Notes under the pieces: model-generated
Told to the model about the DNA's origin: nothing
What the model saw: the letters and a program-made list of their open reading frames with translations, nothing else
Databases searched by the model: none
Made by a program: the position numbers and the translations under genes
Shown: piece after piece, positions 1 through 64,000 of the stretch
Layout of the letters: every line of letters starts with the position of its first letter
How positions within the stretch are numbered: the stretch's first letter is position 1
Origin: Candidatus Levyibacteriota bacterium
Lineage (GTDB): Bacteria; Patescibacteriota; Microgenomatia; Levybacterales; UBA12049
Length of the DNA stretch: 64,000 nt
Assembly (NCBI GenBank): GCA_030651475.1
Contig: JAUSEW010000027.1
Span: 41,553 to 105,552, forward strand
Direction: 5' to 3'

Positions 1-933
1 ATACCCGCTATATTTGAGAAACAATATGTTATCGGTCTTGAAATTTTTAATTTGAATACTAATTTCCCGGATTTATATCAATTAATTTTTCCTTCATGGG
101 GATCAGGTTTTTTTGGAACAAATATGGCTACAGAAATGTCTATCCAAATAGGAGTAGCCAATATTTTTGCGGTATTTATAAGCCTATACGTTGGATACAT
201 GTTTTTTAGAAAGAAAAAAATAGAATATAGAATAATTTTCTTTTTTATAATATCTTTTATAATTCTTTTATTTTTAATGCAAAAAATTTCCTATCCGATT
301 TGGGCCAACATTCCGCTCGTAAATTATTTTCAATTTCCATGGAGACTTTTAAGCCTTGTTATATTAATCGCTTCATTTCTAGCAGGGAGTATTGTTTTTT
401 ATTGGAAGTCATGGGTTTTGACAATCATTATGATTGCTTTTACTTTTCTTTTGGGAATTGAATACGCAAAACCAGCGTATTATCACTATAGAGATGATTC
501 TTACTATATAACGCGATCTAATTTTATAGATGGAACTAATAGTCCTGGAAACGCGTTCAATACGATTTTTTTTAATGAGAATTTAAAGAAACAAACAAAT
601 AAGGCATTTTTTCTAAAAGGGGATGGCGTTATAACGTCCAAGAAAATTACCAGCAGCTTTTACAATTTTAACATAGAGACTAAATACGAATCGGAAATAG
701 GTATAAATACGGCATATTTTCCAGGATGGTCGGTGTTTGTTGATAGTAAAAAGGTTAAGGTAAATGTAACCCCTAATGGACTTTTTTCTTTCAAGCTTAA
801 TTCGGGAAATCATGACGTAAAAATAGAGTTTGGATCTACAAGTCCAAGAACGATTGGCACAATTTCATCCCTTGTTTTTATATTATTGAGTTTATTTTTC
901 TTAACTAAAGATTTTTTCGCTAGGAACAAATAA
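1..933 (+). CDS. YfhO-like GT-C membrane protein, C-terminal ~310 aa. The gene is 5'-truncated by the window edge (the frame is open from nt 1; the listed TTG 'start' at 52 is artificial).
   Basis: Several predicted TM helices. The C-terminal motif ...AYFPGWSVFVDSKKV...GNHDVKIEFGS... followed by a final TM helix is shared with the C-termini of 46713..50111 and 50482..52401. This matches my memory of the YfhO-family C-terminus. Confidence 0.45.
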   Translation: MPAIFEKQYVIGLEIFNLNTNFPDLYQLIFPSWGSGFFGTNMATEMSIQIGVANIFAVFISLYVGYMFFRKKKIEYRIIFFFIISFIILLFLMQKISYPIWANIPLVNYFQFPWRLLSLVILIASFLAGSIVFYWKSWVLTIIMIAFTFLLGIEYAKPAYYHYRDDSYYITRSNFIDGTNSPGNAFNTIFFNENLKKQTNKAFFLKGDGVITSKKITSSFYNFNIETKYESEIGINTAYFPGWSVFVDSKKVKVNVTPNGLFSFKLNSGNHDVKIEFGSTSPRTIGTISSLVFILLSLFFLTKDFFARNK

Positions 934-985
934 GCTAGAATATGCACTTTTTGATTTGGAATAAGAGCTCTATATTGCTGGGGGT

Positions 986-1927
986 CTATTTAGACGTATA
1001 CTTAATTATGCTTTTTACAATATATTTTGGTCGTTGTTTAACTTCTTCAAAGATTTTTCCTATATACTGTCCCAAAACACTAATTCCCAGGAGTTGAATC
1101 GCGCCGATGAATAAGACGATAACAAGAATAGTAGTTGTTCCTTGAGGAGTATTTGGCAGTAGAAATCTTAAAATTATTTGTACTATCATTGCGACAAGAG
1201 CGATAATAAAAACAGCGAACGAGACAAGAGTCATAATTTCTAAAGGAACATAGGAAAAAGAAAAAATTCCTTTTGATGCCCAATTAAGATTTTTAAGGAA
1301 ATTGTTAGTAGTTTTTCCAAACATTCTTTCAGGACGCATATAAGGAACACCTATTTGCTTAAATCCTACCCATGCGCGTATTCCTCTTAGAAATCTATCT
1401 CTTTCAGGAAACGTTTTGATTATCTTTACTACTTTTTCATCAATCAAGGAGAAATCTCCAGCATCAAGAGGAATACGAATGTAAGACATCATATGAAATA
1501 TTCTGTAGAACAATTTATACAGAATTGACATATAGAGAGGTGCGTCTCTTTCTGTTCTTACTCCATATACAACATCATATCCTTCTTGCCATTTTTTATA
1601 GAATTTTTCTATAATTTCCGGAGGATCTTGGAGATCTCCATCTAGAAGCACAACCGCATCCCCGGATGCAATCTCCATCCCGCTTGTAAATGCCATTTGA
1701 GAATTGAAGTTTCTTGAATGATTTACCCCAATTACATGTTTGTCTTTTTTAGCTAATTGTTCTAGTACTTTTTCTGTATTATCCGGGCTACCATCATTTA
1801 CGAAAATTATTTCGTAATCCACTCCTATTTTTGTGAATACAAAGGACAGCCTTTTATGCATAATAGGAATTGCCTGTTCGTCTTTGTAGCAGGCAATAAT
1901 TGCAGATATTTTCTTTTTCACAGCCAT
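986..1927 (-). CDS. GT2 polyprenyl-phosphate sugar synthase (GtrB/CsbB/ArnC/DPM1-like) with C-terminal TM helices
   Basis: N-terminal GT-A motifs: ISAIIACYKDEQ...EIIFVNDGSPDNT...LLDGDLQDPPE. Two C-terminal hydrophobic helices. Confidence 0.8.
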   Translation of the reverse strand: MAVKKKISAIIACYKDEQAIPIMHKRLSFVFTKIGVDYEIIFVNDGSPDNTEKVLEQLAKKDKHVIGVNHSRNFNSQMAFTSGMEIASGDAVVLLDGDLQDPPEIIEKFYKKWQEGYDVVYGVRTERDAPLYMSILYKLFYRIFHMMSYIRIPLDAGDFSLIDEKVVKIIKTFPERDRFLRGIRAWVGFKQIGVPYMRPERMFGKTTNNFLKNLNWASKGIFSFSYVPLEIMTLVSFAVFIIALVAMIVQIILRFLLPNTPQGTTTILVIVLFIGAIQLLGISVLGQYIGKIFEEVKQRPKYIVKSIIKYTSK

Positions 1928-1931
1928 AATT

Positions 1932-2444
1932 TTATCTTCTTAAATTAATATACCACGGATCTTTACTTTTTATCATCTTTTTAACTACTTCCGGAATTTC
2001 TTGTAAGGTTTTTGGCCATTCCGCCTGAATGTTTTTAAATATTTTCATTATCTGTTTGTCTTCTTCCGCCCAATGACAAAGGGCATGGTCCAGATAATCT
2101 TTATTTCTTCCAGATCCTACTAATTTGACTGGAATTTGTTCATAATCAATATAGTTTCTAATTGTTTCAAATGGACGATAGAGAAGAAATGAACTCATTG
2201 AATAAACAATAGGTATTTTACCTTCTAAGGCGAGGCCTACTGCAATTCCCATCATAGCTTGTTCTGCGGCTCCGCAATTTATAAACCTCTTGGGGAAGTC
2301 CTGTCGTATGCGATCAAATACCTTATATCCTAAGTCGCCAACAACTAACCATATTTTAGGATTTTTCACCATGTTTTTATAAAGCTCATAAGCGAACCAT
2401 CCCCGCATGCTTTCGTGTCTGTATTTTATATCAAATCCCATCAT
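1932..2444 (-). CDS. Transketolase, C-terminal subunit (split transketolase)
   Basis: Pyrimidine-binding/C-terminal transketolase-like sequence (GIAVGLALEGKIPIVYSMSSFL...). A 4-nt ATGA overlap with the upstream N-terminal subunit gene. Confidence 0.7.
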   Translation of the reverse strand: MMGFDIKYRHESMRGWFAYELYKNMVKNPKIWLVVGDLGYKVFDRIRQDFPKRFINCGAAEQAMMGIAVGLALEGKIPIVYSMSSFLLYRPFETIRNYIDYEQIPVKLVGSGRNKDYLDHALCHWAEEDKQIMKIFKNIQAEWPKTLQEIPEVVKKMIKSKDPWYINLRR

Positions 2445-3103
2445 TTTAATAATTCTAAAGCTTTTTCATAATCCTGATTTGTCATAATGTAGTAATGAGC
2501 ATCTTGACCTTTTAAGAAAGGCAGCTGCTGAACATCTGTTCGTTTAATGATGATGTCTGGGCAAAATGCTTTTAGTCTTTTTATTAATTCCATAGAATTA
2601 ATTTTACCGTAAGCTCCATATCCGTTAAGGTTTACGTACACCTTTAAATTATCTAAATTGTTGTCTGTTTTTATTCTCAATGCTTCCCAAATAGATCCTT
2701 CAGCTGCCTCTCCGTCGCTTATCATGCAATAAACATTCTTTGTCTTATTAGCCATTGCCATGCCTAAGGCAATCGGTAAGCCTTGTCCAAGACTTCCAGT
2801 CGTGCACCATATGCCATTTTTTTCATCTCTGCCGGCATGTATCCCATGTTTTTTTAGCAGATATTCTGGATTTCGTCTTTCATGTTTTTCCAAAACACAA
2901 TAGAGAGCAATAGCAGCGTGTCCCTCGGATAATATAAATTTTTCACCTTTTCTTTTCAAATTATATATTTCTTCTATAATATCCAGAGCGGTTAAGCAAC
3001 TCCCTATGTGAGTTTTTTTATATTTATAGGATATTTCAATTATTCTTTTTTTTAAGTCTTTATTTTTCATATAATTTAAGGTACCATTTATAAGTTTCCT
3101 CAA
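2441..3103 (-). CDS. Transketolase, N-terminal TPP-binding subunit (split transketolase)
   Basis: GHAAIALYCVLEKH...GSLGQGLPIALGMAMA thiamine-diphosphate binding motifs. The real start may be the internal Met (MKNKDL...), which would reduce the 44-nt overlap with the downstream gene. Confidence 0.7.
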   Translation of the reverse strand: MRKLINGTLNYMKNKDLKKRIIEISYKYKKTHIGSCLTALDIIEEIYNLKRKGEKFILSEGHAAIALYCVLEKHERRNPEYLLKKHGIHAGRDEKNGIWCTTGSLGQGLPIALGMAMANKTKNVYCMISDGEAAEGSIWEALRIKTDNNLDNLKVYVNLNGYGAYGKINSMELIKRLKAFCPDIIIKRTDVQQLPFLKGQDAHYYIMTNQDYEKALELLK

Positions 3104-4010
3104 GACCTTTTTCTAGACTAAACTTAGGTTTCCATTTTAGGAGTGTTTTGGTTTTTGAGATATCGGCAACCCAGTGTTGAGTGTCCCATATTCTTGTTGG
3201 ATATGCGCCTTTTTCTATTTTAACTTTCTTTTCAGTTATTTGAAAAAGCATTTTTATTACCTCATCATTGGTATATTCAATTCCAGTTCCCATATTTAAT
3301 ATCTGACCTGACAATTTTTTTCCATAGGATAAAGTTTTAATATACATATCAACAACATCTTTTATGTAGATAAAATCTCTGCGTTGTTTTCCTGGAGTAA
3401 GATTTATCGATTTGTCTTCAATTGCAGCTTTGATAATAGTGGGGATGAACCTGTCTTTCTCTTCATATTGTCCGTAAACGGAAAACGGTCTAAGGGTTAC
3501 GATTGGTTTTTTATATTCCCTTGCAAACACCTGACATAGAAGCGTAGCTGATGCTTTAGTAGCGGCATAAAAGCTTATGGGTTCAAGCAAGTCCTTTTCG
3601 TTCATTGGCTTATTTTTAAATCCGTATTCGGAAGAGGAACCTGTATTTATAAATATTGCATAATCAATATCCTTACTTGCCATAAGAAGATTAAGAGTGC
3701 CTTGGATATTAAGATTAATCATTTGTTTTATTGCCTGTTGGTTTCTGTAATTGCTATAAGTTGCTAGATGAATTATGATATCCGGTTTAATTTTACTTAC
3801 TGTTTTGGAAAGCCTTAGGCTGTCAAGAAGATCTATTTTGTATACTCTAATTTTAGAAACTATGTTTTCTAACCTCCAAAGGTCTGTATTTTTTCTTACG
3901 ATAAGATTAATATTATAACCTGTCTTCAGAAGCCGCCTAATCAAATTTGCTCCTATAAAACCAGCTCCTCCGGTAACAAGAACAGTTTTATTTGCTATAA
4001 TACTTTTCAT
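3060..4010 (-). CDS. NAD-dependent sugar-nucleotide epimerase/dehydratase (extended SDR)
   Basis: N-terminal VLVTGGAGFIGANL Rossmann motif and YAATK (YxxxK) catalytic motif. Confidence 0.75.
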   Translation of the reverse strand: MKSIIANKTVLVTGGAGFIGANLIRRLLKTGYNINLIVRKNTDLWRLENIVSKIRVYKIDLLDSLRLSKTVSKIKPDIIIHLATYSNYRNQQAIKQMINLNIQGTLNLLMASKDIDYAIFINTGSSSEYGFKNKPMNEKDLLEPISFYAATKASATLLCQVFAREYKKPIVTLRPFSVYGQYEEKDRFIPTIIKAAIEDKSINLTPGKQRRDFIYIKDVVDMYIKTLSYGKKLSGQILNMGTGIEYTNDEVIKMLFQITEKKVKIEKGAYPTRIWDTQHWVADISKTKTLLKWKPKFSLEKGLEETYKWYLKLYEK

Positions 4011-4905
4011 GGTTGATATTATATGTGCTTTGTGCGGTAAAAATCAACGTACAGAAGTTTTATACAAATCTACATTTAACAAAAGGCAGATAACTAGCGT
4101 TACTTACTCGGCGCGCAGACCTCCAGACAGAATTCATTATAAGATACTTAAATGCCAGAAATGCGGATTAATTTTCTCATCCCCTGTTCTTGAGCCTTCA
4201 AAAATAACAGAATTCTACAGAGAGAGCGTTTGCAGCTACGATGAACAAATCCCTTATCTTATTAAGGCATACATGAGAGAATTTCAGCGGATAGAACCTT
4301 TCTTACCCCAAAATCCAAAAATTTTAGAGATAGGATGCGGAAACGGATTTTTTCTTGAAGCGCTAAAGAAAAGGGGGATAAAAGATTTGTTTGGGGTAGA
4401 ACCTAGTCCGAAAATGGTTTCCGAGGCGCCTTCATATCTCAAAAAGAGGATTACTAGCGATGTTTTTAAGCAAAAACAATTTCCGAATAATAATTTTGAT
4501 GCTGTTTTATGTTTTCACACTCTAGATCATGTTGTCAATCTAAATAAATTCATTAAATCGGTTCGAGAAATTCTTAAACCCGGAGGATTTATTTTTTTTG
4601 TTGTACACAATACAGATAGTATATTTGCAAAACTCTTTGGAGAAAAATGGCCCATTTTTGATATTGAACACATAGTCCTTTTTAACAAGAAAACCCTACG
4701 CACTTTATTTTCTAAACACCAATTTATAAATATTCAGACACTTGATGTTAGAAACTTTTACCCTCTTTCTTATTACGTGAACATGAGTCCAATATCTTTA
4801 AAAATCAAGAATATTTTATTAAATATATTGAATAAATTTAAACTGCAAAATATTAGTTTCCCTTTGGTCGGGAGCAACATTGGAATTATTGCGCAAAAAA
4901 AGTAA
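4009..4905 (+). CDS. Class I SAM-dependent methyltransferase with N-terminal CxxC...CxxC zinc ribbon (short paralog of the TylC3-like C-methyltransferase at 23820..25055)
   Basis: CALCGKN...CQKCG zinc ribbon, then LEIGCGNGFF motif I. The ATG start overlaps the start codon of the divergent gene at 4008-4010. Confidence 0.6.
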   Translation: MVDIICALCGKNQRTEVLYKSTFNKRQITSVTYSARRPPDRIHYKILKCQKCGLIFSSPVLEPSKITEFYRESVCSYDEQIPYLIKAYMREFQRIEPFLPQNPKILEIGCGNGFFLEALKKRGIKDLFGVEPSPKMVSEAPSYLKKRITSDVFKQKQFPNNNFDAVLCFHTLDHVVNLNKFIKSVREILKPGGFIFFVVHNTDSIFAKLFGEKWPIFDIEHIVLFNKKTLRTLFSKHQFINIQTLDVRNFYPLSYYVNMSPISLKIKNILLNILNKFKLQNISFPLVGSNIGIIAQKK

Positions 4906-4943
4906 ATTTTGCTTAAAAAATCCTGCTTTGCTAGAATAAAGAT

Positions 4944-6017
4944 ATGGATATAGCTATTGACGTATCCCCGCTGATTGACGCTCGTAATCTTGCGCATAGA
5001 GTCCGGGGCACAGGATTTTATATAGAAAATCTTAAAAAATCCTTATTGCAATATTATCCACGCAATAAGTATACTTTTTTTACTCGAGGTGAAAATTTAC
5101 CCAAAGATACGGATTTGGTGCATTATCCTTATTTTGAACCATTCTTCTTAACATTACCAATTTACAAAAAATATAAGACAATAGTAACCGTTCACGACTT
5201 AACGCCTTTAGTTTTTCCGAAATTTTTTCCAAGAGGTATAAAAGGAGAACTGAAATGGCAGTTGCAGAAAATCGCCTTACGTAGGGCGGATGCTATAATT
5301 ACAGATTCGCAATCCTCGAAGAAAGATATCGTTAAGAAAGCTGGCATCTCGGACAGTAAAATAAATGTAGTATATTTAGCAGCAACAGAGAGCTTTAGGA
5401 AATTTAATCCTTTCGATCGTAGAATAGCTAAGGTAAAAAAGAAATTTGGTTTACCCGATAAGTTTATATTATACGTTGGAGATGTGACATGGAATAAGAA
5501 CTTGCCTAGGCTGGTAGAAGCGGTAAATAAAATAAACCTACCTCTTGTTATGGCGGGCAAAGCTTTAGTCGATAAATATTTCGATAAGACCAATCCATGG
5601 AATCAAGATCTGATTAAAGTTCAAGAGTTAGCTAAAGGAAGAAATAATATTTTTAGTTTGGGTTTCGTTGAGACGGAGGATTTAGTATCTTTATATAACT
5701 CAGCTACACTTTTCACTATGCCTTCGATATATGAAGGATTTGGTTTGCCAATTCTTGAAGCAATGCAATGCGGATGCCCGGTTGTTACTACGAAAGAAGG
5801 ATCAATACGAGAAGTTACAGGAGAAGCAGGTTTTTACGTTGACGCTTACGATATTAACGATATTTCTAATGGTATAAAAAAAGTGTTTACGAGCGATACT
5901 CTTGGGGAGGAGTTATCTAAAAAAGGGATCATTCAAGCAAAAAAGTTCTCCTGGGAAAAAACCGCAGAAGAAACCCTTAATGTATACAAAAAAGTAGTAA
6001 TGGATGCCACAATTTGA
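4944..6017 (+). CDS. Glycosyltransferase, GT4 family (GT-B fold)
   Basis: C-terminal EGFGLPILEAMQCGCPVVTT E-x7-E region and the typical GT4 two-domain layout. Confidence 0.8.
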   Translation: MDIAIDVSPLIDARNLAHRVRGTGFYIENLKKSLLQYYPRNKYTFFTRGENLPKDTDLVHYPYFEPFFLTLPIYKKYKTIVTVHDLTPLVFPKFFPRGIKGELKWQLQKIALRRADAIITDSQSSKKDIVKKAGISDSKINVVYLAATESFRKFNPFDRRIAKVKKKFGLPDKFILYVGDVTWNKNLPRLVEAVNKINLPLVMAGKALVDKYFDKTNPWNQDLIKVQELAKGRNNIFSLGFVETEDLVSLYNSATLFTMPSIYEGFGLPILEAMQCGCPVVTTKEGSIREVTGEAGFYVDAYDINDISNGIKKVFTSDTLGEELSKKGIIQAKKFSWEKTAEETLNVYKKVVMDATI

Positions 6018-6571
6018 TATCATATCTTAAGATGGAATTTATTAATATTTTAAATAAGGACAAATCCACGATCATTCAAGATGTCATTATGCACCCCTTA
6101 AAGATTAATAAGGATGAATCCGGGATATTGGTTGAGACTCTTAGAACGGATTGGTCTGATATTTACGGTAAAGGTAGAGAATTTGCGATGCAGTATTACT
6201 CTGTTACTCCAAGTGGAATCGCAAGGGATGAAAAAGTATGGCATTATCATCCGACAGTTCAGGAAGACAGATTTTTGGTTATCCAGGGATCAATAATGGT
6301 GGCAATAGCAGATAATCGTGAAGATTCTTCAACTTACGGATTACTCAATCTTTTCCATATGAAGGTTGATGATAATCCTTATGTTCTGTTAATTCCCAAA
6401 AAGGTTTTTCACGGTTTTATGGTAGTTTCTAAAGAACCAGCCGTTCTTCTTAATTTTCCAACTTCTCTTTATAGTCCAAAAGAGGAAGGCAGGATTTCCC
6501 ACAAAGAAGCCCAAATAAAGCTTCCTGATGGATCCTTATTCTCATGGGATAGCGTGCGAAAAAATCTATGA
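6014..6571 (+). CDS. RmlC-like cupin (sugar-nucleotide 3,5-epimerase or 3,4-ketoisomerase-like)
   Basis: ~185 aa. KDESGILVETLR and WHYHP motifs resemble dTDP-4-dehydrorhamnose 3,5-epimerase/cupin sugar isomerases. I cannot tell epimerase from ketoisomerase by eye. Confidence 0.45.
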   Translation: MISYLKMEFINILNKDKSTIIQDVIMHPLKINKDESGILVETLRTDWSDIYGKGREFAMQYYSVTPSGIARDEKVWHYHPTVQEDRFLVIQGSIMVAIADNREDSSTYGLLNLFHMKVDDNPYVLLIPKKVFHGFMVVSKEPAVLLNFPTSLYSPKEEGRISHKEAQIKLPDGSLFSWDSVRKNL

Positions 6572-7830
6572 GAAAAAAAATCCATCAGGTTATCGCGCAT
6601 CCCCTTATTTCAGGAAGTATAATAATTTTTCTTGGTTCATTATCGGCAAATATATTTAATTTTCTTTTTAACATTTTCATGAGTAGAAATCTTACGTTCT
6701 CCGATTATGGGGCATTGGCCAGCCTTATATCGATAATTACGCTTTTTGGTTTTTCGGCGGCAGGAATTGTTCCAACCATTGTTCGGTTTACAGGATCGTA
6801 TTTTGCTAAGGGAAATCTAGCATCAGTGAGGGGATTGTTCTTAAGAATGAACAAAATACTTTTTCTGGTTGGAGCAGTAATTTTCGCCATTTTTGTCTTA
6901 TATAGTCGCAATATAGGAGAGTTTTTTAGGATTAGTGATGAGTTTTTAATTATTCTTGTGGGGCTGAATGTTTTCGCGGGTTTTATCTTTATCATAAATC
7001 AAGCATTGCTTCAGGCAAAGCTGGATTTTATTTTTCTTTCAATAGTAATTTTTATAGGAGCTTTTTTAAAGTTTGTTGTTGGTGTTTCGCTGGTTTTTAC
7101 TGGATTTGCAGTGGGTGGCGCAATGTTGGCATTTTTCGTTGCAGGCTTGATTCCTTATTGTTTAACGTTTCTGCGCTTGCCTTTTTTGCTTCATCGAAGC
7201 GAAAAAAAAACTGTTATTAATTTCGTAACGATGTTCAAATATGCGGGTCCTGCAACATTGGCGTTTTTAGGACTTACTTCATTTATCTCAACAGACATTA
7301 TATTGGTAAAGCACTTTTTTGATCCGATACAGGCAGGAATATATGCGACCCTCTCTCTAATTGGAAGAGTCATTTTCTTTTTCTCGGCTCCTATTGGAAC
7401 GGTTATGTTTCCTCTTATTGTGCAGAAACATACGAAAAAAGAAAGTTATCATTCAATATTCGTCTTGTCTCTACTGCTGGTTTTTGTTGCTTCGGCACTT
7501 TTAACAATTTTCTATTTCTTATTCCCAGAGTTCATGCTATATGTTTTTAGCAAAAAAGAGGAAACAATTCTTGCTGCTCCGCTTGTTGGCTTTTTTGGAA
7601 TGTACGTAACTACGTATTCAATGCTTTTCATATGCACTAATTTCTATTTATCTATTAAAAAAACAAAAGTGTTTATTCCTGTACTTTTTGGGGCTATCCT
7701 TCAAGGAATATTAATATGGTTTTTCCATGAAACTTTTTTTCACATAATCGCTATTTCGCTTGGCATTACGGGTTTACTTCTTATTTTGCTTTTGCTATAT
7801 TACCTAAAGCTTTATGGCGAAACAAAATAA
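6568..7830 (+). CDS. Wzx-like polysaccharide/oligosaccharide flippase (MOP superfamily)
   Basis: 420 aa with about 12 hydrophobic helices and no soluble domain. The N-terminus is typical of polysaccharide biosynthesis (Wzx) proteins. Confidence 0.6.
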   Translation: MRKKIHQVIAHPLISGSIIIFLGSLSANIFNFLFNIFMSRNLTFSDYGALASLISIITLFGFSAAGIVPTIVRFTGSYFAKGNLASVRGLFLRMNKILFLVGAVIFAIFVLYSRNIGEFFRISDEFLIILVGLNVFAGFIFIINQALLQAKLDFIFLSIVIFIGAFLKFVVGVSLVFTGFAVGGAMLAFFVAGLIPYCLTFLRLPFLLHRSEKKTVINFVTMFKYAGPATLAFLGLTSFISTDIILVKHFFDPIQAGIYATLSLIGRVIFFFSAPIGTVMFPLIVQKHTKKESYHSIFVLSLLLVFVASALLTIFYFLFPEFMLYVFSKKEETILAAPLVGFFGMYVTTYSMLFICTNFYLSIKKTKVFIPVLFGAILQGILIWFFHETFFHIIAISLGITGLLLILLLLYYLKLYGETK

Positions 7831-8623
7831 AAGACAACATTTGGTATCCGTTATTATTCCCGCGTTCAAGCAGGAAAAAACGATTCGTGAAGATATACTG
7901 CGCATCAAAAATGTCATGGACGAATTACGGTATGATTATGAAATTATAGTTGTGGTCGATGGACAAGCGGACAAAACATTAGAAAATGCAAAAAAAGCGA
8001 GTTCTAATAAAGTCATAGTTGTAGGTTATGAGCATAATCATGGAAAGGGTTACGCTGTTAGGTATGGGATCGTGCATTCGAAAGGAGACATAGTTGGTTT
8101 TATTGATTCAGGAATGGATCTTAATCCAAATGGGCTTTCGATTATGCTTGAGCAATTTGAATGGCATAATGCGGATATTATAGTGGGCAGCAAACGCCAT
8201 CCAGCTTCTAGAGTTAAATATCCTTTAAGCAGGAAAATAATAAGTTTTCTGTCTCAAATTTTCATTAGATTACTTTTTGGCCTTAATGTACGAGATACGC
8301 AAGTTGGGATGAAATTTTTCAAAAGGGAGGTCATAGGGGATGTTTTCCCTAGATTGTTAGTTAAGGAATTCGCTTTTGATATAGAAATTTTGGTAGTAGC
8401 TTACAATCTGGGTTATAAAAAAATATTTGAGGCTCCCGTTGAAATCAAATATAACTTTGAGACAAGTTTGATTTCTCAAAGCTTAATGTCGGCATTATTT
8501 AAGACTTTTTGGGATTCTTTGGCGATTTTTTACCGGCTAAAAATCTTAAGATATTACGATAGTGCTAATAAAAGAAAATGGAGATATGATCCGGAATTGA
8601 ACCTTAGAGTTAACATAGGATGA
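7814..8623 (+). CDS. Glycosyltransferase, GT2 family
   Basis: VSVIIPAFKQEK...YEIIVVVDGQADKT GT-A N-terminal motifs. Confidence 0.75.
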   Translation: MAKQNKRQHLVSVIIPAFKQEKTIREDILRIKNVMDELRYDYEIIVVVDGQADKTLENAKKASSNKVIVVGYEHNHGKGYAVRYGIVHSKGDIVGFIDSGMDLNPNGLSIMLEQFEWHNADIIVGSKRHPASRVKYPLSRKIISFLSQIFIRLLFGLNVRDTQVGMKFFKREVIGDVFPRLLVKEFAFDIEILVVAYNLGYKKIFEAPVEIKYNFETSLISQSLMSALFKTFWDSLAIFYRLKILRYYDSANKRKWRYDPELNLRVNIG

Positions 8624-9738
8624 GAATATTAATATTTAATTGGCGCGATATTAAGAATCCTTCTTCAGGCGGGGCAGAAATTTTAACTCATGAGCTTGCA
8701 AAAAGATGGGTTAAGTGGGGGCATCATGTAACTTTGTTTGCTTCATTATTTGAAGGAGGATTTTCCAAAGAAAATGTTGATGGGGTAGAGATAATCAGGA
8801 AAGGAAATCCCGATGCTCGTCATCTTTTTAATTCAGTACACTTTTTAGCATATCGAGAATATGAAAAAAACTTCAAGGGTAAATTTGATATTGTTATTGA
8901 CGAGGTCCACGGTCTTCCATTTTTTACACCGTGGTATGTAAAAGAAAAGAAGATAGTTTTAATTTGTGAAGTTGCGGATGATATTTGGATAAAAATGTTC
9001 GGAGGATTTTTTGGCTATATCGGAAGGATTACTGAGATTTTCTATCTTAGACTAGTTTATAAAAAAATTCATTTTATCACAATCTCCAATTCTACTAAAA
9101 TTGATTTGGTTAAGAATGGGGTGGATCGTAAAAACATAAAAGTTTTACCGATGGGGATAAATAGGCCAAAAAATGTCAAGGTTTTGAAAAAAGAAAACAA
9201 TCCCACTATAATTTTCGTAGGACGTTTGGCAAAGACTAAGGGAGTAGAAGATGCTTTGCTTGCTCTATCTAAATTAAAAAGGTGGAATAACGATGTTAAG
9301 TTGTGGATCGTTGGTAGAGGAAATAGCGAATACGAACAACATTTAAGAGATATGGTTAAAAAACTTAGTCTTGAGAATGCGGTTACTTTTTTCGGTTTCG
9401 TGGTTGAGAATAAGAAATTTGAACTAATGTCAAGGGCACACGCATTGATTTCCCCATCGTTTAAGGAAGGATTCGGTTTAACTATTCCGGAAGCAGGAAT
9501 GGTAGGGACTCCGGCTGTTGTTTATAATTCTCCTGGGCTTTCTGAAGTAGTCATAAACCATAAGACTGGATTAGTCTGTAATAAAAATACCACGGAAGAA
9601 TTATTTAGAAATCTGGTTAAGCTTTTTGAAAATAAAAAGCAATATAGGACATTAAGGGATGGAGCGATTGAACAAAGCAGGCAATATGATTGGCAAAAAA
9701 CTGCAAATTATTTTGTGCGAATAATAGAAAACATATGA
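8620..9738 (+). CDS. Glycosyltransferase, GT4 family
   Basis: EGFGLTIPEAGMVGTPAVVYNSPGLSEVV C-terminal GT4 motif. Confidence 0.8.
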   Translation: MRILIFNWRDIKNPSSGGAEILTHELAKRWVKWGHHVTLFASLFEGGFSKENVDGVEIIRKGNPDARHLFNSVHFLAYREYEKNFKGKFDIVIDEVHGLPFFTPWYVKEKKIVLICEVADDIWIKMFGGFFGYIGRITEIFYLRLVYKKIHFITISNSTKIDLVKNGVDRKNIKVLPMGINRPKNVKVLKKENNPTIIFVGRLAKTKGVEDALLALSKLKRWNNDVKLWIVGRGNSEYEQHLRDMVKKLSLENAVTFFGFVVENKKFELMSRAHALISPSFKEGFGLTIPEAGMVGTPAVVYNSPGLSEVVINHKTGLVCNKNTTEELFRNLVKLFENKKQYRTLRDGAIEQSRQYDWQKTANYFVRIIENI

Positions 9739-11876
9739 AATTTTTAGTAAGAAAATATATTCTGCTTGGAATTATACTAACATTTTCCTACTTTCTTATT
9801 CTATTCTCCACAATGTCAGATTATGGAATGAATTGGGATGAGCCTCTGCATTTCTCAAGAGGTTTTGCATACCTTCACTATTTTCTTACTGGCAAAAAAG
9901 ATTTTTCCGGTTTATCTCAAGATAAACCCCATGTGGGAAACCCAGGGTATCCCAATATAAAAAAAGCTTTACAGGAATATGAGGAAAAACAGAAAAAGTT
10001 AACGTCAAACCTGAAAGCAAGCGGATACCAATATGAAGGGTGGACTCCTGAATATTTCCTTAAGAATGATAGCGGACATCCTCCCCTAAGCGACATTTTA
10101 GCAGCAGCTACAAACTATGTTTTTTACAGAAAGTTAGGAGTAATGGATGACTTAAACTCATACCATCTATTCGAAATTTTAACTGGCGGATTAATGCTTT
10201 TTGTAGTTTATATTTTTTCTGCCAGGTATTACGGAATTTTTGCAGGAATCGTTTCCTCTCTTTCTCTCTTTCTGTATCCTTTATTTTTTGGTGAAGTGCA
10301 TTTCAACATAAAAGATCCTCCTGAAGCAGCATTCTATACCCTTACAATCTTTGCTTTTTTTGAAGGAATAATAAGAAGGAAATGGAAATGGATTCTGGCG
10401 TCAAGTATTTCTTGTGGATTTGCGTTGGGCACAAAATTTAATATAGTTTTTCTGCCTTTTATAATTTCTCCCTGGTTCGTTGCTTATGTCTGGGGCAAGT
10501 TTAAATTTTCTAAGCTAATAGCGTTTGCTAAAAAGAATAAAACATTTTTATTCCATTTAGTATTTTATCCATTTATAGTATTTGCCATATTTTTTAGTAC
10601 ATGGCCTTACTTGTGGCAAGATCCATTTAAGAATTTATTGTCTGTAGTGTTATATTACAAAGGAATTGGTACCGGCGCAATTTATCAGTCAGGGTATTTA
10701 TTATTCGGATGGAATACATATGCAATACAATGGATTTTTTATACCACTCCTCCAATAGTAATCTTTTTATCTACAATAGGAATAATTTCTTCTATTTCTC
10801 TATTTAAAAAAGAAGAAAAAAAAACTTCCTTCCTATTTCTAATTTGGTTTATATTTCCAATTTTAAGGGTAAGCGTTCCCGGCTCATCTATATATGGTGG
10901 AGATAGACAAATAATGGAATTTCTTCCCGCAATGGCGCTTCTTTCAGGTTTGGGGGCGTTAATGCTTAAAAACTTTATTGTGAAGATTATTGTCCAATCT
11001 AAAATATTCGCAAAAAGTAGGCTTTACGTTATTAATGTTTCAGTAATGATATTTGTAATTATGTTATTTATGCAAGCAGGATTAAATATAATAAGCCTTC
11101 ATCCAAATGAAAATGTCTATTTTAATAGTTTTATTGGCGGGTTAAAAGGCGCTAAGGAAAGAAATATTTCAGGATGGGGTAACAGTTACGGAAATGCATA
11201 TCTTCAAGGCGTAGATTGGATGAATTCCAATGCTCCCCAAGATGCCAAGTTAGCTCTTATTTCCGCAACTCTTGGGAATATACCACGACCACGGCTAAGG
11301 ACAGATATTAGTTTGTACAATAACCATTGGAGCGGTACGGCAAGAAAAGGAGAATACTTAATGGATATGATCTCTCAAGGGTGGCCCCTGCAAGGATATC
11401 AGTATGAATACTTAGAGACTTTTCTTAATCCGGTTTATGATAAAAAAGTAGATGGGGTAACAATATTCAAGATTTGGAAAAATGACGCAGAGCATGCGAA
11501 AGAAGGTTTCTTAAACGAGGACAGTAATGTAGATATCGTATCAGCGGGGAGAGATGAAAACAACGGATTAAAAATTATTGTTAAGAACAATATTCTCCTA
11601 ACTAAACTTGATCTTTTTTACGATAATTCAGAGTGCGATTTATTGAAGGAAGGAACGGTTCATATTTCGGAAGATGGGATTATATGGCAAAGACAAGCAG
11701 ATAATGTTCCTATTTTGCAGGTTACTACAGATATAGAGCCAAAAGATAAACGTTTGGTTTATTTCTTTGCCGCTAAACCAGCAAAGTTTATATTGATTTA
11801 TCCTGATTCTAAAAATTCTTGCATATTCAATGTTGAAAAAGTTATTATTTCCAAATTGTCAGATATTACGCCATGA
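9735..11876 (+). CDS. GT-C membrane glycosyltransferase, PMT/ArnT-like (GT39/GT83-like), with a ~250 aa C-terminal soluble domain
   Basis: NWDEPLHFSRGF DE loop motif after the first TM helix. About 11-13 TM helices, then a non-membrane C-terminal domain. The start is set at the ATGA overlap (9735); an in-frame upstream ATG at 9690 overlaps the previous gene by 49 nt. Confidence 0.55.
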   Translation: MKFLVRKYILLGIILTFSYFLILFSTMSDYGMNWDEPLHFSRGFAYLHYFLTGKKDFSGLSQDKPHVGNPGYPNIKKALQEYEEKQKKLTSNLKASGYQYEGWTPEYFLKNDSGHPPLSDILAAATNYVFYRKLGVMDDLNSYHLFEILTGGLMLFVVYIFSARYYGIFAGIVSSLSLFLYPLFFGEVHFNIKDPPEAAFYTLTIFAFFEGIIRRKWKWILASSISCGFALGTKFNIVFLPFIISPWFVAYVWGKFKFSKLIAFAKKNKTFLFHLVFYPFIVFAIFFSTWPYLWQDPFKNLLSVVLYYKGIGTGAIYQSGYLLFGWNTYAIQWIFYTTPPIVIFLSTIGIISSISLFKKEEKKTSFLFLIWFIFPILRVSVPGSSIYGGDRQIMEFLPAMALLSGLGALMLKNFIVKIIVQSKIFAKSRLYVINVSVMIFVIMLFMQAGLNIISLHPNENVYFNSFIGGLKGAKERNISGWGNSYGNAYLQGVDWMNSNAPQDAKLALISATLGNIPRPRLRTDISLYNNHWSGTARKGEYLMDMISQGWPLQGYQYEYLETFLNPVYDKKVDGVTIFKIWKNDAEHAKEGFLNEDSNVDIVSAGRDENNGLKIIVKNNILLTKLDLFYDNSECDLLKEGTVHISEDGIIWQRQADNVPILQVTTDIEPKDKRLVYFFAAKPAKFILIYPDSKNSCIFNVEKVIISKLSDITP

Positions 11877-13030
11877 GAATAGCATTTATAACCCACAACT
11901 ATCCTTTATCTTCAAAAGAGAGAGGCAATGCTGGAATTTTCGTTTCAGATATGGCACGGGAGTTCGCAGAAAGAGGGCACAATATTCAGGTTTTCGTTGT
12001 TAACGCATCAGTTACGAAAACAACAGTTTGTTTAGATGGTAGACTTAAAATCCACTTTTTGGGTAAGGGAAGTCTTAGGAAAAGTCTCGGTGAAGTTAAA
12101 TTCTACGATATATTCGATCTGATCAGGCTTTGTATATTATTTATTCAGTCAAAAAATGATATAGAAGCAATCGTTAAGAAAAACCCGGTTGATTTATGTT
12201 TGGCGTTTTGGGCAATTCCGGCTGGTATATTGGCATACCAGATCAAGAAGTCCTTAAAAGTTCCATACGGCATATGGGCTCTTGGTTCAGACATATATGT
12301 TTATCAAAAGTTGCCCATCGTAGGATATTTGATTAAAAAATCTGTTGATAATTCAAATTTTCTTCTTGCAGATGGTATTGATTTGGCCAATAAAATTACT
12401 AAATTTAGCAACAAGATTTGCGCATTTCTTCCTTCAGCGACATCGTTTGGAAATATAAAGAAAATAAAAGTTTCTATAGATGAAAGATTGGTAAATTTTA
12501 TTTTTTTGGGACGTCTCGAAAAGGTGAAAGGTCCCGATATACTTTTATCTTCGCTCGCGATGCTACCAAAAGAGATAAATTACCATGTTTATTTTTTGGG
12601 CGGAGGAGTGCTGCTTGAGAGATTAATCCAAAAAAGCGTAGAATATGGACTAAGAGAAAAAGTTTCGTTTTTGGGAAACGTAGATGATAAAAATATTATA
12701 TTTTCATATCTTGCGAAATCGGATTTATTAGTTATTCCATCGAGAAGCGATAGTATTCCTTTGACTCTGACAGAGGGTGCAAAAGCAGGAATTCCCGTTA
12801 TTGTTTCAGATGCCGGAGATATGCATTTTTTAGTAAAAAAATACAAAATAGGATATACGTTCCCAGCGGGAGATATTAAAAATCTATCAGCGACGTTGGA
12901 AGCATTTATTAAGAACGGAAAAAATAAAAGAAAAAGTTTTGAAAATAATCTAAACGTTTTCGCAAAAGACTTTAATGTATCGCAAATAGCATCAAATTTA
13001 ATAAAAAATATAGAATTATCCAAAAATTGA
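11873..13030 (+). CDS. Glycosyltransferase, GT4 family
   Basis: GT-B layout. FIFLGRLEKVKGPD and SRSDSIPLTLTEG...GIPVIVSD motifs. Confidence 0.7.
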   Translation: MRIAFITHNYPLSSKERGNAGIFVSDMAREFAERGHNIQVFVVNASVTKTTVCLDGRLKIHFLGKGSLRKSLGEVKFYDIFDLIRLCILFIQSKNDIEAIVKKNPVDLCLAFWAIPAGILAYQIKKSLKVPYGIWALGSDIYVYQKLPIVGYLIKKSVDNSNFLLADGIDLANKITKFSNKICAFLPSATSFGNIKKIKVSIDERLVNFIFLGRLEKVKGPDILLSSLAMLPKEINYHVYFLGGGVLLERLIQKSVEYGLREKVSFLGNVDDKNIIFSYLAKSDLLVIPSRSDSIPLTLTEGAKAGIPVIVSDAGDMHFLVKKYKIGYTFPAGDIKNLSATLEAFIKNGKNKRKSFENNLNVFAKDFNVSQIASNLIKNIELSKN

Positions 13031-13031
13031 T

Positions 13032-14438
13032 ATGACTAAAGCATTAATAATTGGAGCTGGGGTAGCGGGAAAGGAGCTTCTTGAAGAGCTTAGGAAACAT
13101 AAAAGCATCAAGGTTGAGGTTGTTGGATTCATAGATGATGATTTGAGAAAGATTGGCAAAAGAGTTTTAGGAGTGCAAGTTTTGGGTCAAATAAATGGTC
13201 TCCGTATGGCGATAAAAAAATATAAGGTTAGTGAGGTGTTTATCGCTATTCCTTCTGCGAAAGGAGGAATAATCAGAAAAATTATAGAAAAATGTAAAGA
13301 TCTAAATATAGCTTTTAAAGTTATCCCAAGAACGCTAGATATTATACAAGGAAAAGTTGCGATTAGTCAGATCAGGGACGTAGATGTTTCCGATCTGATA
13401 GGCAGAGAAATGGTTCAAATGGAGCAAAATGCCCTAATAAATTTTTTTAAGGGGAAAAAGATTCTTATTACAGGAGCATGCGGATCGATTGGACACGAAA
13501 TATGCAGGCAATTGGCGCTTTTTTCTCCAAAAAAACTTATTTTTTATGATTGGTGGGAAAATGGAATGTTTGATCTGGATTTAGAATTTAAATCAAAATT
13601 TACGAATATAAGCACAAAAAGCATAATCGGAGACATAAAGGATGAGGTGAAGGTAGATAGAGTTTTTAAAGAAGAAAAGCCTGATATAATTTTTCATGCC
13701 GCTGCGTATAAGCATGTGCCATTGATGGAAGATAATCCAAGTGAGGCGGTTAAGAATAACGTATTCGGAACGATGGTTATAGCAAAAATTGCCAAAAAAT
13801 ATACATCATCGCATTTCGTATTAATATCGACAGATAAAGCAGTTTATCCAAAAAATGTAATGGGCGCCACAAAACGGATTGCAGAAAGCATTGTATCTGA
13901 ATTTTCAAAAAAATCTTTTACAAAATTTATATCTGTTCGTTTTGGTAATGTTTTAGATAGCTTTGGCAGCGTTTTGCCTTTGTTTAAAAAACAAATAAGT
14001 GAGGGTGGTCCCGTAACAGTTACTCATAAGAATATGCAAAGATTCTTTATGTCCATACCTGAAGCTGTACAGCTTATTTTTCAGGCAACCGTATTTGGAA
14101 AAGGCGGAGAAATTTTCATACTCGATATGGGAGAGCAGATAAGAATAGTAGATTTAGCAAAACTTTTGATAAAACTTTCAGGTCTTGTTCCTCAAAAAGA
14201 TATTAAAATAGTTTATACGGGATTAAGACCTGGGGAAAAGTTTAGCGAGGAACTTTTTACAGAAAAAGAAAATCTAACGAAAACTTTAAATAAAAAGATT
14301 TTTATTGCAGAAAATTCAAATTTGGAATTGAAAGATTCTGAAGGAATAATTAAAACACTCCTGCAGCACGCGAATCATTTTAGTGACGAGATGGTAAGGG
14401 AAGATCTGTCAAAAATTTTTACATCTTTTAAAAACTAA
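13032..14438 (+). CDS. PglF/CapD/WbpM-family UDP-HexNAc 4,6-dehydratase (soluble form, no TM region)
   Basis: N-terminal CoA-binding-like Rossmann region (ALIIGAGVAGKEL), a second Rossmann motif (ILITGACGSIGHEI), and AAAYKHVPLMEDNP / RFGNVLDSFGSVLP motifs typical of CapD/FlaA1/PglF. Confidence 0.8.
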   Translation: MTKALIIGAGVAGKELLEELRKHKSIKVEVVGFIDDDLRKIGKRVLGVQVLGQINGLRMAIKKYKVSEVFIAIPSAKGGIIRKIIEKCKDLNIAFKVIPRTLDIIQGKVAISQIRDVDVSDLIGREMVQMEQNALINFFKGKKILITGACGSIGHEICRQLALFSPKKLIFYDWWENGMFDLDLEFKSKFTNISTKSIIGDIKDEVKVDRVFKEEKPDIIFHAAAYKHVPLMEDNPSEAVKNNVFGTMVIAKIAKKYTSSHFVLISTDKAVYPKNVMGATKRIAESIVSEFSKKSFTKFISVRFGNVLDSFGSVLPLFKKQISEGGPVTVTHKNMQRFFMSIPEAVQLIFQATVFGKGGEIFILDMGEQIRIVDLAKLLIKLSGLVPQKDIKIVYTGLRPGEKFSEELFTEKENLTKTLNKKIFIAENSNLELKDSEGIIKTLLQHANHFSDEMVREDLSKIFTSFKN

Positions 14439-14441
14439 ATT

Positions 14442-15494
14442 ATGATCTCATTTTCAAAAACCGTAATAGGAAAAGAAGAAATAGAAAGCGTTGTAAAAGT
14501 TCTTAAAAGCGGGTGGTTGACTATGGGAGAGGAAACTTTAGCCTTTGAAGAAGAATTTGCAAATTATGTTGGAACTAAATTTGCCGTCGCTTTGAATAGC
14601 TGCACGGCAGGACTTTTTTTAAGTCTCAAAGCTCTAGGTATTGGCATAGGAGATGAAGTAATTGTCCCTTCTTTTACATTTGCATCGACAGTTAACGTAG
14701 TTGTTCATTCTGGAGCAATTCCAGTTTTTGCAGATATAAAAAAAGATGATTTTACTCTTGATCCCAAAAGCGTTGAGAGACTTATAACAAAAAAAACTAA
14801 AGCAATTATGCCTGTTCATTATGCGGGAAGGAAAGCTTTTATAAATTACGAATTACCCGTCGTTGAAGATAGTGCCCATCTTATTCCAAAAAGCGAGGCT
14901 TCAAAAAATCTAACAGCTTACTCATTTTATGCAACCAAAAATATGACAACGGGAGAGGGTGGTATGATAACAACAGACGATGAGAAATTGGCTATTTGGC
15001 TTAGGAAGGCTAGGCTTCACGGTATGTCTAAAGATGCATGGAAAAGATACGATAATCAAGGCAAGTGGAGATACGATATAGAATTTCCTGGTTATAAATT
15101 AAATACCACCGATTTAAATTCCTCTCTTGGGAGAGTTCAGCTTAGAAGGCTTCCTGTTCTGCAGACAAAAAGAACAGATTTAGTTCATTACTACAATAAA
15201 CTTTTGGGATTGAGTAATACGGGAAATCATCTCTATCCCATTCTTGTTGAGAATAGGGATGAATTCATTGAAGATATGGCAAACCATGGTGTTCAGTGCT
15301 CCGTGCATTTCATCCCGGTGCATACGATGACCGCATACAAAAACTGTAAGGTAAGTTTACCCAATACGGAGTATATAGGAGATCGAGTCGTAACTCTTCC
15401 TCTCCATCCTCTTTTGTCTCAAAAAGATATAGAGTATGTTTCTAAATTAGTGATTAAATTTGCAAAAGGATCAAAGTTTGAAAATAAGGCTTGA
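14442..15494 (+). CDS. DegT/DnrJ/EryC1-family PLP-dependent sugar aminotransferase (PglE-like)
   Basis: SFYATKNMTTGEGGMITT motif with the PLP-binding Lys present. Directly downstream of the PglF-like dehydratase. Confidence 0.8.
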   Translation: MISFSKTVIGKEEIESVVKVLKSGWLTMGEETLAFEEEFANYVGTKFAVALNSCTAGLFLSLKALGIGIGDEVIVPSFTFASTVNVVVHSGAIPVFADIKKDDFTLDPKSVERLITKKTKAIMPVHYAGRKAFINYELPVVEDSAHLIPKSEASKNLTAYSFYATKNMTTGEGGMITTDDEKLAIWLRKARLHGMSKDAWKRYDNQGKWRYDIEFPGYKLNTTDLNSSLGRVQLRRLPVLQTKRTDLVHYYNKLLGLSNTGNHLYPILVENRDEFIEDMANHGVQCSVHFIPVHTMTAYKNCKVSLPNTEYIGDRVVTLPLHPLLSQKDIEYVSKLVIKFAKGSKFENKA

Positions 15495-15512
15495 TCAAGC
15501 TTACGGAAGATT

Positions 15513-16100
15513 CTATTGTTTTATCCTATACTCCTCTATTGTTTCAAGATTTCTTTGTGAGAAATAAATAATATTTGTAAAGGCTTGTTTATTTTTTTCG
15601 GGAACTCTTTTAATTAACGATGCGAGCACTTCCTGGTGTTTTAACGAAGCTGTTTTTAATTTTTTAAAAAAATTAGCATTTGGTTTTTGGCGAAACTTAT
15701 ATAATTGCTGAGTTAATAAAGTGTAGTTATTTTCTGCTTTTAAAGCTGTTTGTAGGGCAAGGTCAACCTTATTATTGTCAATAAGCATTGCTGTCGCTAG
15801 AATTCCTTTATCTGTTTGGAGTAGGTAAAATTCGATTTTCTTATTAGGATCTGATATTAAAGATGCAACTATTTTATCCCTAACAACCTTCAGTTTATAT
15901 AAGGGATTATCTGGAAGAATACCTGGATAAGCAAGGTCATATTTAATTATGGTAGATTGAGTTGATTCCTCTGCAAATGAAGTCTGTACAATAGGAAAAA
16001 TAAATAACGAAAATAATATTATAAGTATATGCAATGCGCTTTTTTTTATTTGAGTATTATTAATATAATCGATTATGAATCTAGGCAATAGCATTGTCAA
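15513..16100 (-). CDS. Hypothetical secreted/membrane-anchored protein, DUF5667-like
   Basis: N-terminal hydrophobic helix, then AYPGILPDNPLYKLK, which resembles the LPGDPLY motif of DUF5667 proteins. Otherwise low complexity and Lys-rich. Confidence 0.3.
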   Translation of the reverse strand: MTMLLPRFIIDYINNTQIKKSALHILIILFSLFIFPIVQTSFAEESTQSTIIKYDLAYPGILPDNPLYKLKVVRDKIVASLISDPNKKIEFYLLQTDKGILATAMLIDNNKVDLALQTALKAENNYTLLTQQLYKFRQKPNANFFKKLKTASLKHQEVLASLIKRVPEKNKQAFTNIIYFSQRNLETIEEYRIKQ

Positions 16101-18343
16101 GGTCCAAAAAATTGGAGATTATCAAAATAAAATGACCCTGATGATTTTGTCGCAGTAACATTTAGGGAGACGATAGCGAAGCTTGTGCCATTTGGAGCAA
16201 TTGCAGAAACTGATACTTTTTTCCATTCCGGGTCACCATAAATTCTTGGGGAAAGAGCAACCGCATTACCTGGCAAAATAATTTTGCTTTCCGGGTCTTT
16301 ATAAAAGTCTATTCTTAAAAATCCATCCCTTTCATTCGATTTAAGAATTTGATTGGATTTTATCCAACCCGAAAATGTATATATCTTTCCACCTGTAACG
16401 TTGATTCTTTGAGAAACTATTTTTGGCGCAGTAAAAAAAATATTTTCCCATCTATACTCTAATGCACCTTTTTCAATGCCTTCATTTTTGGCATATAACA
16501 TCTCTACTTTCTTGGAAGGAATTGAATAGGTCTGAAGATGCCAAAAATTCGTGTCATTTATAGTTTCAAATGAAAAGTTTTTAATTAAGTTTTTAGATTC
16601 GGGTAGCAGAGGAGGAAGTTTATAAAATAAAAGATTATCTTGAGCGCACATATCTGGTTTTGACAGTTCTTTTAGCAGCGTTGCTCTTGTTTCGTACTCA
16701 TATAAAGACAAGAGAACGAAATTATTTTCATAGATATCTGATGGGGGAATAAAAAAATCAGTGTCAAATCTATAAGCGTAATATCCCAATGCGTTACTTT
16801 TATTTATAAATGCGTAGTCAGAGTGCGTATCGCGTACTTCTTCGAGGGAAAAATTTTCAGTAGGCTTAATCTCTATCAGTTTATCAAAGTCTTTCGAAGG
16901 AAAAGAAATATATGTTTTGTATGCAACCCTTGGATTATAAGGCATATTATCGGCAATCCACTCTTGGCTTTGCTGATAAACTGTTTTTTGTCCGCAAGCC
17001 CAGCTTGAGCTGAAAGATTGAGTAAAGGGATAATAAAAAACAGAAAGACAAACTATTCCGAAAATAACTTTTGCTTTAACAGTATTAAACTGTTTTATCC
17101 GATTCCAGAAAGTATGGATGAAAACGCCAATAAATAAAGCTAAAAATGGCGTGATGGGTATTGCCAGTCTTTCATATTGCGCGTGCATATAAGAGCTAAT
17201 GTAAATAAAAGTAATAAATGGGATTATTGATAAAAATATAAATTGTTTTGGAAACTTTAGTAAAGTTATTCCTAAGCCGATCAAGGAAGCAATTGTTGGT
17301 ATTTGTCCTAAGCCCTTGAAGAAAATAAAACTCGCATAATAGGGAAGGAATTCATTCGGCGTAAGAGTTGTAATGTTTGGCAATATGCCTTGTCCGTTAG
17401 ACAGAACAAAAGATGCAAGGGACGAGACATAAGTTGATATAGTCGTGCTATACCATGGCAAAACCCATTTTTCCATATCTTGCTGAAAGATGATATGACT
17501 TTGGGAGTTTAGGAAAAGATAGGGTAAGCCGACGAAGATTCCAATGGGCACTGCAATAAAACCAAGTATAATTCTTAACGGCCACATTTTGTTTTTCTGT
17601 TTATCAAGAAGAATTGCAATGGGATAAACAAGTAAAGCAACAGGAAAATACCTAACAGCAGTTGAAAATCCGATCATAAAACCTGAAAGAAGATACCATT
17701 TTAACTTACCTGTTTTAAAAAGATTGACCATAAAAAGAATAGCTAACAAGATAAAGAATGTTGCGGGCACATCTGTTGTGAGATAATGCGAATCGCGAAC
17801 GTGAAACGGAAAAATAGCAAAGGAAAAAGCAGCTAAAAGCGCAATCGGTTTATTTAAAAGCTTCTTAGCTATTAAATAAAGAATAAGCACGCTTGCTGTT
17901 CCTAAAAGCATAACTAATGCTCTTTGAGACCAGAATATCAGCGTTTGGTGTTGACTATATCCAATCTTTGCAACGTATTCGATAAATGAAGGCATCGAAT
18001 AGGTTATGTTAAAAGGTAAAAATACACTCTGTATTCCTTCCATCAGATAGGAGATAAATATAATTGGGAAATACGGAATGGCCGCAAGATAAAAAATGAA
18101 TGACCCGTATTTATATGTATAAGAATTAAAATCGCCTTTTGCAATAATGTTGTAGAATAATTTTTCCGAATATGTTTGCACCCATCCTTCATCAGGGTGA
18201 TTTATGAAGTTGGGATAAAGTCCAAGTATCCGAACAAAGAAAGCAATAAAAAGAATTAATGTTAAAATTTTGTTTCTGCTCATTAATTCCAATATGGGTT
18301 TAACTACATTGCTTAATATCTGTTGAATTTTTTTCTTCTTCAT
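16097..18343 (-). CDS. GT-C membrane glycosyltransferase (PMT/ArnT-like) with a C-terminal beta-sandwich domain that may be carbohydrate-binding (CBM-like)
   Basis: HPDEGWVQTYSE DE motif after TM1. About 12 TM helices in the first ~450 aa. The C-terminal ~180 aa are beta-rich (…GKIYTFSGWIKS…GFLRIDFYKD…) and reminiscent of CBM4/9-type modules. The module family is a guess. Confidence 0.5.
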   Translation of the reverse strand: MKKKKIQQILSNVVKPILELMSRNKILTLILFIAFFVRILGLYPNFINHPDEGWVQTYSEKLFYNIIAKGDFNSYTYKYGSFIFYLAAIPYFPIIFISYLMEGIQSVFLPFNITYSMPSFIEYVAKIGYSQHQTLIFWSQRALVMLLGTASVLILYLIAKKLLNKPIALLAAFSFAIFPFHVRDSHYLTTDVPATFFILLAILFMVNLFKTGKLKWYLLSGFMIGFSTAVRYFPVALLVYPIAILLDKQKNKMWPLRIILGFIAVPIGIFVGLPYLFLNSQSHIIFQQDMEKWVLPWYSTTISTYVSSLASFVLSNGQGILPNITTLTPNEFLPYYASFIFFKGLGQIPTIASLIGLGITLLKFPKQFIFLSIIPFITFIYISSYMHAQYERLAIPITPFLALFIGVFIHTFWNRIKQFNTVKAKVIFGIVCLSVFYYPFTQSFSSSWACGQKTVYQQSQEWIADNMPYNPRVAYKTYISFPSKDFDKLIEIKPTENFSLEEVRDTHSDYAFINKSNALGYYAYRFDTDFFIPPSDIYENNFVLLSLYEYETRATLLKELSKPDMCAQDNLLFYKLPPLLPESKNLIKNFSFETINDTNFWHLQTYSIPSKKVEMLYAKNEGIEKGALEYRWENIFFTAPKIVSQRINVTGGKIYTFSGWIKSNQILKSNERDGFLRIDFYKDPESKIILPGNAVALSPRIYGDPEWKKVSVSAIAPNGTSFAIVSLNVTATKSSGSFYFDNLQFFGP

Positions 18344-18422
18344 CCTTTCAATATTAACAGAATATTTTTGATAATTCCATTACGGGAGAATATTATTATG
18401 TTATAATTCTACTTAAGTTTCA
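18344..18422. promoter_or_regulatory. AT-rich divergent intergenic region with a TATAAT-like element (gttataatt); candidate bidirectional promoter
   Basis: One of the few non-coding gaps. Lies between the divergently transcribed 16097..18343(-) and 18423..19550(+). Confidence 0.3.
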
Positions 18423-19550
18423 ATGAAGTTTTTAGATAATAAAGAATTCGATGTGGTGATAATTGGAGGGGGTTTTTATGGCTGTATGCTGGCATTATTT
18501 TTGCGTGCACATTTTGACAAAGTCCTCATTATTGAAAAAGAAGAAGATCTTTTAACAAAGGCTTCGTATAATAATCAGGCGCGAGTACATAATGGTTATC
18601 ATTATCCGAGAAGCTTTATTACCGCATTAAGGTCTCATGTAAATTTCGCTCAATTTAGTGCGAATTTTAAAGAGGCAATAGAAGATAATTTTACGATGGC
18701 TTATGCTATAGCCTCCAATAATTCAAAAGTGACAAGTTCTCAATTTCTAAAATTTTGCAATCAAGTAGGTTCTCCTATTAAGCCAGCTCCCGAAAAAATA
18801 AAAAGGCTGTTTGATCAAAGATTAATAGAGGAGGTTTTTGCCGTTGAGGAAGTCGTATATAATGCGAGAATATTAAGAGAGCTGTTGAAAGATAAACTGC
18901 AAAAGGCGAGCGTAAAAATTTCATACAATACGGAAGTTACGAAGATAAGTAAACAAAAAGACGGAAACATAAGTATTGTCACTAAAAACAATAATTACAT
19001 AACAGGGAAGCATGTTTTTAATTGCACTTACTCGCAAATAAATACGGTACTTAATAATTCTAATTTACCGTTTCTTCCTTTTAAACATGAATTTACAGAG
19101 ATGCCTTTAATTAGAATGCCAAAAGAATTAAAAAATTTCGGGGTAACGATAATGGACGGTCCATTTTTTTCTATAATGCCTTTTCCTGATAAAAAATTAC
19201 ATACCTTGCATCATGTTCGTTATACTCCACGTTTTGCATGGTCAGATCTAGATAATAAACGTAGAGGTAAAAAAAGAATTGAGCTATCAAGTTTTAAAAA
19301 AGACTCGCATTTTGCATTTATGATGAAAGATGCTCAAAGATATATACCATCCCTGAAAGGGCTTAAGCATTTAGGTTCGATATGGGAGACAAAGACTCTT
19401 TTGATTGAAAATGAGGATAATGATAGGCGGCCGATTTTATATAGAAAAGACTACGGGATAAAAAATTTTCATATTGTCATGGGCGGTAAAATAGACAATA
19501 TCTATGATGCTATAAATGAGATTAAAAGACAGAATCCGGATTTTAACTAA
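18423..19550 (+). CDS. FAD/NAD(P)-binding oxidoreductase
   Basis: N-terminal DVVIIGGGFYGCMLALFL dinucleotide-binding motif. Confidence 0.55.
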   Translation: MKFLDNKEFDVVIIGGGFYGCMLALFLRAHFDKVLIIEKEEDLLTKASYNNQARVHNGYHYPRSFITALRSHVNFAQFSANFKEAIEDNFTMAYAIASNNSKVTSSQFLKFCNQVGSPIKPAPEKIKRLFDQRLIEEVFAVEEVVYNARILRELLKDKLQKASVKISYNTEVTKISKQKDGNISIVTKNNNYITGKHVFNCTYSQINTVLNNSNLPFLPFKHEFTEMPLIRMPKELKNFGVTIMDGPFFSIMPFPDKKLHTLHHVRYTPRFAWSDLDNKRRGKKRIELSSFKKDSHFAFMMKDAQRYIPSLKGLKHLGSIWETKTLLIENEDNDRRPILYRKDYGIKNFHIVMGGKIDNIYDAINEIKRQNPDFN

Positions 19551-20329
19551 GGATTATAAGCATTTGCAAGAATTTTTAATACAGTAAATAGCAAATCCAT
19601 GTTTCCCCTTATGCCTGTAATTTTTGTAGGAATTTCTCCTTTTGGGTAAATTCTGCTAACAGGAATCTCTTTAGTCTTAAGCCCAAGCTGATTGGCTCTT
19701 GCTGTAAGATAGAATATTAATTCATATCTATCGAAAATTTTCCTAAATGGTTTAACTTTTGGGTGAAGCAGATACTTTTTGCTATATGCCCTAAAGCCGT
19801 TAGTGGTATCAGTATACCAATAACGCGCTGCAAGACTTAAAAGAGGCGCATGAAGAAAACGTATTCCAATAGCTCGAAGAAGAGGGGTGTTTACCCATAC
19901 GCCGCCTTTAATAAAGCGGGATCCTTGAACATAATCAAATCCTTCATCTAGGGCGCGAACGAAATCGGGTATGGCATCTATACCGTCTTTTCCGTTGCCG
20001 TCTATGGTAATCACGCCTTCGTATCCTTGTTCTAAAGCGTATGCGAATCCCATCCGAAGTTGTGCGCTTTGTCTTCCTTTTTCTTTTAGCACCAATAAGC
20101 TTCTGACCTTATTCTTTTTTAAAAAATTAGCGTCTGTTGACCCATCGGTACTGCCTTTGTCAAGGATGATAATATCAACCAGAGAAGCATATTTGTTCAT
20201 TGCTATCAATTGCTGTTTGAATTTTTCTCCTTCGTTTACAACAGGAATACAAATGCAGTATTTTGTTTCTTTTGGCTTAAACTCAAGCAAAGCGTAGGGT
20301 GGTATTTCCCAGTTAGTTTGCCTTAACAT
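19547..20329 (-). CDS. Glycosyltransferase, GT2 family (DPM1-like, soluble)
   Basis: CICIPVVNEGEKF...IIILDKGSTDGSTD...GSRF...TNGFRAY motifs. Confidence 0.7.
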   Translation of the reverse strand: MLRQTNWEIPPYALLEFKPKETKYCICIPVVNEGEKFKQQLIAMNKYASLVDIIILDKGSTDGSTDANFLKKNKVRSLLVLKEKGRQSAQLRMGFAYALEQGYEGVITIDGNGKDGIDAIPDFVRALDEGFDYVQGSRFIKGGVWVNTPLLRAIGIRFLHAPLLSLAARYWYTDTTNGFRAYSKKYLLHPKVKPFRKIFDRYELIFYLTARANQLGLKTKEIPVSRIYPKGEIPTKITGIRGNMDLLFTVLKILANAYNP

Positions 20330-20346
20330 AATTTTTCCTATTTGTA

Positions 20347-21168
20347 TTATCTGTAAATTCCAGTTACTAATGCAAGTGCTTTATCAACGCGTTCTATGTT
20401 AGAATCATTATCGGATGAGCGCATCTCTATAGAAATCCATTTATTATCGTTATAATTCAGTTTTTTTAAAACTGCGGCAATTTTTCCATTATCAACTTTC
20501 CCTTCTTTTTCTATGGGTTCAAGGTATGGTTCGCTAATATGAAAATGCTTAAGGATGCTTAAGCCATTTTTTATAGAGTCTTCGTAGGATTCTCTATTTA
20601 TCGTCATAGTGCTTGTGTCAAGATGAAGTCTGAAATGGGGATGATTAACTGCTGTTACCAGTTTTATTGCGTCATTGGTATTGAGGATAAAATCCGCACC
20701 GTACTGCGGAGGATTTGGCTCAATGCAGAAAAATATATTATATGGTCGGCAAATTTCTGCGATTTTGTAAAAAAATTCACAGGCGATTCCTAAAGCTTTA
20801 TTATGTTCTAACCCATTAACTTTTCTATTCTTGGGAGATCCAAATACCATTATTCTGGAGTCTAAAAGAAATGATAAGTGGATAATACGAGAAATGTAGT
20901 CTATGGTTTTTGCCCTTGTTTCTTTAGAATCAAATATGGTTAATTCCGGATGACCAAATAAAAGAGATTGCATAGCGATAATACGAATGCCATTATCTAG
21001 CCAATAATTTTTATATCTTTTTACCTCTTTATCGTTTGCCTCAAGGGGATTTTTCCAAATTTTTGTTGGGGCAACTTCTATTCCGGAAATTTTGTATTTT
21101 TTCAATATCTTTGCAATTTCCCCATCTTCTTCTTTGTTCCAGGCGATATTTGAGATTGCTATATTCAT
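20347..21168 (-). CDS. Xylose-isomerase-like TIM-barrel protein (sugar phosphate isomerase/epimerase family)
   Basis: Overall resemblance to the AP-endonuclease-2/xylose-isomerase-like TIM-barrel family (IAISNIAWNKEED...GIEVAP...). Moderate certainty only. Confidence 0.45.
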   Translation of the reverse strand: MNIAISNIAWNKEEDGEIAKILKKYKISGIEVAPTKIWKNPLEANDKEVKRYKNYWLDNGIRIIAMQSLLFGHPELTIFDSKETRAKTIDYISRIIHLSFLLDSRIMVFGSPKNRKVNGLEHNKALGIACEFFYKIAEICRPYNIFFCIEPNPPQYGADFILNTNDAIKLVTAVNHPHFRLHLDTSTMTINRESYEDSIKNGLSILKHFHISEPYLEPIEKEGKVDNGKIAAVLKKLNYNDNKWISIEMRSSDNDSNIERVDKALALVTGIYR

Positions 21169-21932
21169 TTTATTTTGCTTTTTATAAATTCCTTAAGTTC
21201 ACTTAATGTTACTTCTTTATCGTATAGGTATTTAGTTTTTGACCCATATAAATAACCGTATTTGGTGAGCATGTTATAGTTTACAGGCGGATTTTTCGTA
21301 ACATTAGTAAAATCCAAATCAAGCGTATATTTAGCAACCTCTTTTACGGAAAGAGGCTCTACGGCTAGATGAACTAACTTAAGGGAATTTTTTATAGCGA
21401 GCTGTATGTCTTTCCAGATATTTTCCAAATTGTACCACTGAAACTTGTTTTCTTTATGAATTAAATCCCAGCGGTTATTGTATATTAAGTCAAAAACAGC
21501 ATTTTTTTTAAGGCCTTCGCCAAAAGTTTGCGGCAATCTGATAATAATTGCATTAGGAAACGTTTTTGCTATGAATTTTTCAAGGTTATATCGATTACGT
21601 CCATACCCTTGAGTGAGTTTTGCAGGATTAATCAGAGTATCTTCGTCTACGTTATAGGGGTTTGGATATACATCCACTGTCGATATTAGGATAAAAAGCT
21701 TTGTTTTAATATGTTTCAAGCAATCAATAAATTTCTCAATTTTTTCCCAGTCTTTTTTCGGTTCGAGATTTGCTTGCCATTTCAAAGACGCAGTTGCGGC
21801 GCTTACTACCAAATCGTAGTTTTTACCCCCTATATCTTTAATGTTTTTGGAATTATATAAATCGTCAAATTTTGTTTGTTGGATAAGATTTCCACCAATA
21901 AAACCACTATAGCCTATTAAAGCAGATAACAT
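21165..21932 (-). CDS. Rossmann-fold NAD(P)-binding protein, divergent epimerase/reductase-like (RmlD-like?)
   Basis: N-terminal ALIGYSGFIGGNL glycine-rich motif. Short (255 aa). No clear YxxxK, so the catalytic class is uncertain. Confidence 0.35.
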   Translation of the reverse strand: MLSALIGYSGFIGGNLIQQTKFDDLYNSKNIKDIGGKNYDLVVSAATASLKWQANLEPKKDWEKIEKFIDCLKHIKTKLFILISTVDVYPNPYNVDEDTLINPAKLTQGYGRNRYNLEKFIAKTFPNAIIIRLPQTFGEGLKKNAVFDLIYNNRWDLIHKENKFQWYNLENIWKDIQLAIKNSLKLVHLAVEPLSVKEVAKYTLDLDFTNVTKNPPVNYNMLTKYGYLYGSKTKYLYDKEVTLSELKEFIKSKIK

Positions 21933-21935
21933 AAG

Positions 21936-22931
21936 CTAAACCACATTTACGTTTCGTTTTTTTCTAAGAATTACTGATTTGTCTATCTCATCAGCTATAA
22001 AATAAAGCGGTTCATTTCGGGACTCATTCATTATTCTTATAATGTATTCGGAAATTAGAGTTAATAAGGAAAATAATAGAAAAAACATAGTGCCTAAAAC
22101 CGTAGCGACGCTAATCCAGCCCTGCGGAGCAATATTTTTCCCAAAAAATAATTCAAGTAAAACTATAATAAAGATATAGATTATAAAAAGTAAGCTAAAT
22201 AGCATTCCCAAAAAGCTAAATATTCTCATTGGCCTAAATGAGTTTGAAATAATTATGTCAGCTACATTGAGAAGAAGTACGGGAAAGCTTTCTTTCTTTA
22301 GTTTGTAACGGAAGGTCTTTAAAGGTTTATAATCAACTGCGCACTTTTTAAACCCAATTAGATAGTTGATATAGCTAAAATTTCTGCTTTTTCTTCGTGT
22401 GCGAGTTATAGAATTGATTGCTTTTCTATTCAACGCAATTAAATAATTTTGGCTGTAATAAAATTCGTGGGTGGAGATTTTTTTTACGATTCTCAAAAAA
22501 AGACTGCTTAAGAATCCGTATCTTGTGATATCTTTTGACGGTTTTCCGATTACAACGTCGTAATCTTCCAAAAGCTTATTTGTCAAAACAGCAAGCATTT
22601 CCGGCGGATCCAAATATATATTAAATAAAATAGCGTAATCTCCGATGCAGTTATCAAGTCCCGCTGTTAGAGCGATTTCTTTATCGTATTGTTTAGACAG
22701 CCTTAAAGTTCTAATATAGGGAATAGTTTTTCCTATTTTTCTTATTTCCTGTATTGTGTTATCCAAAGAATTATTATCAACGACCAAAATTTCGTAATCT
22801 ACATCAAGTTTCAAAAGTTCTTTATTTATCTCTTTTAACCTATTTCCCACAATGTCTTCGTCGTTTTCTGTGACGACGATTACGGAAACTATCGCATCTT
22901 GCAGTAATAATTCTCTGTGTTGCTTCTTCAT
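21936..22931 (-). CDS. GT2 polyprenyl-phosphate sugar synthase (GtrB/CsbB-like) with C-terminal TM helices
   Basis: VSVIVVTENDED...YEILVVDNNSLDNT GT-A domain and two C-terminal TM helices (FLGMLFSLLFIIYIFIIVLL... and VATVLGTMFFLLFSLLTLI). Confidence 0.75.
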   Translation of the reverse strand: MKKQHRELLLQDAIVSVIVVTENDEDIVGNRLKEINKELLKLDVDYEILVVDNNSLDNTIQEIRKIGKTIPYIRTLRLSKQYDKEIALTAGLDNCIGDYAILFNIYLDPPEMLAVLTNKLLEDYDVVIGKPSKDITRYGFLSSLFLRIVKKISTHEFYYSQNYLIALNRKAINSITRTRRKSRNFSYINYLIGFKKCAVDYKPLKTFRYKLKKESFPVLLLNVADIIISNSFRPMRIFSFLGMLFSLLFIIYIFIIVLLELFFGKNIAPQGWISVATVLGTMFFLLFSLLTLISEYIIRIMNESRNEPLYFIADEIDKSVILRKKRNVNVV

Positions 22932-23068
22932 TCGCTTTAAATTATATAATATCTGGTTATGTTATGTCTAATTAGATGTGGTGGGAAAGCAAAACCGTTT
23001 CCTCCCAATAGCGGTAGACTAAAAATCTTTGATACATTTGTTTAAAAGAAAGCTGTATAATTGAAGTA
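22932..23068. promoter_or_regulatory. Divergent intergenic region (137 bp) with multiple TATAAT-like boxes and a GGGAAAgcaaaaccgTTTCCtCCC imperfect inverted repeat
   Basis: Lies between 21936..22931(-) and 23069..23827(+). Read directly. Confidence 0.3.
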
Positions 23069-23827
23069 ATGAAGACTACTATCAAAAGCCCAAAAGTAAT
23101 CGGGATTATCTTGACATACAAACACGCATCTTTTTTGGAAGACCTCTATCACAGTTTACCGGAAGGGGTTTTCGATAGCATCATTGTTTCCAATGACGAG
23201 AGTGGAGATAACATTGGCGTTATTGCCGAAAAGCTTGGTATTCCATATTTTTCCCACCCGCGCTTAGGATACGGAGGTAACATTAAATATGGATTACAAA
23301 AAGCTCTTGAAATGGGTGGGGAATATATGGTGGAAATCCACGGAGACGGACAGTATGGTACTTTGGGTATCATCCCGGGAATTCAAAAAATGAAAAAAGG
23401 TTATGATTTTATCTTAGGTTCGAGATTTACAGATTTAAATCTTCCCTTAAAAGATAAAATGCCGTTTCTTAAGTATTTGGCGAATATCGGCTTGAGTTTT
23501 CTTGATCGTCTAATCCTGCGGTTGCCGCTTTCCGAATTCCACACAGGCTTTCGCATCTACAGCCGGCGGCTTTTGACCAAAGCTGACTTAAAACATACAT
23601 CCAATGATCACTTATTTAGTTTTCAGATAATCGCTCTTGCCGCATACCATAATTTAAAAGTAGGGGAGATTCCTGTGAGAGGTGATTATGCTCACGAACA
23701 TAGTTCGATTAGCATTAGGGAGTCTGTTAAATATACCTTTCAGACATTTGACGTTTTAGCGCAGTATCTTTGGACTCGTTTGGGATTTGAGACCAAGCTT
23801 TTTAAACGTAGCAAACACTCTATATAA
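23069..23827 (+). CDS. Glycosyltransferase, GT2 family (DPM1-like)
   Basis: IGIILTYKHASF...SNDESGDN...GSRF...TGFRIY motifs. Confidence 0.7.
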   Translation: MKTTIKSPKVIGIILTYKHASFLEDLYHSLPEGVFDSIIVSNDESGDNIGVIAEKLGIPYFSHPRLGYGGNIKYGLQKALEMGGEYMVEIHGDGQYGTLGIIPGIQKMKKGYDFILGSRFTDLNLPLKDKMPFLKYLANIGLSFLDRLILRLPLSEFHTGFRIYSRRLLTKADLKHTSNDHLFSFQIIALAAYHNLKVGEIPVRGDYAHEHSSISIRESVKYTFQTFDVLAQYLWTRLGFETKLFKRSKHSI

Positions 23828-25055
23828 TTGTTACCTTCGGAATCGGCACTATAAATTTAACGTTTTTGTTTTTTAGCCACGACTCATTTTTCATAATTGA
23901 GGAAGCGTAATTCCATGCCAAAATTAAAACATAATCGGGAAGATTTTTTTTGATGTGTTCAGGCGGTAATATAGGAATGTGTGTGCCTGGAGTAAATTTT
24001 CCCTGTTTAAATGCGGTCGTGTCTGCAATATAGTCAATTATCTCTGTTCCAATCCCGCAATATTGAAGTAAGGTATTGCCCTTGGCAGCTGCGCCATAAC
24101 CTACTATTTTTTTATTTTGTTTTTTTAGACCGATCAACAGTTTCAATAGTTTTTTCTTGATTTTTTGCGGAACAGTGCCGAACTTCTTGTATGTCTTAAG
24201 ATTATGGAGGCCGTTTTCTTCTTCAAGGTTTTGCATTTTCAGGACTCTTTTGTTAACAGGGAACAATAAGGGCTTATGTCCGGCGAATACGCGTATAGAT
24301 CCGCCTTGAGTATCAACACGCTCAACATCAAATATTTGTAATCCCCAGATATCCAAAAGCTTTACCAAGGGGAAAAGTGAAAAATAACAGATATGCTCAT
24401 GGTAGGTGTTATCGAATTCATTTTTCTTAATTAAATCGCCTAAATATTGCACTTCGAATATAAAAATGCCTTTTTCGTCAAGCAATTTTTTCACGCCTGC
24501 AATTATTCCATGCAAGTTGTTTGTATGGGCTAGAATATTATTGGCGGTGATTATACCGGCATGACCGTATTCTTTCACAATATTTTTGGCAACGTTTAGA
24601 TTAAAAAACAGAGCTTTGGTTTCAATACCATTTCTTCTGGCTATTCTAGCAACATTTTTTGCCGGATCAACGCCTAATACCTTAGCGCCTAATTTTTGAA
24701 AATGCTTAAGAAGTATGCCGTCATTGCTGCCAATATCCAGAATGAACTGTTTTGTTTGGGTAGGAAATTTTCTGTAAACATCTTCAGCGTACTTTCTAAA
24801 ATGCTCATGTAACGGTTGTGATGCCCCGGTAAAATAAGCATAGTCTTCAAACAGCATTTTCCTATCGACCCAATCTTTAAGCTGCGCCAGATGACACGCT
24901 GGGCAATAATAAACCCGTAGCGGGAATTTAAGCTCCGGGCGTTTTAGACCCGCCTTATTTAGGCAAGAATTGGCAAGCGCGATTTTACCAAGATCCAAGT
25001 ATTTAATAAGACGTGGATTACTACAGATAATACATTTTTTATTCTTCTTAAGCAT
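23820..25055 (-). CDS. Zinc-ribbon SAM-dependent C-methyltransferase, TylC3/NDP-hexose C-methyltransferase-like (three-domain architecture)
   Basis: N-terminal CIICSN...CPACH zinc ribbon. Central ILDIGSNDGILL motif I. About 150 aa C-terminal extension as in the C-methyltransferase C-terminal domain family. Confidence 0.6.
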   Translation of the reverse strand: MLKKNKKCIICSNPRLIKYLDLGKIALANSCLNKAGLKRPELKFPLRVYYCPACHLAQLKDWVDRKMLFEDYAYFTGASQPLHEHFRKYAEDVYRKFPTQTKQFILDIGSNDGILLKHFQKLGAKVLGVDPAKNVARIARRNGIETKALFFNLNVAKNIVKEYGHAGIITANNILAHTNNLHGIIAGVKKLLDEKGIFIFEVQYLGDLIKKNEFDNTYHEHICYFSLFPLVKLLDIWGLQIFDVERVDTQGGSIRVFAGHKPLLFPVNKRVLKMQNLEEENGLHNLKTYKKFGTVPQKIKKKLLKLLIGLKKQNKKIVGYGAAAKGNTLLQYCGIGTEIIDYIADTTAFKQGKFTPGTHIPILPPEHIKKNLPDYVLILAWNYASSIMKNESWLKNKNVKFIVPIPKVTII

Positions 25056-25108
25056 TAATGTGCATTTTCACATACAATGGGCAAAGAAGTCAAGACGATA
25101 CTTAAGCC

Positions 25109-26740
25109 CTAGTTGGGGTATATAATTTTATATAATTGCTCATCTTGTTCCCCGTTAATTAATTTAAGTCCGGGATAATCTTTGGGGTTAGTTGAAAGAA
25201 ATAAAACAGCAGGATGCAATTCGCCTGGAGTTGCAATAATGTAGTCGGCTTTTTGCAAATGAGCATAAGTCAATAATTCGTTTAAATCCGAAACAACAGG
25301 CGTATATATAATAAGACTTTTGCTGTAAAAGCCATATGCTTCATGCTTTGACATAAGTCTTTTCCCTGGATCATTTTTCATTAACCATTCATCCTGACTA
25401 ATAATGGTAGATTTTTTAATTGATGTATTTTTTATCTCCTTTAGGATCGATGGCGTGTAAAAAGCATTTGATGATAAAAACACAATAAAAAACAATATTA
25501 GACTTACAATATTAAATTTCATTATTTTTTTTTGTATGTAAGACAACTTGATTGATCCAAAAGCTATGCCTAAAGGTATAAGCGGGTATAGCCAGTATAT
25601 ATATCTTTCATCCCCATTGGGAGCAAAAAACATGACAATTTCAAAGAAAATCAAAGGAACCAGGAATAGAAATGTAAATGTATTATAATCGCGAGTTTTA
25701 AAAAGCATCCATATCGCTCCAAAGAAAAAGGCAAGCATGCCAACCGCAGAAAAGTTTTTATATAGATAGGTTTGTGAGAAATAGTCGAATCTGGTATTGG
25801 CATCTCGGAACCACGCTTCATGAGTTTTTGTTAAAATAGAGAAAAATCCTTTGCCAAATTCAGATTTGACATTAAATGTCTCTGTGCTAAAAAAATCCTG
25901 CGCCCAAGTAGAAGTTTTTGCAGTATTAAAATTAAAAGGACTGTGTAGTTGTGCAGCCGCAGACGCTTTTGCGAGAGGAACAGATTGTTTATATTTATTT
26001 TGCATTGCTATTTGATAAGGTAAATATATAATGGAAAATCCTAAAAGTATAAAAATAGAGATTAAGGCAATTTGTTTATGTAATACCTTATTTTTTAGAA
26101 AGAAAAATACAAGATACATTGCTGATGTGAAAAGAAAACTCGTAAATATAAAAATCCCTTCAGCTTTAGTAAGCGCTGCAAAGCTTAAAAATATTCCGGA
26201 AAAGAAAGCAAAAATATTTCTTTTTGTTTGAAAGCACTTTAAATATAAATAAATCCCCATCCATATTAGAAAAACAAGTAATGCTTCCGTAAGTGCTTGG
26301 GTAGAACTATACGCAAGAGATTTAAAGAATATGACAAAAAAGCATATTAAGATTGTGGTAATTCGGCCAAAATAAACCCTTGAGATTAGATATATTGGTA
26401 GAATAAGTAGAGATCCAAAAACCAAAGATACAATTCGACCAGTCAATCCCCAATCCTGTACAAAGAAATGGAAAAGAGCAGATACTATTGGGAAAAACGG
26501 ACTCCACCACGGATGAAAAATTTTTGCAAAATCCCCATCAAGCAAGCTTCTTGCAATGTCCATATAGATAGCATCATCGGAATATAAACCGTAGGATGGT
26601 TGGCTAAAGAGCACAATATACCTAACACTGAAGCTAAGGAAAACAAGAAATAACAAAAGCAATAAGTCAAAATTAAGAAAAATCTTCTTTGATAAAAATT
26701 TGAGAATATGACTTATGCTATTAATTATCTTAATTAACAT
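25109..26740 (-). CDS. GT-C membrane glycosyltransferase, PMT/ArnT-like (GT39/GT83-like)
   Basis: LYSDDAIYMDIARSLLDG DD motif after TM1. Multi-TM N-terminal half and a C-terminal soluble domain. Confidence 0.55.
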   Translation of the reverse strand: MLIKIINSISHILKFLSKKIFLNFDLLLLLFLVFLSFSVRYIVLFSQPSYGLYSDDAIYMDIARSLLDGDFAKIFHPWWSPFFPIVSALFHFFVQDWGLTGRIVSLVFGSLLILPIYLISRVYFGRITTILICFFVIFFKSLAYSSTQALTEALLVFLIWMGIYLYLKCFQTKRNIFAFFSGIFLSFAALTKAEGIFIFTSFLFTSAMYLVFFFLKNKVLHKQIALISIFILLGFSIIYLPYQIAMQNKYKQSVPLAKASAAAQLHSPFNFNTAKTSTWAQDFFSTETFNVKSEFGKGFFSILTKTHEAWFRDANTRFDYFSQTYLYKNFSAVGMLAFFFGAIWMLFKTRDYNTFTFLFLVPLIFFEIVMFFAPNGDERYIYWLYPLIPLGIAFGSIKLSYIQKKIMKFNIVSLILFFIVFLSSNAFYTPSILKEIKNTSIKKSTIISQDEWLMKNDPGKRLMSKHEAYGFYSKSLIIYTPVVSDLNELLTYAHLQKADYIIATPGELHPAVLFLSTNPKDYPGLKLINGEQDEQLYKIIYPN

Positions 26741-26848
26741 TTAATATATATTTATTTACACGTAATTATAGCATACGCAGTAAGGGGATCAAGCGTTAGT
26801 TTATGTATTTTCATTCAGTTTAATAGTATAATGTTTACTTAGGATCTA
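26741..26848. promoter_or_regulatory. Divergent intergenic region with a TATAAT box (agtataatg) about 20 nt upstream of 26849
   Basis: Lies between 25109..26740(-) and 26849..27679(+). Confidence 0.3.
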
Positions 26849-27679
26849 ATGAAAAATATTTTAGTTTCTGCAATTATATCAACGAAGAATGAAGAATCTG
26901 TTATCGAAAAACTTCTTTTAAGCTTGAAAAGGCAAGCATATAAATTTGTTGAAATTATTGTAGTTGATAATAATTCTTCGGATAAGACAAAGATTATCTC
27001 GAAAAAATACGCAGATTTTGTATTTAATAAAGGTCCGGAAAGAAGCGCTCAAAGAAACTTCGGCGCGCAAAAAGGTAAGGGAGAATATTTATTGTTTTTG
27101 GACGCGGATATGGAGTTAACGCCGACAGTAATCGAAGAATGCGTTAAAATAGCTCAAAGTTCATCTTTTGGGGGAGTAATTATTCCGGAAGAATCATTTG
27201 GGAAAGGTTTTTGGGCGAAGGTTAAGGCTTTTGAACGCAGCTTTTATGTAGGAGATACTGCTATGGAAGCAGCGCGTTTTTATTCAAAAAAAGTTTTTAA
27301 TGAATTAGGAAAATTTGACGAAACCATTACGGGGCCAGAAGATTGGGATCTGTCAGACAGAGTAAGTAAAAAGTTTGATATTGGAAGAATAAAAAGTTTC
27401 ATATTGCATAACGAAGGAACGTTGTCCTTATGGAAACTTTTGAAAAAAAAATATTACTATGCAAAAGGAGCAAGAAACTATATATCCAAGAATAAAATTA
27501 GCACTTTTTCTCCAAAGACGATATCCTTTTTAAGGTCGTCATTCTATAGAAATCCCGAAAAGATTATATTTCATCCTATTCTATTTTGTGCTATGATGGT
27601 AATGCTTTTTGCAGAGCTAGTTGCCGGTGGAATCGGTTATTGTAGCACTGCATTTTTTGGTAAAAAAAACAACTTATGA
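26849..27679 (+). CDS. Glycosyltransferase, GT2 family
   Basis: VSAIISTKNEES...EIIVVDNNSSDKT...FLDADMEL motifs. Confidence 0.7.
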   Translation: MKNILVSAIISTKNEESVIEKLLLSLKRQAYKFVEIIVVDNNSSDKTKIISKKYADFVFNKGPERSAQRNFGAQKGKGEYLLFLDADMELTPTVIEECVKIAQSSSFGGVIIPEESFGKGFWAKVKAFERSFYVGDTAMEAARFYSKKVFNELGKFDETITGPEDWDLSDRVSKKFDIGRIKSFILHNEGTLSLWKLLKKKYYYAKGARNYISKNKISTFSPKTISFLRSSFYRNPEKIIFHPILFCAMMVMLFAELVAGGIGYCSTAFFGKKNNL

Positions 27680-28665
27680 AAAAAATCTTAGTAACTGGCG
27701 GAGCAGGCTATATAGGTTCCGTATTGACTGCAGATTTACTGGATAAGGGATTTAAAGTTAGAGTATTTGATAGATTTATGTTTGGGGGAGAAAGTCTGCT
27801 TTCTTTCGTAAACAACAAGAATCTCGAGATTTTGAAGGGAGACGTGAGGGATAGCGATAGGCTTAAAATTGCAGTTAACGGTGTAGATAGCATAATTCAT
27901 TTAGCTGCATTGGTCGGGGAACCTGCCTGCAGGGAAAATCCAAAGGTTACGAAAGAAATTAACCATAAAGCAGCAGGGGAATTAGCGAGTCTTGCTAGAG
28001 AAAACGGCGTAGAACGCTTCATTTTCGTATCCACATGCAGTAATTATGGAATTTCTAAAGCAAATGAAAAGGCTACGGAAGAATCGGAGCTTAACCCGCT
28101 TTCTTTATACGCGGAGACAAAAATTGAAGCGGAGAAGTTTATTTTAGGGTTAACTTCTGATAATTTTCATCCAACCGTTCTTAGACTTGCTACCATATTC
28201 GGATTATCTCCAAGAATGAGATTTAATCTAATGGTAAATGAAGTAGCAAGAGAGACTGCAGTGAGTGGTAAATTTTCCATATATAATAAAAACGCGTGGA
28301 GGCCATTTCTTCACGTCCAAGATGTAAGCAATGCATTCCTAACGGTTTTACAGTCAAGTAATAATCAAATAAGTGGGAAGATTTTTAATGTTGTCGGAGA
28401 GAATATCCAAAAGGCTTATCTTATAGAACTTGCCAAGAAATTTAATCCGCAGTTTGAGATTGAAGTAAATGAAAGCGGGAAAGACGACAAGAGGGACTAT
28501 AGAGTATCAGCAAATAAAATTATGGATAAACTAGGCTGGAAACCAAGAATAACTGTTAAGGATGGATTTTTGGAAATATTTAATGCCGTAAGAAATGGTT
28601 TATTTTTAGATCCGTATGAGTTCAGATATAATGCTTGGTTTGATAATAAAGTATTTAAAAGATGA
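27676..28665 (+). CDS. NAD-dependent sugar-nucleotide epimerase/dehydratase (extended SDR)
   Basis: ILVTGGAGYIGSVL and YAETK motifs. Confidence 0.75.
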   Translation: MKKILVTGGAGYIGSVLTADLLDKGFKVRVFDRFMFGGESLLSFVNNKNLEILKGDVRDSDRLKIAVNGVDSIIHLAALVGEPACRENPKVTKEINHKAAGELASLARENGVERFIFVSTCSNYGISKANEKATEESELNPLSLYAETKIEAEKFILGLTSDNFHPTVLRLATIFGLSPRMRFNLMVNEVARETAVSGKFSIYNKNAWRPFLHVQDVSNAFLTVLQSSNNQISGKIFNVVGENIQKAYLIELAKKFNPQFEIEVNESGKDDKRDYRVSANKIMDKLGWKPRITVKDGFLEIFNAVRNGLFLDPYEFRYNAWFDNKVFKR

Positions 28666-29390
28666 AAAATATTATCGAAAAATTAAAGATTTACGGTCCC
28701 AAAACTTTTTTTTCATTCGCTATAAGCGAATTAAGAAATAAATTATTAATGCAATTAATAAAAGGATCTTATAGCCAGAAGGGCGAAGATTTGATAATCG
28801 ATAAGCTTCTCGAAAATAAAAAAAGAGGTTTCTATGTAGACGTAGGAGCTTATGATCCGAAACGCTTTAGCAATACCTATCGTTTTTACCAAAAGGGATG
28901 GCGCGGAATAAATATAGAACCAGATACACTTAATTACGAAAAGTTTTTAGCTGAAAGGAATAGAGATACAAATCTTAATATTGGAGTGGGAAATGGGGAA
29001 TCGAGTTTGGTTTTTTATAAATTTGTTCCGGATACGCTTTCTACATTTTCGAAAAAAGAGGCAGGGGAGTACAAAAAACAAGGATACAGATTGGTAGACA
29101 CAATAAAAGTTAAAATAGAGAGTCTTTCTAGTATATTTTCAAAATATTGCAAAAACAAAAAGATTGATTTTATTTCTGTGGATACAGAGGGTTATGATTT
29201 GGAAGTGCTTAAAAGCAACGATTGGGATAAATTTAGGCCGACTCTAATATGTGTCGAATCATTTGAACACCATAAAGGCGGGGGAAAAGCTATAGAATAC
29301 GATTACATAGAGCCTTTTTTGTCTAAAGTTGGATATAAGAAAGTTTTTGAAAACGGACTAAACTGTATCTACACGCTTAAAAGCGTTTAA
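28662..29390 (+). CDS. FkbM-family methyltransferase
   Basis: FYVDVGAYDPKRFSNTYRF (DVGAxxG-type) motif typical of FkbM methyltransferases. Confidence 0.65.
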   Translation: MKNIIEKLKIYGPKTFFSFAISELRNKLLMQLIKGSYSQKGEDLIIDKLLENKKRGFYVDVGAYDPKRFSNTYRFYQKGWRGINIEPDTLNYEKFLAERNRDTNLNIGVGNGESSLVFYKFVPDTLSTFSKKEAGEYKKQGYRLVDTIKVKIESLSSIFSKYCKNKKIDFISVDTEGYDLEVLKSNDWDKFRPTLICVESFEHHKGGGKAIEYDYIEPFLSKVGYKKVFENGLNCIYTLKSV

Positions 29391-29393
29391 TGT

Positions 29394-30476
29394 ATGAAGA
29401 TTATTAGACAGATGGATCCCTGGATTGACAGGGAAGAAGAAAAAGAAGTAATTAAGGTGATGCGATCCGGATGGATAACTGAGGCTGACGAGACAAAAAG
29501 ATTTGAAAAGATGATCGCAGATTTTACAGGGAGTAAGTATTGTTCTGTCGTAACTAATGGAACCGTAAGTCTCTATCTCGCACTTAAAGCATTAGGAATT
29601 GGGGAGGGGGATGAGGTCATCGTGCCGGACATGACAATGGTAGCTTCTCCAAATGCGGTTATTATGGCGAATGCAAAACCTGTTTTTGTAGACATTGAGA
29701 AAGACACATTATGTCTTTCCTTAGATGAGGTTGAAAAAAAGATTTCTAAAAAAACTAAAGCAATTATGATTGTTGCTCTTAACGGTAGAGCGCCTGATAT
29801 GCATAGAGCTCTTAAAATCGCAAAAGACAATAATCTATTTGTTGTTGAGGATGCAGCGCAAGCTCTTGGCTCTTACTTTCATGGAAAACATTTGGGAACG
29901 TTTGGGGATATCGGAAGTTTCTCATTCAGTACCCCAAAAGTGATTACAACAGCCCAAGGAGGAGCGCTTGTTACCGACAGAAAAGACCTTTACGATAAGA
30001 TAATCCGACTGAAAGATTTTGGGAGAGTTAATAGATCATCCCAAAATCACGATGAAATTGGTTTTAATTTTAAGTTTACAGATATTCTCGCAGCAATAGG
30101 AGTCGTACAGATGAAAAAGCTGCCAACGAGGCTTAATAGAAAAAAAGAGATGTACAATAGCTACAAGCAAGAGCTTAAGAATCTAAAGCAAATACAATTT
30201 ATAGCTACAGATCTTTCTCAAACATCTCCTTGGTTTATGGATATTTTTGTTTCCGATCCAAAGGCTCTTCAAGGTTTTCTGAAAAACAAAAATATAGGAA
30301 CCAGACTTTTTTATCCTGCTATTCATACAACCGAACCGTATAAATCAGAAAATCAATATAAAAATTCTTTATGGGCATCGGAGCATGGATTATGGCTTCC
30401 ATCATCAGCTTTCTTAACAGATTCTGATATAATGCATATCTGCAAAGAAATAAAAAGTTTTTATGAAAAAAACTGA
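29394..30476 (+). CDS. DegT/DnrJ/EryC1-family PLP-dependent sugar aminotransferase
   Basis: SFSFSTPKVITTAQGGALVT with Lys present. N-terminal small-domain motifs. Confidence 0.8.
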   Translation: MKIIRQMDPWIDREEEKEVIKVMRSGWITEADETKRFEKMIADFTGSKYCSVVTNGTVSLYLALKALGIGEGDEVIVPDMTMVASPNAVIMANAKPVFVDIEKDTLCLSLDEVEKKISKKTKAIMIVALNGRAPDMHRALKIAKDNNLFVVEDAAQALGSYFHGKHLGTFGDIGSFSFSTPKVITTAQGGALVTDRKDLYDKIIRLKDFGRVNRSSQNHDEIGFNFKFTDILAAIGVVQMKKLPTRLNRKKEMYNSYKQELKNLKQIQFIATDLSQTSPWFMDIFVSDPKALQGFLKNKNIGTRLFYPAIHTTEPYKSENQYKNSLWASEHGLWLPSSAFLTDSDIMHICKEIKSFYEKN

Positions 30477-31545
30477 ACAAGATATCAAAAAAATTCTTAA
30501 CAACAGAACAGTTCTTATAACAGGAGCAGATGGTTTTGTTGCCTCACATCTGACGGAAAAGTTAGTGGAGTACGGATCGAATGTTCACATATTAATTCGA
30601 GCAACTTCTTCCGGAATGCTGCATAATCTTCCCCATCTCAGGGGGAAAATGGTTGTTCATCATGGAGACTTAACAGACAAGCAGGCAATAAAGGAAGTAT
30701 TGAAGATAATAAAAAACGAGGGACCAAAACCGATCATATTTCACTTAGGGGCGCAGGCCCATGTTGGCGAATCTTGGAAAAGATCGTATGAGACATTTAA
30801 CACAAATGCTCTTGGAACATTAAATCTTTTGCAAACAATTGTCGATTTAGATATTGATCTATTTAAGTTGGATACGGCTGGAACCTCTGAAGAATATGGC
30901 AATGTAAATCCTGAAGTTAAAGATCAATACAGATTTGATAAAAATGGTGGTCTTATCTTGGATGAGAAATCACCTTTAAATCCACAGAGTATCTATGCCA
31001 CATCCAAAGTAGCGGCAGATTTTCTAACTCGAAATTTTTATGGTGGATATGGAATTCCTACAGTCGTAACAAGAATGTTCAATAACTATGGTCCTAGACA
31101 GAATCCAAGATTTATAACTGGAACAATCATAACGCAAGCTTTAGATAAGGATTCAGTTGAATTGGGTACTCTAACCCCAAAAAGAGATTTTTGCTTTGTA
31201 GAGGATGGAGCGATGGGACATATAAATGTTGCGCTTTTTGGTAATCCTGGAGAAGTGTATGTTTATGGTTATGGAGAAACGATCTCAATTGGAGATTGGT
31301 ACAACCTGATTATAGAGGTGGGGCGTGAAGAAGGATATTGGAAAGACAAAAAATTAATAAATCGAGCAAGCGGAAAAAGAGGTAGGCTTGGGAAAAGCGA
31401 AGTTGAAGAATTGAGAGTTGACTATACGAAATTAAATAAGCTTACGGGTTGGACTCCAAAATTTTCATGGAAAGAAGGACTTGCAGAAACCATCAAATGG
31501 TATGCTGAAAATAAGGATAAGTGGATAGGGAGGATAGATTGGTAA
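30463..31545 (+). CDS. Gmd-like NDP-hexose 4,6-dehydratase (GDP-mannose 4,6-dehydratase family)
   Basis: Matches remembered E. coli Gmd along its length: VLITGADGFVASHL, IRATSSG, HHGDLTD, HLGAQAHV, TSEEYG, YATSKV...FNNYGPRQ. Contains an unusual ~40 aa insertion. Confidence 0.6.
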   Translation: MKKTEQDIKKILNNRTVLITGADGFVASHLTEKLVEYGSNVHILIRATSSGMLHNLPHLRGKMVVHHGDLTDKQAIKEVLKIIKNEGPKPIIFHLGAQAHVGESWKRSYETFNTNALGTLNLLQTIVDLDIDLFKLDTAGTSEEYGNVNPEVKDQYRFDKNGGLILDEKSPLNPQSIYATSKVAADFLTRNFYGGYGIPTVVTRMFNNYGPRQNPRFITGTIITQALDKDSVELGTLTPKRDFCFVEDGAMGHINVALFGNPGEVYVYGYGETISIGDWYNLIIEVGREEGYWKDKKLINRASGKRGRLGKSEVEELRVDYTKLNKLTGWTPKFSWKEGLAETIKWYAENKDKWIGRIDW

Positions 31546-31546
31546 A

Positions 31547-32479
31547 ATGATTAATGTTGGATTTTGGAAAAACAAAAAGATTCTCGTAACAGGCGGGAAA
31601 GGGTTTGTTGGTAGTCACGTAATTGATAATCTTATAAAAAAGCGTAAAGTTAATCCCTCTGATATCGTGGTTCCGGACAGTAGTAAATTTGACCTTCGTT
31701 TATTTGATAGCGCAAAAAGAGTTGTTAGGGGAATTGACATAGTGTTGCATCTTGCTGCTGACGTTGGAGGTATTGGATACAGCAGCAGTCATCCTGCGAC
31801 CCAAATGAGGAATTGTTTTTTGATGGATGCGAATATATTTGAAGCCGCAGCGAAAGAAAAAGTGCAAAAGTTCGTTTGCGTATCTTCTGCGGTAGCGTAT
31901 CCTGTTGATGCCATATCACCTCTTAATGAAAAAGATTTATTCAAAGGTGAGCCGGCTAAAGGTGGATATGGCTACGGTTTTGCTAAAAGGATGTCAGTTG
32001 TTATGACTAGGGCTTATAAGGAAGAAAAAGGATTAAATGCCTGCGTTTTGCTTTCAGCAAATAGTTATGGACCAAGACAGGATTTTGATTTGGAAAGCGG
32101 TCATGTTATACCTTCATTAATACGGAAATGCTTTACGTTTGAAAGGCTTGAGGTTTGGGGAGACGGAAGTCAAATTAGAGATTTTTTCTACGTCAAAGAT
32201 TTCGCAGAGGGTATTGTCTTAGCAGCTGAAAAACTCGAAGGTTCGGAACCCGTGAATATAGGTTCAGGATCAGGAACAAGCATAAAAGAACTAGTAAAAT
32301 TGATTGTTAGACTAACGGGTTTTAAAGATGAAGTATATTTTGATACAACAAAACCACAAGGGCAAAAAATAAGGGTTGTAGATATTAATAGGGCACGAAA
32401 ATTAATGGGTTTTAAACCCAAATACTCGTTAGAAAAAGGTCTTTTAGAAACGATTAGTTGGTACAAAAAGAGTTTATGA
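31547..32479 (+). CDS. GDP-4-keto-6-deoxymannose 3,5-epimerase/4-reductase family (GDP-L-fucose synthase Fcl/ColC-like)
   Basis: Collinear with remembered E. coli Fcl: [31 protein letters not shown] (cf. [24 protein letters not shown]), [24 protein letters not shown]. Confidence 0.7.
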
Positions 32480-33036
32480 ATATTGTTAGCATTTATTACA
32501 AGCTTAGCGCTCTGCTTGGTAATTTTAAAAAATTACTTTTCATTAATAGCTATCAGGCCGGCAAAAATTTTAAACTGGGTTTTAGCGGAGGAATAATAGG
32601 GGATAAAGAGAAGATAATTATTGGCAATAATGTAGGTTTATCGGGTTGGTTAATAAGCGACGGAGGAAAAATTATAGTAGGAGATAATACGATAATAAAT
32701 AAAAATACCATTATAAGATCAATGAGGTTGGTCAAAATTGGAAAATATTGTGATATTGCCAGTGATTGTGCGATTCAGGATCACAACAGCAGATCCTTAG
32801 ATTATAGGGAGAGGAGAAAATATATGCTGACTGGTAATTTCGACGAGAAAGTTTTAAACTCTCCCGTTATTATAGGAGATGACGTCTGGATTGGTCGTAG
32901 GGTAACTATTCTGAAGGGAGTTACCGTAGGAAATGGAGCAATTTTAGCAACAAATGCTGTTGTTACGAAAGATGTTCCTTCATTATCTATCGTCGCCGGC
33001 AATCCCGCTAAAATAGTTAAGAAACTAGATTATTAA
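32476..33036 (+). CDS. Hexapeptide-repeat (left-handed beta-helix) acetyltransferase
   Basis: [37 protein letters not shown] hexapeptide repeats. The start is set at the ATGA overlap (32476); an in-frame upstream ATG at 32458 overlaps the previous gene by 22 nt. Confidence 0.7.
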
Positions 33037-33044
33037 CTTTAAGT

Positions 33045-33989
33045 TTATGTATTTATTAGGGATTTGTATTTGTTGACAATTCGTTTTATTCCCTTCTTAT
33101 AGTCTATTGTAGGCTTCCAGCCAAGTCGTGAAATTTTTGATGTATTAGCAACGAAGTTTGTGATTCCCACTGCTTTATGAAATTCCGGTGGCTCAATTTC
33201 GACAATTTCTGATTTTTTTTCTGTTATTTCGTGTAAGCAACTAATCATATCTTTAAAAAGAACAGATTTTCCAAAACCTATCAGAAAAGTATCATTATCT
33301 ATATTTTTATTTTCCAAAAAATTTAAAGCAGAAATTATATCGTCAACATGAATATAATCTCTGCAAAAATTTCCACCCCTATAGACTGAAAGAGTTTCTC
33401 CTTTTACTGCCTGCATTATAATATAATTAAGTACGCCCTTTTTTTTATTATCATAATCTTCATTTTCACTATATACATTGGTCAATCTACATATTAAATA
33501 TGGTATGTCATAAAGACGGGAATATAGCTTAATTATGCTTTCAGCGCAGAGTTTTGTTGCAGGATAAATTGCAAGAGGATTTGTTTTGGACTCTTCGTTA
33601 ATTGGAATTTTAGTTTGGTCATATACATTCCCGTAAACGAAAAAAGTTGAGAGAAAAACTATTTTCGGTTTCTTTTTTAAGTCTCTACACGTTTCCAAAA
33701 GCCTAATAGTGCCATTAATATTTGTTTCGACATCAAGATAGGGATTGGTGAGTACGTTGTAATTATCAACAGTGCTTGCGAGATGATAAATAATGTCAAT
33801 TCCTTCAAGGTCTTGTCTCTGTATGTTCGCGAGATCCTTCAGGATTATTTTTGTATTCTTTCTAGCTAATCTCTCCTTGTGTTTTTCAGAGCGTGTCAAT
33901 ATCGTAACGCTTCCCTCAAGAGAATTGGCCAGAGCAGATCCTATAAGGCCATAGCCTCCCGTAATAAGATAAGAAGTATTTTTCGTCAT
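33045..33989 (-). CDS. NAD-dependent sugar-nucleotide epimerase/dehydratase (extended SDR)
   Basis: YLITGGYGLIGSAL Rossmann motif and YPATK catalytic motif. Confidence 0.7.
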   Translation of the reverse strand: MTKNTSYLITGGYGLIGSALANSLEGSVTILTRSEKHKERLARKNTKIILKDLANIQRQDLEGIDIIYHLASTVDNYNVLTNPYLDVETNINGTIRLLETCRDLKKKPKIVFLSTFFVYGNVYDQTKIPINEESKTNPLAIYPATKLCAESIIKLYSRLYDIPYLICRLTNVYSENEDYDNKKKGVLNYIIMQAVKGETLSVYRGGNFCRDYIHVDDIISALNFLENKNIDNDTFLIGFGKSVLFKDMISCLHEITEKKSEIVEIEPPEFHKAVGITNFVANTSKISRLGWKPTIDYKKGIKRIVNKYKSLINT

Positions 33990-34062
33990 GTTAGTATTGT
34001 AACAAATTGAACGCTCGTGGTCTATTGCAAACTAGTTGTTATTGCATTAAAATAAAGCCTAC
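33990..34062. promoter_or_regulatory. Divergent intergenic region; candidate promoters for 33045..33989(-) and 34063..35274(+)
   Basis: 73-bp AT-rich gap between divergent genes. Confidence 0.25.
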
Positions 34063-35274
34063 ATGCTTAAAAGCAATCAGGGAACAATAAATAAAAAAAT
34101 ATTGTATGCAGAGGCAGTATATGGAGATGAAGAAAAACAGGCGGTAATGCGTTCAATGGACAACAAATGGTTGGCTTCAGGTCCTTTGGTTAAAGAATTC
34201 GAAGAAAAGGTAGCTAAACTTTTTGGGAAAAAATATGGAATTGCCGTAAATTCCGGTTCTTCGGCAGATCTTCTTGCGATTCAAAGTCTCCGTCTTCCGA
34301 AAGGCGCTGAAGTAATTACTCCGGCGTGCACATTTTCAACTACTGTTTCCTCCATTGTTCACAATAATCTAGTCCCTGTTTTTATAGATACTGTGATTGG
34401 CAGATATACCATTAATGAAGATTTGGTAGAAAAAGCTATTACAAAAAAAACCAAAATTATTTTTGTTCCTCAATTAGTTGGTGGCGTTTGCGATATGGCT
34501 AGGCTTAGAAAAATAGCTAACAAACATAATCTTATTTTAATAGACGATTCTTGTGATACATTCGCTCCTTATTTTAATTCCAAAACTGCGGCTTCATATA
34601 GCGATTTAACAACGACCTCATTCTATGGATCACACATAATTACGGCTCTTGGATTTGGCGGAATGGTTTTGGTCGATGACGAAAAACTAAGGGACAGAAT
34701 TTATACTCTTCGTGATTGGGGTAGAGTAGGAAACGATAAAGAAGCATTCGAAAATAGATTTAATTTTTCTATAGACGAAATTCCATATGATGCAAAATTT
34801 CTTTATTCGGAGCTTGGATATAACTTAAAAATGAATGAGGCAGCTGCGGCATTTGGTCTTGTGCAGTTAAGAAGGTTGGATGGTTTTCTAAAGAAACGTA
34901 CCTATAACTTTAAAAAACTTAAAAAATTCTTTAGTAAATATGAGAAGTGGTTTGTTCTTCCTTATCTTCTGGAAGGAGCGCAAACAAATTGGCTTGCTTT
35001 TCCTTTGACGGTTAAAAAAGATGCGCCTTTTTCCCGTTATGATTTTTTGAAACATATGGAATCTAAAGGGATTCAAACAAGAGTACTTTTTTCAGGAAAT
35101 ATCGTTAGGCACCCGGTCTATAAAGATATTAAATTTAAGGTTAGTGGATCGTTAAAAAATGCAGATACCATTATGGCATCCTCTTTATTATTGGGTTGCC
35201 ATCAAGCTCTTACAGACACAGACATAGATTACATTGCCAAATCTGCAGACGAATTCTTCAAGAGATATGCTTAA
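34063..35274 (+). CDS. DegT-family PLP/PMP enzyme with His replacing the active-site Lys: candidate NDP-4-keto-6-deoxyhexose 3-dehydratase (ColD/E1-like)
   Basis: Aligns with the DegT fold but reads SFYGSHIITALGFGG where the paralogs have SFxxxK. His-for-Lys is the known hallmark of ColD and E1 dehydratases. Confidence 0.55.
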   Translation: MLKSNQGTINKKILYAEAVYGDEEKQAVMRSMDNKWLASGPLVKEFEEKVAKLFGKKYGIAVNSGSSADLLAIQSLRLPKGAEVITPACTFSTTVSSIVHNNLVPVFIDTVIGRYTINEDLVEKAITKKTKIIFVPQLVGGVCDMARLRKIANKHNLILIDDSCDTFAPYFNSKTAASYSDLTTTSFYGSHIITALGFGGMVLVDDEKLRDRIYTLRDWGRVGNDKEAFENRFNFSIDEIPYDAKFLYSELGYNLKMNEAAAAFGLVQLRRLDGFLKKRTYNFKKLKKFFSKYEKWFVLPYLLEGAQTNWLAFPLTVKKDAPFSRYDFLKHMESKGIQTRVLFSGNIVRHPVYKDIKFKVSGSLKNADTIMASSLLLGCHQALTDTDIDYIAKSADEFFKRYA

Positions 35275-36286
35275 TCCTCTGGTCACAATAATAATTGTAA
35301 ATTGGAACGGTAGAGCTCTTTTGGAAGATTGCCTTTCTTCCTTGTTGAAAATTTCTTACAAAAATAAAGAAGTTACCTTTGTAGATAATGCATCAACTGA
35401 TGGTTCTTTGGAATACGCCAAAAAAATGTACCCGGGGATGAAAATTATCCAAAATTCAAAAAATTTAGGTTATGCCGAAGGCCATGAAGAGGCAATAAAA
35501 AAAGCAAAAGGAGAATTAGTTTTGCTTTTAAGTACAGACACTATTGTCAAAGAAAATATGCTGTCTGCCATGGTTTCAGCTATTTACAAGGAAAAAAATA
35601 TTGGAGCGGTTATGCCAAAACTGCTTATGCATCCTAATACGAATTTAATAGATTCCATTGGATCTTTTTTTGTCCGAAGCGGAGTTTCGTATCACTATGG
35701 TCGGGAAAAAGACTCAAAACTCCCAATTTATAATAAAAAAATGGAGATTTATTCCGCCAAAGGAGCATGCCTTCTTTTTAGAAAAGAAGTTCTTGAGAAA
35801 ACTGGATTATTCGATAAAGATTATTTCGCATATTTTGAGGAGACTGATTTGTGCCACAGGATATGGCTCTCCGGCTATAAAGTTATATATACTCCGGACA
35901 CCGAGGTTTACCATAAGGGAGCAGGAACTTCAAAAAAAATTGCAAGAGCATACATACAATTTCACTCATTTAAAAATAGACTTATGACTTATCTTAAAAA
36001 TTTATCAGCAGTAAATATAATAAAAGTATTGCCTCTAACTCTTTTGGTTTATCAGGCTATTTTTCTCCTTTTCTTATTAACCGGAAAATTTAGAATTGCT
36101 TTTGCTATCCAGGGGGCAATTATCTGGAATTTTTTGAATATTGGAAAAACTTTGAAAAAAAGAAAATACGTCCAGGAGGAAATTAGAAAGGTAAGAGATG
36201 AGGACTTTTTACCTAACATTACAAGGAAAGTAAGACTTAGCTATTATTATTATATGTTTAGAGGCTTAAACTTGTATAAGGATTAA
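35267..36286 (+). CDS. Glycosyltransferase, GT2 family, with C-terminal TM helices
   Basis: VTIIIVNWNGRALL...VTFVDNASTDGS...LLSTDTIV motifs. The start is set at the ATGCTTAA overlap (35267) rather than the upstream ATG (35234). Confidence 0.7.
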   Translation: MLNPLVTIIIVNWNGRALLEDCLSSLLKISYKNKEVTFVDNASTDGSLEYAKKMYPGMKIIQNSKNLGYAEGHEEAIKKAKGELVLLLSTDTIVKENMLSAMVSAIYKEKNIGAVMPKLLMHPNTNLIDSIGSFFVRSGVSYHYGREKDSKLPIYNKKMEIYSAKGACLLFRKEVLEKTGLFDKDYFAYFEETDLCHRIWLSGYKVIYTPDTEVYHKGAGTSKKIARAYIQFHSFKNRLMTYLKNLSAVNIIKVLPLTLLVYQAIFLLFLLTGKFRIAFAIQGAIIWNFLNIGKTLKKRKYVQEEIRKVRDEDFLPNITRKVRLSYYYYMFRGLNLYKD

Positions 36287-37453
36287 ATGAAGAATAATAG
36301 GAAAATTAGAATTGTAATTTCGCTTCACGAATTCTATGAGGCAGGTTCTGCATATGAGCTTAGGAATTTTTTGCTAGAAAATTATAAGGCGGACATGCTT
36401 TTCATCTCCCACCCCCTCCTTCTAAGAAAGGAGTCCTACAATTTTAGTTCGAGATATGAATATTTTAAAGACAGCATATTGATAAAAAAAAACAATGCTT
36501 TTCATTGGGTTTTGCCGGAACCTTTCTTGTATATTAAGGATTTTCTATACACACTGATATGGACAATTTTTATTGGTCAAAAATATGATCTATTCTTTGG
36601 TTACAACCCTCTAGACGCATTTTGTGGCATTCTGTTAAGAAGTATTGGAAGAGTTAAAAAAGTTGTTTATTACAATATAGACTTCACCCCAATTCGTTTT
36701 CAGAACAAAATCCTTGACTACATTTATCATCTGTTCGATAAGTACGCTGCTTACTACGCTGATCTTAATTGGGTTGGGACAAAGAGAACTATAAAAGCAA
36801 GAATAAATTATGGGTTATCTCTAAAAAGAATGGCGAAAACAATTATAGTTCCAGACGGCAATCATTCCCTCAGGATAAAACAAAAAAAGTCCTCGCAAGT
36901 AAAAAAAGAAAACATAGTTTACTTGGGAGGTATATACAAAAAGCAGGGAATAGATCTCATTATTGAGGCTCTCCCAAAGCTCAATAAATTGATTAAAGGT
37001 TTGGAGTTCACAGTCATAGGAGATGGTGAATATCTAGACACACTCAAAGAAAAGGTAAAGAGTTTAAAACTTAATAACGTAAGATTTCTAGGATACATAG
37101 AAGATTTATTTAAAGTAGAAGATATCTTAACGAGTTCGGGAATAGCGGTCGCACCCTACCTTCCCGATAAGAATAGTTTTACTTACTATTCCGATCCGGG
37201 GAAACCAAAATGGTATCTTGCCTGTGGCTTGCCAGTTATTATAACGAATGTTCCGGCGATTGCCGAGGTAATAGAACGAAGAAAGGCGGGAAAAATGATA
37301 AACTACGATAAAGAGGAATTAATAAAAGCGGTTTTAGAAATAATGCATAAAGGAAATTATGAGGAATACAGAAAAAATTCAAGGAAAATGGGACTTTCTT
37401 TTGATTGGTCGATTATTTTTAAAAAGGCATTATCGCAAACTTTGAGAATATAA
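36287..37453 (+). CDS. Glycosyltransferase, GT-B fold (GT4-like, divergent)
   Basis: C-terminal domain with IVYLGGIYKKQGIDLIIEA...FTVIGDGEY and ACGLPVIITNVPAIAEVI, typical of GT-B C-domains. Confidence 0.55.
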   Translation: MKNNRKIRIVISLHEFYEAGSAYELRNFLLENYKADMLFISHPLLLRKESYNFSSRYEYFKDSILIKKNNAFHWVLPEPFLYIKDFLYTLIWTIFIGQKYDLFFGYNPLDAFCGILLRSIGRVKKVVYYNIDFTPIRFQNKILDYIYHLFDKYAAYYADLNWVGTKRTIKARINYGLSLKRMAKTIIVPDGNHSLRIKQKKSSQVKKENIVYLGGIYKKQGIDLIIEALPKLNKLIKGLEFTVIGDGEYLDTLKEKVKSLKLNNVRFLGYIEDLFKVEDILTSSGIAVAPYLPDKNSFTYYSDPGKPKWYLACGLPVIITNVPAIAEVIERRKAGKMINYDKEELIKAVLEIMHKGNYEEYRKNSRKMGLSFDWSIIFKKALSQTLRI

Positions 37454-37457
37454 ACGC

Positions 37458-39092
37458 ATGAAAATTAACAGACTGATTATCTTTTCGATAATTTTATTTG
37501 CTATTATTTTAGCAACTTATCATCAGCTATTTCAAACTTTCTATCAGCAGGATGAATGGATAGCTTTGGGTCATATAATGACTCAAACATTCCCCAAATA
37601 TTTTGAACAGTTTAGTAAAACAGCTCTCTTAGGTGGTGGAGGAAGACCGTTATCAGTTCCCTTGCAATATTTTTTGTTTAGCAACTTTCCTTTTCAGGCT
37701 GCCCCATTTGTAGTATTTGCTTTAGTGTTCCATTTTCTGAATAGCTTATTGGTCTTTCTTTTGGCTAAAAAAATAACAAGAAATTTCTTAATTGCTTCTA
37801 TTTCAGCTATTTTTTTTGCTACCTCTTCGGTTTCCCATCAGGCAGTGTCTTGGATTGGGGCAAGTCCAACAACCTTGCCTTCAGCCTTTTTTGCCTTGTT
37901 TTCTATTTTACTTTACTTTCATTTTCTGGAAAATGAGAAGCGAAAGTTTTTTTATCTATCTTTATTTTTCGCTTTGATTTCTTTCTTTTTCAAAGAAAGC
38001 GGTATATTTATTTTTATTCTCCTGCCCTTAATTTATAGGATCTATAAGAAGGTCTCTTTTTATAATTCGCTCAAAAAACATTTTGTAATAATAATTTATT
38101 TATGCGTTGCTGTTTTATCAAGAGTTTACGACCTTTTTTTTGTAAATACTGGCTTAACAACAACCTTCGTGACACGAAACAGCAATACGGTAGAAAGGAT
38201 AATCCTGCATTCTTTTGTCTACCCTTTTGAGTCTCTCTCTCAAGTATTTATATTCCCCTCAATTATGTGGAAATTTTCCCATTTTTTTCTTTCCGTTGTT
38301 TTTCCTTTCGTACTGCACAGTCCTTCAGGAGTCCTAGCGACGGAAACAATGGGGGCCGAAGTTATTTCAATAGCGCTTTCCTCTATTATCTTAATTCTCA
38401 TATTTTTAGTTTACAGAAACGATAAGAAAAACAGGAAAATCATTTTGTTTACTTTACTATTTTTCTTCTTAAGTTTTCTTCCCTATGTTTTTCTTGAAAG
38501 AGGAAATGCATATCTTGACTCGCGCTATTTCTATCTTGGTGTTGTTCCCGCATCTATTATTTTCTCTTTGTTGGTTAATTCAATAAAAAATAGATTAAGT
38601 AAAAACTATTTTTTTCCAATTGCGCTTTTGATAATTATATTTTTTTATAGTCAGATAAAATTTATAAATAATGAACTTGGCTATCAAGTAAATCTTGCGA
38701 GGGAAAGGAAAAATTTTCTGATGTCTTTGAAAAAACTTTATCCAGCGGTACCTACAAATTCCGTTTTTTATATAACTGGTAATCGTGACTTTTATGTTCC
38801 CGATCATAAGATTCCTTTTCAACAGGGAATGGGATATACCCTTATGGTTTGGTATTATAAAACCGGAATTATACCAAAAGAATTTATGAATTCCTTTCTC
38901 TGGGATATTAAAGAGGAGGGCTACAGAGAAAAAGAGAATAAAGGATTTGGTTACTATTGGAACCTAGGTCATCTTTCAACTGATTTAAAAAGAAACGAAA
39001 TAAATAAAAATCGAGTCATAGCTCTTTTTTATGACGCTGACAAAGAAAAACTCGTAGATATAACTAAAAGCGTGAGAGAGGAGCTGAAATAG
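37458..39092 (+). CDS. Polytopic membrane protein, GT-C-like. Paralog of the C-terminal half of 56712..59870.
   Basis: YQQDEWIALGHIM DE motif after TM1. About 12 TM helices. Collinear similarity to residues ~560-1052 of the fusion protein (FFKESGIFIFILLPLIY vs LFHELGIMAPFLVILYD). Confidence 0.45.
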   Translation: MKINRLIIFSIILFAIILATYHQLFQTFYQQDEWIALGHIMTQTFPKYFEQFSKTALLGGGGRPLSVPLQYFLFSNFPFQAAPFVVFALVFHFLNSLLVFLLAKKITRNFLIASISAIFFATSSVSHQAVSWIGASPTTLPSAFFALFSILLYFHFLENEKRKFFYLSLFFALISFFFKESGIFIFILLPLIYRIYKKVSFYNSLKKHFVIIIYLCVAVLSRVYDLFFVNTGLTTTFVTRNSNTVERIILHSFVYPFESLSQVFIFPSIMWKFSHFFLSVVFPFVLHSPSGVLATETMGAEVISIALSSIILILIFLVYRNDKKNRKIILFTLLFFFLSFLPYVFLERGNAYLDSRYFYLGVVPASIIFSLLVNSIKNRLSKNYFFPIALLIIIFFYSQIKFINNELGYQVNLARERKNFLMSLKKLYPAVPTNSVFYITGNRDFYVPDHKIPFQQGMGYTLMVWYYKTGIIPKEFMNSFLWDIKEEGYREKENKGFGYYWNLGHLSTDLKRNEINKNRVIALFYDADKEKLVDITKSVREELK

Positions 39093-40165
39093 TGTCAAAA
39101 AAACCTCTAGTTAATATAATTATAGTTACCTACAATCAGTTTAAGTTTATAAGAGAATGTATTAGTTCAGTAATAAATTCGGATTATTCAAATATAAAAA
39201 TATATCTAGTAGATAACAATTCGAATGAAAAAGATTACAAAAAGCTTTACGAAGATTTTAAAAAAAACAGAAAAATTACTTTCTTCAGGTTAAGTGAGAA
39301 TAGAGGTTTCGGAGCGGGGTGCAATTATGTTTTAAAGCTAATAAAAAACGGCTATATAGTTTTTCTAAATGATGACGCCATAGTTACGAAAAATTGGTTA
39401 AATCCAATTATTGACTATATGGAAAATCATCCCGATGTTGGAGCGGCTCAGCCAAAAATTAAAGATATGAAAAGAAAAAAATATTTTCAGCATGCTGGAG
39501 CGGCGGGAGGTTTTATGGATGTTTATGGATATCCTTTCTGCCGAGGGAGAATTTTCTACGACGTCGAGGAGGATAATGGTCAATACGACAACGTAATTGA
39601 CGTTGTATGGTGTTCGGGGAATTGTTTGGTAACTAGATTGGAAGTGCTAAAAAAAGTGGGTTTTTTTGATGAAATATTCTTTATGTATGCGGAAGAAGCG
39701 GATCTATGTTGGAGAATGAATAAAGCAGGTTACAGATTAGTCTTCATTCCTTCGTCTGTTGTTTATCACTATGGCATTGGTGGCCCCAATAGGCAGTCTT
39801 ATAAAAAAATATTCTGGCATCACAGAAATGGCTTAATAATGTTAATGAAAAATTATTCAATAACGGAAATTATAAGATACCTTCCCGTAAGATTTTTTTT
39901 GGACTTTGTAACTTTTTGGTATTATCTTCTCGCAAACAGAATAATGTCAAATGCGCTTGCTTTAGCTGTTGCATATTTGAGCTTTCTTTATTTACTTCCA
40001 AAAGTTACATACGGGAGATTTAAAAAATTCCCACAAAAAAAAATTAACAAAACCCTATCTTATCCACTGTATAACGGTAGTATTGTTTTTGATTATTTTT
40101 TATTGGGTAAGAAAAAATTTACGGATTTAAATAAGATACATATGGAAGATAAAATTTTGCAATGA
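39092..40165 (+). CDS. Glycosyltransferase, GT2 family (WbbL/rhamnosyltransferase-like), GTG start, C-terminal TM helices
   Basis: NIIIVTYNQFKFI...YLVDNNSNE...GFGAGCN...FLNDDAIV motifs. Confidence 0.75.
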   Translation: MSKKPLVNIIIVTYNQFKFIRECISSVINSDYSNIKIYLVDNNSNEKDYKKLYEDFKKNRKITFFRLSENRGFGAGCNYVLKLIKNGYIVFLNDDAIVTKNWLNPIIDYMENHPDVGAAQPKIKDMKRKKYFQHAGAAGGFMDVYGYPFCRGRIFYDVEEDNGQYDNVIDVVWCSGNCLVTRLEVLKKVGFFDEIFFMYAEEADLCWRMNKAGYRLVFIPSSVVYHYGIGGPNRQSYKKIFWHHRNGLIMLMKNYSITEIIRYLPVRFFLDFVTFWYYLLANRIMSNALALAVAYLSFLYLLPKVTYGRFKKFPQKKINKTLSYPLYNGSIVFDYFLLGKKKFTDLNKIHMEDKILQ

Positions 40166-40231
40166 AGATTCCTGGTATTCAGTAAACCACTTTTTTGTCT
40201 TCTTTAGCGATAAAGATTAAGATTACGTTTT

Positions 40232-40870
40232 TCATCTCCTCACCCCTTTTTTATTATAATTATCTATATCGGCTTGTTTAAAAAATTTAACTCCCACATA
40301 ATATTTATTACCTTTATCTACAAAATAACCATAGGAGCGATCTTTAAAAGTACAAGCCCGTAATCTGTATATGGTCTCCTTATCAAATTCCTGAAAGCTA
40401 GTTATTTCTTTTTTCCAATGATAAGTACCTTTTCCAATCTGTGGCTTACTCTCGATTTTACCCATCTTAATTTTTGGCCAGACATCAATGAATAATTTAA
40501 ACATTTCTTTATTGATTCTCTCTTCCAGGTCGCTTGCTATATCCGTAGGATAAACCTTGACCTCCTTTTGGGCGATAACTTCTCCTTTGTCAACCTGTTC
40601 ATTCACATAATGGATTGTTACCCCCGCTGGTGTACCGTCAATTAAAGGCCAAATATGAGTATGCACACCCCTATTGTATGGGAGATAGCCTGGGTGCAGA
40701 TTTATTGTTGGTACCCTTAACTGATCTTTGGTTAATATTTTATCGTAGTATGCCACGATACGAAAATCAGGATCTTTACTGACAATAGTTTCTCCCTGTT
40801 GTTTTAAATAATCTTTAACCTGCTGACCTATTGGTTTGATTGATAAAACTTGAATTTTCATAATGAGCAC
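40232..40870 (-). CDS. Sugar N-formyltransferase (Fmt/PurN/ArnA-N-terminal-domain family)
   Basis: INLHPGYLPYNRGVHTHIWPLIDGTPAGVTIHYVNEQVDKGEVIAQ carries the Asn/His/Asp formyltransferase catalytic signature. No tRNA-binding C-terminal domain (212 aa), as in sugar N-formyltransferases. Confidence 0.7.
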   Translation of the reverse strand: MLIMKIQVLSIKPIGQQVKDYLKQQGETIVSKDPDFRIVAYYDKILTKDQLRVPTINLHPGYLPYNRGVHTHIWPLIDGTPAGVTIHYVNEQVDKGEVIAQKEVKVYPTDIASDLEERINKEMFKLFIDVWPKIKMGKIESKPQIGKGTYHWKKEITSFQEFDKETIYRLRACTFKDRSYGYFVDKGNKYYVGVKFFKQADIDNYNKKGVRR

Positions 40871-41415
40871 AAAATTGATGGTCCCGGTTGGGTCTCTATG
40901 AATTCTAATTTAATACTCCCAAACATCTCCTGAGTATATAGTTTTTTACCTCCCGGAAGATTAACATAGGTATTCCCACTCAATGCTTTTATAATATCTT
41001 TAATTCCATCCACGAATTTACCGTGTGGAATTTCTGATGATAAATAAATAGGCGTCTTAATTTTTAAGACTTGACATATGGCCTTAATAGTTAGATAAAT
41101 ATTATGACTTAATGTATATTTTTGATCCATTATGTCTACAAAAAGGGAATATATATGATAATTAAATCTAGGGGTAAATAGGCGAAACCTTTTTTTATCC
41201 GCCTCAATGTCTTTAAAATAACATTCATTAATTTTGGCATAATCTGAATGTTTTCTTAACCGAAAAGTAAATAGTTTAGGAAAATAATTTCGATTAATCC
41301 AACCGCCTTTTATATATTTAGCGTCATCATATAAAACAAATTTATCAACACTTTTAATGAGCTTAAAAAATCCAGGATACGGAAATAAATAGGGTTGCAT
41401 AACAGCAATTTTCAT
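40858..41415 (-). CDS. WbqC-like family protein (function unknown; recurrently linked to amino-sugar/formyltransferase genes)
   Basis: N-terminus MKIAVMQPYLFPYPGFFKLIKSVDKFVLYDD matches my memory of the WbqC-like family N-terminus. Confidence 0.5.
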   Translation of the reverse strand: MKIAVMQPYLFPYPGFFKLIKSVDKFVLYDDAKYIKGGWINRNYFPKLFTFRLRKHSDYAKINECYFKDIEADKKRFRLFTPRFNYHIYSLFVDIMDQKYTLSHNIYLTIKAICQVLKIKTPIYLSSEIPHGKFVDGIKDIIKALSGNTYVNLPGGKKLYTQEMFGSIKLEFIETQPGPSILCSL

Positions 41416-42077
41416 TATTCACAAACGAAAAAAATACTGGAACATAAATCTGGATATTTCTTGCCCAATTGATAACAACCTTCCATATATTCTGGGGAGA
41501 CAATTTTCCCTAATTGATCTATCTGAAAATTAGCTAAGGCTTTAAAAAAGACCCCTCCTCTATGGACAACCTTCAGTCCTGCTTTTTTAATATCCCGTTC
41601 CATTGTGTCTAACGTATATGTTCTGTAATGCCCATGTTTTATCTCGTCTTTAGTAACTGCTGCATTATGGTCAATTAACCCCATATGAACAGCTATTTGT
41701 CTAGATGGAGCATTGGCGTTGGGACAGGCTATGAATGCTCTGCCTTTGAGATATTCCTTGACTTGTTTTAAAGCCAATACTGCATCCTTAATGTGTTCTA
41801 AGGTATGAACCATCACGATATTATCGTATTTTTCAGGCAATTGAGCCTTTTCAATGGTTGTTTTATAAAACTTAACTTTTACTTCAGGCTCAAATTCAGG
41901 ATCAACGCACGTCACGTTACTAAATCGCATCATCAGTTTTTTAGTCATTACATTTTTCCAACTTCCCACTTCCAATAAATTCCCCTTTTTGAAGAAGGGT
42001 TCGAAAGACCTGATCATATATTCGTGCATCAATGCGTCGAAATTATAGAAGTATAAGCCCGAAACCATATTTCCCAT
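41415..42077 (-). CDS. Class I SAM-dependent methyltransferase
   Basis: GNLLEVGSWKN motif I-like and IVMVHTLEHI motif. Confidence 0.5.
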   Translation of the reverse strand: MGNMVSGLYFYNFDALMHEYMIRSFEPFFKKGNLLEVGSWKNVMTKKLMMRFSNVTCVDPEFEPEVKVKFYKTTIEKAQLPEKYDNIVMVHTLEHIKDAVLALKQVKEYLKGRAFIACPNANAPSRQIAVHMGLIDHNAAVTKDEIKHGHYRTYTLDTMERDIKKAGLKVVHRGGVFFKALANFQIDQLGKIVSPEYMEGCYQLGKKYPDLCSSIFFVCE

Positions 42078-42879
42078 AGGTATTGCCCAAATAAATCATG
42101 TAGTCACCAAACACTGTTGGGTAGTGCTGCATTTCCGAATCCCATCCTTTTTTAGAAAGTGGAATTTTAAAATCAGTCCTAGTCCAGTTTTCTAAGTCAG
42201 TTGAGTATGCGTATCCAATTCTATAGTTGGCCTTATCCCAATCCCTATAAGTAAAATACATGTGGTACTTTCCATCTCTGTAATGGACATCTGGTCCTGC
42301 CTGACACTCGTTTTCTGGTCCTTCAATTAATAGTTTGCCATTAAGAGCAATTTTGTAAACTGGTTTATGGGTGTTTTTGTACTTTAACCACTTTGTACCG
42401 CTTATGTAAAACAAATACCATTTATTATTAAAATGTCTAATCTTTGGTCCACCTTTAAGATATGGCGAATCAATGCTATCTGTTAAAATGGGTCCTTCGC
42501 CAACTTTTGTGAAATGTTCTCCATCTCCTATAGCTTTGCCAATAGCGATGGTAAAAGGGATTGAACCGTGCGGACGTGTCCAACCAGCATAGTACATTAA
42601 ATAATCTTTACCATCTTTGATGACTGACACTGGATAAGTACCATACTCATCAAAGGTTCCAGGCTTACCTAGTGGCAGAAGCGGTCCTTTATTAACCCTT
42701 AGAATCTTCCAATCTTCATCAAAATCAGCATAGCCCGCTACACTTACCGGATCGTTATCTTTTTGGTGTCTGTGGGTAAAATAGACTCTAACAAAACCAT
42801 CCATCTGTATGACAGAAGGGGCTTGAGCATAATCCAAACCATAATCTTGTGGTCTAAAAATTCTCCCTAATTTTTTCAT
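42043..42879 (-). CDS. Five-bladed beta-propeller protein of the GH43/GH32/GH130 superfamily (glycosidase or glycoside-phosphorylase-like)
   Basis: FRPQDY...APSVIQMDGFVRVYFTHR and repeated aromatic/Gly-rich blade-like segments (YLMYYAGW, WYLFYISG, YHMYFTY). The family assignment is tentative. Confidence 0.4.
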   Translation of the reverse strand: MKKLGRIFRPQDYGLDYAQAPSVIQMDGFVRVYFTHRHQKDNDPVSVAGYADFDEDWKILRVNKGPLLPLGKPGTFDEYGTYPVSVIKDGKDYLMYYAGWTRPHGSIPFTIAIGKAIGDGEHFTKVGEGPILTDSIDSPYLKGGPKIRHFNNKWYLFYISGTKWLKYKNTHKPVYKIALNGKLLIEGPENECQAGPDVHYRDGKYHMYFTYRDWDKANYRIGYAYSTDLENWTRTDFKIPLSKKGWDSEMQHYPTVFGDYMIYLGNTYGKYGFGLILL

Positions 42880-43835
42880 GTTGTCACCCCTTTAACAATT
42901 TTAATTATTGAATCCTGTTCCTTATTGGCTAGTTCATAATATAAAGGTAAGCACAAGGCCAGCTTGGCCATATTTTCTGCCAGCGGACAGCTTTGGTTTC
43001 CAAAGATATTGTTTAATGATGGATAAAAGTATCTTCTTGGGAAGATGCCATGCTTATTAAGCGCTTCAATAATCCTTGTGGGATCGGAAGTACACATTAA
43101 AGGATAATAACTCACATCCTTATAATTTGTGCCAAATGCATCATTGTATCTATCAACTAGCTTTTGATACTTTGCAACCACCTTGTCTATATCTTGTAAA
43201 TTACATAGTCCCATTGCCGCGTGGAATTCAGACATTTTAGCGTTTATTCCTACCCCCTGAAAAGCATATTCACTCTTATAGCCAAAATTTCTCATCCATC
43301 TTGCTTTTTCAGCTATTTCATCGTTATTGGTTACAACCGCACCCCCTTCTGCTGTCTGAAATATCTTAGTTGCGTGGAATGAAACGATGGACACATCCCC
43401 ATAATTCATAATTGATTTACCTTTAACTTTGACTGCAAAGGCATGAGAAGCATCGTAAATAACAGGTCTTGCTTTAATCATTTGGGGTATGCCGTAGGTG
43501 TGGGTTACTAAGGCCGGACCCTTGAATTCCTCGTCTAAATCAACAAACTTGGGCGTTATACCTAGCCACATTGGAGCAGAAATAGTTGCAATAAAACTAA
43601 AGGGGGAAACATATATCTCTTTTTTAACATCCAGTGCTTTTAGAGCGATTTCGATTGCCGAAGTGCCATTAGATACACAAACTACGTGTCTTACGCCCCA
43701 ATAGGCTTTTAATTTATTTTCCAACTCCTGAACGAGATTTCCATCATTGGTTAACCAATTAGTCTTCCATATCTTTTTAAGATATTTATTATACTCTATT
43801 AGAGGCGGTAAATAAGTCCTAGAAACAAAGATCAT
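42876..43835 (-). CDS. DegT/DnrJ/EryC1-family PLP-dependent sugar aminotransferase (compact, 319 aa)
   Basis: VSIVSFHATKIFQTAEGGAVVT with Lys present. Confidence 0.75.
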   Translation of the reverse strand: MIFVSRTYLPPLIEYNKYLKKIWKTNWLTNDGNLVQELENKLKAYWGVRHVVCVSNGTSAIEIALKALDVKKEIYVSPFSFIATISAPMWLGITPKFVDLDEEFKGPALVTHTYGIPQMIKARPVIYDASHAFAVKVKGKSIMNYGDVSIVSFHATKIFQTAEGGAVVTNNDEIAEKARWMRNFGYKSEYAFQGVGINAKMSEFHAAMGLCNLQDIDKVVAKYQKLVDRYNDAFGTNYKDVSYYPLMCTSDPTRIIEALNKHGIFPRRYFYPSLNNIFGNQSCPLAENMAKLALCLPLYYELANKEQDSIIKIVKGVTT

Positions 43836-44004
43836 ATTTATCTAAAAAATTTGAAATTCATTCGCTCTTTTATCACACAATCCTAACACACCGATTGTCC
43901 AATTGCAATTCAGTATTTATTAATATTATAATGTGAACTAACATTGCGTCGTAGTTTCGCAATTAAGTTAAAAATAAAAGCCCAAGCAAAATTGTACTAA
44001 TTTT
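43836..44004. promoter_or_regulatory. Largest intergenic gap (169 bp), divergent, with a TATTATAAT element; candidate promoters for the N-formyl-sugar operon (-) and the long + strand operon (44005..63432)
   Basis: attaatattataatgtga read directly. It sits at the head of about 19 kb of co-directional, mostly overlapping genes. Confidence 0.35.
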
Positions 44005-45009
44005 ATGATTAAATGGCCAAAAGTATCACTTGCCCTATTTACCTTAAATGGGGGTGAAGGCGTAAGGAGGTGCTTGGAATCAGTTAGAAAACAAGTATAC
44101 CCAAAAGATAAAATTGAAATTATCGTAATCGATAATAATTCTACAGATGACAGTGTAGACATAGCCAAAAAATATACAAATAAAATAGTTGTAAACAGTA
44201 GGGATGGTTATTTGAATCGAGCAGAGTCGATGAGAATGGCGACTGGCGACTTCGTTTTTATGATACTTGAACAGGATATTGAACTTAGAAGTAAGTATTT
44301 TCTTCAAAAGATGATTAGTCCATTAATTGAAGACGAAAGATTGGTTGCAAGTTTTACAAGGGAGTATCCCAAAAAAGATCAGCCTTGGGTTACAAGATTT
44401 ATCTCTTATAATCCTGCTCAGTGCGATCCCCTTTTCGAATATTTAACACCATCAATTAAAAGCACAATTGTTGAAAAAAAACAAAATTATTTTATCTGTA
44501 AATTTATTGAAGGTAAAATTCCTCCAGTAACGCATATGTTTTTTAGGATTTCTGCTCTTAAAAAATCTGGCGTTTGGAATCAGAAAAGAGATGCCGATCA
44601 CGATACTGTAATAAAACTTATAGAGTATGGATATAATTTATTTGCTTATGTTCCTGATGCAGGCGATTATCATTATCATGCCAAAAATTTAAAAGAACTC
44701 ATCGGGAAAAGAATAAGAAATTTAAATAGACATTATTTTATCTATCATGAAACTACCAAGTATAAATGGGTTGATGTAAACAATAAACAAGAAGTAATAA
44801 AAATGATAATATGGGTTCTTTACGCCAACTCATTAATTTTTCCAGCAATAAGAGGAATTATTAGATTTATAAAATATAAGGATTGGGCATTATTGCTCGA
44901 ACCTGTTATTGCTGTTTCCGTAACAGATGTGCTTATTTGGACATTTCTAAGAAACAAAGCGGGAAGAAAAATAATTATCGATTCACTAAGATCTCTTATG
45001 TTAAAATAA
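44005..45009 (+). CDS. Glycosyltransferase, GT2 family
   Basis: VSLALFTLNGGEG...IEIIVIDNNSTDDS motifs. Confidence 0.65.
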   Translation: MIKWPKVSLALFTLNGGEGVRRCLESVRKQVYPKDKIEIIVIDNNSTDDSVDIAKKYTNKIVVNSRDGYLNRAESMRMATGDFVFMILEQDIELRSKYFLQKMISPLIEDERLVASFTREYPKKDQPWVTRFISYNPAQCDPLFEYLTPSIKSTIVEKKQNYFICKFIEGKIPPVTHMFFRISALKKSGVWNQKRDADHDTVIKLIEYGYNLFAYVPDAGDYHYHAKNLKELIGKRIRNLNRHYFIYHETTKYKWVDVNNKQEVIKMIIWVLYANSLIFPAIRGIIRFIKYKDWALLLEPVIAVSVTDVLIWTFLRNKAGRKIIIDSLRSLMLK

Positions 45010-45010
45010 C

Positions 45011-46735
45011 ATGAAAGTACTAGGGATTCATTTTCAGAGTCATGATACGTCTGTTGCTCTAGTCGAAAATGGCAATATTCTTTACGCCGCTAGCAACGAG
45101 CGTTTTTCAAGAAGAAAAATGGATGCTAATCCTCCTTTGGATGCTTTGAAAGATTGTCTTTCATACTCAAAGACAAAGCCACAAGATATCGATAAGGTTG
45201 TTTTCGTTGGGGATCCGTTTCCGTATTCTTACGTGGGGAGATTAAAAGAATTATCATGGCCATTTATATATACAAAAGGACGTTATCTTTTATGGTGGAG
45301 AAAACCGCATCTTATTTTATGGGAGTTATTTATTGCAACAGGGATTCCTAGCTTTTTATACAGAGAGTTACTTCCACGCATTTTAATTAGGGGAAAACTT
45401 AATGGATTTAAAGGAAAATATTCATATGTGCATCACCATTTTGCTCACATGTATTCTGCTTATTACACATCCGGTTGGAAAGACTGTCTTGTTATGTGCA
45501 GTGAAGGTTCTGGATTTTCTGAAACAATGTCTATCTATCATGTAAGGAAGGGGGAATGGATAAAAGTGGTAGAAAATTATTTACCTCATTCGGCAGGCAA
45601 ATTTTATGAACTGGTTACTGTTATGTTAGGTTTTAATGTATTGAGGCACCCAGGGAAAATCACCGGACTAGCAGCATATGGTAATCCAAACACAGTATAT
45701 AATGCAGTAAAAGATCTTTTATCGGTTAACGGGTTAAAGCTTAAGCTCAATTACGAAAAGTATTTAAAGTGGGGAATTAACTATTCCCTTACGAAGACTT
45801 TACCGAAAGAGTTAAGGGGAAATAGAAGGGAAGATATTGCTGCTGCATTTCAAAAGAGACTTGAAGAATGCATAGTCGAAATTGTCAAAAAAGCAGTAGA
45901 AAAAACCGGAGAAAAGAAGCTTTCGTTTGCGGGTGGGGTGGCGGCCAATGTTAAGCTTAACCAAAGACTGCATGAAGAAGCGGGAATAAATGAAATTTAT
46001 ATACATCAGGCAATGGGGGACGATGGCTTAGCTCTGGGTGCAGCATTACACACAGCGTTTTTAAATGGATTTCAAATAAAGCAATCGGATAATGTTTATT
46101 TCGGACCGGATTTTAGCGAACAAGAAATTAAAAAGAGTTTAAATAAATTTAATTTAAAATTTAGTAAAGAAAATAACATAGAGATAAAAATAGCAAAGCT
46201 TTTAGCAGAAAGTAAAATTGTGGCCAGGTTTAATGGAAGAATGGAATATGGGCCCAGAGCATTGGGCAATAGATCCATTCTTTACAAAACGACAGACAGA
46301 GGGGTTAACAATTGGCTTAATAAACGTCTTAAAAAAAGATCGGATTTTATGCCTTTTGCGCCCGTGACTCTTGATTCGTTCGCAGATAAATGCTTCAAAA
46401 ACCTTAAAGGAGCTGAATATGCTGCTCGATTTATGACAATTACTTTCGATGTCACGTCTTATATGAAAAAGCTTTCCCCTGCTGTTGTTCATGTGGATGG
46501 TACCGCAAGACCGCAGATTATAAGAAGTAAAGATAACCCCAGTTATTATAAACTACTTGAGGAATACTACAAACTAACCGGTATACCGTCTCTTATTAAC
46601 ACAAGTTTCAATATGCATGAAGACCCAATAGTTTGTAGTCCGGATGATGCAATAGAATCATTTTTAAGCGGAAGTCTAGATTATTTGGCAATTGGCAATT
46701 ATTTAGTAAGTTATGAGCAAAATAATAAAAAATAG
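45011..46735 (+). CDS. Carbamoyltransferase (NodU/CmcH/NovN/TobZ family)
   Basis: N-terminus VLGIHFQSHDTSVALVENGNILYAASNERFSRRK is the canonical Carbam_trans_N signature. HHHFAHMYSAYY metal-binding His cluster. About 570 aa, typical for the family. Confidence 0.85.
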   Translation: MKVLGIHFQSHDTSVALVENGNILYAASNERFSRRKMDANPPLDALKDCLSYSKTKPQDIDKVVFVGDPFPYSYVGRLKELSWPFIYTKGRYLLWWRKPHLILWELFIATGIPSFLYRELLPRILIRGKLNGFKGKYSYVHHHFAHMYSAYYTSGWKDCLVMCSEGSGFSETMSIYHVRKGEWIKVVENYLPHSAGKFYELVTVMLGFNVLRHPGKITGLAAYGNPNTVYNAVKDLLSVNGLKLKLNYEKYLKWGINYSLTKTLPKELRGNRREDIAAAFQKRLEECIVEIVKKAVEKTGEKKLSFAGGVAANVKLNQRLHEEAGINEIYIHQAMGDDGLALGAALHTAFLNGFQIKQSDNVYFGPDFSEQEIKKSLNKFNLKFSKENNIEIKIAKLLAESKIVARFNGRMEYGPRALGNRSILYKTTDRGVNNWLNKRLKKRSDFMPFAPVTLDSFADKCFKNLKGAEYAARFMTITFDVTSYMKKLSPAVVHVDGTARPQIIRSKDNPSYYKLLEEYYKLTGIPSLINTSFNMHEDPIVCSPDDAIESFLSGSLDYLAIGNYLVSYEQNNKK

Positions 46736-49700
46736 CAAATTTTTTGAAATATTGTTTATTTTTTTAATATCCCTTACTCCTTTTCTTTGGCTTCGAAATG
46801 GGCAAGTGATACTGGGGCATGATTCGGGTTTTCGTTTAGACTCGTTTACATATTGGCTCAATCTTCTTTACTCTTGGAACCCAATTCCCAATTTTGGTTC
46901 TGATTGGTCAATATTCAAAGGATTTCTCATCACCCAGCTTCCTGAAGCTTTATTTACGACACTAACGGGATCATTAGGTGATGGTCAACTGCTAACGTTT
47001 ATTTTCTGGTTTTTCGCTATAGGACTTTCTATGTATATTTTCGTTAACTCCTTCCATAAAGACAGTAAATTTTGGTTTTTAAGAATATTTGCAAGTACGT
47101 TTTATATGTATAATTTTTTTCTTTTGCAGGCGTGGTTTATCGCGGAGAGAGCGAAATTTTCGATTTACATAGCATTACCATTATGTGTGCTTTTATTATA
47201 TAAAACATTAACAAAGCAGATATCCTTATGGAAGGGTCTTTTCTTCTTTTCTCTACTTTTATTCTTCTTTAATGCCGGAGGCGCGCCAACATTCCTTGGC
47301 TCCTTTTTTGTTTCTTTTGCTGCAACGCTTATATATTTTGCTATAAGAAACTTTCAAAAAGGCGGTATACGTGAGCTTACATATGCTCTTAAGGTTGGTA
47401 TTTTGTTTCTTGTGGGATTCATTATAGTAAATGCCTATTGGATTCTTCCCCAAGCCTATTTGATGTTTCATAATTATAGTTCTTCGTTGGTTGCAAGCGG
47501 AGGGATAAACGGAATTATAGGATGGGAAGCAACAATAAGTAAAAACGCGAGTTTAATAAATTTGCTGCGCTTACAGGGAATACCTGATTGGTACAAAAAT
47601 CCAATCCATCCTTATTCATCATTTTATCTAGAAAATGTTTTTCTTATTGGGTTTAGTTTTTTATTCCCGATCATATTGGTAGGATCACTTATTTTGATTG
47701 CTGCTAAGGGATGGAAAAATCACAATAGGCAACTTCTACTGTTAATATTGGCTTTGTTTCTTATCGGCATTATTTTTACAGCAGGTTCGCATCCGCCAAC
47801 TGGTTTCTTATACGTATTACTCATTAAATATATACCGGTTTTTCCTATTTTCAGATCTTCATTCTACAAATTTGGTGTTACTTTTTGGTTTCCAGCTATT
47901 TTTCTTATTTCGTATGGACTTTATGCTATCCTTACGAATTACATAAAGAATAAAAAATTGTACTTTTTATGTTCAGCCTTAGCTGTTGTTGCTATTCTTG
48001 CTTTTCACTTTCCTTACTTTAGCGCCAATTTCTTTACATGGAATAAGCCATATTCTACGAGAGTAAAAATTCCAAGCTATGTAGCCACGATGTCTAATTA
48101 CATAAATACTCTTCCTTCATCCACGCGAATACTTTTGCTGCCAAGCCTTGATCCGGTTTTTCATGCAGATATAACTGATTGGAATTTCTGGAGCTTGGAT
48201 TTGCTGCCTCGTTTAACAACAAATAAATCTATAGTTGCCGATAGTGCCGGGGCTCCTCCGATTATAGGAAATATGTATAGAGCGATTGAGCTTGGAAACG
48301 AAGAACAGTTTTTACGTTTAGCATACATAAGCGGTGTTAATAAGATACTCTGGAGAGATGATGCCGTTTATAGCAACGGAACGAAAGTCAATGCGCAACT
48401 GCATTATAGAGAAAATACAATTAAAAGCTTTCATTCCCTACGACTTTTAAAGCAAGAGGGAAAGTGGAGATTATACGATATTGCGTTTGCCAAATTGCCT
48501 ATGGATTTTTTTGTTCCTGATAATATTAGCGTAAATTCAAAATACAATTCATACCAAGGACAGCTTATGGCAGAAAAATCAACAACAGGCTCTGCTTTAT
48601 TAGAAGACGCGAAATTTTCCTTGGGTAATGTTGTTAATAAGCAATATATTCAGGCGAATTGCGTATTGTGCGAAATGCACGCTTTCGAAAATATTGCAGC
48701 ACGGATTGATGTTCCTCAATTACGCCTTTTGCCGAATTCAAAACTCTATTTTTTAGTGAAGGCTAAAGAATATATAGGTCTACTAAGGACTAAGGGTTAC
48801 GAAGCTAGGGCGTTAACGGACATGATTTATTCATACAGAAGAATAGCTGAAATAAATAATTTATTAAGGAAAAACAATGATGATCATAATTTTAACCAAG
48901 AAGTTTTTTCAAACATTTCTCGTTTCAAAAAAAATATAAATAATGCTCTGGCAGAGGCGAATCTATTGTCTGTAGAGAAACGAAACGATCTTCTTATAAG
49001 AATATATGCATACCTTTACCACGAAAATAGCAGTACTAATTCATTTATCCATAATAGTCAGGCTAACGCAGCCATTGACAATCTTGAGTTATTTATTGTC
49101 CAAAAAATGAACATGTTGGAGAATACAATATGGATGACTAAAGATAAAACAGATAAGAAATATTTTGTTGATATTCCATTCGCCGGAAATTACTCTTTAG
49201 TATTTACTAACATAGGTCAAGTAACGCCAAGCGAAATATATCTTGACGGAGAGAGAATAAATGCTCAAGACGCCCGTATGGAAAAGGGGACCCATAAATT
49301 AGAAGTTATATATTCTCCGCTTGAAAATATGTTAGTTAAGCCAGCCGATGGGGAACTCTCTTTCAATATTCCCAACGGGGAGAAGGAGAGATTTACTCTT
49401 AAGCCGCTTTCCCGCGCAAATTTATACACAGTGTCATTTGATTATCGTTTTAATAGCGGTATTCCGCCAAATATAAAAATTACTCAAGATGCGATTGAAA
49501 GCGATAATAAGTACGAGCTTACACGGAAAGACGGAGAGCTATTGAGCGCAGAAGGAACATGGAATAGATATGAATATATTGTGGGTGGCGATCCTAATTC
49601 GAAAAATTTCTCCTTAGATTTCCTTATTTGCTGCAAGAACGGAAAAAATTCTAACTTTACAATTAAAAATTTAAATGTGGCTCAATTGTTCGAACCGGGA

Positions 49701-50111
49701 GTTAATTTTGTCAGTACGAATACAAATGTTCAAGATACTCGGGTTGGGAATATCTCCTATAGACAGCTTGACCCTACGAAATATATTGTTTCCGTTCATA
49801 ACGCAGCTACTCCATATGTCTTGTCGTCTAGGATCGGATACGATGCTGGTTGGAAAGCTCTTGTTCTTGATTCATCCAAATCGCAAAATAATAGCAGTTT
49901 TGCTACTGCTTTATTCCAGAATGGGCTACAACAAATTACTCCTTATAAGACAAACACTTTTGCCAACGCTTGGTATATAAATAAAAAAGGGAGTTATGAT
50001 GTGCTTATAGAATATGAGCCGCAGCGATTCTTTTACATTGGCGGGTTAATTTCTCTGATTTCTTTCCCGCTTTTGGCATCACTATTTATTTTTAAAGGAA
50101 AAAAACAATGA
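46713..50111 (+). CDS. Large (1132 aa) YfhO-like GT-C membrane protein: N-terminal multi-TM domain, ~600 aa extracytoplasmic beta-rich domain, C-terminal TM anchor
   Basis: About 13 TM helices in the first ~470 aa. The C-terminal GYDAGWKALVLDSS...KGSYDVLIEYEP...TM motif is shared with 1..933 and 50482..52401. Confidence 0.45.
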   Translation: MSKIIKNSKFFEILFIFLISLTPFLWLRNGQVILGHDSGFRLDSFTYWLNLLYSWNPIPNFGSDWSIFKGFLITQLPEALFTTLTGSLGDGQLLTFIFWFFAIGLSMYIFVNSFHKDSKFWFLRIFASTFYMYNFFLLQAWFIAERAKFSIYIALPLCVLLLYKTLTKQISLWKGLFFFSLLLFFFNAGGAPTFLGSFFVSFAATLIYFAIRNFQKGGIRELTYALKVGILFLVGFIIVNAYWILPQAYLMFHNYSSSLVASGGINGIIGWEATISKNASLINLLRLQGIPDWYKNPIHPYSSFYLENVFLIGFSFLFPIILVGSLILIAAKGWKNHNRQLLLLILALFLIGIIFTAGSHPPTGFLYVLLIKYIPVFPIFRSSFYKFGVTFWFPAIFLISYGLYAILTNYIKNKKLYFLCSALAVVAILAFHFPYFSANFFTWNKPYSTRVKIPSYVATMSNYINTLPSSTRILLLPSLDPVFHADITDWNFWSLDLLPRLTTNKSIVADSAGAPPIIGNMYRAIELGNEEQFLRLAYISGVNKILWRDDAVYSNGTKVNAQLHYRENTIKSFHSLRLLKQEGKWRLYDIAFAKLPMDFFVPDNISVNSKYNSYQGQLMAEKSTTGSALLEDAKFSLGNVVNKQYIQANCVLCEMHAFENIAARIDVPQLRLLPNSKLYFLVKAKEYIGLLRTKGYEARALTDMIYSYRRIAEINNLLRKNNDDHNFNQEVFSNISRFKKNINNALAEANLLSVEKRNDLLIRIYAYLYHENSSTNSFIHNSQANAAIDNLELFIVQKMNMLENTIWMTKDKTDKKYFVDIPFAGNYSLVFTNIGQVTPSEIYLDGERINAQDARMEKGTHKLEVIYSPLENMLVKPADGELSFNIPNGEKERFTLKPLSRANLYTVSFDYRFNSGIPPNIKITQDAIESDNKYELTRKDGELLSAEGTWNRYEYIVGGDPNSKNFSLDFLICCKNGKNSNFTIKNLNVAQLFEPGVNFVSTNTNVQDTRVGNISYRQLDPTKYIVSVHNAATPYVLSSRIGYDAGWKALVLDSSKSQNNSSFATALFQNGLQQITPYKTNTFANAWYINKKGSYDVLIEYEPQRFFYIGGLISLISFPLLASLFIFKGKKQ

Positions 50112-50485
50112 AAAGATTACTAAATTTATTTTTAAATTTGTCTAAGAAAACGGAAAAAGTTACTTCTGAATATCAGGGGAGACTTTTATTCTTGATGATT
50201 ATCCTTTTAACTCTAACTGTTTTTGCAAATTTACCTTATTTTAATATTCTACTAACAATCTCTAACATTATATGGATTATGATTTTGGTTTCTTTATTCA
50301 TTTTTCGAATACGGATGAAAAATTTATTATTGATAGCGATTATTCTTATTGGAACTGCTCTAATCAGCGTTTTAGCTGATAATCGAGAAGTGGCGGAAAT
50401 TTTAGGAAATTCGATTTACCTTATCTTAATCATAGTTTTTACTTCCAATTTCGTTGAATATTTAAAAGAAATTAAAAAATCATGA
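50108..50485 (+). CDS. Small polytopic membrane protein (3-4 TM), unknown function
   Basis: 125 aa, mostly hydrophobic. ATGA-coupled between the two YfhO-like genes. Confidence 0.35.
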   Translation: MKRLLNLFLNLSKKTEKVTSEYQGRLLFLMIILLTLTVFANLPYFNILLTISNIIWIMILVSLFIFRIRMKNLLLIAIILIGTALISVLADNREVAEILGNSIYLILIIVFTSNFVEYLKEIKKS

Positions 50486-52401
50486 TGTTTAATTTTCCTT
50501 TCCTTGATTGGTTTTCTCAGAAAATAATCGTGGGCGGAGATTGGCGGTTTTTTTGGCCGGAAAACATTGGTGACTTCGTTACCTTTCCGACCGCCTGGGA
50601 TGCAAGTCTAAATACAGGTTTAGGTTCTCCATCTTTTAGCCTCATGTGGATAAATACTTATCTCAATTTTACTGCCGTATTTAGCAAGCTTGGTCTATCA
50701 TGGAATTTAATCGGTTTGTTATTTTGGATGCTGCCTGCCATAGCTCTGTCCTTTTTTTCCGCTTTTTATTGTTTCAAATATCTTTTTCCAAAAAGAACAA
50801 AATATGGGATTCTGGCTGGGATTATTTATCTCTTTAACACGTATTTCCTGATGGTATTTACCGGAGGCCAATTGGGTATCTCTCTGGCTTATTCCATCGC
50901 TCCTTTTGTATTTTTAACTTTCACAAAAAGCATAGATAATCCGACTTTTAGAAAAAGTTTGTTTTCTTCTTTGGTACTCGGATTACAAATGCTTTTTGAT
51001 CCAAGGTTGGTATATATAACCTTCATAGCAATATTCATTTATTGGCTATTTAACATAAAAAATATGAAACAGGTAATTTTTGCTTTCGTTCTTCCTTTTC
51101 TAATAGGATTCATGCTCCATAGCTATTGGATTGTTCCTCTAATCTTGACAAGATCATCTTCCATACAGGCGGGCTTTACTAGCTTGTTGGGGTTAAGATT
51201 TTTTAGTTTTTCTGATTTCTCACACTCTTTATCTTTTCTTCATCCAAATTGGCCGGAAAATATATTCGGTAAAGTATATTTCCTGAAACCTGAATTTTTA
51301 TTACTTCCAATACTGGCTTTTTCATCATTACTTTTTATTAAGAAAGAGACTAAGGAAAAGAAAAAAAATATATTATTTTTTGCAATTTTAGGATTACTTG
51401 GAGCATTTTTGGCAAAGGGAGCAAGCGATCCATTTGGTATAACATATGAGTTTGCGTTTCGATATATTCCTGGATTTGTTGCGTTTAGGGATCCTACGAA
51501 ATTCTATTTGCTGATATCTTTGTCTTACTCAATGCTTATACCCTTTGCGATCTTGTCTTTATCTAATTGGATTTCTTTACGATTCAAAATGAAAGGTTAT
51601 ATATCAAACGTCCTGTTAGTGGTTTCCATTTCTTACGTTTTGGTTTTGGCAAGTCCTGTTCTCGTGAGGCAATTTAATCGAATAGCTACGCCCCATATGA
51701 TACCTAATGACTACGTAGAATTAAAGAATTTCTTAGGCATCCAGCCTCAATTCTTTCGCACCCTTTGGATTCCTTCCATGCAAAGATTTGGTTTTTTTTC
51801 CAATAATCATCCTGCAATTTCGGGCATTAATAATTTTAACGCAAACGCACCTAAGGATTTTGATACATTTCTTAGTGAGGCCGCGGTTCAATACGTAATA
51901 GTACCGTACGATTCGGAAAAGGAGTTATTCTTAAAAGACAGGAAATATGATGAGAAGCAGTATGATCAAACGGTAAAGTCGTTAAGAAATATAGAATGGC
52001 TAAAGAAAATAGAGGGTTTTGGGAAAATTGCGGTTTTTGAAAACTCAAATTATAAAGATCATTTTTGGAGCCGTAACTCAAACCTTAAAATTAATTATAA
52101 GTATATTAATTCCACAAAATATTATGTTGATATTGAAAATTCCAAAAAAGGAGATGTTTTGGTATTTTCGGAGGGGTTTGATAAAAATTGGCAAGCGCAA
52201 ATTGACAGTAGTTTGATAAATTCAAAGCCCTATGATAAGCTCTATAATAGCTTTGTTTTGTCAAAGGGCGGAAGCTACACGGTTGAAGTTGTTTATTCTG
52301 TCCAGAAGTGGGTAAATATGGGATTAATTGTGAGTTTTGCTACCTTAACGATTTTGATAGGCAGTTTGCTATATATACAAATTAAAAATAAATATGATTA
52401 G
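50482..52401 (+). CDS. YfhO-like GT-C membrane protein (639 aa)
   Basis: Multi-TM N-terminal domain. C-terminal FSEGFDKNWQAQIDSS...KGGSYTVEVVYS...TM motif paralogous to 46713..50111 and 1..933. Confidence 0.45.
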   Translation: MMFNFPFLDWFSQKIIVGGDWRFFWPENIGDFVTFPTAWDASLNTGLGSPSFSLMWINTYLNFTAVFSKLGLSWNLIGLLFWMLPAIALSFFSAFYCFKYLFPKRTKYGILAGIIYLFNTYFLMVFTGGQLGISLAYSIAPFVFLTFTKSIDNPTFRKSLFSSLVLGLQMLFDPRLVYITFIAIFIYWLFNIKNMKQVIFAFVLPFLIGFMLHSYWIVPLILTRSSSIQAGFTSLLGLRFFSFSDFSHSLSFLHPNWPENIFGKVYFLKPEFLLLPILAFSSLLFIKKETKEKKKNILFFAILGLLGAFLAKGASDPFGITYEFAFRYIPGFVAFRDPTKFYLLISLSYSMLIPFAILSLSNWISLRFKMKGYISNVLLVVSISYVLVLASPVLVRQFNRIATPHMIPNDYVELKNFLGIQPQFFRTLWIPSMQRFGFFSNNHPAISGINNFNANAPKDFDTFLSEAAVQYVIVPYDSEKELFLKDRKYDEKQYDQTVKSLRNIEWLKKIEGFGKIAVFENSNYKDHFWSRNSNLKINYKYINSTKYYVDIENSKKGDVLVFSEGFDKNWQAQIDSSLINSKPYDKLYNSFVLSKGGSYTVEVVYSVQKWVNMGLIVSFATLTILIGSLLYIQIKNKYD

Positions 52402-53320
52402 TTTTGTTATTCCGGTTTTTAATGAGGAGGAAAGTCTTACCCCTTTTTATGAAGATTTAAAGTCTTCCCTTAAGGACAGGAAGGAATATGAGATTGTTTT
52501 TATTGACGATGGGTCAACTGATAAATCATTGCGAATATTAAAAGATCTGCATAGCAAGAATTCGAATATAAGAATTTTTTCGTTTAGAAAAAATCAAGGT
52601 AAGTCAGAAGCTTTAACATTAGGTTTTGGTAAAGCAAAAGGAGATTGTATAGTTACACTGGATGCGGATTTGCAGGATAGGCCTTCCGAAGCCCCAAAAC
52701 TTATAGAAAAGCTTAAAGAAGAAGATTTTGATCTTGCTTGCGGATGGAGAAAGAATAGGAAAGATCCATTGCGTAAAGTTATCTCTTCCAAATTCTTTAA
52801 CTTTCTTGCTTCGTTTTTCTGGGGATTAAAACTTCATGATTACAATTGCGGACTGAAGGCATACGCAAAAGATGCTGCCAAAAGCTTAAGGCTTTATGGC
52901 GGGATGCACAGATTTATTCCTCTTCTTGTCCACGAGCAGGGATTTAAGGTTTGTGAAATGCCAGTTAACCATGACGAAAGGAAATACGGTAAGTCAAAAT
53001 ACGGTTTTTCCAAGCTTTGGAATGATTTACCGGATATATTCACTATGTTGTTTCTAACAAGATATAGTAAAAGACCCCTTCATTTTTTTGGTCCAATAGG
53101 ATTCATCTTTCTGACAATAGGAGGAGCGATTTTAGCATATCTCTTTGCGATTAAAATCATGGGTCAAGGCATCGGAGACAGACCATTATTGTTTCTCGGG
53201 ATGATTCTTGTTCTAAGCGGTTTCCAAGTTTTATTTACAGGATTTTTGGCAGATATAATAATAAATACTTCAAGTAAGGAAACTAAAGACTTTCCCATTA
53301 AGTATTCAAGCGAAAAATAG
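52394..53320 (+). CDS. GT2 polyprenyl-phosphate sugar synthase (GtrB/CsbB/ArnC-like) with C-terminal TM helices
   Basis: ISFVIPVFNEEESL...EIVFIDDGSTDKS...LDADLQDRPSE GT-A domain, with two C-terminal TM helices. Confidence 0.8.
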   Translation: MISFVIPVFNEEESLTPFYEDLKSSLKDRKEYEIVFIDDGSTDKSLRILKDLHSKNSNIRIFSFRKNQGKSEALTLGFGKAKGDCIVTLDADLQDRPSEAPKLIEKLKEEDFDLACGWRKNRKDPLRKVISSKFFNFLASFFWGLKLHDYNCGLKAYAKDAAKSLRLYGGMHRFIPLLVHEQGFKVCEMPVNHDERKYGKSKYGFSKLWNDLPDIFTMLFLTRYSKRPLHFFGPIGFIFLTIGGAILAYLFAIKIMGQGIGDRPLLFLGMILVLSGFQVLFTGFLADIIINTSSKETKDFPIKYSSEK

Positions 53321-53334
53321 AATTGGCATAGCAT

Positions 53335-53565
53335 ATGAAGCCGCAAGATATTGTTTTTTTTATAATTCTGGCAGTTTTGATTTGGAAAAAAGACCCTAGG
53401 CGGGCAGCTTTCGCAGGAATAATTTCTCTTATTGCCTCAATTCCGCTTTTTTCTTTTTGGGTATTTTTTACAGCAGAAAGACTTACTTGGTACGCAGCCG
53501 CATTTTTCCTCCTCTCAATCGTACTTATTGTTTTTAATTCTAAAAGCCTAAAGAATAAAGAATAA
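53335..53565 (+). CDS. Small membrane protein (2-3 TM), unknown function; GtrA-position accessory?
   Basis: 76 aa, hydrophobic. Sits immediately downstream of the GtrB-like gene. Confidence 0.3.
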   Translation: MKPQDIVFFIILAVLIWKKDPRRAAFAGIISLIASIPLFSFWVFFTAERLTWYAAAFFLLSIVLIVFNSKSLKNKE

Positions 53566-53566
53566 T

Positions 53567-54124
53567 ATGAAAATAGGAATTGACGTTTCACAGCTTGCTT
53601 TTGAGGATACTGGAGTAGCGAATTATCTTTCGAATTTAATTAAGCATTTATTAGCTACAGATAAGAAAAATCAGTATATACTGTTTTATTCATCATTGAG
53701 GAGAAAATTTCCCCACTTCGCCAAGGCTTCCCTCGACTACGCTCGGGACAAGTCGGCGGGCAAGCAAAATTTCAAAATAAAGAGTTTTAGATTTCCGCCT
53801 ATGCTTTTGGATTTACTTTGGAATAAACTTCATATGGTGCCGATAGAGTGGCTGATTGGGGATGTTGATATTTTTATAACTTCTGACTGGACAGAACCGC
53901 CAACTAGAAAAGCGAAGAAAGCTACGATTCTATACGACTTAATTGTCTATAAATATCCGAACGAAACTGATAATAAAATTGTTGAGACACAAAAAAGAAA
54001 GCTTAAGTGGGTTAAAAAAGAGTCTGACATGGTTTTTTGCATATCTGAATCAACTGCAAAAGACGCGGAAGAGGTTTTAGGCATTGATAAAAATAAATTA
54101 AGGATTATTTATCCGGGAATTTAA
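53567..54124 (+). CDS. GT4 N-terminal-domain-only ORF: truncated paralog of the downstream GT4 (possible pseudogene or split GT-B)
   Basis: MKIGIDVSQLAFEDTGVANYL... parallels MIIGIDGNEANVEKRVGIGEY... of the next gene. Ends ...RIIYPGI* exactly where the paralog continues ...VTYPGIKEEL... into its C-domain. Confidence 0.4.
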   Translation: MKIGIDVSQLAFEDTGVANYLSNLIKHLLATDKKNQYILFYSSLRRKFPHFAKASLDYARDKSAGKQNFKIKSFRFPPMLLDLLWNKLHMVPIEWLIGDVDIFITSDWTEPPTRKAKKATILYDLIVYKYPNETDNKIVETQKRKLKWVKKESDMVFCISESTAKDAEEVLGIDKNKLRIIYPGI

Positions 54125-54128
54125 CATT

Positions 54129-55268
54129 ATGATTATTGGAATAGATGGTAATGAGGCGAATGTTGAGAAAAGAGTGGGGATTGGGGAATATGCGTTCGAA
54201 CTGCTTGAGCAATTCGAGAAATTTAGAATTCAGAATTTAGAATTCAGAATTTATTTGAAAAATGAGTCAATAAACGATATGCCGAAAGAAAGAAAGGGAT
54301 GGCAATATCGTGTAATCGGGCCAAGAAAGCTTTGGACTCAATTTGGTTTACCTCTGGATTTATTTTTTCATAAACCAAGACCTGATGTTTTTTTTACGCC
54401 TACTCATTACGCGCCTCGTTTTTCTCCGGTACCAACCGTAATATCCATAATGGATTTGTCTTACGTTCACTTTCCAAAACTTTTTAAAAAATCAGACTTG
54501 TATCAGCTGAAAAATTGGACAGCTTATTCGGCAAAAAATGCGAAAAAAATCTTAACTATCAGTAAATTCAGCAAAGATGATATAATCAAAACATATCAAA
54601 TACCAGGAGATAGGGTTGTGGTTACGTATCCTGGAATTAAAGAAGAATTAGGAATTATGAATCAAGTTTACCCTGAGCAAAGTCGAAGGGAATCAAGCGA
54701 ACTTCAAAGCAAGTATGGAATTAAGGGGAAATATATTTTGTTTGTAGGAACGTTACAACCAAGAAAGAACATTATTCGTTTGATCGAAGCATTTAGTAAA
54801 ATTTCCTTAATCCTTAATCCTTTATCATTAATCATTATCGGTAAGAAGGGGTGGATGTATGAAGAAATTTTGGAAGCGCCAAAAAAGTTTAACATTGTAA
54901 ATAGAGTCAAATTCTTGGAATTCGTGTCCAACGAAGACCTTCCGTTTTTATACCAAAACGCAGAGTGTTTTGTCTTGCCTTCGCTTTATGAAGGATTTGG
55001 TCTGCCGGTTTTGGAAGCAATGAGATATGGGTGCCCTTGCGTTATTAGCAACATTAGCAGTTTGCCTGAAGCAGGCGGAGATGCGGCTTTTTATTTTGAT
55101 CCAAGTAACGCATCAGATATTGCTGCGAAAATAGAAATGGTTTTAAATGACGAAAAATTAAGAAAAGAAATGATAGAAAAAGGTTATAAACAGGTTAAAA
55201 AGTTTAGCTGGGAAAAAACAGCACAAGAGACGCTGAAGGTCTTGGAGGAAGTAGCAAGAAATGGATAG
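54129..55268 (+). CDS. Glycosyltransferase, GT4 family
   Basis: EGFGLPVLEAMRYGCPCVISN motif and full two-domain GT-B layout. Confidence 0.8.
   Translation: MIIGIDGNEANVEKRVGIGEYAFELLEQFEKFRIQNLEFRIYLKNESINDMPKERKGWQYRVIGPRKLWTQFGLPLDLFFHKPRPDVFFTPTHYAPRFSPVPTVISIMDLSYVHFPKLFKKSDLYQLKNWTAYSAKNAKKILTISKFSKDDIIKTYQIPGDRVVVTYPGIKEELGIMNQVYPEQSRRESSELQSKYGIKGKYILFVGTLQPRKNIIRLIEAFSKISLILNPLSLIIIGKKGWMYEEILEAPKKFNIVNRVKFLEFVSNEDLPFLYQNAECFVLPSLYEGFGLPVLEAMRYGCPCVISNISSLPEAGGDAAFYFDPSNASDIAAKIEMVLNDEKLRKEMIEKGYKQVKKFSWEKTAQETLKVLEEVARNG
54219..54254. repeat. About 2.5 copies of a 14-bp tandem repeat (AATTTAGAATTCAG-like) inside the GT4 CDS
   Basis: aaatttagaattca gaatttagaattca gaatttat read directly from the sequence. 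Encodes FRIQNLEFRIY. Confidence 0.7.
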
Positions 55269-55812
55269 AATAATCAGAAGAATAAATACGGTTTTACTGG
55301 AATTTGAAATTATGCTGCTTCATATCGTTGGGATTATTCCTTCGCATTGTATACGCAGATTTTTTTATAGGCTGGCGGGAATTAAAATAGGTCGTGGATC
55401 TACCATCCATACAGGAGCAAGATTTTATAATCCTGCCAACATTGAAATAGGGGAAGATTCGATAATTGGGGAAGGAGCGGTTTTGGATGGCCGTGATAAG
55501 CTAATTATAGGTAATCATGTTGATATAGCCTCGGAAGTTATGATTTACAATTCGGAACATGATTTGGCAAGCAATGATTTTCACGCCATAACAGGAAAAG
55601 TTGCGATAGGTGACTACGTTTTTATCGGGCCAAGAGCGATTATTCTTCCGGGGGTAACTATTGGTAAAGGAGCGGTTGTTGGCGCAGGAGCGGTTGTGAC
55701 GAAAAATGTTGACGAAGGCTCAATAGTTGGCGGAGTTCCGGCAAAGCCCATTGGCCTAAGAAATATAAAGGATTTAAATTATAAACTTGGCAGGGCTGCT
55801 TGGTTTAGATAA
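55261..55812 (+). CDS. Hexapeptide-repeat (LbH) acetyltransferase (WcaF/maltose O-acetyltransferase-like)
   Basis: IGNHVDIASEVMIYNSEHD...IGDYVFIGPRAIILPGVTIGKGAVVGAGAVVTKNV repeats. Confidence 0.75.
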   Translation: MDRIIRRINTVLLEFEIMLLHIVGIIPSHCIRRFFYRLAGIKIGRGSTIHTGARFYNPANIEIGEDSIIGEGAVLDGRDKLIIGNHVDIASEVMIYNSEHDLASNDFHAITGKVAIGDYVFIGPRAIILPGVTIGKGAVVGAGAVVTKNVDEGSIVGGVPAKPIGLRNIKDLNYKLGRAAWFR

Positions 55813-55827
55813 AAGATAACAAAGTAA

Positions 55828-56715
55828 ATGGTGGAATTATCAATAATTATACTTAATTACAAGACTTCAGACTTAACAATTGCCTGTCTTAAATCTATAA
55901 TTTCCAAATTCAACAAAGAGCTGGAGTTCGGTAGATTCGAAATAATAGTCGCGGATAATGGCTCCAAGGACGCTTCGGTAGAAAGTATTAAGTATTATGT
56001 ATCAAGTATTAAGTATAAAAATATTAAAATTTTAGAAAATAAAGAAAACTTGGGTTTTGCCAAAGGAATGAATAAGGCATCGCAAAACGCAAAAGGAAAA
56101 TATCTGCTATTTCTAAATTCCGACACTGAAATGCTTGATAAAGGACTTACGGACATGATTGAATTTTTGGATTCTAACAAAAAAGTTGCCATTTTAGGCG
56201 GAAAGTTTATGAATAAAGATGGTTCGCTCCAGCCATCCTGCGGAAAATTCTATACGCTTTTTAATCTTTTTCTAATGCTTATCGGCACAGAAAGGCTTGG
56301 GTTTCTGCGTGAGAGCCCATCTATTGTTAAAAAAGTTGATTGGGTAAGCGGGGGATTTATGATGGTAAAACGCGATATATTCAAAAAATTGGGTTGTTTT
56401 GACGAGAATTTCTTTATGTATATGGAAGATATGGATATTTGCTATAGAGCGAAAAAAGAAGGTTGGGATACGTATTTTTTCCCCAGAGCTTGCGTAGTTC
56501 ATAATGGGCATGGAAGCAGCAGCAGGACATTTGCTATAATTAATATATATAAGGGTATTTTGTATTTTTACAAAAAACACAACAGCTATTGGCAGTATAT
56601 TTTAGCCAGGACGTTACTTACTGCGAAGGCAATAACTGCAATCTTTTTTGGGTTCCTAACTAACAATATCTATCTTAAAAATACCTACAAAAGCGTTATA
56701 AGAATCGAGCTATGA
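55828..56715 (+). CDS. Glycosyltransferase, GT2 family
   Basis: LSIIILNYKTSDLT...EIIVADNGSKD...GFAKGMN...FLNSDTEM motifs. Confidence 0.75.
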   Translation: MVELSIIILNYKTSDLTIACLKSIISKFNKELEFGRFEIIVADNGSKDASVESIKYYVSSIKYKNIKILENKENLGFAKGMNKASQNAKGKYLLFLNSDTEMLDKGLTDMIEFLDSNKKVAILGGKFMNKDGSLQPSCGKFYTLFNLFLMLIGTERLGFLRESPSIVKKVDWVSGGFMMVKRDIFKKLGCFDENFFMYMEDMDICYRAKKEGWDTYFFPRACVVHNGHGSSSRTFAIINIYKGILYFYKKHNSYWQYILARTLLTAKAITAIFFGFLTNNIYLKNTYKSVIRIEL

Positions 56716-59700
56716 AAATATTACGTTTCATTTCGAATAATTTTTTGTTTCTGATTACTCTTTTTCTGCTGGCGTTTATTCCTCTTTATCCCAAACTGCC
56801 TATTGTTAATGTACAGCATACCTGGGTTTATATCCGCGCAGAAGACTTTATCGTTACGCTTGTTGTTATTCTATGGATTTTCTTACTCTTGCTTAAGAAA
56901 GTTACGCTAAAAACCCCGCTTACCTTACCTATAATATTATTTTGGCTTGCTGGCGGAATAGCAACTCTTCATGGGGTGCTTTTCATTTTCCCAACACTTT
57001 CGGACGTTTTTTCCAACGTAGCATTTTTAAGCTTTCTAAGAAGGATAGAATATATATTTTTATTCTTCATTGCTTTTACAAGCATAAAAGAAAAAAAGTT
57101 TATATCTTACGTTACTATTGGGTTGGCGGTTACGCTCCTTCTAGTTGTAGGATACGGTTTGGGGCAGAAATTTTTAGGATTTCCTGCGTATTTGACAATG
57201 AATGAAGAATTTGCCAAAGGAGTTCCTATTCAGCTGTCAGAGCTTTCTCGAATTCCATCTACATTTGCAGGTCATTATGATTTGGCAGCCTATTTGGTTT
57301 TGATAGTTCCTTTAATCACAAGTATGGTTTTCGGATTTAAAAACTGGTTTGTAAAGATGTTCTTATTGGGTACGGCAGCTTTGGGTTTTGTATTGCTTGC
57401 TATGACGGTATCTAGGGTTTCCTTTTTCGTACTCTTAATTTCTATGGTCGTGATGCTTATCTTGCAAAAAAAAAGACTGCTTATTATATCTTTATTTTTA
57501 ATAGTTATTGTATTTTTAAGCTTTTCTTCAAGTCTTCTGCAGCGGTTCGGAAATACTCTCAAAGAAGTAAACGTATTGGTTGACGTAAACACAGGGGGAG
57601 CGATAGGCGAAGTAAAAGAAGTTCCTGCTAAATATTTTGAAAATAAAATTGTCAAAAGACAATTTATCTCAAATGAAGAAGCTAAACTATCTAGTGCATC
57701 TGCAATTCTGCCTTTCTCATTAATTCCTCCTGTGGCATCTCTTATAGTAGAACCAAATAGTCCGACCGGAGAAAATTTGCCGCAAGGAACAAGCTACGTA
57801 AACCTTCCTCTTTCTCCCATTACCAAAAAAGTACAGCAGTTCTTTTATCAAAAATCTAATAATAGGGGGGGAATAATAGCAGAGGAAATAACTGTTTCCT
57901 ACGGAGACTTTGTGATGAAGAAAGCTTTGGCCTATGATCTTTCATTTACGACCAGATTTCAGGGAGAATGGCCAAAAACGCTACTGGCTTTTACTCGAAG
58001 CATTTTTTTAGGAAGCGGTTATGGATCAGTTAGCCTTGCCGTAGATAATAATTACTTGCGAATTTTGGGAGAAACGGGAGCATTTGGATTTATCTCTTTC
58101 TTATCGATTTTCTTAATTGCAGGCATATATATAAAAAAAATACTTCCAAACGTAGATTCCCCTATTGTCCGAAGCTTCATCTTAGGTTTTATCGCCGGTA
58201 CATTCGGATTATTATTAAATGCACTTCTTATCGATGTCTTTGAGGCATCGAAAATTGCTTTTACATACTGGCTTCTAATGGGAGTAACGCTTGGAACCTT
58301 AGAGCTATATAGAAAAGAAGAAATAGATCTTTATCAAAATTTCAAAAAAGTAGTAATTTCCACGTACGCAATTATTATTTATCTATTTACAATTATGATA
58401 GGATTATTCTCTTCTGCTTTCGGTTATTATTTTGTTGGCGATGACTTTACCTGGTTTAGATGGATTGTGGATTGCTATAGCGGAGCCATTAAAAATGGGT
58501 TACAACAATGTCAGCCTTTTGCCATAACGATTATTCAGTACTTTACGCAGGCTGATGGATTTTTTTACCGCCCGGGAGCAAAATTGTACTTTGATTTGAT
58601 GTATTCAGTATTTTGGCTTAATCAATCAATGTATCATTTCGTTTCATTTTTTCTTCATTTTTCCGTTGCAGTATTGGTATTCTTGATTTCTAAAAGGATT
58701 TTAAAAAATTATTTCTTGGCTATTGTTAGCGGCGTATTTTTTCTTATACTTAGCGGAGGATCTGAAGCGATTTTTTGGATTTCTTCTACGGGTTTTCTTT
58801 TTAACGCAATGTTCGCTCTTCTTGGATTACTCTTTTTTATTTATTGGAAGGAAAGAGGAAAAATAATTTACCTTGTTATTTCCTGCGTCTCCATTGCCTT
58901 AAGCTTATTATTTCACGAACTTGGAATTATGGCGCCATTTCTCGTAATTCTTTACGATACTGTTTTTGGAGAAAAATCCGCAGCAAATAAATTATCTAGG
59001 AAATCATCCTATCTATTTTTACTATCCCCAATTTTGCCCTATCTGATTTTACGCCTCGTAGCGGGAAGTCATTGGTTCAATGGTGACTATAGCTATAACT
59101 TACTTAAGCTTCCGTACAATATTATCGGCAATGCAATTGGATATATAATGCTTACTTTTTTTGGACCCGCATCCTTATCTTTTTATGAGGGGTTAAGGAA
59201 TTTCTCAAGAGCGCATTCAATATTTGCAATAGTAGCGTCACTTATTATGATTTTCCTTATTATTAAATTTTATCGACTGGTGGTTAAAAACATAGATTTG
59301 GAAGAGGAAAAAATTGTGACCTTTGGATTTTTGTTTTTCATATTAGCGCTATTACCGTTTCTAGGACTAGGCAACATTGCCTCTCGCTATAGTTATCTGT
59401 CTTCCTTTGGACTTATGATTCTTTTTGTATTCTTTCTCAAAAAAGCATATGGTTATTTACTTTTTAACGGTAAATATATCGCCATGTCAAGCGTAGTTTT
59501 AATAGCGATTATCTTTAGTATGGCGCAACTTTTTCAATTGCAAAAATTAAGTTCAGATTGGCGAGTAGCCGGTGAAAAGTCACAAAATTTTCTTATATCT
59601 CTTAATAAAGTTTATACGGAGGATTGGGCAAAGGAACACGTTCAATTGTATTTTGTTGATACCCCAATTCGAAACGGAGAAGCATGGATATTCCCCGTTG

Positions 59701-59870
59701 GGCTTCCCGATGCAATATGGCTTACTGTAAAAAACAATAATCTTTCAATTTTCCAGCCTTCAAATTTACAGCAAGCTTTAGATCAGGCGGGAACATCATC
59801 GAATGCAAAAGTTTTAAAGTTTGATAGCGATGGAAATATTACAGAAGTATTTAGAGTAAAAACACAATGA
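56712..59870 (+). CDS. Fusion membrane protein: N-terminal O-antigen polymerase/ligase-like (Wzy_C/WaaL-like) domain plus C-terminal GT-C-like multi-TM domain (1052 aa)
   Basis: Residues ~1-520: about 10 TM helices, a large extracytoplasmic loop, then VDNNYLRILGETGAFGFISFL (cf. the HNxYL..L.E.G..G Wzy_C signature). Residues ~540-1052: a second ~12-TM domain beginning FGYYFVGDDFTWFRW (DD motif), paralogous to 37458..39092. Confidence 0.5.
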   Translation: MKILRFISNNFLFLITLFLLAFIPLYPKLPIVNVQHTWVYIRAEDFIVTLVVILWIFLLLLKKVTLKTPLTLPIILFWLAGGIATLHGVLFIFPTLSDVFSNVAFLSFLRRIEYIFLFFIAFTSIKEKKFISYVTIGLAVTLLLVVGYGLGQKFLGFPAYLTMNEEFAKGVPIQLSELSRIPSTFAGHYDLAAYLVLIVPLITSMVFGFKNWFVKMFLLGTAALGFVLLAMTVSRVSFFVLLISMVVMLILQKKRLLIISLFLIVIVFLSFSSSLLQRFGNTLKEVNVLVDVNTGGAIGEVKEVPAKYFENKIVKRQFISNEEAKLSSASAILPFSLIPPVASLIVEPNSPTGENLPQGTSYVNLPLSPITKKVQQFFYQKSNNRGGIIAEEITVSYGDFVMKKALAYDLSFTTRFQGEWPKTLLAFTRSIFLGSGYGSVSLAVDNNYLRILGETGAFGFISFLSIFLIAGIYIKKILPNVDSPIVRSFILGFIAGTFGLLLNALLIDVFEASKIAFTYWLLMGVTLGTLELYRKEEIDLYQNFKKVVISTYAIIIYLFTIMIGLFSSAFGYYFVGDDFTWFRWIVDCYSGAIKNGLQQCQPFAITIIQYFTQADGFFYRPGAKLYFDLMYSVFWLNQSMYHFVSFFLHFSVAVLVFLISKRILKNYFLAIVSGVFFLILSGGSEAIFWISSTGFLFNAMFALLGLLFFIYWKERGKIIYLVISCVSIALSLLFHELGIMAPFLVILYDTVFGEKSAANKLSRKSSYLFLLSPILPYLILRLVAGSHWFNGDYSYNLLKLPYNIIGNAIGYIMLTFFGPASLSFYEGLRNFSRAHSIFAIVASLIMIFLIIKFYRLVVKNIDLEEEKIVTFGFLFFILALLPFLGLGNIASRYSYLSSFGLMILFVFFLKKAYGYLLFNGKYIAMSSVVLIAIIFSMAQLFQLQKLSSDWRVAGEKSQNFLISLNKVYTEDWAKEHVQLYFVDTPIRNGEAWIFPVGLPDAIWLTVKNNNLSIFQPSNLQQALDQAGTSSNAKVLKFDSDGNITEVFRVKTQ

Positions 59871-61339
59871 AAAAGCTTGAGACTCTTATTTTATTTTTAA
59901 TTCTCATAGGCGGATTTATAGTAAGATTTTATAATTTCAGTAGTCCTGTTGCGGATTGGCATTCGTGGCGTCAGAGCGACACGTCGGCAGTTTCCAGAAA
60001 TTTTATCAAGTTTGGTTTTGATATTCTGCATCCGCGCTTTGACGATTTATCAAATGGAGTTTCTTTAATAGATAATCCTAATGGACATAGATTTGTGGAA
60101 TTTCCTATTTATAATGTTTTTCAGGCAGGACTGTTTAAATTTTCTGCACATTGGACTTTGGAGGAATGGGGAAGAATTGTTACTATATTTTCTTCATTAA
60201 CTGCAGTTGTCTTTCTCTATTTATTGCTTAAGAAACATATCTCCGCTCGTGCAGGTTTGATAGGAGCATTCTTTTATGCTTTTGTTCCATATAACATTTA
60301 TTTCAGCCGAACTATTCTTCCGGATCCTTTGATGATCGCATTTTTCTTAGGAGGTTTATTCTTCTTTGACCAGTATCTGGATGGAAAATCTACCGGAGGC
60401 AAGTATACATATTATCTATTGGCAATAATACTAACCGCAGCAGCACTTCTTATGAAACCATTCGTGGTTTTTTTCTTTTTGGCATATTTGTATCTAATCT
60501 TTATGGAAAGGGGATTAGCGGGTTTTAAGAGGTTGGATGTATGGTTATTTTTTATTATTTCTATAGCGCCGTTTATTCTTTGGAGAGTGTGGATGCAGCA
60601 ATATCCGGAGGGAATTCCGCAGAGTAATTGGCTATTTAACGGAACAGGAATAAGATTTAAGGGAGCGTGGTTTTGGTGGATTTTTGCAGAAAGAATAGCG
60701 CGTGAGATGCTTGGATTTTGGGGATTGCCATTTGTCGTATTGGGAATGATAGCAAAGACAGGGAAGAAAGAAGGATGGTTCTTTTTAACCTTTGCTGCAT
60801 CATCTTTGGCTTATCTTACGGTTTTTGCCACAGGCAATGTTCAGCATGATTACTACCAAATTCTTATAGTTCCTGCTCTTGCTATATTTTTCGCAAAGGG
60901 AATTGACTGGGCGCTTTCTTTAGCTAGCGATCGTATGCAGTATTTAATTACATTATCCGTTATTACCGTAACTACATTATTTATGTTAATGTTTGGGTGG
61001 TTTGTGGTAAGAGATTTTTATTCGATACAGCATCCTTCTATAATTGAGGCCGGTCAGGCAGTTGATATGCTTACTCCAAAAGACGCAAAAGTTATCGCTC
61101 CGTACAATGGAGATACGACATTTTTATATTTCACAAAAAGACAGGGATGGCCTGTTTTTGAGAGGACGCTTAAAGAGTTTAAGAAAGCAGGAGCATCTCA
61201 TATCGCATTTGCCGATCCAACCAAAGAAGAATTAAATTTCCAAACGTTATTTAAACCGGTAGCTATAACAGCAACGTACGCAATATTCGATCTCAATAAG
61301 CCAACCCCGCAAGGCTTACTGGAACAGAAAAAGAACTAA
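59867..61339 (+). CDS. GT-C membrane glycosyltransferase, PMT_2/ArnT-like (GT39/GT83-like)
   Basis: VADWHSWRQSDTSAVSRNF after TM1 matches the D..HsWRQ.DT..iaRnf consensus of the PMT_2/ArnT-like family as I remember it. About 12 TM helices. Confidence 0.6.
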   Translation: MKKLETLILFLILIGGFIVRFYNFSSPVADWHSWRQSDTSAVSRNFIKFGFDILHPRFDDLSNGVSLIDNPNGHRFVEFPIYNVFQAGLFKFSAHWTLEEWGRIVTIFSSLTAVVFLYLLLKKHISARAGLIGAFFYAFVPYNIYFSRTILPDPLMIAFFLGGLFFFDQYLDGKSTGGKYTYYLLAIILTAAALLMKPFVVFFFLAYLYLIFMERGLAGFKRLDVWLFFIISIAPFILWRVWMQQYPEGIPQSNWLFNGTGIRFKGAWFWWIFAERIAREMLGFWGLPFVVLGMIAKTGKKEGWFFLTFAASSLAYLTVFATGNVQHDYYQILIVPALAIFFAKGIDWALSLASDRMQYLITLSVITVTTLFMLMFGWFVVRDFYSIQHPSIIEAGQAVDMLTPKDAKVIAPYNGDTTFLYFTKRQGWPVFERTLKEFKKAGASHIAFADPTKEELNFQTLFKPVAITATYAIFDLNKPTPQGLLEQKKN

Positions 61340-61340
61340 G

Positions 61341-62534
61341 ATGAAAATATTGCTCGTATCATCATTTTTGCCCTATCCTCTTTATTCCGGCGGGCACATC
61401 CGTTTATACAATCTCATAAAAGGTTTATCCGGAAAACACAAGATAACTCTTGTCTGCGAAAAAAGAGATTATCAAACAGAAAAGGATGTTTTGGAGGTAG
61501 AAAAAATTTGTGAAAAGGTAATAACGGTTGATAGAAGAAAACAGTGGTCTTGGCAAAATATAGCAGTATCAGGTTTCTCTATAAATCCATTTTTAGCAGT
61601 TGGCCACACGAATAATGATATGAGAAACAAAATTGGCGAATTATTAAGCAATACGGATTTTGATTTAATTCACGTTGAAACTTTTTACGTTTTGCAAAAT
61701 GTACCCCAGACTAAAATCCCTATTGTTCTAGCAGAGCATAATATAGAGCATTTAGTTTATGAGCGTTTTGCCAAAAATGCGCCCTTTTTTATAAAGCCGT
61801 TTCTGTATGTAGATATCGCTAAGATGAAATATCAAGAACAAAAGGCTTGGGATAGAGCAGGAAAGTTAATTGCGGTATCAAGTCAGGATAAAGAAATGAT
61901 GGGAAAAAGAAACGTTGAGATCGTATCAAACGGAGTAGACATTAATAAGTTTAAAGTTAGAAGTGAGAAGTCAGAAGTTGAAGGTTCTGAGAAGAGAATT
62001 TTGTTTATTGGCGATTTTAAATGGATAGAGAATAGAGATGCGGTCAAATGGATATTAAAGGAGATATGGCCTGAAATAAAATCAAAAATCAAAAATCAAA
62101 AATCAAAATTAATACTTTGGATAGTTGGGAGAAGGATTCCGCAAGAGATTAGAAATTTAGGAGGAGAAAATGTTATTTTTGATGAGAATGCTCCGGAAAA
62201 TACTAATTTAATTTACCAGAAAGCAGATGTATTGTTAGCGCCAATTCGAGTTGGAGGAGGAACAAGCTTTAAAATTCTGGAGGCAATGGCAAGCGGAGTG
62301 CCTGTTGTCACAACAGATCTTGGAAATTCGGTTAATGCACAAGCGGGCAGGGAAATTATTATTGCAGAAAATTCATCGGATTTTGCAAAAAAGACAATAG
62401 AAATTTTAACCAATAACAAGGCTTATATAGATATTGCAAATAACGCAAGAAAATTCATAGAAGAAAATTATACTTGGGAAAAAATTATTAAAAAATTAGA
62501 AGCGGTTTATGAGGAGGCAGTTAAAAATGATTGA
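61341..62534 (+). CDS. Glycosyltransferase, GT4 family
   Basis: GGGTSFKILEAMASGVPVVTTDLGN motif and GT-B layout. Confidence 0.8.
   Translation: MKILLVSSFLPYPLYSGGHIRLYNLIKGLSGKHKITLVCEKRDYQTEKDVLEVEKICEKVITVDRRKQWSWQNIAVSGFSINPFLAVGHTNNDMRNKIGELLSNTDFDLIHVETFYVLQNVPQTKIPIVLAEHNIEHLVYERFAKNAPFFIKPFLYVDIAKMKYQEQKAWDRAGKLIAVSSQDKEMMGKRNVEIVSNGVDINKFKVRSEKSEVEGSEKRILFIGDFKWIENRDAVKWILKEIWPEIKSKIKNQKSKLILWIVGRRIPQEIRNLGGENVIFDENAPENTNLIYQKADVLLAPIRVGGGTSFKILEAMASGVPVVTTDLGNSVNAQAGREIIIAENSSDFAKKTIEILTNNKAYIDIANNARKFIEENYTWEKIIKKLEAVYEEAVKND
62078..62105. repeat. (AAAATCA)x4 heptanucleotide tandem repeat inside the GT4 CDS
   Basis: aaaatca aaaatca aaaatca aaaatca read directly. Encodes KSKIKNQKSKL. 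Confidence 0.9.
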
Positions 62535-63432
62535 TTTATCAATAATAATCGTTAATTACAATACGAAGGTTTTTCTAAAGAATTTATTAGATTCGATTGA
62601 GAAGTCTATTTCAAAAAAGATTACCTATGAAGTTATTGCTGTTGATAATGCATCAACTGATGCTTCGGCATCAGCAATTTCCAATTTCCAATTTCCAATT
62701 TCCAATTTACGACTGATTATAAACAAAAAGAATTTGGGGTTTGCGAAAGCGAATAATCAGGGAATAAGAGCTTCACAGGAAAGCCGTTACCTTTTATTTC
62801 TAAATCCCGATACTTTGATGCAGGAAAATACAATTGAAGAAATGATTAAGTTTATGGACACACATGAAGACGCAGGCGCAGCTACGTGCAAAATCGTAAT
62901 GCCAAATGGAGAGATTGATGATGCAAGCCATCGGGGTTTTCCAACGCCTTGGAACTCATTTTCGTATTTTTCCGGTTTTTCAAAAATATTCCCAAAATCA
63001 AAATTATTTAGCGGGTACAATTTGGGATGGATGGATTTTGGGAAAGCGCATGAAATAGATGCCTGCGCAGGAGCATTTATGGTAGTAAGACGTTCAGCTG
63101 GAGAAGCGATTGGCTGGTGGGACGAAGATTATTTTTTTTATGGAGAAGATTTGGATTTTTGCTATATGTTAAAACAAAAAGGCTGGAAGGTTTATTACGT
63201 CCCGCAAGTTTGGATATTGCATTACAAAGGGGTTGCCGGAGGAATTAAGAAAATTTCGCAGAATATTAGTACGGCAGATTTGGAAACCAAAAGAAGAGCA
63301 ACCAAAGCAAGATTTTCTGCCATGAAAATCTTCTACAAAAAACACTATGAAAAAAAATATCCCAAAATCACAACCTGGCTTGTTAAGCTGGCAATAAACC
63401 TAAAATTACGTTTAGCTATGAAGAATGCGTAG
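62527..63432 (+). CDS. Glycosyltransferase, GT2 family
   Basis: LSIIIVNYNTKVFL...VIAVDNASTDAS...GFAKANN...FLNPDTLM motifs. The start is set at the ATGATTGA overlap (62527) rather than 62509. Confidence 0.75.
   Translation: MIDLSIIIVNYNTKVFLKNLLDSIEKSISKKITYEVIAVDNASTDASASAISNFQFPISNLRLIINKKNLGFAKANNQGIRASQESRYLLFLNPDTLMQENTIEEMIKFMDTHEDAGAATCKIVMPNGEIDDASHRGFPTPWNSFSYFSGFSKIFPKSKLFSGYNLGWMDFGKAHEIDACAGAFMVVRRSAGEAIGWWDEDYFFYGEDLDFCYMLKQKGWKVYYVPQVWILHYKGVAGGIKKISQNISTADLETKRRATKARFSAMKIFYKKHYEKKYPKITTWLVKLAINLKLRLAMKNA
62677..62704. repeat. (ATTTCCA)x4 heptanucleotide tandem repeat inside the GT2 CDS
   Basis: atttcca x4 followed by attt, read directly. Encodes SNFQFPISNL. Confidence 0.9.
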
Positions 63433-63434
63433 GT

Positions 63435-63977
63435 TTAAAGAGCTTTTTTCCATGTTTTTGCGTGTCTACCTTTCCCAAATTTATCAGGTAAGAACCCGTA
63501 ACTTTCATCACATACCCTATCGTAGAAACCCCAACTTGCTTTATATCGTGGTCCGCTATTGAGCACTAATTGTTTTTTTCCTAATTTTTTGGCTTCATTA
63601 CAGACTGCGGTGAATAGTTTTCTGCCAATACCTCCTCCCCTAAAAACTTCGCCCGAAACAAAATTATTCAATAACTCTATAGACAACTCAGGAGTAGTGT
63701 TGAAATGTCTAAGCATATCCGGATCGGGTTGAGAATAAGCAGTGCATCCTAAAACTTTTCCCGTCTCATCTTTTGCAACAAAATAAGTACGAGTTCTTCC
63801 GTATTGGTCTTGTCCGCCTTTCATATAGCGTTTTATGTCATCTATTTCATTTAGCAATATTTCACCAGCATCGCTTCTTACATGTTGTATCAATATTGGT
63901 TCTAGCTGAGCTATATCATTTTCCCCCAGGGGATGAATCTCTACATTTATAATTTTAGCTTGTTCTTCATTAGCCAT
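63435..63977 (-). CDS. GNAT-family N-acetyltransferase
   Basis: RGGGIGRKLFTAVCNEAKKLGKKQLVL acetyl-CoA-binding motif A region. Confidence 0.65.
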   Translation of the reverse strand: MANEEQAKIINVEIHPLGENDIAQLEPILIQHVRSDAGEILLNEIDDIKRYMKGGQDQYGRTRTYFVAKDETGKVLGCTAYSQPDPDMLRHFNTTPELSIELLNNFVSGEVFRGGGIGRKLFTAVCNEAKKLGKKQLVLNSGPRYKASWGFYDRVCDESYGFLPDKFGKGRHAKTWKKAL

Positions 63978-64000
63978 AAATAAATTATATCATAGCTTAT

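Follow-up and report, generated by a model that had tools for sequence, protein, structure and literature searches.

In GdmN, a class III carbamoyltransferase, the metal ligands are H133, H137, D156 and D333, and the general base is H27; the Asp at the third-ligand position is reported as strongly conserved among those class III enzymes that have been characterised, and members without a dimerisation domain usually take polar acceptors (PMC9633730). In the cell envelope, carbamoylation of an LPS core heptose of Pseudomonas is attributed to a putative carbamoyltransferase, WapO/PA5005 (PMC8005017). For CPR bacteria, our literature search for carbamoyltransferases and carbamoylated glycans found only the ornithine carbamoyltransferase of the arginine deiminase system, a route mostly absent in environmental Saccharibacteria, another CPR group (PMC8764695).

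The window analysed here (the whole 64-kb stretch of DNA) is a glycan super-locus of an uncultured Levybacteria (CPR) bacterium: all 58 ORFs of at least 100 aa form one glycan-biosynthesis locus, in which most genes are for GT2, GT4 and GT-C glycosyltransferases, DegT aminotransferases, epimerases/dehydratases, methyl-, formyl- and acetyltransferases, and flippases. Our main reading, with a probability of about three in four, is that one of these genes encodes a functional, soluble, cytoplasmic class III carbamoyltransferase, the acceptor of which is most likely a sugar of a cell-envelope glycan precursor that is modified before export. The gene and its domains are as follows.

45011..46735, + strand: carbamoyltransferase gene, class III (TobZ/NodU/CmcH-type), 574 aa (ORF, Pfam, PDB matches, AF2 model)
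45014..46048, + strand: Kae1-like N-domain, aa 2-346, predicted site of carbamoyl transfer (full-length Pfam match, NovN/TobZ alignment)
46193..46711, + strand: YrdC-like C-domain, aa 395-567, predicted to form carbamoyl-adenylate from carbamoyl phosphate and ATP (Pfam)

The ORF runs from ATG to TAG at exactly 45011-46735 (+). Its product matches Pfam Carbam_trans_N (PF02543; 1e-45; residues 2-346 against profile positions 1-346 of 346, full length) and Carbam_trans_C (PF16861; 2.2e-60; residues 395-567 against positions 1-169 of 170), both well over the Pfam gathering scores, and at these profile scores a chance match is excluded. The earlier note, made from the letters of the DNA, had assigned the gene to the NodU/CmcH family, and this assignment is correct: the Pfam check that it proposed returned strong matches to both HMMs over their full length, the N-terminus that it quoted corresponds to residues 3-36, and the His cluster that it saw is YVHHHFAHMY at residues 139-148. 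A sequence search of the PDB retrieves NovN (7e-72), TobZ (1e-66) and GdmN (5e-64). The AlphaFold (AF2) model is confident (pLDDT 90.8, pTM 0.90) and superposes in Foldseek on TobZ, GdmN, NovN and VtdB over both domains (TM 0.82-0.87, about 600 columns), while Kae1/TsaD overlay the N-domain only (TM about 0.39); weak matches to TsaD/Kae1- and HypF-type domains also appear in the Pfam/NCBIfam profile searches. The protein ends seven residues past the C-domain, and so is without a dimerisation domain of the GdmN/NovN type. No TM segment is predicted, in keeping with a soluble protein.

The predicted catalytic positions are:

45041-45043, + strand: general base H11, aligned with the His of TobZ/NovN (TobZ H14, GdmN H27)
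45434-45436, + strand: probable metal ligand H142, mapped to GdmN H133
45446-45448, + strand: probable metal ligand H146, mapped to GdmN H137
45503-45505, + strand: putative metal ligand E165, an Asp in TobZ/GdmN/NovN (GdmN D156)
46019-46021, + strand: probable metal ligand D337, mapped to GdmN D333
46604-46606, + strand: S532 (equivalent to TobZ S530), within NTSFN 530-534

Conservation was scored in two alignments, one of 33 sequences (the clade) and one of 208 homologues. H11 is invariant in the former and present in 175 of the 208 homologues; H142, H146 and D337 are kept in 205-206 of 208. The motifs of the YrdC-like domain comprise GPRALGNRS (414-422), K441 (equivalent to TobZ K443), R443, H494, R500 and NTSFN (530-534); over 98% of the 208 retain GPRALGNRS, R443, H494, R500 and NTSFN; K441 and S532 were mapped by the TobZ alignment and the TobZ variant names K443A and S530A. 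Position 165 is Glu in all sampled homologues of at least 50% identity, and Asp at below 40% identity and in the solved enzymes. The fixation of Glu165 across the closer homologues indicates selection rather than decay; the substitution would be a conservative, clade-wide one that keeps a carboxylate at the third ligand position, where a role in metal binding is putative. The residues that the earlier note wanted examined are therefore intact, including the metal-binding His, with H11, H142, H146 and D337 kept in the Kae1-like domain, K441 and S532 kept in the YrdC-like domain, and the third ligand Glu165 instead of Asp.

The carbamoyltransferase is an ordinary, already annotated member of a very common enzyme family. 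It matches, at 100% identity, a Candidatus Levybacteria protein that had been deposited under the name of carbamoyltransferase, it has at least 8000 homologues at E ≤ 1e-10 in many phyla, and we located homologues in 80 genomes from many phyla. Orthology to NodU itself was rejected (NCBIfam NodU equivalog NF041651, 156.5 bits against a cutoff of 1000), and by this profile the protein is a member of the family but not NodU. The statement of the earlier note that carbamoyl decoration of envelope polymers is rarely reported holds only for chemistry and experiments; genomically the family is very common, with at least 8000 homologues, and the LPS core heptose of Pseudomonas, with its putative enzyme WapO/PA5005, is a known envelope case.

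The gene is the second of six on the + strand (44005-53320), all of which overlap or sit 1 nt apart; the operon encodes, in order, a GT2, the carbamoyltransferase, an AftD-like GT-C, a 4-TM protein, a GT-C paralogue and an ArnC-like GT2. Its other members, and the neighbouring features of the window, are:

36287-37453, + strand: GT4 (Pfam)
37458-39092, + strand: 544-aa PMT_2-like GT-C, Memb544 (Pfam, hhalign)
40232..43835, - strand: divergent amino-sugar tailoring operon (Pfam)
43836..44004, no strand: divergent intergenic region before the six-gene operon (ORF map, promoter scan)
44005..45009, + strand: upstream GT2, 334 aa, two C-terminal TM helices (Pfam Glycos_transf_2, 5e-18)
46713..50111, + strand: 1132-aa polytopic protein, 10 N-terminal TM helices and one C-terminal TM helix, AftD-like GT-C candidate with an internal DUF5667 region
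50108..50485, + strand: 125-aa protein, four predicted TM helices (ORF, TM prediction)
50482..52401, + strand: 639-aa paralogue of the 1132-aa protein, eight TM helices and a C-terminal TM helix, second GT-C candidate
52394..53320, + strand: 308-aa ArnC/GtrB-type GT2 with two TM helices at the C-terminus, the final gene of the six-gene operon

The TAA stop of the upstream GT2 (45007-45009) is followed by 1 nt and then by the carbamoyltransferase ATG at 45011. This tight spacing is compatible with the translational coupling to the GT2 that the earlier note had claimed, but does not show it; the overlap with the start of the 1132-aa gene stands, as the carbamoyltransferase stop (46733-46735) lies 23 nt into the ORF that starts at 46713. 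The best promoter-like match in the divergent intergenic region (43903-43932, +) is only compatible with an operon start, and overall the promoter/terminator scan gave counts below the shuffled expectation. An ArnC/GtrB-type identity of the upstream GT2 is unsupported by its sequence, which has only the GT-A core in common with those enzymes. The 308-aa GT2 at the end of the operon, by its PDB matches to ArnC (7e-43), GtrB (sll0501; 2e-26) and DPM synthase (4e-18) and its Pfam match (4e-36), is a candidate polyprenyl-phosphate sugar synthase. Together with the GT-C candidates and the 125-aa 4-TM protein it may make up a putative three-component (Gtr/Arn-type) periplasmic glycosylation system; the 125-aa protein itself has no Pfam or NCBIfam match and no sequence match to GtrA or ArnE/F, and may be flippase-like (GtrA/ArnE-F-like) on topology only.

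The 1132-aa protein had been called YfhO-like, an identity we reject: PF09586 matches neither the protein nor any of 25 family members (0/25 at E ≤ 0.1), and the YfhO C-terminus is matched only by an unrelated partial ORF of the window (52-933). The family to which it belongs has 259 members with source names only from CPR/Patescibacteria records; PF11847 (GT-C_AftD) matches 12 of the 25 members, while the 1132-aa protein itself falls below the Pfam threshold, so that the assignment is one at family level, and what holds of the earlier description is a GT-C-type membrane glycosyltransferase. The ORF from 46713 (about 1131-1132 aa) is conserved in length in the 89%-identical relative L008, and the loop-1 motif after TM1, G35-H36-D37-x-G39-F40-R41 (GHD-x-GFR), is invariant in the family. 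The BLASTP alignment of the 639-aa protein with the 1132-aa protein (9e-09) spans the TM domain as well as the C-terminal domain. The Memb544 family is related to PMT_2 proteins in hhalign (99.5% probability, E 4e-22; QQDEW aligned to QPDEGW), and no significant relation emerged when the AftD-like family was compared, as a profile, with PMT_2 proteins (7%). The neighbours at 46713-50111 and 37458-39092, with 10-11 TM helices each, have by these predictions the features of GT-C enzymes: they are polytopic, and carry a loop-1 acidic motif and GT-C homology.

The divergent operon (40232..43835, -), 170 bp from the six-gene operon, encodes a DegT aminotransferase, a 278-aa ORF, a methyltransferase, a WbqC-like protein and a sugar N-formyltransferase; DegT, WbqC and the formyltransferase are conserved beside the carbamoyltransferase module in L008. 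Including this one, DegT aminotransferases number four in the window, beside many enzymes for NDP-sugar tailoring. No non-glycan biosynthetic, phage or DNA-modification genes, and no source of carbamoyl phosphate, are seen in the 64 kb.

Neighbours were labelled in 80 genome loci by BLASTP against the window ORFs, which is qualitative only, insensitive for distant phyla and noisy at high GC. Carbamoyltransferases at least 60% identical occur in the window and nine other loci (L001-L003, L008, L086-L090). All nine, and the loci of the 55% relative (L004-L006), are glycan loci, and each examined relative, over the range of 55-89% identity, lies in such a locus. Where identity is 60% or higher, the carbamoyltransferase gene is directly followed, on its own strand, by a gene for a protein with at least eight TM helices in 8/10 loci (7/9 distinct), against 0/22 at 40-60% identity and a background of 16% in CPR loci. 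The downstream partners are GT-C-like, though the GT-C family switches between loci: the partner is AftD-like in the window, L008 and L086, and Memb544/PMT_2-like in L001, L003, L088-L090 and after a 32%-identical paralogous carbamoyltransferase in L086; in L047, a Memb1132-like protein follows a 37%-identical carbamoyltransferase. BLASTP shows no homology of the window 1132-aa protein to the ~550-aa proteins encoded after the carbamoyltransferase in L001/L003, and these belong to the Memb544 family, which is encoded elsewhere in the window. In L003/L089/L090, the carbamoyltransferase lies between counterparts (BLAST orthology) of the window GT4 and of the 544-aa PMT_2-like GT-C, and orthologues of the 639-aa protein are also present. 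The 125-aa protein is conserved after the AftD-like gene in L008; ORFs of 110 aa (L086) and 108 aa (L089/L090) occupy its position, a positional match only. The immediate neighbours of the carbamoyltransferase are not conserved beyond close relatives, and its adjacency to GT-C genes may reflect only about 3-4 independent events. The pairing gives a hint that a lipid-linked sugar is carbamoylated before it is exported.

Under the main reading, the YrdC-like C-domain would, by homology, condense carbamoyl phosphate with ATP to carbamoyl-AMP, which the Kae1-like N-domain would hold at a metal bound by His142, His146, Glu165 and Asp337; His11 would deprotonate the acceptor group, which would then attack the carbamoyl carbon. 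As acceptor, a sugar hydroxyl (less probably an amino group) of a cell-envelope glycan precursor is the most likely. Because ATP and carbamoyl phosphate of the cytoplasm are needed, the enzyme should work before export, most likely on an intermediate that a lipid anchors to the inner face of the membrane, and the GT-C-type membrane glycosyltransferases encoded directly downstream may install the carbamoylated product outside. The carbamoylated surface glycan predicted by the earlier note is thus the best reading of the context (the 64 kb of glycan genes, the lack of a dimerisation domain and the loci of relatives), and we regard carbamoyl decoration of a surface sugar as the most likely outcome of this activity. 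Counting against the main reading are the Glu at the third metal ligand, the lack of a carbamoyl-phosphate source within the 64 kb, neighbours that change beyond close relatives, and the non-sugar acceptors used by some members of the family.

A more specific proposal is that carbamoylation acts, as in Arn-type lipid-carrier tailoring, on a polyprenyl-phosphate-linked monosaccharide made by a TM-anchored GT2, the product then being flipped by the 4-TM protein and taken as donor by the AftD-like or PMT_2-like GT-C. ArnD acts in just such a place, between ArnC and ArnT, and GT-C enzymes use polyprenyl-phosphate-linked donors. That the carbamoyltransferase gene is flanked upstream by a gene for a GT2 bearing two TM helices at its C-terminus and downstream by a GT-C gene fits this, as do the 4-TM protein, the GT-C paralogue and the ArnC-like GT2 (7e-43) further along the operon, and the recurrence of the adjacency with three partner types (AftD-like, Memb544/PMT_2-like, Memb1132-like). 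However, by its sequence the GT2 immediately upstream is not of the ArnC/GtrB type, L089/L090 have the trio of GT2, AftD-like and small-TM genes without the carbamoyltransferase, the density of GT-C genes in these loci (16% of ORFs) makes adjacency weak evidence, and we know of no carbamoylated polyprenyl-phosphate sugar; we therefore consider this unlikely. Similarly doubtful is the broader idea that TobZ-type carbamoyltransferases of Microgenomates/CPR are dedicated partners of GT-C enzymes, carbamoylating a polyprenyl-phosphate-linked sugar via the Glu-variant metal site. If true, the envelope would be decorated outside the cell with pre-carbamoylated sugars, by a previously undescribed kind of Arn-like tailoring step on the lipid carrier. 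One case similar to such a partnership is found in an Omnitrophota locus.

Carbamoylation could instead precede glycosyltransfer, on a soluble nucleotide-activated sugar, or convert a DegT-made amino sugar to a ureido sugar by N-carbamoylation. The four DegT aminotransferases, the many NDP-sugar tailoring enzymes, the DegT/formyltransferase operon 170 bp away and the solubility of the carbamoyltransferase itself are in line with this, and within the superfamily TsaD/Kae1 and HypF carry out carbamoyl transfer to N and S. Yet the characterised members of class III generally work at a late stage, with hydroxyls of already assembled acceptors (Nod factors, tobramycin, novobiocin, geldanamycin) as their targets, the closest solved relatives are all O-carbamoyltransferases, and the formyltransferase encoded nearby would be a rival for the amino group, which makes an early or N-directed step rather improbable. 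That the enzyme has a non-glycan acceptor (a small metabolite, a nucleic-acid base or a protein) and its gene merely resides in a glycan locus seems very unlikely: family acceptors are highly diverse, including 5-hydroxymethylcytosine in phage DNA (PMC8670742) and non-sugars such as polyketides (ansamycins, for example) and cephalosporins (PMC9633730), but the gene lies in a six-gene operon of overlapping frames with glycosyltransferases and membrane proteins, its close relatives are all in glycan loci, and the window lacks genes that would point elsewhere. We give least credence of all to a decayed or catalytically dead copy, which the change from Asp to Glu at the third metal ligand might suggest, but which is at odds with the full-length ORF, the conservation of every other catalytic residue, the clade-wide Glu165 and the confident structure model.

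The annotation of the carbamoyltransferase is correct but routine, and glycan loci of bacteria and archaea alike contain many members of the family. CPR bacteria give very large loci to surface glycans, and the value of this gene is as a pointer: a carbamoyl substituent would alter hydrogen bonding, and possibly recognition, of a surface that an epibiotic lifestyle may rely on. The carbamoyltransferase-GT-C pairing, if phylogenetically robust, provides a concrete, testable hypothesis on the stage in the pathway at which carbamoylation occurs.

Among known systems, GdmN, NovN and VtdB include the best sequence and fold matches (NovN 7e-72; VtdB TM 0.87) and have the same catalytic apparatus; however, GdmN and NovN have an additional dimerisation domain at the C-terminus (about 100 aa), absent from the window protein, and bind hydrophobic macrocycles or aglycone-linked sugars (PMC9633730). 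TobZ (tobramycin/kanamycin 6''-O-carbamoyltransferase; PDB 3VEN and related entries), the acceptor of which is a polar sugar, is like the window protein a two-domain enzyme of about 570 aa without the dimerisation domain (Foldseek TM 0.82-0.83), and its base His, two His ligands, distal Asp and the equivalents of K443/S530 are all kept. The two differ in that identity is only about 29%, the third ligand is Asp in TobZ and Glu in the window protein, and TobZ belongs to an antibiotic gene cluster rather than an envelope-glycan locus; the helical region at about residues 70-135, which lines the acceptor pocket, is unaligned with TobZ/NovN in the sequence search.

The operon shares its gene logic with the Arn (ArnC, ArnD, ArnE/F, ArnT) and Gtr/CsbB-YfhO systems, namely a TM-anchored GT2, a tailoring enzyme in the cytoplasm, a small protein with several TM helices, and transferases of the GT-C type. 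This is a functional analogy only: the tailoring enzyme is a deformylase in the Arn pathway and a carbamoyltransferase here, the GT-C proteins are AftD-like, not ArnT or YfhO, and the small protein is matched by neither GtrA nor ArnE/F. WapO/PA5005, a putative LPS core heptose 7-O-carbamoyltransferase of Pseudomonas, is likewise a carbamoyltransferase-family gene in an envelope-glycan cluster, and is linked to a chemically proven O-carbamoyl group on a glycan, its own activity being putative there (PMC8005017); it belongs to a Gram-negative LPS core pathway, and the likeness is one of gene context. NodU and NolO, the Nod-factor O-carbamoyltransferases, belong to the same Pfam family; the window protein is not an orthologue of NodU, nod genes are absent and the host is a CPR bacterium, yet their acceptor, a lipid-anchored oligosaccharide at the cytoplasmic membrane, is of the kind proposed for the window protein.

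The open reading frame at 45011–46735 (+ strand), running exactly from ATG to TAG, encodes a 574-aa protein that the earlier note placed among NodU/CmcH-type carbamoyltransferases on the basis of an N-terminal peptide (residues 3–36) and a histidine cluster (YVHHHFAHMY, residues 139–148). Family membership is borne out far beyond chance: Pfam Carbam_trans_N (1e-45, residues 2–346) and Carbam_trans_C (2.2e-60, residues 395–567) both match over the entire profile, and weaker TsaD/HypF matches (Pfam/NCBIfam) are expected superfamily echoes. NodU identity itself fails, at 156 bits vs. an equivalog cutoff of 1000. The closest solved structures by sequence are all class III carbamoyltransferases: NovN (7e-72), TobZ (1e-66), GdmN (5e-64), and 7xb6 (VtdB; 9e-63). 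An AlphaFold2 model, for which 33 sequences were aligned, has high confidence (pLDDT 90.8, pTM 0.90) and overlays TobZ, GdmN, NovN, and VtdB over both domains (TM 0.82–0.87); Kae1/TsaD proteins overlay the N-domain only. The protein stops seven residues past the C-domain and therefore has a TobZ-like architecture, which is associated with polar acceptors (PMC9633730). No transmembrane (TM) segment is predicted in the protein. All testable sequence and fold features that define class III carbamoyltransferases are present, and the enzyme is intact, two-domain, and cytoplasmic by prediction.

A deposited 'carbamoyltransferase C-terminal domain-containing protein' of Candidatus Levybacteria bacterium (Patescibacteria group, Microgenomates group, Candidatus Levyibacteriota) has the identical sequence (100%), and a neighboring gene carries locus tag Q7R31_02915 of the same organism. 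At least 8000 homologues are found at E ≤ 1e-10, and a genome scan shows the family to be spread over many phyla, with relatives in, among others, Pelagibacter, Photorhabdus, Planctomycetota, Methanosarcinales, and Thermococcus. Thus, the gene is already annotated and the family very common: this is an ordinary enzyme, correctly identified, whose gene sits in a CPR glycan locus of unusual size.

Class III enzymes form carbamoyl-AMP from carbamoyl phosphate and ATP in the YrdC-like domain, and transfer the carbamoyl group to the acceptor in the Kae1-like domain, at a metal site and with a histidine as general base, as seen in the structures of TobZ and GdmN. TobZ variants at H14, K443, and S530 exist as crystal structures; in GdmN, H27 is the general base, and iron is bound by H133, H137, D156, and D333 (PMC9633730).

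Residue equivalents, mapped through sequence alignments to solved class III enzymes
General base: TobZ H14 / GdmN H27; window protein H11
Metal ligands, His pair: GdmN H133, H137; window protein H142, H146
Metal ligand, carboxylate: GdmN D156; window protein E165
Metal ligand, carboxylate: GdmN D333; window protein D337
Adenylation site: TobZ K443; window protein K441
Adenylation site: TobZ S530; window protein S532

The Kae1-like and YrdC-like residues and the metal-site histidines, which the earlier note proposed to check, are intact: H11, H142, H146, D337, K441, and S532 are kept, and Glu165 is the sole departure. The mapped positions, together with GPRALGNRS, R443, H494, R500, and NTSFN, are invariant or nearly so both in the clade alignment of 33 sequences and across 208 homologues. 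Glu165 (45503–45505), a putative metal ligand by alignment, stands at the third metal-ligand position, where every structurally characterised class III carbamoyltransferase has Asp. Glu occupies this position in 111/208 sampled homologues: in all of those at ≥50% identity and about half at 40–50%, with Asp below 40%. Glu165 is therefore a conservative clade-wide variant, not decay, and the Glu form marks a large carbamoyltransferase subfamily.

The entire 64-kb window (GC ~0.34 throughout) is one glycan super-locus, an unusually large investment for a small-genome CPR bacterium. It encodes at least 14 GT2 and seven GT4 glycosyltransferases, ~10 GT-C-type membrane proteins (several PMT_2-type), four DegT aminotransferases, many epimerases and dehydratases (one PglF-like), an NDP-hexose C-methyltransferase, FkbM and other methyltransferases, a sugar N-formyltransferase with a WbqC-like protein, a hexapeptide acyltransferase, and a Wzx-like flippase.

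Two features within the super-locus suggest branched-chain or chain-extended sugars: the C-methyltransferase, with Methyltransf_13/14 domains (23820–25055, –), and a split transketolase-like pair (1932–3103, –). A similar transketolase pair adjoins the carbamoyltransferase homologue in L004, one of the loci of other organisms (numbered with an L) compared with the window. A 185-aa ORF with a GT4 N-terminal domain only (53567–54124) lies directly 5' of a full-length GT4 (54129–55268); the pair is kept in L003, L089, and L090 at 52–61% identity, and so is a real two-gene arrangement, not a frameshifted pseudogene.

The carbamoyltransferase belongs to a run of six genes (44005–53320) that overlap or lie 1 nt apart:

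44005–45009, +, GT2 with two predicted C-terminal TM helices
45011–46735, +, carbamoyltransferase ORF
46713–50111, +, 1132-aa protein with 10+1 predicted TM helices
50108–50485, +, 125-aa protein with four predicted TM helices
50482–52401, +, 639-aa paralogue of the 1132-aa protein (similarity 9e-09)
52394–53320, +, 308-aa GT2 with two predicted C-terminal TM helices

Both junctions described in the earlier note are present: the upstream GT2 ends (TAA) one nucleotide before the carbamoyltransferase ATG, and the 1132-aa gene overlaps the carbamoyltransferase by 23 nt. By gene spacing, the carbamoyltransferase is operonic with glycosyltransferases and GT-C proteins. The GT2 at 52394–53320 is strongly ArnC-like (7e-43), as well as GtrB-like (2e-26) and DPM-synthase-like; the GT2 at 44005–45009 shares just the GT-A core with the ArnC/GtrB class and is not assigned to it.

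The label 'YfhO-like' for the 1132-aa protein finds no support at family level. Its family (Memb1132) is small (259 matches, annotated hypothetical, the few source names given all being CPR/Patescibacteria); among 25 members, none matches YfhO, 12 match PF11847 (GT-C_AftD), and 19 match DUF5667, and a GHD-x-GFR motif past TM1 is invariant. A predicted GT-C-type, AftD-like role is supported at family level. The genes at 46713–50111 and 50482–52401 are paralogous AftD-like GT-C candidates, the former with an internal DUF5667-like region (aa 672–750) and a pair of conserved cysteines (C650, C653). The sole YfhO Pfam match in the window (3.6e-07, C-terminal region) is in a partial ORF at its start (52–933, +).

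A second membrane family, Memb544 (~550-aa, 10-TM proteins; window member 37458–39092), has no Pfam match among its members in the window, L001, L003, and L086–L090. Its invariant QQDEW motif, past TM1, aligns with QPDEGW of PMT_2 GT-C enzymes, and profile comparison (hhalign 99.5%, E 4e-22) shows Memb544 to be homologous to them, a divergent PMT_2/GT-C family. In a 1052-aa, 22-TM protein (56712–59870), the C-terminal half is Memb544-like and seems to be fused to a different membrane domain.

Several relatives of the carbamoyltransferase lie beside such proteins. L008 (Patescibacteria MAG; 89% identical) keeps the gene order of the window from DegT/formyltransferase to the ArnC-like GT2; counterparts of the methyltransferase at 41415–42077 and of a 278-aa ORF (42043–42879, –; weak Glyco_hydro_32N-like match) were not detected in L008, which looks like a recent two-gene indel (41415–42879) in a divergent amino-sugar operon. 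In L086 (73%), the carbamoyltransferase again precedes genes for an AftD-like protein (1139 aa) and a small protein of 110 aa. In L001, L003, L088, L089, and L090 (62–66%), the next gene encodes a Memb544 protein (~550–570 aa, 10 TM helices), preceded in L003, L089, and L090 by GT4 and carbamoyltransferase in that order; the window counterparts of this GT4 and Memb544 adjoin each other (36287–39092), 6 kb from the carbamoyltransferase, which lies ahead of a different GT-C. L086 also has a 32%-identical paralogue directly 5' of its Memb544 orthologue, and in L047 (Omnitrophota) a 37%-identical carbamoyltransferase precedes a Memb1132-like protein. The gene immediately downstream encodes at least eight TM helices in 8/10 loci at ≥60% carbamoyltransferase identity, 0/22 at 40–60%, and 6/60 below 40%, against a background of 16% of ORFs in CPR loci. 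Naive binomial P is 8e-5 for 7/9 distinct loci, or ~0.004 assuming three independent events only; the pairing is suggestive, with few independent events. Several glycan loci hold two divergent paralogues (32–37% identical to the window protein; L004/L006 8001–15370, L086 104–1891, L088 12409–14148, L047), a sign that some lineages may carry out more than one carbamoylation in a single glycan system.

The carbamoylated product predicted earlier would be an envelope glycan, a sugar of which would serve as acceptor. Since the donor chemistry belongs to the cytoplasm and GT-C enzymes have outward-facing active sites, carbamoylation would have to precede export. A lipid-linked intermediate would be the most economical acceptor, given the genes among which the carbamoyltransferase is nested: those for a TM-anchored GT2, GT-C proteins, the 4-TM protein, and the ArnC-like GT2. 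The acceptor may be a polyprenyl-phosphate monosaccharide, by likeness to the Arn pathway (ArnC, ArnD, ArnT), a lipid-linked oligosaccharide, or an NDP-sugar, with O- or N-carbamoylation. A dedicated carbamoyltransferase–GT-C partnership on lipid-linked sugars is a tentative reading, to which we give about one chance in five. No gene for forming carbamoyl phosphate lies within the 64-kb window; in environmental Saccharibacteria, another CPR group, the route through arginine deiminase is usually absent (PMC8764695).

Family members also act on non-glycan acceptors (PMC9633730), including 5-hydroxymethylcytosine in phage DNA (PMC8670742). The statement that envelope carbamoylation is rarely reported holds for the chemistry, which is little documented, but not for the genes, which are common: the literature searched contains few other characterised envelope cases and nothing relevant on carbamoylation in CPR bacteria. 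The closest functional precedent within an envelope pathway is WapO/PA5005 of Pseudomonas, the putative carbamoyltransferase to which the chemically demonstrated O-carbamoyl group of the LPS core heptose is attributed (PMC8005017).

Follow-up and report, generated by a model that had tools for sequence, protein, structure and literature searches.

An O-antigen-ligase-fold module fused to a PMT/ArnT-type GT-C module in a conserved envelope-glycan operon of Microgenomates

Results

An uncultivated member of the Levybacteria, within the candidate phyla radiation (CPR), encodes a protein in which an enzyme of the O-antigen-ligase fold is joined to a sugar transferase of the PMT/ArnT type. The gene (56712..59870) lies in a 64,000-nucleotide stretch of DNA (the window), in which all features described here are on the forward strand, and the fusion is both real and ancient. 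Its WaaL-fold module and its PMT/ArnT-type GT-C module are joined by a 14-residue linker, and hundreds of related species carry it within one fixed surface-sugar operon. Sequence comparison and structural modeling together suggest that the protein is probably a bifunctional extracytoplasmic glycan-assembly enzyme of this conserved Microgenomates envelope-glycan operon. Literature searches found no description of such a fusion architecture.

An earlier note, made from the sequence alone, had described a 1,052-aa ORF that fuses two membrane domains, and its coordinates and ATG start were as described there. The ATG overlaps the stop codon of an upstream GT2 gene (ATGA at 56712-56715), and the stop codon that follows the 1,052 codons overlaps the ATG of a downstream PMT_2 gene (ATGA at 59867-59870). 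This 3.2-kb open frame, in DNA of 35% G+C, is far longer than expected by chance. A database search returned at least 120 full-length homologs from separate assemblies (989-1074 aa, 95-100% coverage, 59-100% identity), and the N- and C-terminal halves lay in a single unbroken frame (946-1104 codons) in all 80 of the 80 species-representative genome loci. Furthermore, the fusion was kept from 100% down to 32% identity. This agreement across assemblies answers the concern about a frameshift and confirms the earlier reading as a genuine domain fusion rather than a missed stop. Although a few database entries resemble separate proteins of ~530 aa, as if a missed stop or a frameshift had joined two neighboring genes, most of these are contig-edge fragments or contain single nonsense codons within conserved motifs; given the intact loci and the independent full-length homologs, an artifact is vanishingly improbable.

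The WaaL/Wzy_C-fold module (56712..58307, aa 1-532) has ~12 transmembrane (TM) helices, with both ends predicted to be cytoplasmic. Structure prediction of both halves, proposed earlier as a check, gave a WaaL fold for the N-terminal half (a 12-TM bundle with an outer-loop domain) and a GT-C fold for the C-terminal half; the model was least confident in the catalytic loops (pLDDT below 50 at 411-447 and 590-599). The topology, predicted from hydropathy and the positive-inside tendency, covers the chain up to residue ~800; R892/Y893 and the C-terminal domain lie beyond this part. Two arginines are invariant, R235 in MTVSRVSF (57414..57416) and R415 in FTTRFQGEW (57954..57956), and they correspond to R215 (PMC3643930) and R288 of E. 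coli WaaL, respectively; these equivalences (T-x-S-R and T-T-R-x-Q), like the others drawn to WaaL, are those of a motif alignment and not of a structural superposition. PglL keeps the R/R/H triad (PMC3643930). When the family alignment was compared by hhalign with the single sequence of E. coli WaaL, the 42-column match was meaningless, and motif comparison and MAFFT were used instead.

The Wzy_C-type signature that had been noted after a large outer loop was present as a string (VDNNYLRILGETGAFGF, aa 444-460), but it carries Asp at the His position, and its Pfam match stayed below the gathering score. Its motif, D445-N-x9-G456-x-x-G459 (58044..58088), is the counterpart of H338-N-x9-G-x-x-G in E. 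coli WaaL. The Asp occurred in 139 of 139 fusions matching the exact search pattern, and a relaxed pattern or MAFFT showed it as well in the eight fusions that had escaped this pattern and in the two split N-terminal proteins. The essential His (H338 in E. coli WaaL, H349 in PglL) is absent from the N-terminal half; judging from the sequence, the chemistry could therefore differ from that of WaaL, or the module could be inactive. His338 of WaaL and Asp262 of RodA have both been proposed as the base that activates the acceptor hydroxyl (PMC10449877).

No Pfam profile matched the intact protein at E ≤1. The Wzy_C profile (PF04932), which had also been suggested as a check, became visible only after the protein was cut into fragments, when the fragment of aa 197-560 scored 29.9 bits against a gathering score of 31.7. 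This match was in two pieces, divided by an outer-loop insertion of about 125-135 aa; the insertion is beta-rich (57558..57938, aa ~283-409) and lies within the large outer loop, and a search for its structural relatives found none. The gathering score was reached by 7 of 120 homologs among the matches listed and by the N-terminal proteins of two loci in which the gene is split (L084 and L085). PglL_A (PF15864) and PglL_B had no Pfam match on any fragment at E ≤10, and neither the sequence nor the best structural match placed the module among the SEDS proteins (FtsW/RodA/SpoVE). In searches of NCBIfam and Pfam, neither half of the query rose above threshold, and a profile built from 42 fusions had no match among all PDB sequences at E ≤10.

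The GT-C module (PMT/ArnT/OST type; 58350..59867, aa 547-1052) has about 11-13 TM helices and is closed by a small C-terminal alpha/beta domain (aa ~968-1052), consistent with the earlier description of a separate multi-TM domain opening with VGDDFTWFRW (aa 575-584). Within this string, G576-D-D-F-T-W581 (58437..58454) is invariant in the family alignment and lies in the first outer loop, six residues past the first GT-C helix and where GT-C enzymes have their catalytic acidic pair; the first extracytoplasmic loop thus contains the acidic residues of a GT-C enzyme. Among 147 proteins of at least 900 aa, GDDFTW was exact in 126 and closely varied in 4, and 17 had no pattern match. PMT_2 (PF13231), the profile that had been put forward for this half, gave no match on the query or its close relatives, nor did PMT (PF02366); these profiles matched only distant relatives (P0258, P0260, and P0265, aligned to the C-terminal half with E 1e-15 to 1e-16).

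The best GT-C matches of this half bear on a different division of labor, in which the WaaL-fold half would polymerize polyprenyl-diphosphate-linked repeat units as a Wzy-type enzyme, its base being an Asp as in the SEDS polymerases, and the GT-C half would be an en bloc transferase that passes the finished chain to the final acceptor like PglB and STT3, the ArnC-like GT2 of the operon serving only the PMT_2 GT-C. These matches, Pmt4, Pmt2, and ALG12, are however monosaccharide transferases that use monophosphate donors, and the sequence relatives of the C-terminal half are PMT_2/PMT rather than STT3. In addition, the conserved gene block contains no recognizable chain-length regulator, and the match to TIGR04370 is far below its cut-off. 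We regard this arrangement as possible but doubtful.

A free-standing paralog of the C-terminal half (37458..39092, 544 aa, no Pfam match) belongs to the same subfamily, contains the string QQDEWIALGHIM, and occupies a different gene block (GT2-GT4-x-GT2). Its collinearity with the C-terminal half, noted earlier, held well beyond the BLAST level: BLASTP aligned only 116 aa (E 1e-11), whereas the HMM of the C-terminal half covered profile positions 17-424 of 513 (E 3.7e-26), with D577/D578 of the fusion opposite D32/E33 of the paralog. GDDFTW is retained in the free-standing subfamily. The window's four Pfam-recognized PMT_2 proteins do not match the subfamily of the C-terminal half. Profile comparison thus places the C-terminal half and its free-standing relatives in a separate GT-C subfamily, which current Pfam and NCBIfam models miss.

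The missing canonical His of the WaaL-like half, together with the lack of a family match of its own for the C-terminal half, might mean that one half is catalytically dead and acts for the other as a scaffold, an acceptor-binding module, or a lipid-carrier-handling module. Nevertheless, the face predicted to lie outside is dense in invariant charged residues (19 in the N-terminal half and 8 in the C-terminal half), the Asp at the His position is invariant rather than degenerate and is the residue of active SEDS enzymes, and GDDFTW is invariant and also kept outside the fusion. A dead half is accordingly quite unlikely.

The operon begins, in 35 of 80 loci, with a 639-aa multi-TM protein whose soluble domain is large and whose C terminus forms a TM anchor (50482..52401). 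It is followed in the window by an ArnC/PgfS/AglJ/PpgS-like GT2 (52394..53320), which on sequence is likely a polyprenyl-phosphate-sugar synthase that would supply donors to the GT-C modules; it aligned over nearly its full length with ArnC (2e-46) and PgfS (2e-37), below their cut-offs, and in 41 of 80 loci such a GT2 lay no more than 8 kb away. The conserved upstream genes are an ORF with only a GT4 N-domain (53567..54124), a GT4 (54129..55268), a WcaF-like hexapeptide acetyltransferase (55261..55812), and a GT2 (55828..56715). Directly downstream is a second GT-C (59867..61339), matched by Pfam PMT_2 (5e-10) and PMT and found at this place in 71 of the 74 loci where no contig end intervenes, and then a conserved GT4 (61341..62534) and GT2 (62509..63432). 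Other genomes show the operon extending past the window edge with two GT4 genes, an NDP-sugar pyrophosphorylase, a Bac_transf initiating transferase (seen only there), and DUF4012. The whole operon is syntenic across loci. No initiating transferase, LCP enzyme, or chain-length regulator was found within the window, and a flippase was not recognized among the genes of the conserved block. Searches of PDB sequences with the 639-aa protein and the PMT_2 neighbor gave no match. The window contains many GT-C genes.

The short basic linker (LYRKEEIDLYQNFK; 58308..58349, aa 533-546), predicted to be cytoplasmic, is the point of division in the rare split orthologs, which were accepted at two loci only (L084 and L085). 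P0121, P0122, and P0128 were rejected as split forms because the locus is cut at a contig edge in L082 and the fusion is interrupted by nonsense codons in L081 and L083; a Met before W520 was likewise rejected as an evolved start, as 'MW' also occurs inside uninterrupted fusions of the same clade. Free-standing paralogs of the C-terminal half occur in other gene contexts with no Wzy_C partner (37458..39092 and L086), indicating that the GT-C module need not be coupled. This observation, and the parallel pathways that the number of GT-C genes suggests, would suit two modules that are active in independent pathways and fused as a convenience of co-expression. However, the fusion has been maintained over the whole range of identity, the split genes remain adjacent and overlapping, with the operon order unchanged in L085, the 14-residue linker forces both TM bundles together, and the operon as a whole is syntenic, so that independent pathways are very unlikely.

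Discussion

According to the function that we consider probable, an oligosaccharide would be assembled on polyprenyl diphosphate by the cytoplasmic enzymes of the operon (the Bac_transf initiating transferase, four or five GT4, two GT2, and an acetyltransferase), and the finished lipid-linked oligosaccharide would then be flipped outward. R235 and R415 of the WaaL-like module may bind the diphosphate, with Asp445 as the base that activates the acceptor hydroxyl, in the role proposed for WaaL His338 and RodA Asp262, and the module would transfer the glycan en bloc, either to the final acceptor (as a ligase) or to another lipid-linked unit (as a polymerase). The GT-C module, through D577-D578, would add one sugar to that acceptor or glycan, priming or decorating it. 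Its donor would be of the polyprenyl-monophosphate type made by ArnC-like GT2 enzymes; the evidence for this is circumstantial, namely the ArnC/PgfS-like GT2 in the operon. The adjacent PMT_2 GT-C would attach a further sugar. The fusion would hold both sites side by side in the membrane at a 1:1 stoichiometry, and the earlier proposal that ligation or polymerization is physically coupled to a second lipid-linked-sugar transfer finds support at the level of sequence and model.

A conserved glycan, linked to the wall or to protein, is the probable product, rather than a variable O-antigen. Few glycan loci in Microgenomates are as rigidly conserved as this operon, and what it makes is therefore likely to be a core component of the surface, of relevance for attachment, phage recognition, and envelope integrity. 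CPR bacteria account for a large part of bacterial diversity and live attached to other cells, and their envelope biochemistry is hardly characterized. A more specific proposal, which we hold to be rather unlikely, is that the fusion acts as a prime-and-ligate machine in making a glycoconjugate common to all Microgenomates: the PMT-like half would attach the first sugar either to the cell wall or to a Ser/Thr residue of some envelope protein, and the WaaL-like half, with a carboxylate base in place of histidine, would join the polyprenyl-diphosphate-linked oligosaccharide to this primer in one pass. If this is true, one polypeptide does the work for which other bacteria have a polymerase, a ligase, and an LCP-type attachment enzyme as separate proteins. 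More generally, a fusion of both great classes of lipid-carrier-dependent membrane transferases offers a stoichiometric object for studying how en bloc and single-sugar transfer are coordinated.

The fusion differs from the WaaL enzymes of Cupriavidus metallidurans (PDB 7tpj/7tpg) and E. coli K-12 in that all its members have Asp in place of the essential His (H338 in E. coli); identity with WaaL is 16%, and the fusion has in addition the beta-rich outer-loop insertion and the C-terminal GT-C module. CPR bacteria are generally described as having no lipopolysaccharide and no lipid A genes, so that the acceptor would not be lipid A-core. PglL, PilO/TfpO, and WsaB/WsfB are Wzy_C-type enzymes whose substrate, a glycan on polyprenyl diphosphate, is passed to a hydroxyl group of a protein; WsaB/WsfB act in S-layer glycosylation of Gram-positive bacteria, and such transfer thus occurs also without an outer membrane. 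For the fusion's glycan, a protein acceptor is no more than a possibility. PglL-type O-oligosaccharyltransferases have His, unlike the fusion, which has Asp and no PglL_A or PglL_B Pfam match, and neither these enzymes nor WsaB/WsfB are known to be fused to a GT-C. In comparison with WaaL, the SEDS proteins RodA and FtsW gave a much weaker structural match to the N-terminal half, with no sequence or Pfam link, and the fusion sits in a heteroglycan operon, not in a cell-wall synthesis operon. The universal His-to-Asp swap would tie WaaL-type ligases mechanistically to SEDS polymerases.

Compared with GT-C enzymes of the PMT/TMTC/ArnT type, the C-terminal half has no TPR or MIR domain and is fused to a WaaL-fold module. 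In ArnC/ArnT, GtrA/GtrB/GtrC, CsbB/YfhO, and PgfS/PgfM1/PgfM2, a GT2 polyprenyl-phosphate-sugar synthase works with one or more GT-C transferases, whose modification of a surface glycoconjugate takes place outside the membrane. The fusion operon resembles these three-component systems in pairing a likely GT2 synthase with a GT-C, but here the GT-C is covalently joined to an enzyme of the class that acts on diphosphate-linked glycans, and the putative synthase adjoins the fusion in only about half of the loci.

Conservation of the fusion gene

The earlier note had proposed a single 1052-aa ORF at 56712..59870 (+), joining a Wzy/WaaL-like N-half to a GT-C-like C-half; this ORF was present with an ATG start, and the three peptide strings quoted in the note were all found in translated ORFs. 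The G+C content was 32–37% across the whole window, and therefore a 3.2-kb open frame is not attributable to chance. Its start codon and the stop codon of the upstream GT2 gene share ATGA at 56712-56715, and its stop codon and the start codon of the downstream gene share ATGA at 59867-59870, as is usual for operon genes coupled in translation. Among 5.8 billion proteins searched, 1466 relatives were recovered; the best 120 were 989–1074 aa long, with 95–100% query coverage and 59–100% identity, and originated from many independent assemblies. Relatives occurred in 506 genomes when one genome per GTDB species was scanned, and in 80/80 loci retrieved, both halves lay in one uninterrupted frame of 946–1104 codons. 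Because independent assemblies agree on one frame, a missed stop or frameshift was ruled out as the origin of the fusion; the 80 in-frame loci and the full-length relatives among the best 120 of 1466 bear out the proposal of a genuine fusion. When the C-half alone was the query, an exhaustive HMMER search recovered 27 clusters (50% identity) of at least 900 aa, matched at residues ~500–1030, and in a joint alignment the full-length identity of fusions to the query fell to 32%.

The 80 loci are labelled Levy-, Gottesman-, Roizman- or Woesebacteria, all of the Microgenomates group of Patescibacteria, and include a closed 762-kb chromosome (L033). Operon-bearing records titled “uncultured Gammaproteobacteria bacterium” are numerous (L004, L006, L016 and many others), and the title of one (L036) is “Candidatus Pacearchaeota archaeon”; given their identity and synteny, these titles are probably placeholder or mis-binned labels. 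Public annotation recognizes only one half of the fusion at a time: the exact query protein, on a 252,992-bp contig, is an [quoted passage not shown] in NCBI, and one JGI copy is a “protein O-mannosyl-transferase.” A literature search found no published description of a WaaL-fold and GT-C fusion.

L084 and L085 were the two loci in which the halves are truly split. In L084, on a 5.6-kb contig carrying GT2, Wzy_C, GT-C and one more gene, the genes for Wzy_C (528 aa) and GT-C (516 aa) overlap in ATGAAAAATAA. In L085, the 507-aa Wzy_C product ends “...LHLYEKKAK*” straight after the last helix and basic linker, and the 498-aa GT-C product begins “MRKKQSSF...”, with a 20-nt overlap between the genes; the order is that of the window (GT4 N-domain, GT4, acetyltransferase, GT2, Wzy_C, GT-C, PMT_2, GT4, GT2). 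There is a small chance that this second split is the product of a homopolymer indel. In a rough neighbor-joining tree without support values, the split forms fell among the fusions, beside the relative P0130, a pattern that points to an old fusion which has occasionally been split between its domains.

Several ~530-aa matches (41–45% identity) were rejected as true stand-alones on finding a contig edge or in-frame stops. The frame of P0122 is open up to the contig edge; L083 has TAG (2991-2993) where the motif IDVFEASK has its near-invariant E511 codon; and L081 has TAA (4-6) two or three codons past the E511 position, which lies in the outer loop ahead of the last helix of the WaaL-like half. 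The C-halves of L083 and L081 are just 37% identical, and both have an in-frame stop within three codons of E511. Chance, pseudogenes, errors or a second natural point of fission could each account for these stops.

The N-half as a WaaL-like module

On the intact fusion, Pfam gave no match at E≤1 and NCBIfam only a weak IctB-family match at residues 46–255; PDB sequences gave no match at E≤10 to a profile of 42 fusions. The Wzy_C assignment made earlier held in part: PF04932 matched the cut protein in two pieces (residues ~221–285 and ~420–464, with an insertion between), at 29.9 bits, just below the 31.7 cut-off. A precomputed Wzy_C match was present in 7/120 of the best of the 1466 homologs.

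In Escherichia coli WaaL, R215, R288 and H338 are important for function and are conserved in PglL (PMC3643930). We retrieved the K-12 sequence and verified this numbering. WaaL LTQT-R215-ATL corresponds to fusion MTVS-R235-VSF, SLGA-R288-LAMYE to SFTT-R415-FQGEW, and HL-H338-N-EIIEAGSLK-G-LM-G to AV-D445-N-NYLRILGET-G-AF-G. Both R235 and R415 are invariant in the fusions. The His338 position is Asp in all 139 fusions matching the exact search pattern and, by a relaxed pattern or MAFFT, in eight fusions missed by that pattern and both split N-proteins; the consensus is D-[N/S/G]-x-[Y/F]-x-R-x-x-[G/A]-E-x-G-x-x-G. In RodA, Asp262 has been proposed to take the proton from the acceptor hydroxyl (“analogous to His338 in WaaL”), and the same paper proposes a juxtamembrane-helix arginine as a shared element for binding diphosphate (PMC10449877). 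Given the invariant arginine pair, Asp445 and the analogy with RodA Asp262, the WaaL-like half looks like an active enzyme with a carboxylate base. It is a distinct clade, not canonical WaaL or PglL.

Topology was predicted for residues 1–800 from hydropathy, the positive-inside rule and the helices of the predicted structure. The N-half would have about 12 transmembrane (TM) helices with both ends inside, and after a basic 14-residue linker between the halves (LYRKEEIDLYQNFK, aa 533–546), the next helix is predicted to put GDDFTW outside. Over these residues, 29% of outer-loop, 16% of TM and 5% of inner-loop positions are invariant (outer versus inner, Fisher p 4e-7), and 27/27 invariant charged loop residues are on the predicted outside (19 in the N-half, 8 in the C-half). 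In the model, the C-terminus is a small alpha/beta domain.

The C-half as a GT-C module

The motif G576-D-D-F-T-W581 is invariant in the GT-C half, an exact pattern search finding it in 126/147 proteins of at least 900 aa; R620, E685, H735-E736, R781, H787, D792 and R892-Y893 are also invariant. Among 1.8 billion representatives, 4814 were related to the C-half at E≤0.001. Many distant full-length relatives carry C-terminal TPR repeats, and since three of the distant ones (P0258, P0260 and P0265, with E of about 1e-15 to 1e-16) pass the Pfam thresholds for PMT_2 or PMT, transitive homology places the C-half in the PMT_2-type branch of GT-C, as a subfamily missed by current models.

BLASTP aligned only 116 residues of the C-half with the stand-alone 544-aa protein at 37458..39092 (32% identity, E 1e-11). 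A profile HMM of the C-half part of the fusion alignment (513 positions) matched that protein collinearly over profile positions 17–424 (E 3.7e-26), with D577-D578 opposite D32-E33, so the earlier claim of a collinear paralog was right. This HMM gave no score for the window's four Pfam-recognized PMT_2 proteins or its 639-aa and 1132-aa proteins. Free-standing members also occur elsewhere (P0170, P0177, P0178, P0186, P0193, P0204, P0211 and P0220), each starting at a Met of its own and having one TM helix ahead of [Y/F]-F-x-x-D-D-F-x-W; one, at L086, lies beside GT2, GT4 and ABC-transporter genes without a Wzy_C partner.

Operon context and proposed function

Glycan biosynthesis fills the whole 64-kb window, with many GT2 and GT4 genes, sugar dehydratases, epimerases, aminotransferases, methyl-, formyl-, carbamoyl- and acetyltransferases, and a Wzx-like flippase (6568..7830). 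Gene order is near-fixed in the 80 loci: (639-aa membrane protein), (ArnC-like GT2), GT4 N-domain ORF, GT4, hexapeptide acetyltransferase, GT2, fusion, PMT_2 GT-C, GT4, GT2, GT4. The PMT_2 gene is directly downstream of the fusion in 71 of the 74 loci uncut by a contig end, and GT2 directly upstream in 60 loci. Over almost its full length, the GT2 at 52394..53320 aligns with ArnC (2e-46), PgfS (2e-37), AglJ and PpgS, below equivalog cut-offs; these four are polyprenyl-phosphate-sugar synthases. An ArnC-like GT2 lies within 8 kb of the fusion in 41/80 loci. The 64-kb window contains no initiating phosphoglycosyl transferase. On long contigs, the operon runs on beyond the right edge of the window, where it encodes GT4, GT4, a nucleotidyltransferase like ManC, a Bac_transf enzyme of 224 aa and a DUF4012 protein; among 57 loci with enough flank, Bac_transf is on the same strand in 46, a median of 7.0 kb downstream (73% median identity), and the nucleotidyltransferase is downstream in 51. 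The operon therefore encodes a diphosphate-linked donor route and, often, a monophosphate-linked one.

The data establish how the fusion is built and that it is conserved, together with its folds, conserved motifs and operon; we infer that both modules are active. Both would act on the outer face, one after the other on a single glycoconjugate. The WaaL-like half would pass on the diphosphate-linked oligosaccharide made by the operon, with R235/R415 at the diphosphate and Asp445 serving as base; the GT-C half would attach one sugar, taken from a monophosphate-linked donor, as either a primer or a decoration. We consider this general scheme of en bloc transfer plus a single-sugar step reasonably probable. 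As to the choice between ligase and polymerase, the signs are divided: the Asp and a weak TIGR04370 match favor a polymerase, and a ligase is favored by the best structural match and by the arginines of WaaL type. A variant in which the N-half polymerizes and the GT-C half performs the final en bloc transfer seems unlikely. The rigid synteny across several Microgenomates candidate phyla argues for a conserved envelope component rather than a variable O-antigen-like antigen.

The fusion can be likened in its working to WaaL/PglL-type and PMT/ArnT-type enzymes combined, but it is formally a member of neither curated family, because Pfam thresholds are missed and the defining His of WaaL/PglL is absent. 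Both parts are of known kinds with familiar chemistry; what is new is the covalent pairing of two lipid-carrier transferase classes, the His-to-Asp WaaL clade and the unmodeled GT-C subfamily. The fusion is real, widespread and testable, with a putative function.

Other genes of the region

Seven GT-C-type genes or modules lie in the window (52..933, 9690..11876, 16097..18343 (-), 25109..26740 (-), 37458..39092, 58350..59867 and 59867..61339): four Pfam PMT_2/PMT, one YfhO-type tail cut by the window edge and two of the unmodeled DDF/DE-W subfamily. Seven in 64 kb, in a genome under 1 Mb, is an unusually heavy outlay on extracytoplasmic glycosylation. The window also has genes for uncommon sugar modifications, which point to heavily modified amino-deoxy sugars: they encode a sugar N-formyltransferase (40232..40870 (-)), a carbamoyltransferase with two domains (45011..46735), and two methyltransferases, one a C-methyltransferase (23820..25055 (-)) and one of FkbM type (28662..29390).

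The 185-aa ORF at 53567..54124 is a GT4 N-terminal domain alone, found as a separate gene just upstream of the full GT4 in 68/80 loci (188–189 aa in L085 and L088); by analogy with Alg13/Alg14, a role as split or helper subunit is possible. The 639-aa protein (50482..52401), at the operon head in 35/80 loci, begins with about 11 TM helices, continues as a large soluble domain and ends in a TM anchor, a layout like that of YfhO/AftD-type GT-C enzymes; it had no Pfam, PDB or meaningful NCBIfam match and could be the missing flippase. The 1132-aa protein at 46713..50111 has a weak DUF5667 match alone, and counterparts of 1116–1129 aa lie upstream of a 520–640-aa membrane protein in L086, L088 and L089; a second DUF5667 protein (195 aa) is at 15513..16100 (-). 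DUF4012 is downstream of the fusion in 16 loci, and in L088:20186-22831 and L089:20034-22733 the operon ends with Bac_transf, a ~650-aa DUF4012 protein and then RecO; the DUF4012 protein could be a chain-length or export component. A 180-aa ORF with no family match, at 63435..63977 (-), breaks the operon after the GT2 at 62509; in most other genomes GT4 directly follows that GT2, and this minus-strand ORF occurs in one other locus only.

Follow-up and report, generated by a model that had tools for sequence, protein, structure and literature searches.

Results

Arrays in GT4b and GT2b

The adjacent glycosyltransferase genes GT4b and GT2b each carry a perfect heptanucleotide repeat array inside the coding sequence, and both arrays probably act as low-frequency contingency (phase-variation-like) switches, giving rise to subpopulations with different active glycosyltransferase combinations and glycans. 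The first-pass annotation had reported two perfect heptamer arrays within adjacent GT4 and GT2 genes, which are seen in the sequence and were recovered by Tandem Repeats Finder. They are the only perfect arrays with at least 3 copies and a period of at least 5 nt in the window (the whole 64 kb stretch of DNA that was analysed, from a genome of 35% GC). The array previously described as ATTTCCA is the CAATTTC array in another register; its fourth ATTTCCA unit ends at position 62704.

61341 to 62534, + strand: GT4b gene, intact ORF of 397 aa, GT-B fold; Pfam Glyco_transf_4 and Glycos_transf_1 / Glyco_trans_1_4
62078 to 62108, + strand: perfect heptanucleotide array (AAAATCA)x4.4, 'site 2'; 31 nt, 100% matches, GT4b codons 246–256
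62527 to 63432, + strand: GT2b gene, intact ORF of 301 aa, GT-A fold; Pfam Glycos_transf_2
62675 to 62708, + strand: perfect heptanucleotide array (CAATTTC)x4.9; 34 nt, GT2b codons 50–61

The GT4b stop codon overlaps the start of GT2b. Both genes belong to a conserved glycosylation sub-cluster at 53.5–63.4 kb that comprises GT4N, GT4a, an acetyltransferase, GT2a, a 1050-aa membrane protein, PMT_2, GT4b, and GT2b. NCBI lists the GT4b and GT2b proteins under a Candidatus Levybacteria MAG, as members of the GT4 and GT2 families, and they are singletons (P0001 and P0151) in a 15-billion-protein collection. Genome, metagenome, and protein collections yielded no strain-level relative of the window; the nearest loci showed 83–85% protein identity.

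The two arrays had been treated as isolated, which turned out to be wrong. They are accompanied by four imperfect period-7 arrays in neighboring glycosyltransferase genes, and they are part of a lineage-wide, position-conserved class that has period 7 only.

54129 to 55268, + strand: GT4a gene, 379 aa, with two period-7 arrays inside
54220 to 54253, + strand: (AATTYAG)x4.6 period-7 array near the GT4a 5' end, perfect as a 14-nt unit x2.4
54804 to 54837, + strand: (TCCTTAA)x4.9 degenerate array, 88% matches, at relative position 0.59 of GT4a
55828 to 56715, + strand: GT2a gene, 295 aa, with one period-7 array inside
55983 to 56016, + strand: (AAGTATT)x4.9 imperfect array, 85% matches, in GT2a, where its position corresponds to that of the GT2b array
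61954 to 61983, + strand: (AAGTNAG) degenerate array, 4.4 copies, 83% matches, GT4b codons 205–215; 'site 1', the interdomain linker

All six period-7 arrays of the window lie within four GT2/GT4 genes (~4.1 kb). None was found in the remaining 54 kb, despite the presence of at least 15 more GT2/GT4 genes there; these paralogues have the same folds and are free of arrays, as are about 35 other genes of the window. Homopolymers of at least 8 nt are spread over the entire window, as predicted by the 35% GC content, and have no special tie to the sub-cluster.

Markov simulations (300 at each of the orders 1, 3, and 5) produced zero perfect 7-mer arrays of at least 3 copies. We also carried out a census of 303 kb of non-redundant Levybacteria-like loci, which revealed 33 perfect arrays of at least 3 copies for period 7, as compared with 0–1 for periods 5, 6, and 8–12. 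Thirty of the 33 were inside GT2/GT4 coding sequence; the perfect arrays within these ORFs are A/T-rich and free of stop codons in every coding-strand frame. A few arrays are intergenic (L005 at 5814 and L060 at 2363). Copy numbers ranged from 3.3 to 5.3, with a mode of 4.4–4.9, and none exceeded 5.3.

Effects on the enzymes and the reading frame

PDB sequence searches with the two enzymes gave no match at E <= 1e-10, and the arrays were located on AlphaFold2 models. The 62078 array encodes KSKIKNQKSK, which forms a helix end and the loop preceding the second strand of the C-terminal domain. The 62675 array encodes ISNFQFPISNL, at a helix end and in the loop between the DNASTD strand and the strand that follows. 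These segments are the lowest-confidence surface parts (pLDDT ~70–79) of otherwise good models (means 91 and 86). The 7-nt DNA repeat amounts to only ~1.5 repeats in the peptide.

The first-pass annotation had argued that a unit change must shift the frame, because the unit is not a multiple of three. In silico, this holds when 1 or 2 units are gained or lost. At either array, such a change brought in a stop codon 8–27 codons on, leaving a GT4b product of 254–272 aa (normally 397) or a GT2b product of 60–78 aa (normally 301). Changes of 3 units in either direction kept the reading frame at both arrays.

Orthologous arrays and natural variants

Orthologous clusters of other Levybacteria contain heptamer arrays of 4–5 copies at the same codon positions, built from different units, in orthologues of 52–85% identity. 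Conserved positions combined with different units require repeated cycles of contraction and expansion. The encoded peptide sequence is not conserved, since the orthologues encode completely different peptides (KSKIKNQ, GKWKMAN, and NFKFQIS). Comparison of 120 orthologues for each of the two sites yielded spacer length classes in 7-aa steps (4/11/18 and 6/13/20 aa, and 16/23 aa). The 23-aa array-type spacer was kept in 45 of the 120 GT2b orthologues, which suggests stability rather than hypermutability. The arrays are absent from several lineages that have the same cluster (L007, L026, L031, L033, and L036) and are therefore dispensable.

A copy-number comparison with orthologous genes in related genomes had been suggested as a check on the earlier annotation, and it revealed polymorphism: 3-unit, 1-unit, and 21-nt differences were seen in addition to the 7-aa length classes. 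Natural variants lacking one or three units occur in orthologues at site 1. The alignment of L060 with L061 covers 14,340 nt and has 0 mismatches; the sole difference is 3 AATTTCA units, missing from L061, at site 1 of GT4b. The two contigs might be two assemblies of overlapping read sets, which would still imply two co-existing alleles. L062 is 99.4–100% identical to L003, L025, and L034, with one AAGTTCA unit lost as the sole indel. Through this one-unit loss, GT4b falls into two ORFs, 238 and 165 aa long. A 21-nt difference separates L076 from L077 (96.8% identity) at site 2, which is also the position of the 62078 array. Most variants observed are in frame (L060/L061, L076/L077, and the 7-aa length classes).

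Two glycosyltransferase genes of one population showed reciprocal states. In sample ERZ27245644, GT4a' is intact (L078) and GT4b is broken (L062). In sample Ga0114945 (L034), from the same population, GT4b is intact and GT4a' is broken. The latter break traces to the shortening of A9 to A7 on the edge of the heptamer array and does not count as a heptamer-unit change.

Other candidate variants were discarded on inspection. Translation attributed the GT4b frameshift of L014 to a 1-nt deletion ~20 nt downstream of the array, on a contig covered 4.6x. When L003 and L025 were realigned with blastn, the 'gaps' given by megablast vanished, and the truncated GT2b of P0279 reflects a chimeric contig end. 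Differences among L066–L075 were mostly scaffolding N-runs or duplications; 0 of 7 arrays had changed. The GT4N frameshift of L001 maps to the array, but it was not counted as a clean unit change, as a 14-nt deficit lies beside the array and there is no close intact allele. The hairpin insert at site 2 of L001 could be parsed in more than one way, and its reading as an insert plus a one-unit loss was dropped.

Rate of change

About 20 of about 22 arrays are unchanged between near-identical contigs (L002/L023; most of the L003 group; 7 arrays across 8 of the 10 contigs L066–L075, namely L066–L072 and L075), which argues for low switching rates. A rough estimate from consensus comparisons puts the per-array change rate at only tens of times the per-site substitution rate. 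Classical phase variation is reversible and switches at ~1e-5 to 1e-2 per generation, and our estimate would place the arrays far below this range.

Classical contingency tracts are long and variable in length. The 33 perfect arrays are not of this kind, although long variable tracts are typical of contingency loci rather than strictly defining. In other respects the arrays resemble such loci: they are simple sequence repeat tracts inside ORFs, their unit is not a multiple of 3, they are associated with glycan genes, and at orthologous sites the tract length is polymorphic between near-identical strains. Surface-glycan phase variation, as the first-pass annotation had inferred it, is thus upheld in part. 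The frameshift premise and the variants in orthologous arrays speak for it; the unchanged arrays of near-identical contigs and the lack of any tract above 5.3 copies speak against it.

Discussion

Comparison with known systems

In Neisseria, phase variation of the glycosyltransferase gene pglE is controlled by a heptanucleotide repeat, and several glycosyltransferase genes of the pgl module vary independently, resulting in combinatorial 'phasotypes' (PMC7157529). The arrays described here are like pglE of N. meningitidis and N. gonorrhoeae (pilin / protein O-glycosylation) in that a 7-nt tract lies within a glycosyltransferase ORF and a unit change shifts the frame. The reciprocal states of GT4a' and GT4b are comparable to the independently varying pgl genes. 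Unlike in pglE, the tracts have ~4–5 copies and are situated in mid-gene loops; the likeness rests on the arrangement, and no homology is claimed. Period 7 alone is used here, whereas the other pgl genes of Neisseria use poly-G tracts. The hosts also differ, as Neisseria is a host-adapted pathogen and the present host is an uncultured groundwater CPR bacterium.

The contingency loci of H. influenzae are mostly tetranucleotide, with some heptanucleotide cases such as the hmw1A/hmw2A promoters; an intragenic (AATTTTG)14 tract is known in hmw1A, and intragenic heptanucleotide tracts with frameshifts have been described (PMC2651432). Simple sequence repeats, slipped-strand mispairing, and surface-structure genes are common to those loci and ours. 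The H. influenzae tracts have 13–38 units in the cited cases and are highly variable across strains, whereas the present ones have at most 5.3 units and near-identical pairs are mostly unchanged.

The STRR repeats of cyanobacteria and the GGGAATC repeats of Xanthomonas lie mainly between genes; they are mostly G-rich and have the potential to form G-quadruplexes (PMC4692102). As in those heptamers, period 7 is over-represented relative to neighboring periods, and length and sequence at the same locus vary between related genomes (PMC4692102). They differ from the present arrays, which are A/T-rich and lie within GT2/GT4 coding sequence in 30 of 33 cases.

Proposed mechanism

We propose that the two arrays are intragenic heptanucleotide microsatellites whose unit number would be altered by replication slippage. 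Each array encodes a peripheral, low-confidence loop of the enzyme, and for this reason would be tolerated in frame. A 1- or 2-unit change would cause a frameshift and truncation, by which most of the GT4b C-terminal domain would be lost or GT2b would be cut early. A 3-unit change would make the loop 7 residues longer or shorter, and nothing more. Subpopulations with different active glycosyltransferase combinations would then carry different surface or protein glycans. The proposal supposes that these two arrays would themselves vary, as their orthologues do, that switching would be reversible and fast enough, and that it would have adaptive value.

CPR/Patescibacteria have reduced genomes, in which few defense or regulatory systems are recognized; they are ultra-small episymbionts and for the most part uncultured. 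To our knowledge, their means of cell-surface variation are essentially unknown. Such variation bears on host attachment and phage adsorption, and the arrays would offer a sequence-encoded, mutation-based route to switching glycosyltransferases in CPR. No paper in the literature searched connects CPR bacteria with phase variation or with simple sequence repeats. Slow contingency-like switches would be a known kind of system that was not earlier reported for CPR bacteria in that literature.

A broader generalization is tentative, and we hold it with much less confidence than the proposal for the two arrays. Levybacteria, and possibly the wider Microgenomates, might possess a phylum-wide, heptanucleotide-only 'phasome' at fixed loop codons of one glycosylation module. 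It would be kept by second-order selection over >45% protein divergence and would generate combinatorial glycan phasotypes in groundwater populations. The tracts might also be preferred integration sites of an undescribed family of in-frame, GC-rich hairpin mini-inserts.

Alternative explanations

The most serious alternative, which we consider doubtful, is that the arrays are a neutral by-product of a slippage bias to 7-nt units, which would generate and homogenize short heptamer repeats. Arrays would survive where an in-frame insertion is harmless, that is, in surface loops, and the frameshift alleles would be ordinary deleterious mutations or early gene decay. Many bacterial genomes are known to show a general excess of heptamer repeats, ascribed to the footprint of the polymerase (Mrazek 2007, cited in PMC4692102); the present arrays are a clean natural case of this long-noted, unexplained excess. 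The low-pLDDT loops, the short and narrowly distributed copy numbers, the few intergenic arrays, and the near-identical pairs mostly without change are all in line with neutrality. Genes of the cluster also decay in other ways, as seen in the truncated GT2a of L001 and a 117-nt deletion in L037. However, neutrality sits poorly with the array-free paralogues and other genes of the window. The arrays also hold the same codon positions down to 52% identity, although contraction to 1.x copies is irreversible. The reciprocal intact and broken states of two glycosyltransferase genes in one population likewise favor the contingency reading.

Tuning at the protein level is improbable. Here, 3-unit (7-aa) steps would set the length of a linker or loop, and with it acceptor specificity or partner binding, rather than turn the enzyme on or off. 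The majority of observed variants are in frame, and the AlphaFold2 models place arrays at the GT-B interdomain linker and in loops near catalytic motifs. In-frame variants are over-sampled, though, since assemblies and gene callers favor intact ORFs. The ~1.5 peptide repeats, the non-conserved peptides, and the one-unit frameshift allele of L062 point to switching instead.

Some observations suggest a role at the nucleic-acid level, in which small GC-rich hairpin inserts would land in the arrays, or the arrays would work as mRNA elements together with adjacent hairpins. A hairpin directly precedes the GT2b array:

62657 to 62674, + strand: 7-bp stem with a UUCG loop (CTGATGC-TTCG-GCATCAG), ending one base 5' of the GT2b array; predicted -10.6 kcal/mol

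It may stall replication or act at the mRNA level. Arrays have a stable hairpin immediately on their 5' side more often than expected (7 of 31, as compared with 7.9% of random 28-mers), and the stem at the GT2 site is preserved by paired codon changes. In at least 6 cases, GC-rich inserts of 15–100 nt are located precisely within or at an array. Nested in the heptamer arrays, they include a TCCCG...CGGGA type and a longer CTTCGCC...GGGCAAGC type. Rickettsia palindromic elements and cyanobacterial small dispersed repeats are small palindromic inserts tolerated in frame in coding genes, and the inserts resemble them in being in-frame coding inserts. They differ from both in that they are GC-rich in a 35% GC genome and are nested in heptamer arrays, and no transposase was found to go with them. 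Nevertheless, the majority of arrays have neither insert nor hairpin, the unit sequences are not conserved, and an Rfam scan of the whole window gave zero family matches. The inserts may simply collect wherever insertion is tolerated, and a nucleic-acid element is a very unlikely explanation of the arrays.

Assembly or sequencing errors as the source of the arrays or of the inter-contig copy differences are barely credible: all data are metagenome assemblies, some with low coverage (L014, 4.6x) or scaffolding Ns (L066–L073), but at 28–37 nt the arrays are far shorter than the reads and than the k-mer of the last assembly step (k141), dozens of independent assemblies have them at homologous sites, and the differences are exact unit multiples within otherwise identical sequence.

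Heptanucleotide arrays in GT4b and GT2b

For the adjacent glycosyltransferase genes GT4b and GT2b, the two heptamer repeats proposed in the first-pass annotation proved to be real, perfect, and located inside the GT4 and GT2 coding sequences, according to the sequence, the intact ORFs, and the Pfam matches. They are the only perfect arrays with a period of at least 5 and at least 3 copies in the 64 kb, and 900 Markov simulations (orders 1, 3, and 5) yielded no perfect 7-mer array of at least 3 copies. Four imperfect period-7 arrays were also located, and no array with a period of 5, 6, or 8–15 was found across the whole window. Proteins identical to those of GT4b and GT2b are annotated as GT4 and GT2 in a Candidatus Levybacteria MAG.

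Period-7 arrays, their host genes, and membrane proteins in the window
54220–54253: imperfect array in GT4a (54129–55268)
54804–54837: imperfect array in GT4a
55983–56016: imperfect array in GT2a (55828–56715)
61341–62534: GT4b, intact ORF of 397 aa; Pfam GT4 (Glyco_transf_4 + Glycos_transf_1 / Glyco_trans_1_4)
61954–61983: imperfect array in GT4b (site 1)
62078–62108: perfect (AAAATCA) array in GT4b, 31 nt, 4.4 copies (site 2)
62527–63432: GT2b, intact ORF of 301 aa; Pfam GT2 (Glycos_transf_2)
62675–62708: perfect (CAATTTC, i.e., ATTTCCA) array in GT2b, 34 nt, 4.9 copies
9690, 16097, 25109, 59867: PMT/PMT_2-type membrane glycosyltransferases
46713–50111, 50482–52401, 56712–59870: large unannotated membrane proteins

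The entire window (1–64000) is a glycan-biosynthesis supercluster. It contains at least 12 GT2 and at least 7 GT4 genes, sugar-nucleotide tailoring enzymes (four DegT aminotransferases, several epimerases/dehydratases), methyltransferases, and a carbamoyltransferase. All six period-7 arrays fell within four genes of one sub-cluster (53.5–63.4 kb), which encodes a GT4 N-domain protein, GT4a, a hexapeptide acetyltransferase, GT2a, a 1052-aa membrane protein, a PMT_2 protein, GT4b, and GT2b.

The predicted frameshift upon unit gain or loss was borne out in silico: in both genes, gaining or losing one or two units brought a stop 8–27 codons further on, and a shift of three units left the frame intact. 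Because the stop of GT4b overlaps the GT2b start, early termination of GT4b may also uncouple GT2b translation. In the AlphaFold2 models, which are of high overall confidence (GT4b: pLDDT 91, pTM 0.87; GT2b: pLDDT 86, pTM 0.87), the array-encoded residues formed the least confident peripheral segments, namely GT4b residues 200–216 (interdomain linker, pLDDT ~70) and 246–256 (helix end and loop, pLDDT ~79), and GT2b residues 50–61 (helix end and loop, pLDDT 70–78). This modeled placement accounts for the tolerance of in-frame arrays and of 7-aa length variants.

Conservation of the arrays in related loci

Synteny of the sub-cluster extends to many contigs of Levybacteria/Patescibacteria (GT4b identity 46–85%), most of which carry 4–5-copy heptamer arrays at the gene offsets seen in the window (~610 and ~740 nt in GT4b, ~150 nt in the GT2 genes). 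A count of perfect arrays (at least 3 copies) over 303 kb of non-redundant loci gave 33 for period 7 and 0–1 for periods 5, 6, and 8–12. The copy number of these 33 arrays ranged only from 3.3 to 5.3, and 30 of them lay inside GT2/GT4 ORFs. The units of orthologous arrays varied (AAATGGC, AAACTCA, AAGTTCA, AAATCTC, AATTTTC, and others), and 15 of 16 distinct units were free of stops in all three coding-strand frames, as read-through demands. The GT2b orthologues of the window and contig L001, 84% identical, carry AATTTCC ×4.9 and AAATCTC ×4.6, respectively. Independent point mutation cannot be the source of perfect arrays with differing units at one orthologous site; the pattern implies repeated contraction and re-expansion, or replacement.

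The imperfect array GAAAGTATTAAGTATTATGTATCAAGTATTAAG (ESIKYYVSSIK) of the window's GT2a (55983–56016) recurred in the GT2b paralogue of contig L003 (~2060–2100) and in that of several other lineages (proteins P0172, P0178, P0227, and P0242). This suggests segment exchange between the paralogues, or strong convergence.

Copy-number variation and its interpretation

The copy-number polymorphism expected among relatives was observed in orthologous arrays, but most near-identical comparisons showed no change. Contigs L060 (JGI 3300004210) and L061 (ENA ERZ27293400) had no mismatch in a 14,340-nt alignment, and their sole gap comprised three AATTTCA units at GT4b site 1 (4.9 vs 1.9 copies). L062 (ENA ERZ27245644) was 99.4–100% identical to L003, L025, and L034; the sole indel is a single AAGTTCA unit that it lacks at site 1 (3.7 vs 4.7 copies), and its GT4b is thereby broken into two ORFs (238 and 165 aa). 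Reciprocal states occurred within this population: ERZ27245644 combines the split GT4b with an intact upstream GT4 (L078, 363 aa), and L034 has an intact GT4b and an upstream GT4 whose reading frame is shifted where A9 becomes A7 at the edge of its heptamer array. At site 2, L076 and L077 (96.8% identical) differed by 21 nt of array.

Among 120 GT4b orthologues, the site 2 insert came in two length series, 4/11/18 and 6/13/20 aa. The GT2b spacer between DNxSxD and NxGFS, also compared in 120 orthologues, measured 20 aa without an array (n = 41), 23 aa in the array type (n = 45), 16 aa, i.e., 23 minus 7, in three, and 18/25 or 20/27 aa in others; members of a single cluster differed by 7 aa.

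No alteration was found in the four arrays compared between L002 and L023 (99.8% identical), in the remaining arrays of the L003 group, or in seven arrays across L066–L072 and L075, eight of ten contigs (L066–L075) that belong to one population. Overall, ~2 of ~22 arrays differed between near-identical sequences, whose alignments showed no small indels beyond the array differences. The crude ratio of changed arrays to nucleotide divergence suggests, at the consensus level, a per-array rate only tens of times above that of per-site substitution.

The arrays are true microsatellites, prone to slippage and able to knock out glycosyltransferases, as happens in natural populations. Their concentration in one glycan module, at positions fixed over deep divergence, is contingency-locus behavior, and the reciprocal intact and broken states resemble phasotypes. 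As in Neisseria pglE, a glycosyltransferase with established heptanucleotide-repeat phase variation (PMC7157529), the repeat lies in a glycosyltransferase gene; heptanucleotide SSRs with frameshifts are also on record in H. influenzae (PMC2651432). The searched literature contained no link of SSRs or phase variation to CPR, Patescibacteria, Microgenomates, or Levybacteria.

With moderate confidence, we favor slow, contingency-like switches, slow because the tracts are short, most comparisons are unchanged, and the crude rate is low. A purely neutral by-product of slippage seems less likely to us given the clustering in one module; on its side, bacteria show a general excess of heptameric repeats, which has been ascribed to the polymerase footprint (PMC4692102). 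The proposal of surface-glycan phase variation is partly supported, probably in a slow form: frameshifting variants exist in orthologues within one glycan module, but tracts are short and change is rare. We infer the behavior of the window's own two arrays from that of this class.

GC-rich inserts and hairpins

GC-rich inserts, some with a TCCCG-loop-CGGGA hairpin, occurred exactly in arrays or in their place. In the window, a 63-nt stretch (53706–53768) within the 185-aa GT4 N-domain gene (53567–54124) contains the insert AATTTCCCCACTTCGCC...GGCGGGCAAGCAAA, with the frame kept to give FPHFAKASLDYARDKSAGKQ. It is present in one copy, folds with −17.7 kcal/mol, and occupies the position of an (AATTTTC)×4.5 array in L001, L004, L008, and L014.

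TCCCG-loop-CGGGA hairpins or longer GC-rich inserts in related contigs
L001, 10752–10768 and ~4880–4910: in GT4b and GT2a
L014, 2422–2436: in the GT4 N-domain gene
L045, 3359–3405: in a glycosyltransferase gene
L066, 11440–11456 and ~11420–11547: in GT2b

All of these were nested in heptamer arrays of glycosyltransferase genes, always in frame. An 87-nt GT2b stretch of L066 is missing from L073 and L074 (95–98% identical). Translated inserts appeared in many orthologous proteins (IPQVAGQ, THSANSGQ, LRQDFGGQA, and IPSMTDKG, from CCGTCGATGACGG). The inserts may represent a mobile mini-element family targeting the arrays.

A hairpin with a 7-bp stem and a UUCG loop (62657–62674, −10.6 kcal/mol) ends one base 5′ of the GT2b array. 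In L001 (CCGACGG/CCGTCGG) and in GT2a of L024 (GATGCC/GGCATC), paired codon changes (Ala..Ala to Gly..Pro) preserve the corresponding stem. Of 31 arrays, 7 had a stable hairpin on their 5′ side, compared with 7.9% of random 28-mers.

Split GT4a and neighboring genes

In L082–L085 (e.g., L082 1918–3076), GT4a consists of two ORFs (188-aa N-domain, 191-aa C-domain), broken exactly at a (GATTAAA)-type array with an in-frame TAA. All four contigs, which come from two projects, share this arrangement, and it also counts as evidence that the arrays are unstable. Since a 185-aa GT4 N-domain gene is likewise conserved as a stand-alone unit, split GT-B enzymes may be functional.

In some related clusters, a 122–123-aa gene matching bAvd/23S_rRNA_IVP, the accessory protein family of diversity-generating retroelements, separates the GT4 N-domain gene from GT4a (L060/L061 2418–2786; L082–L085, e.g., L082 1520–1891). 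This gene is absent from the window, and no reverse transcriptase turned up nearby. Between the otherwise identical contigs L007 and L037, a GT4 gene differs by a 117-nt in-frame deletion (L007 3740–3856; the deletion is in L037), without array association.
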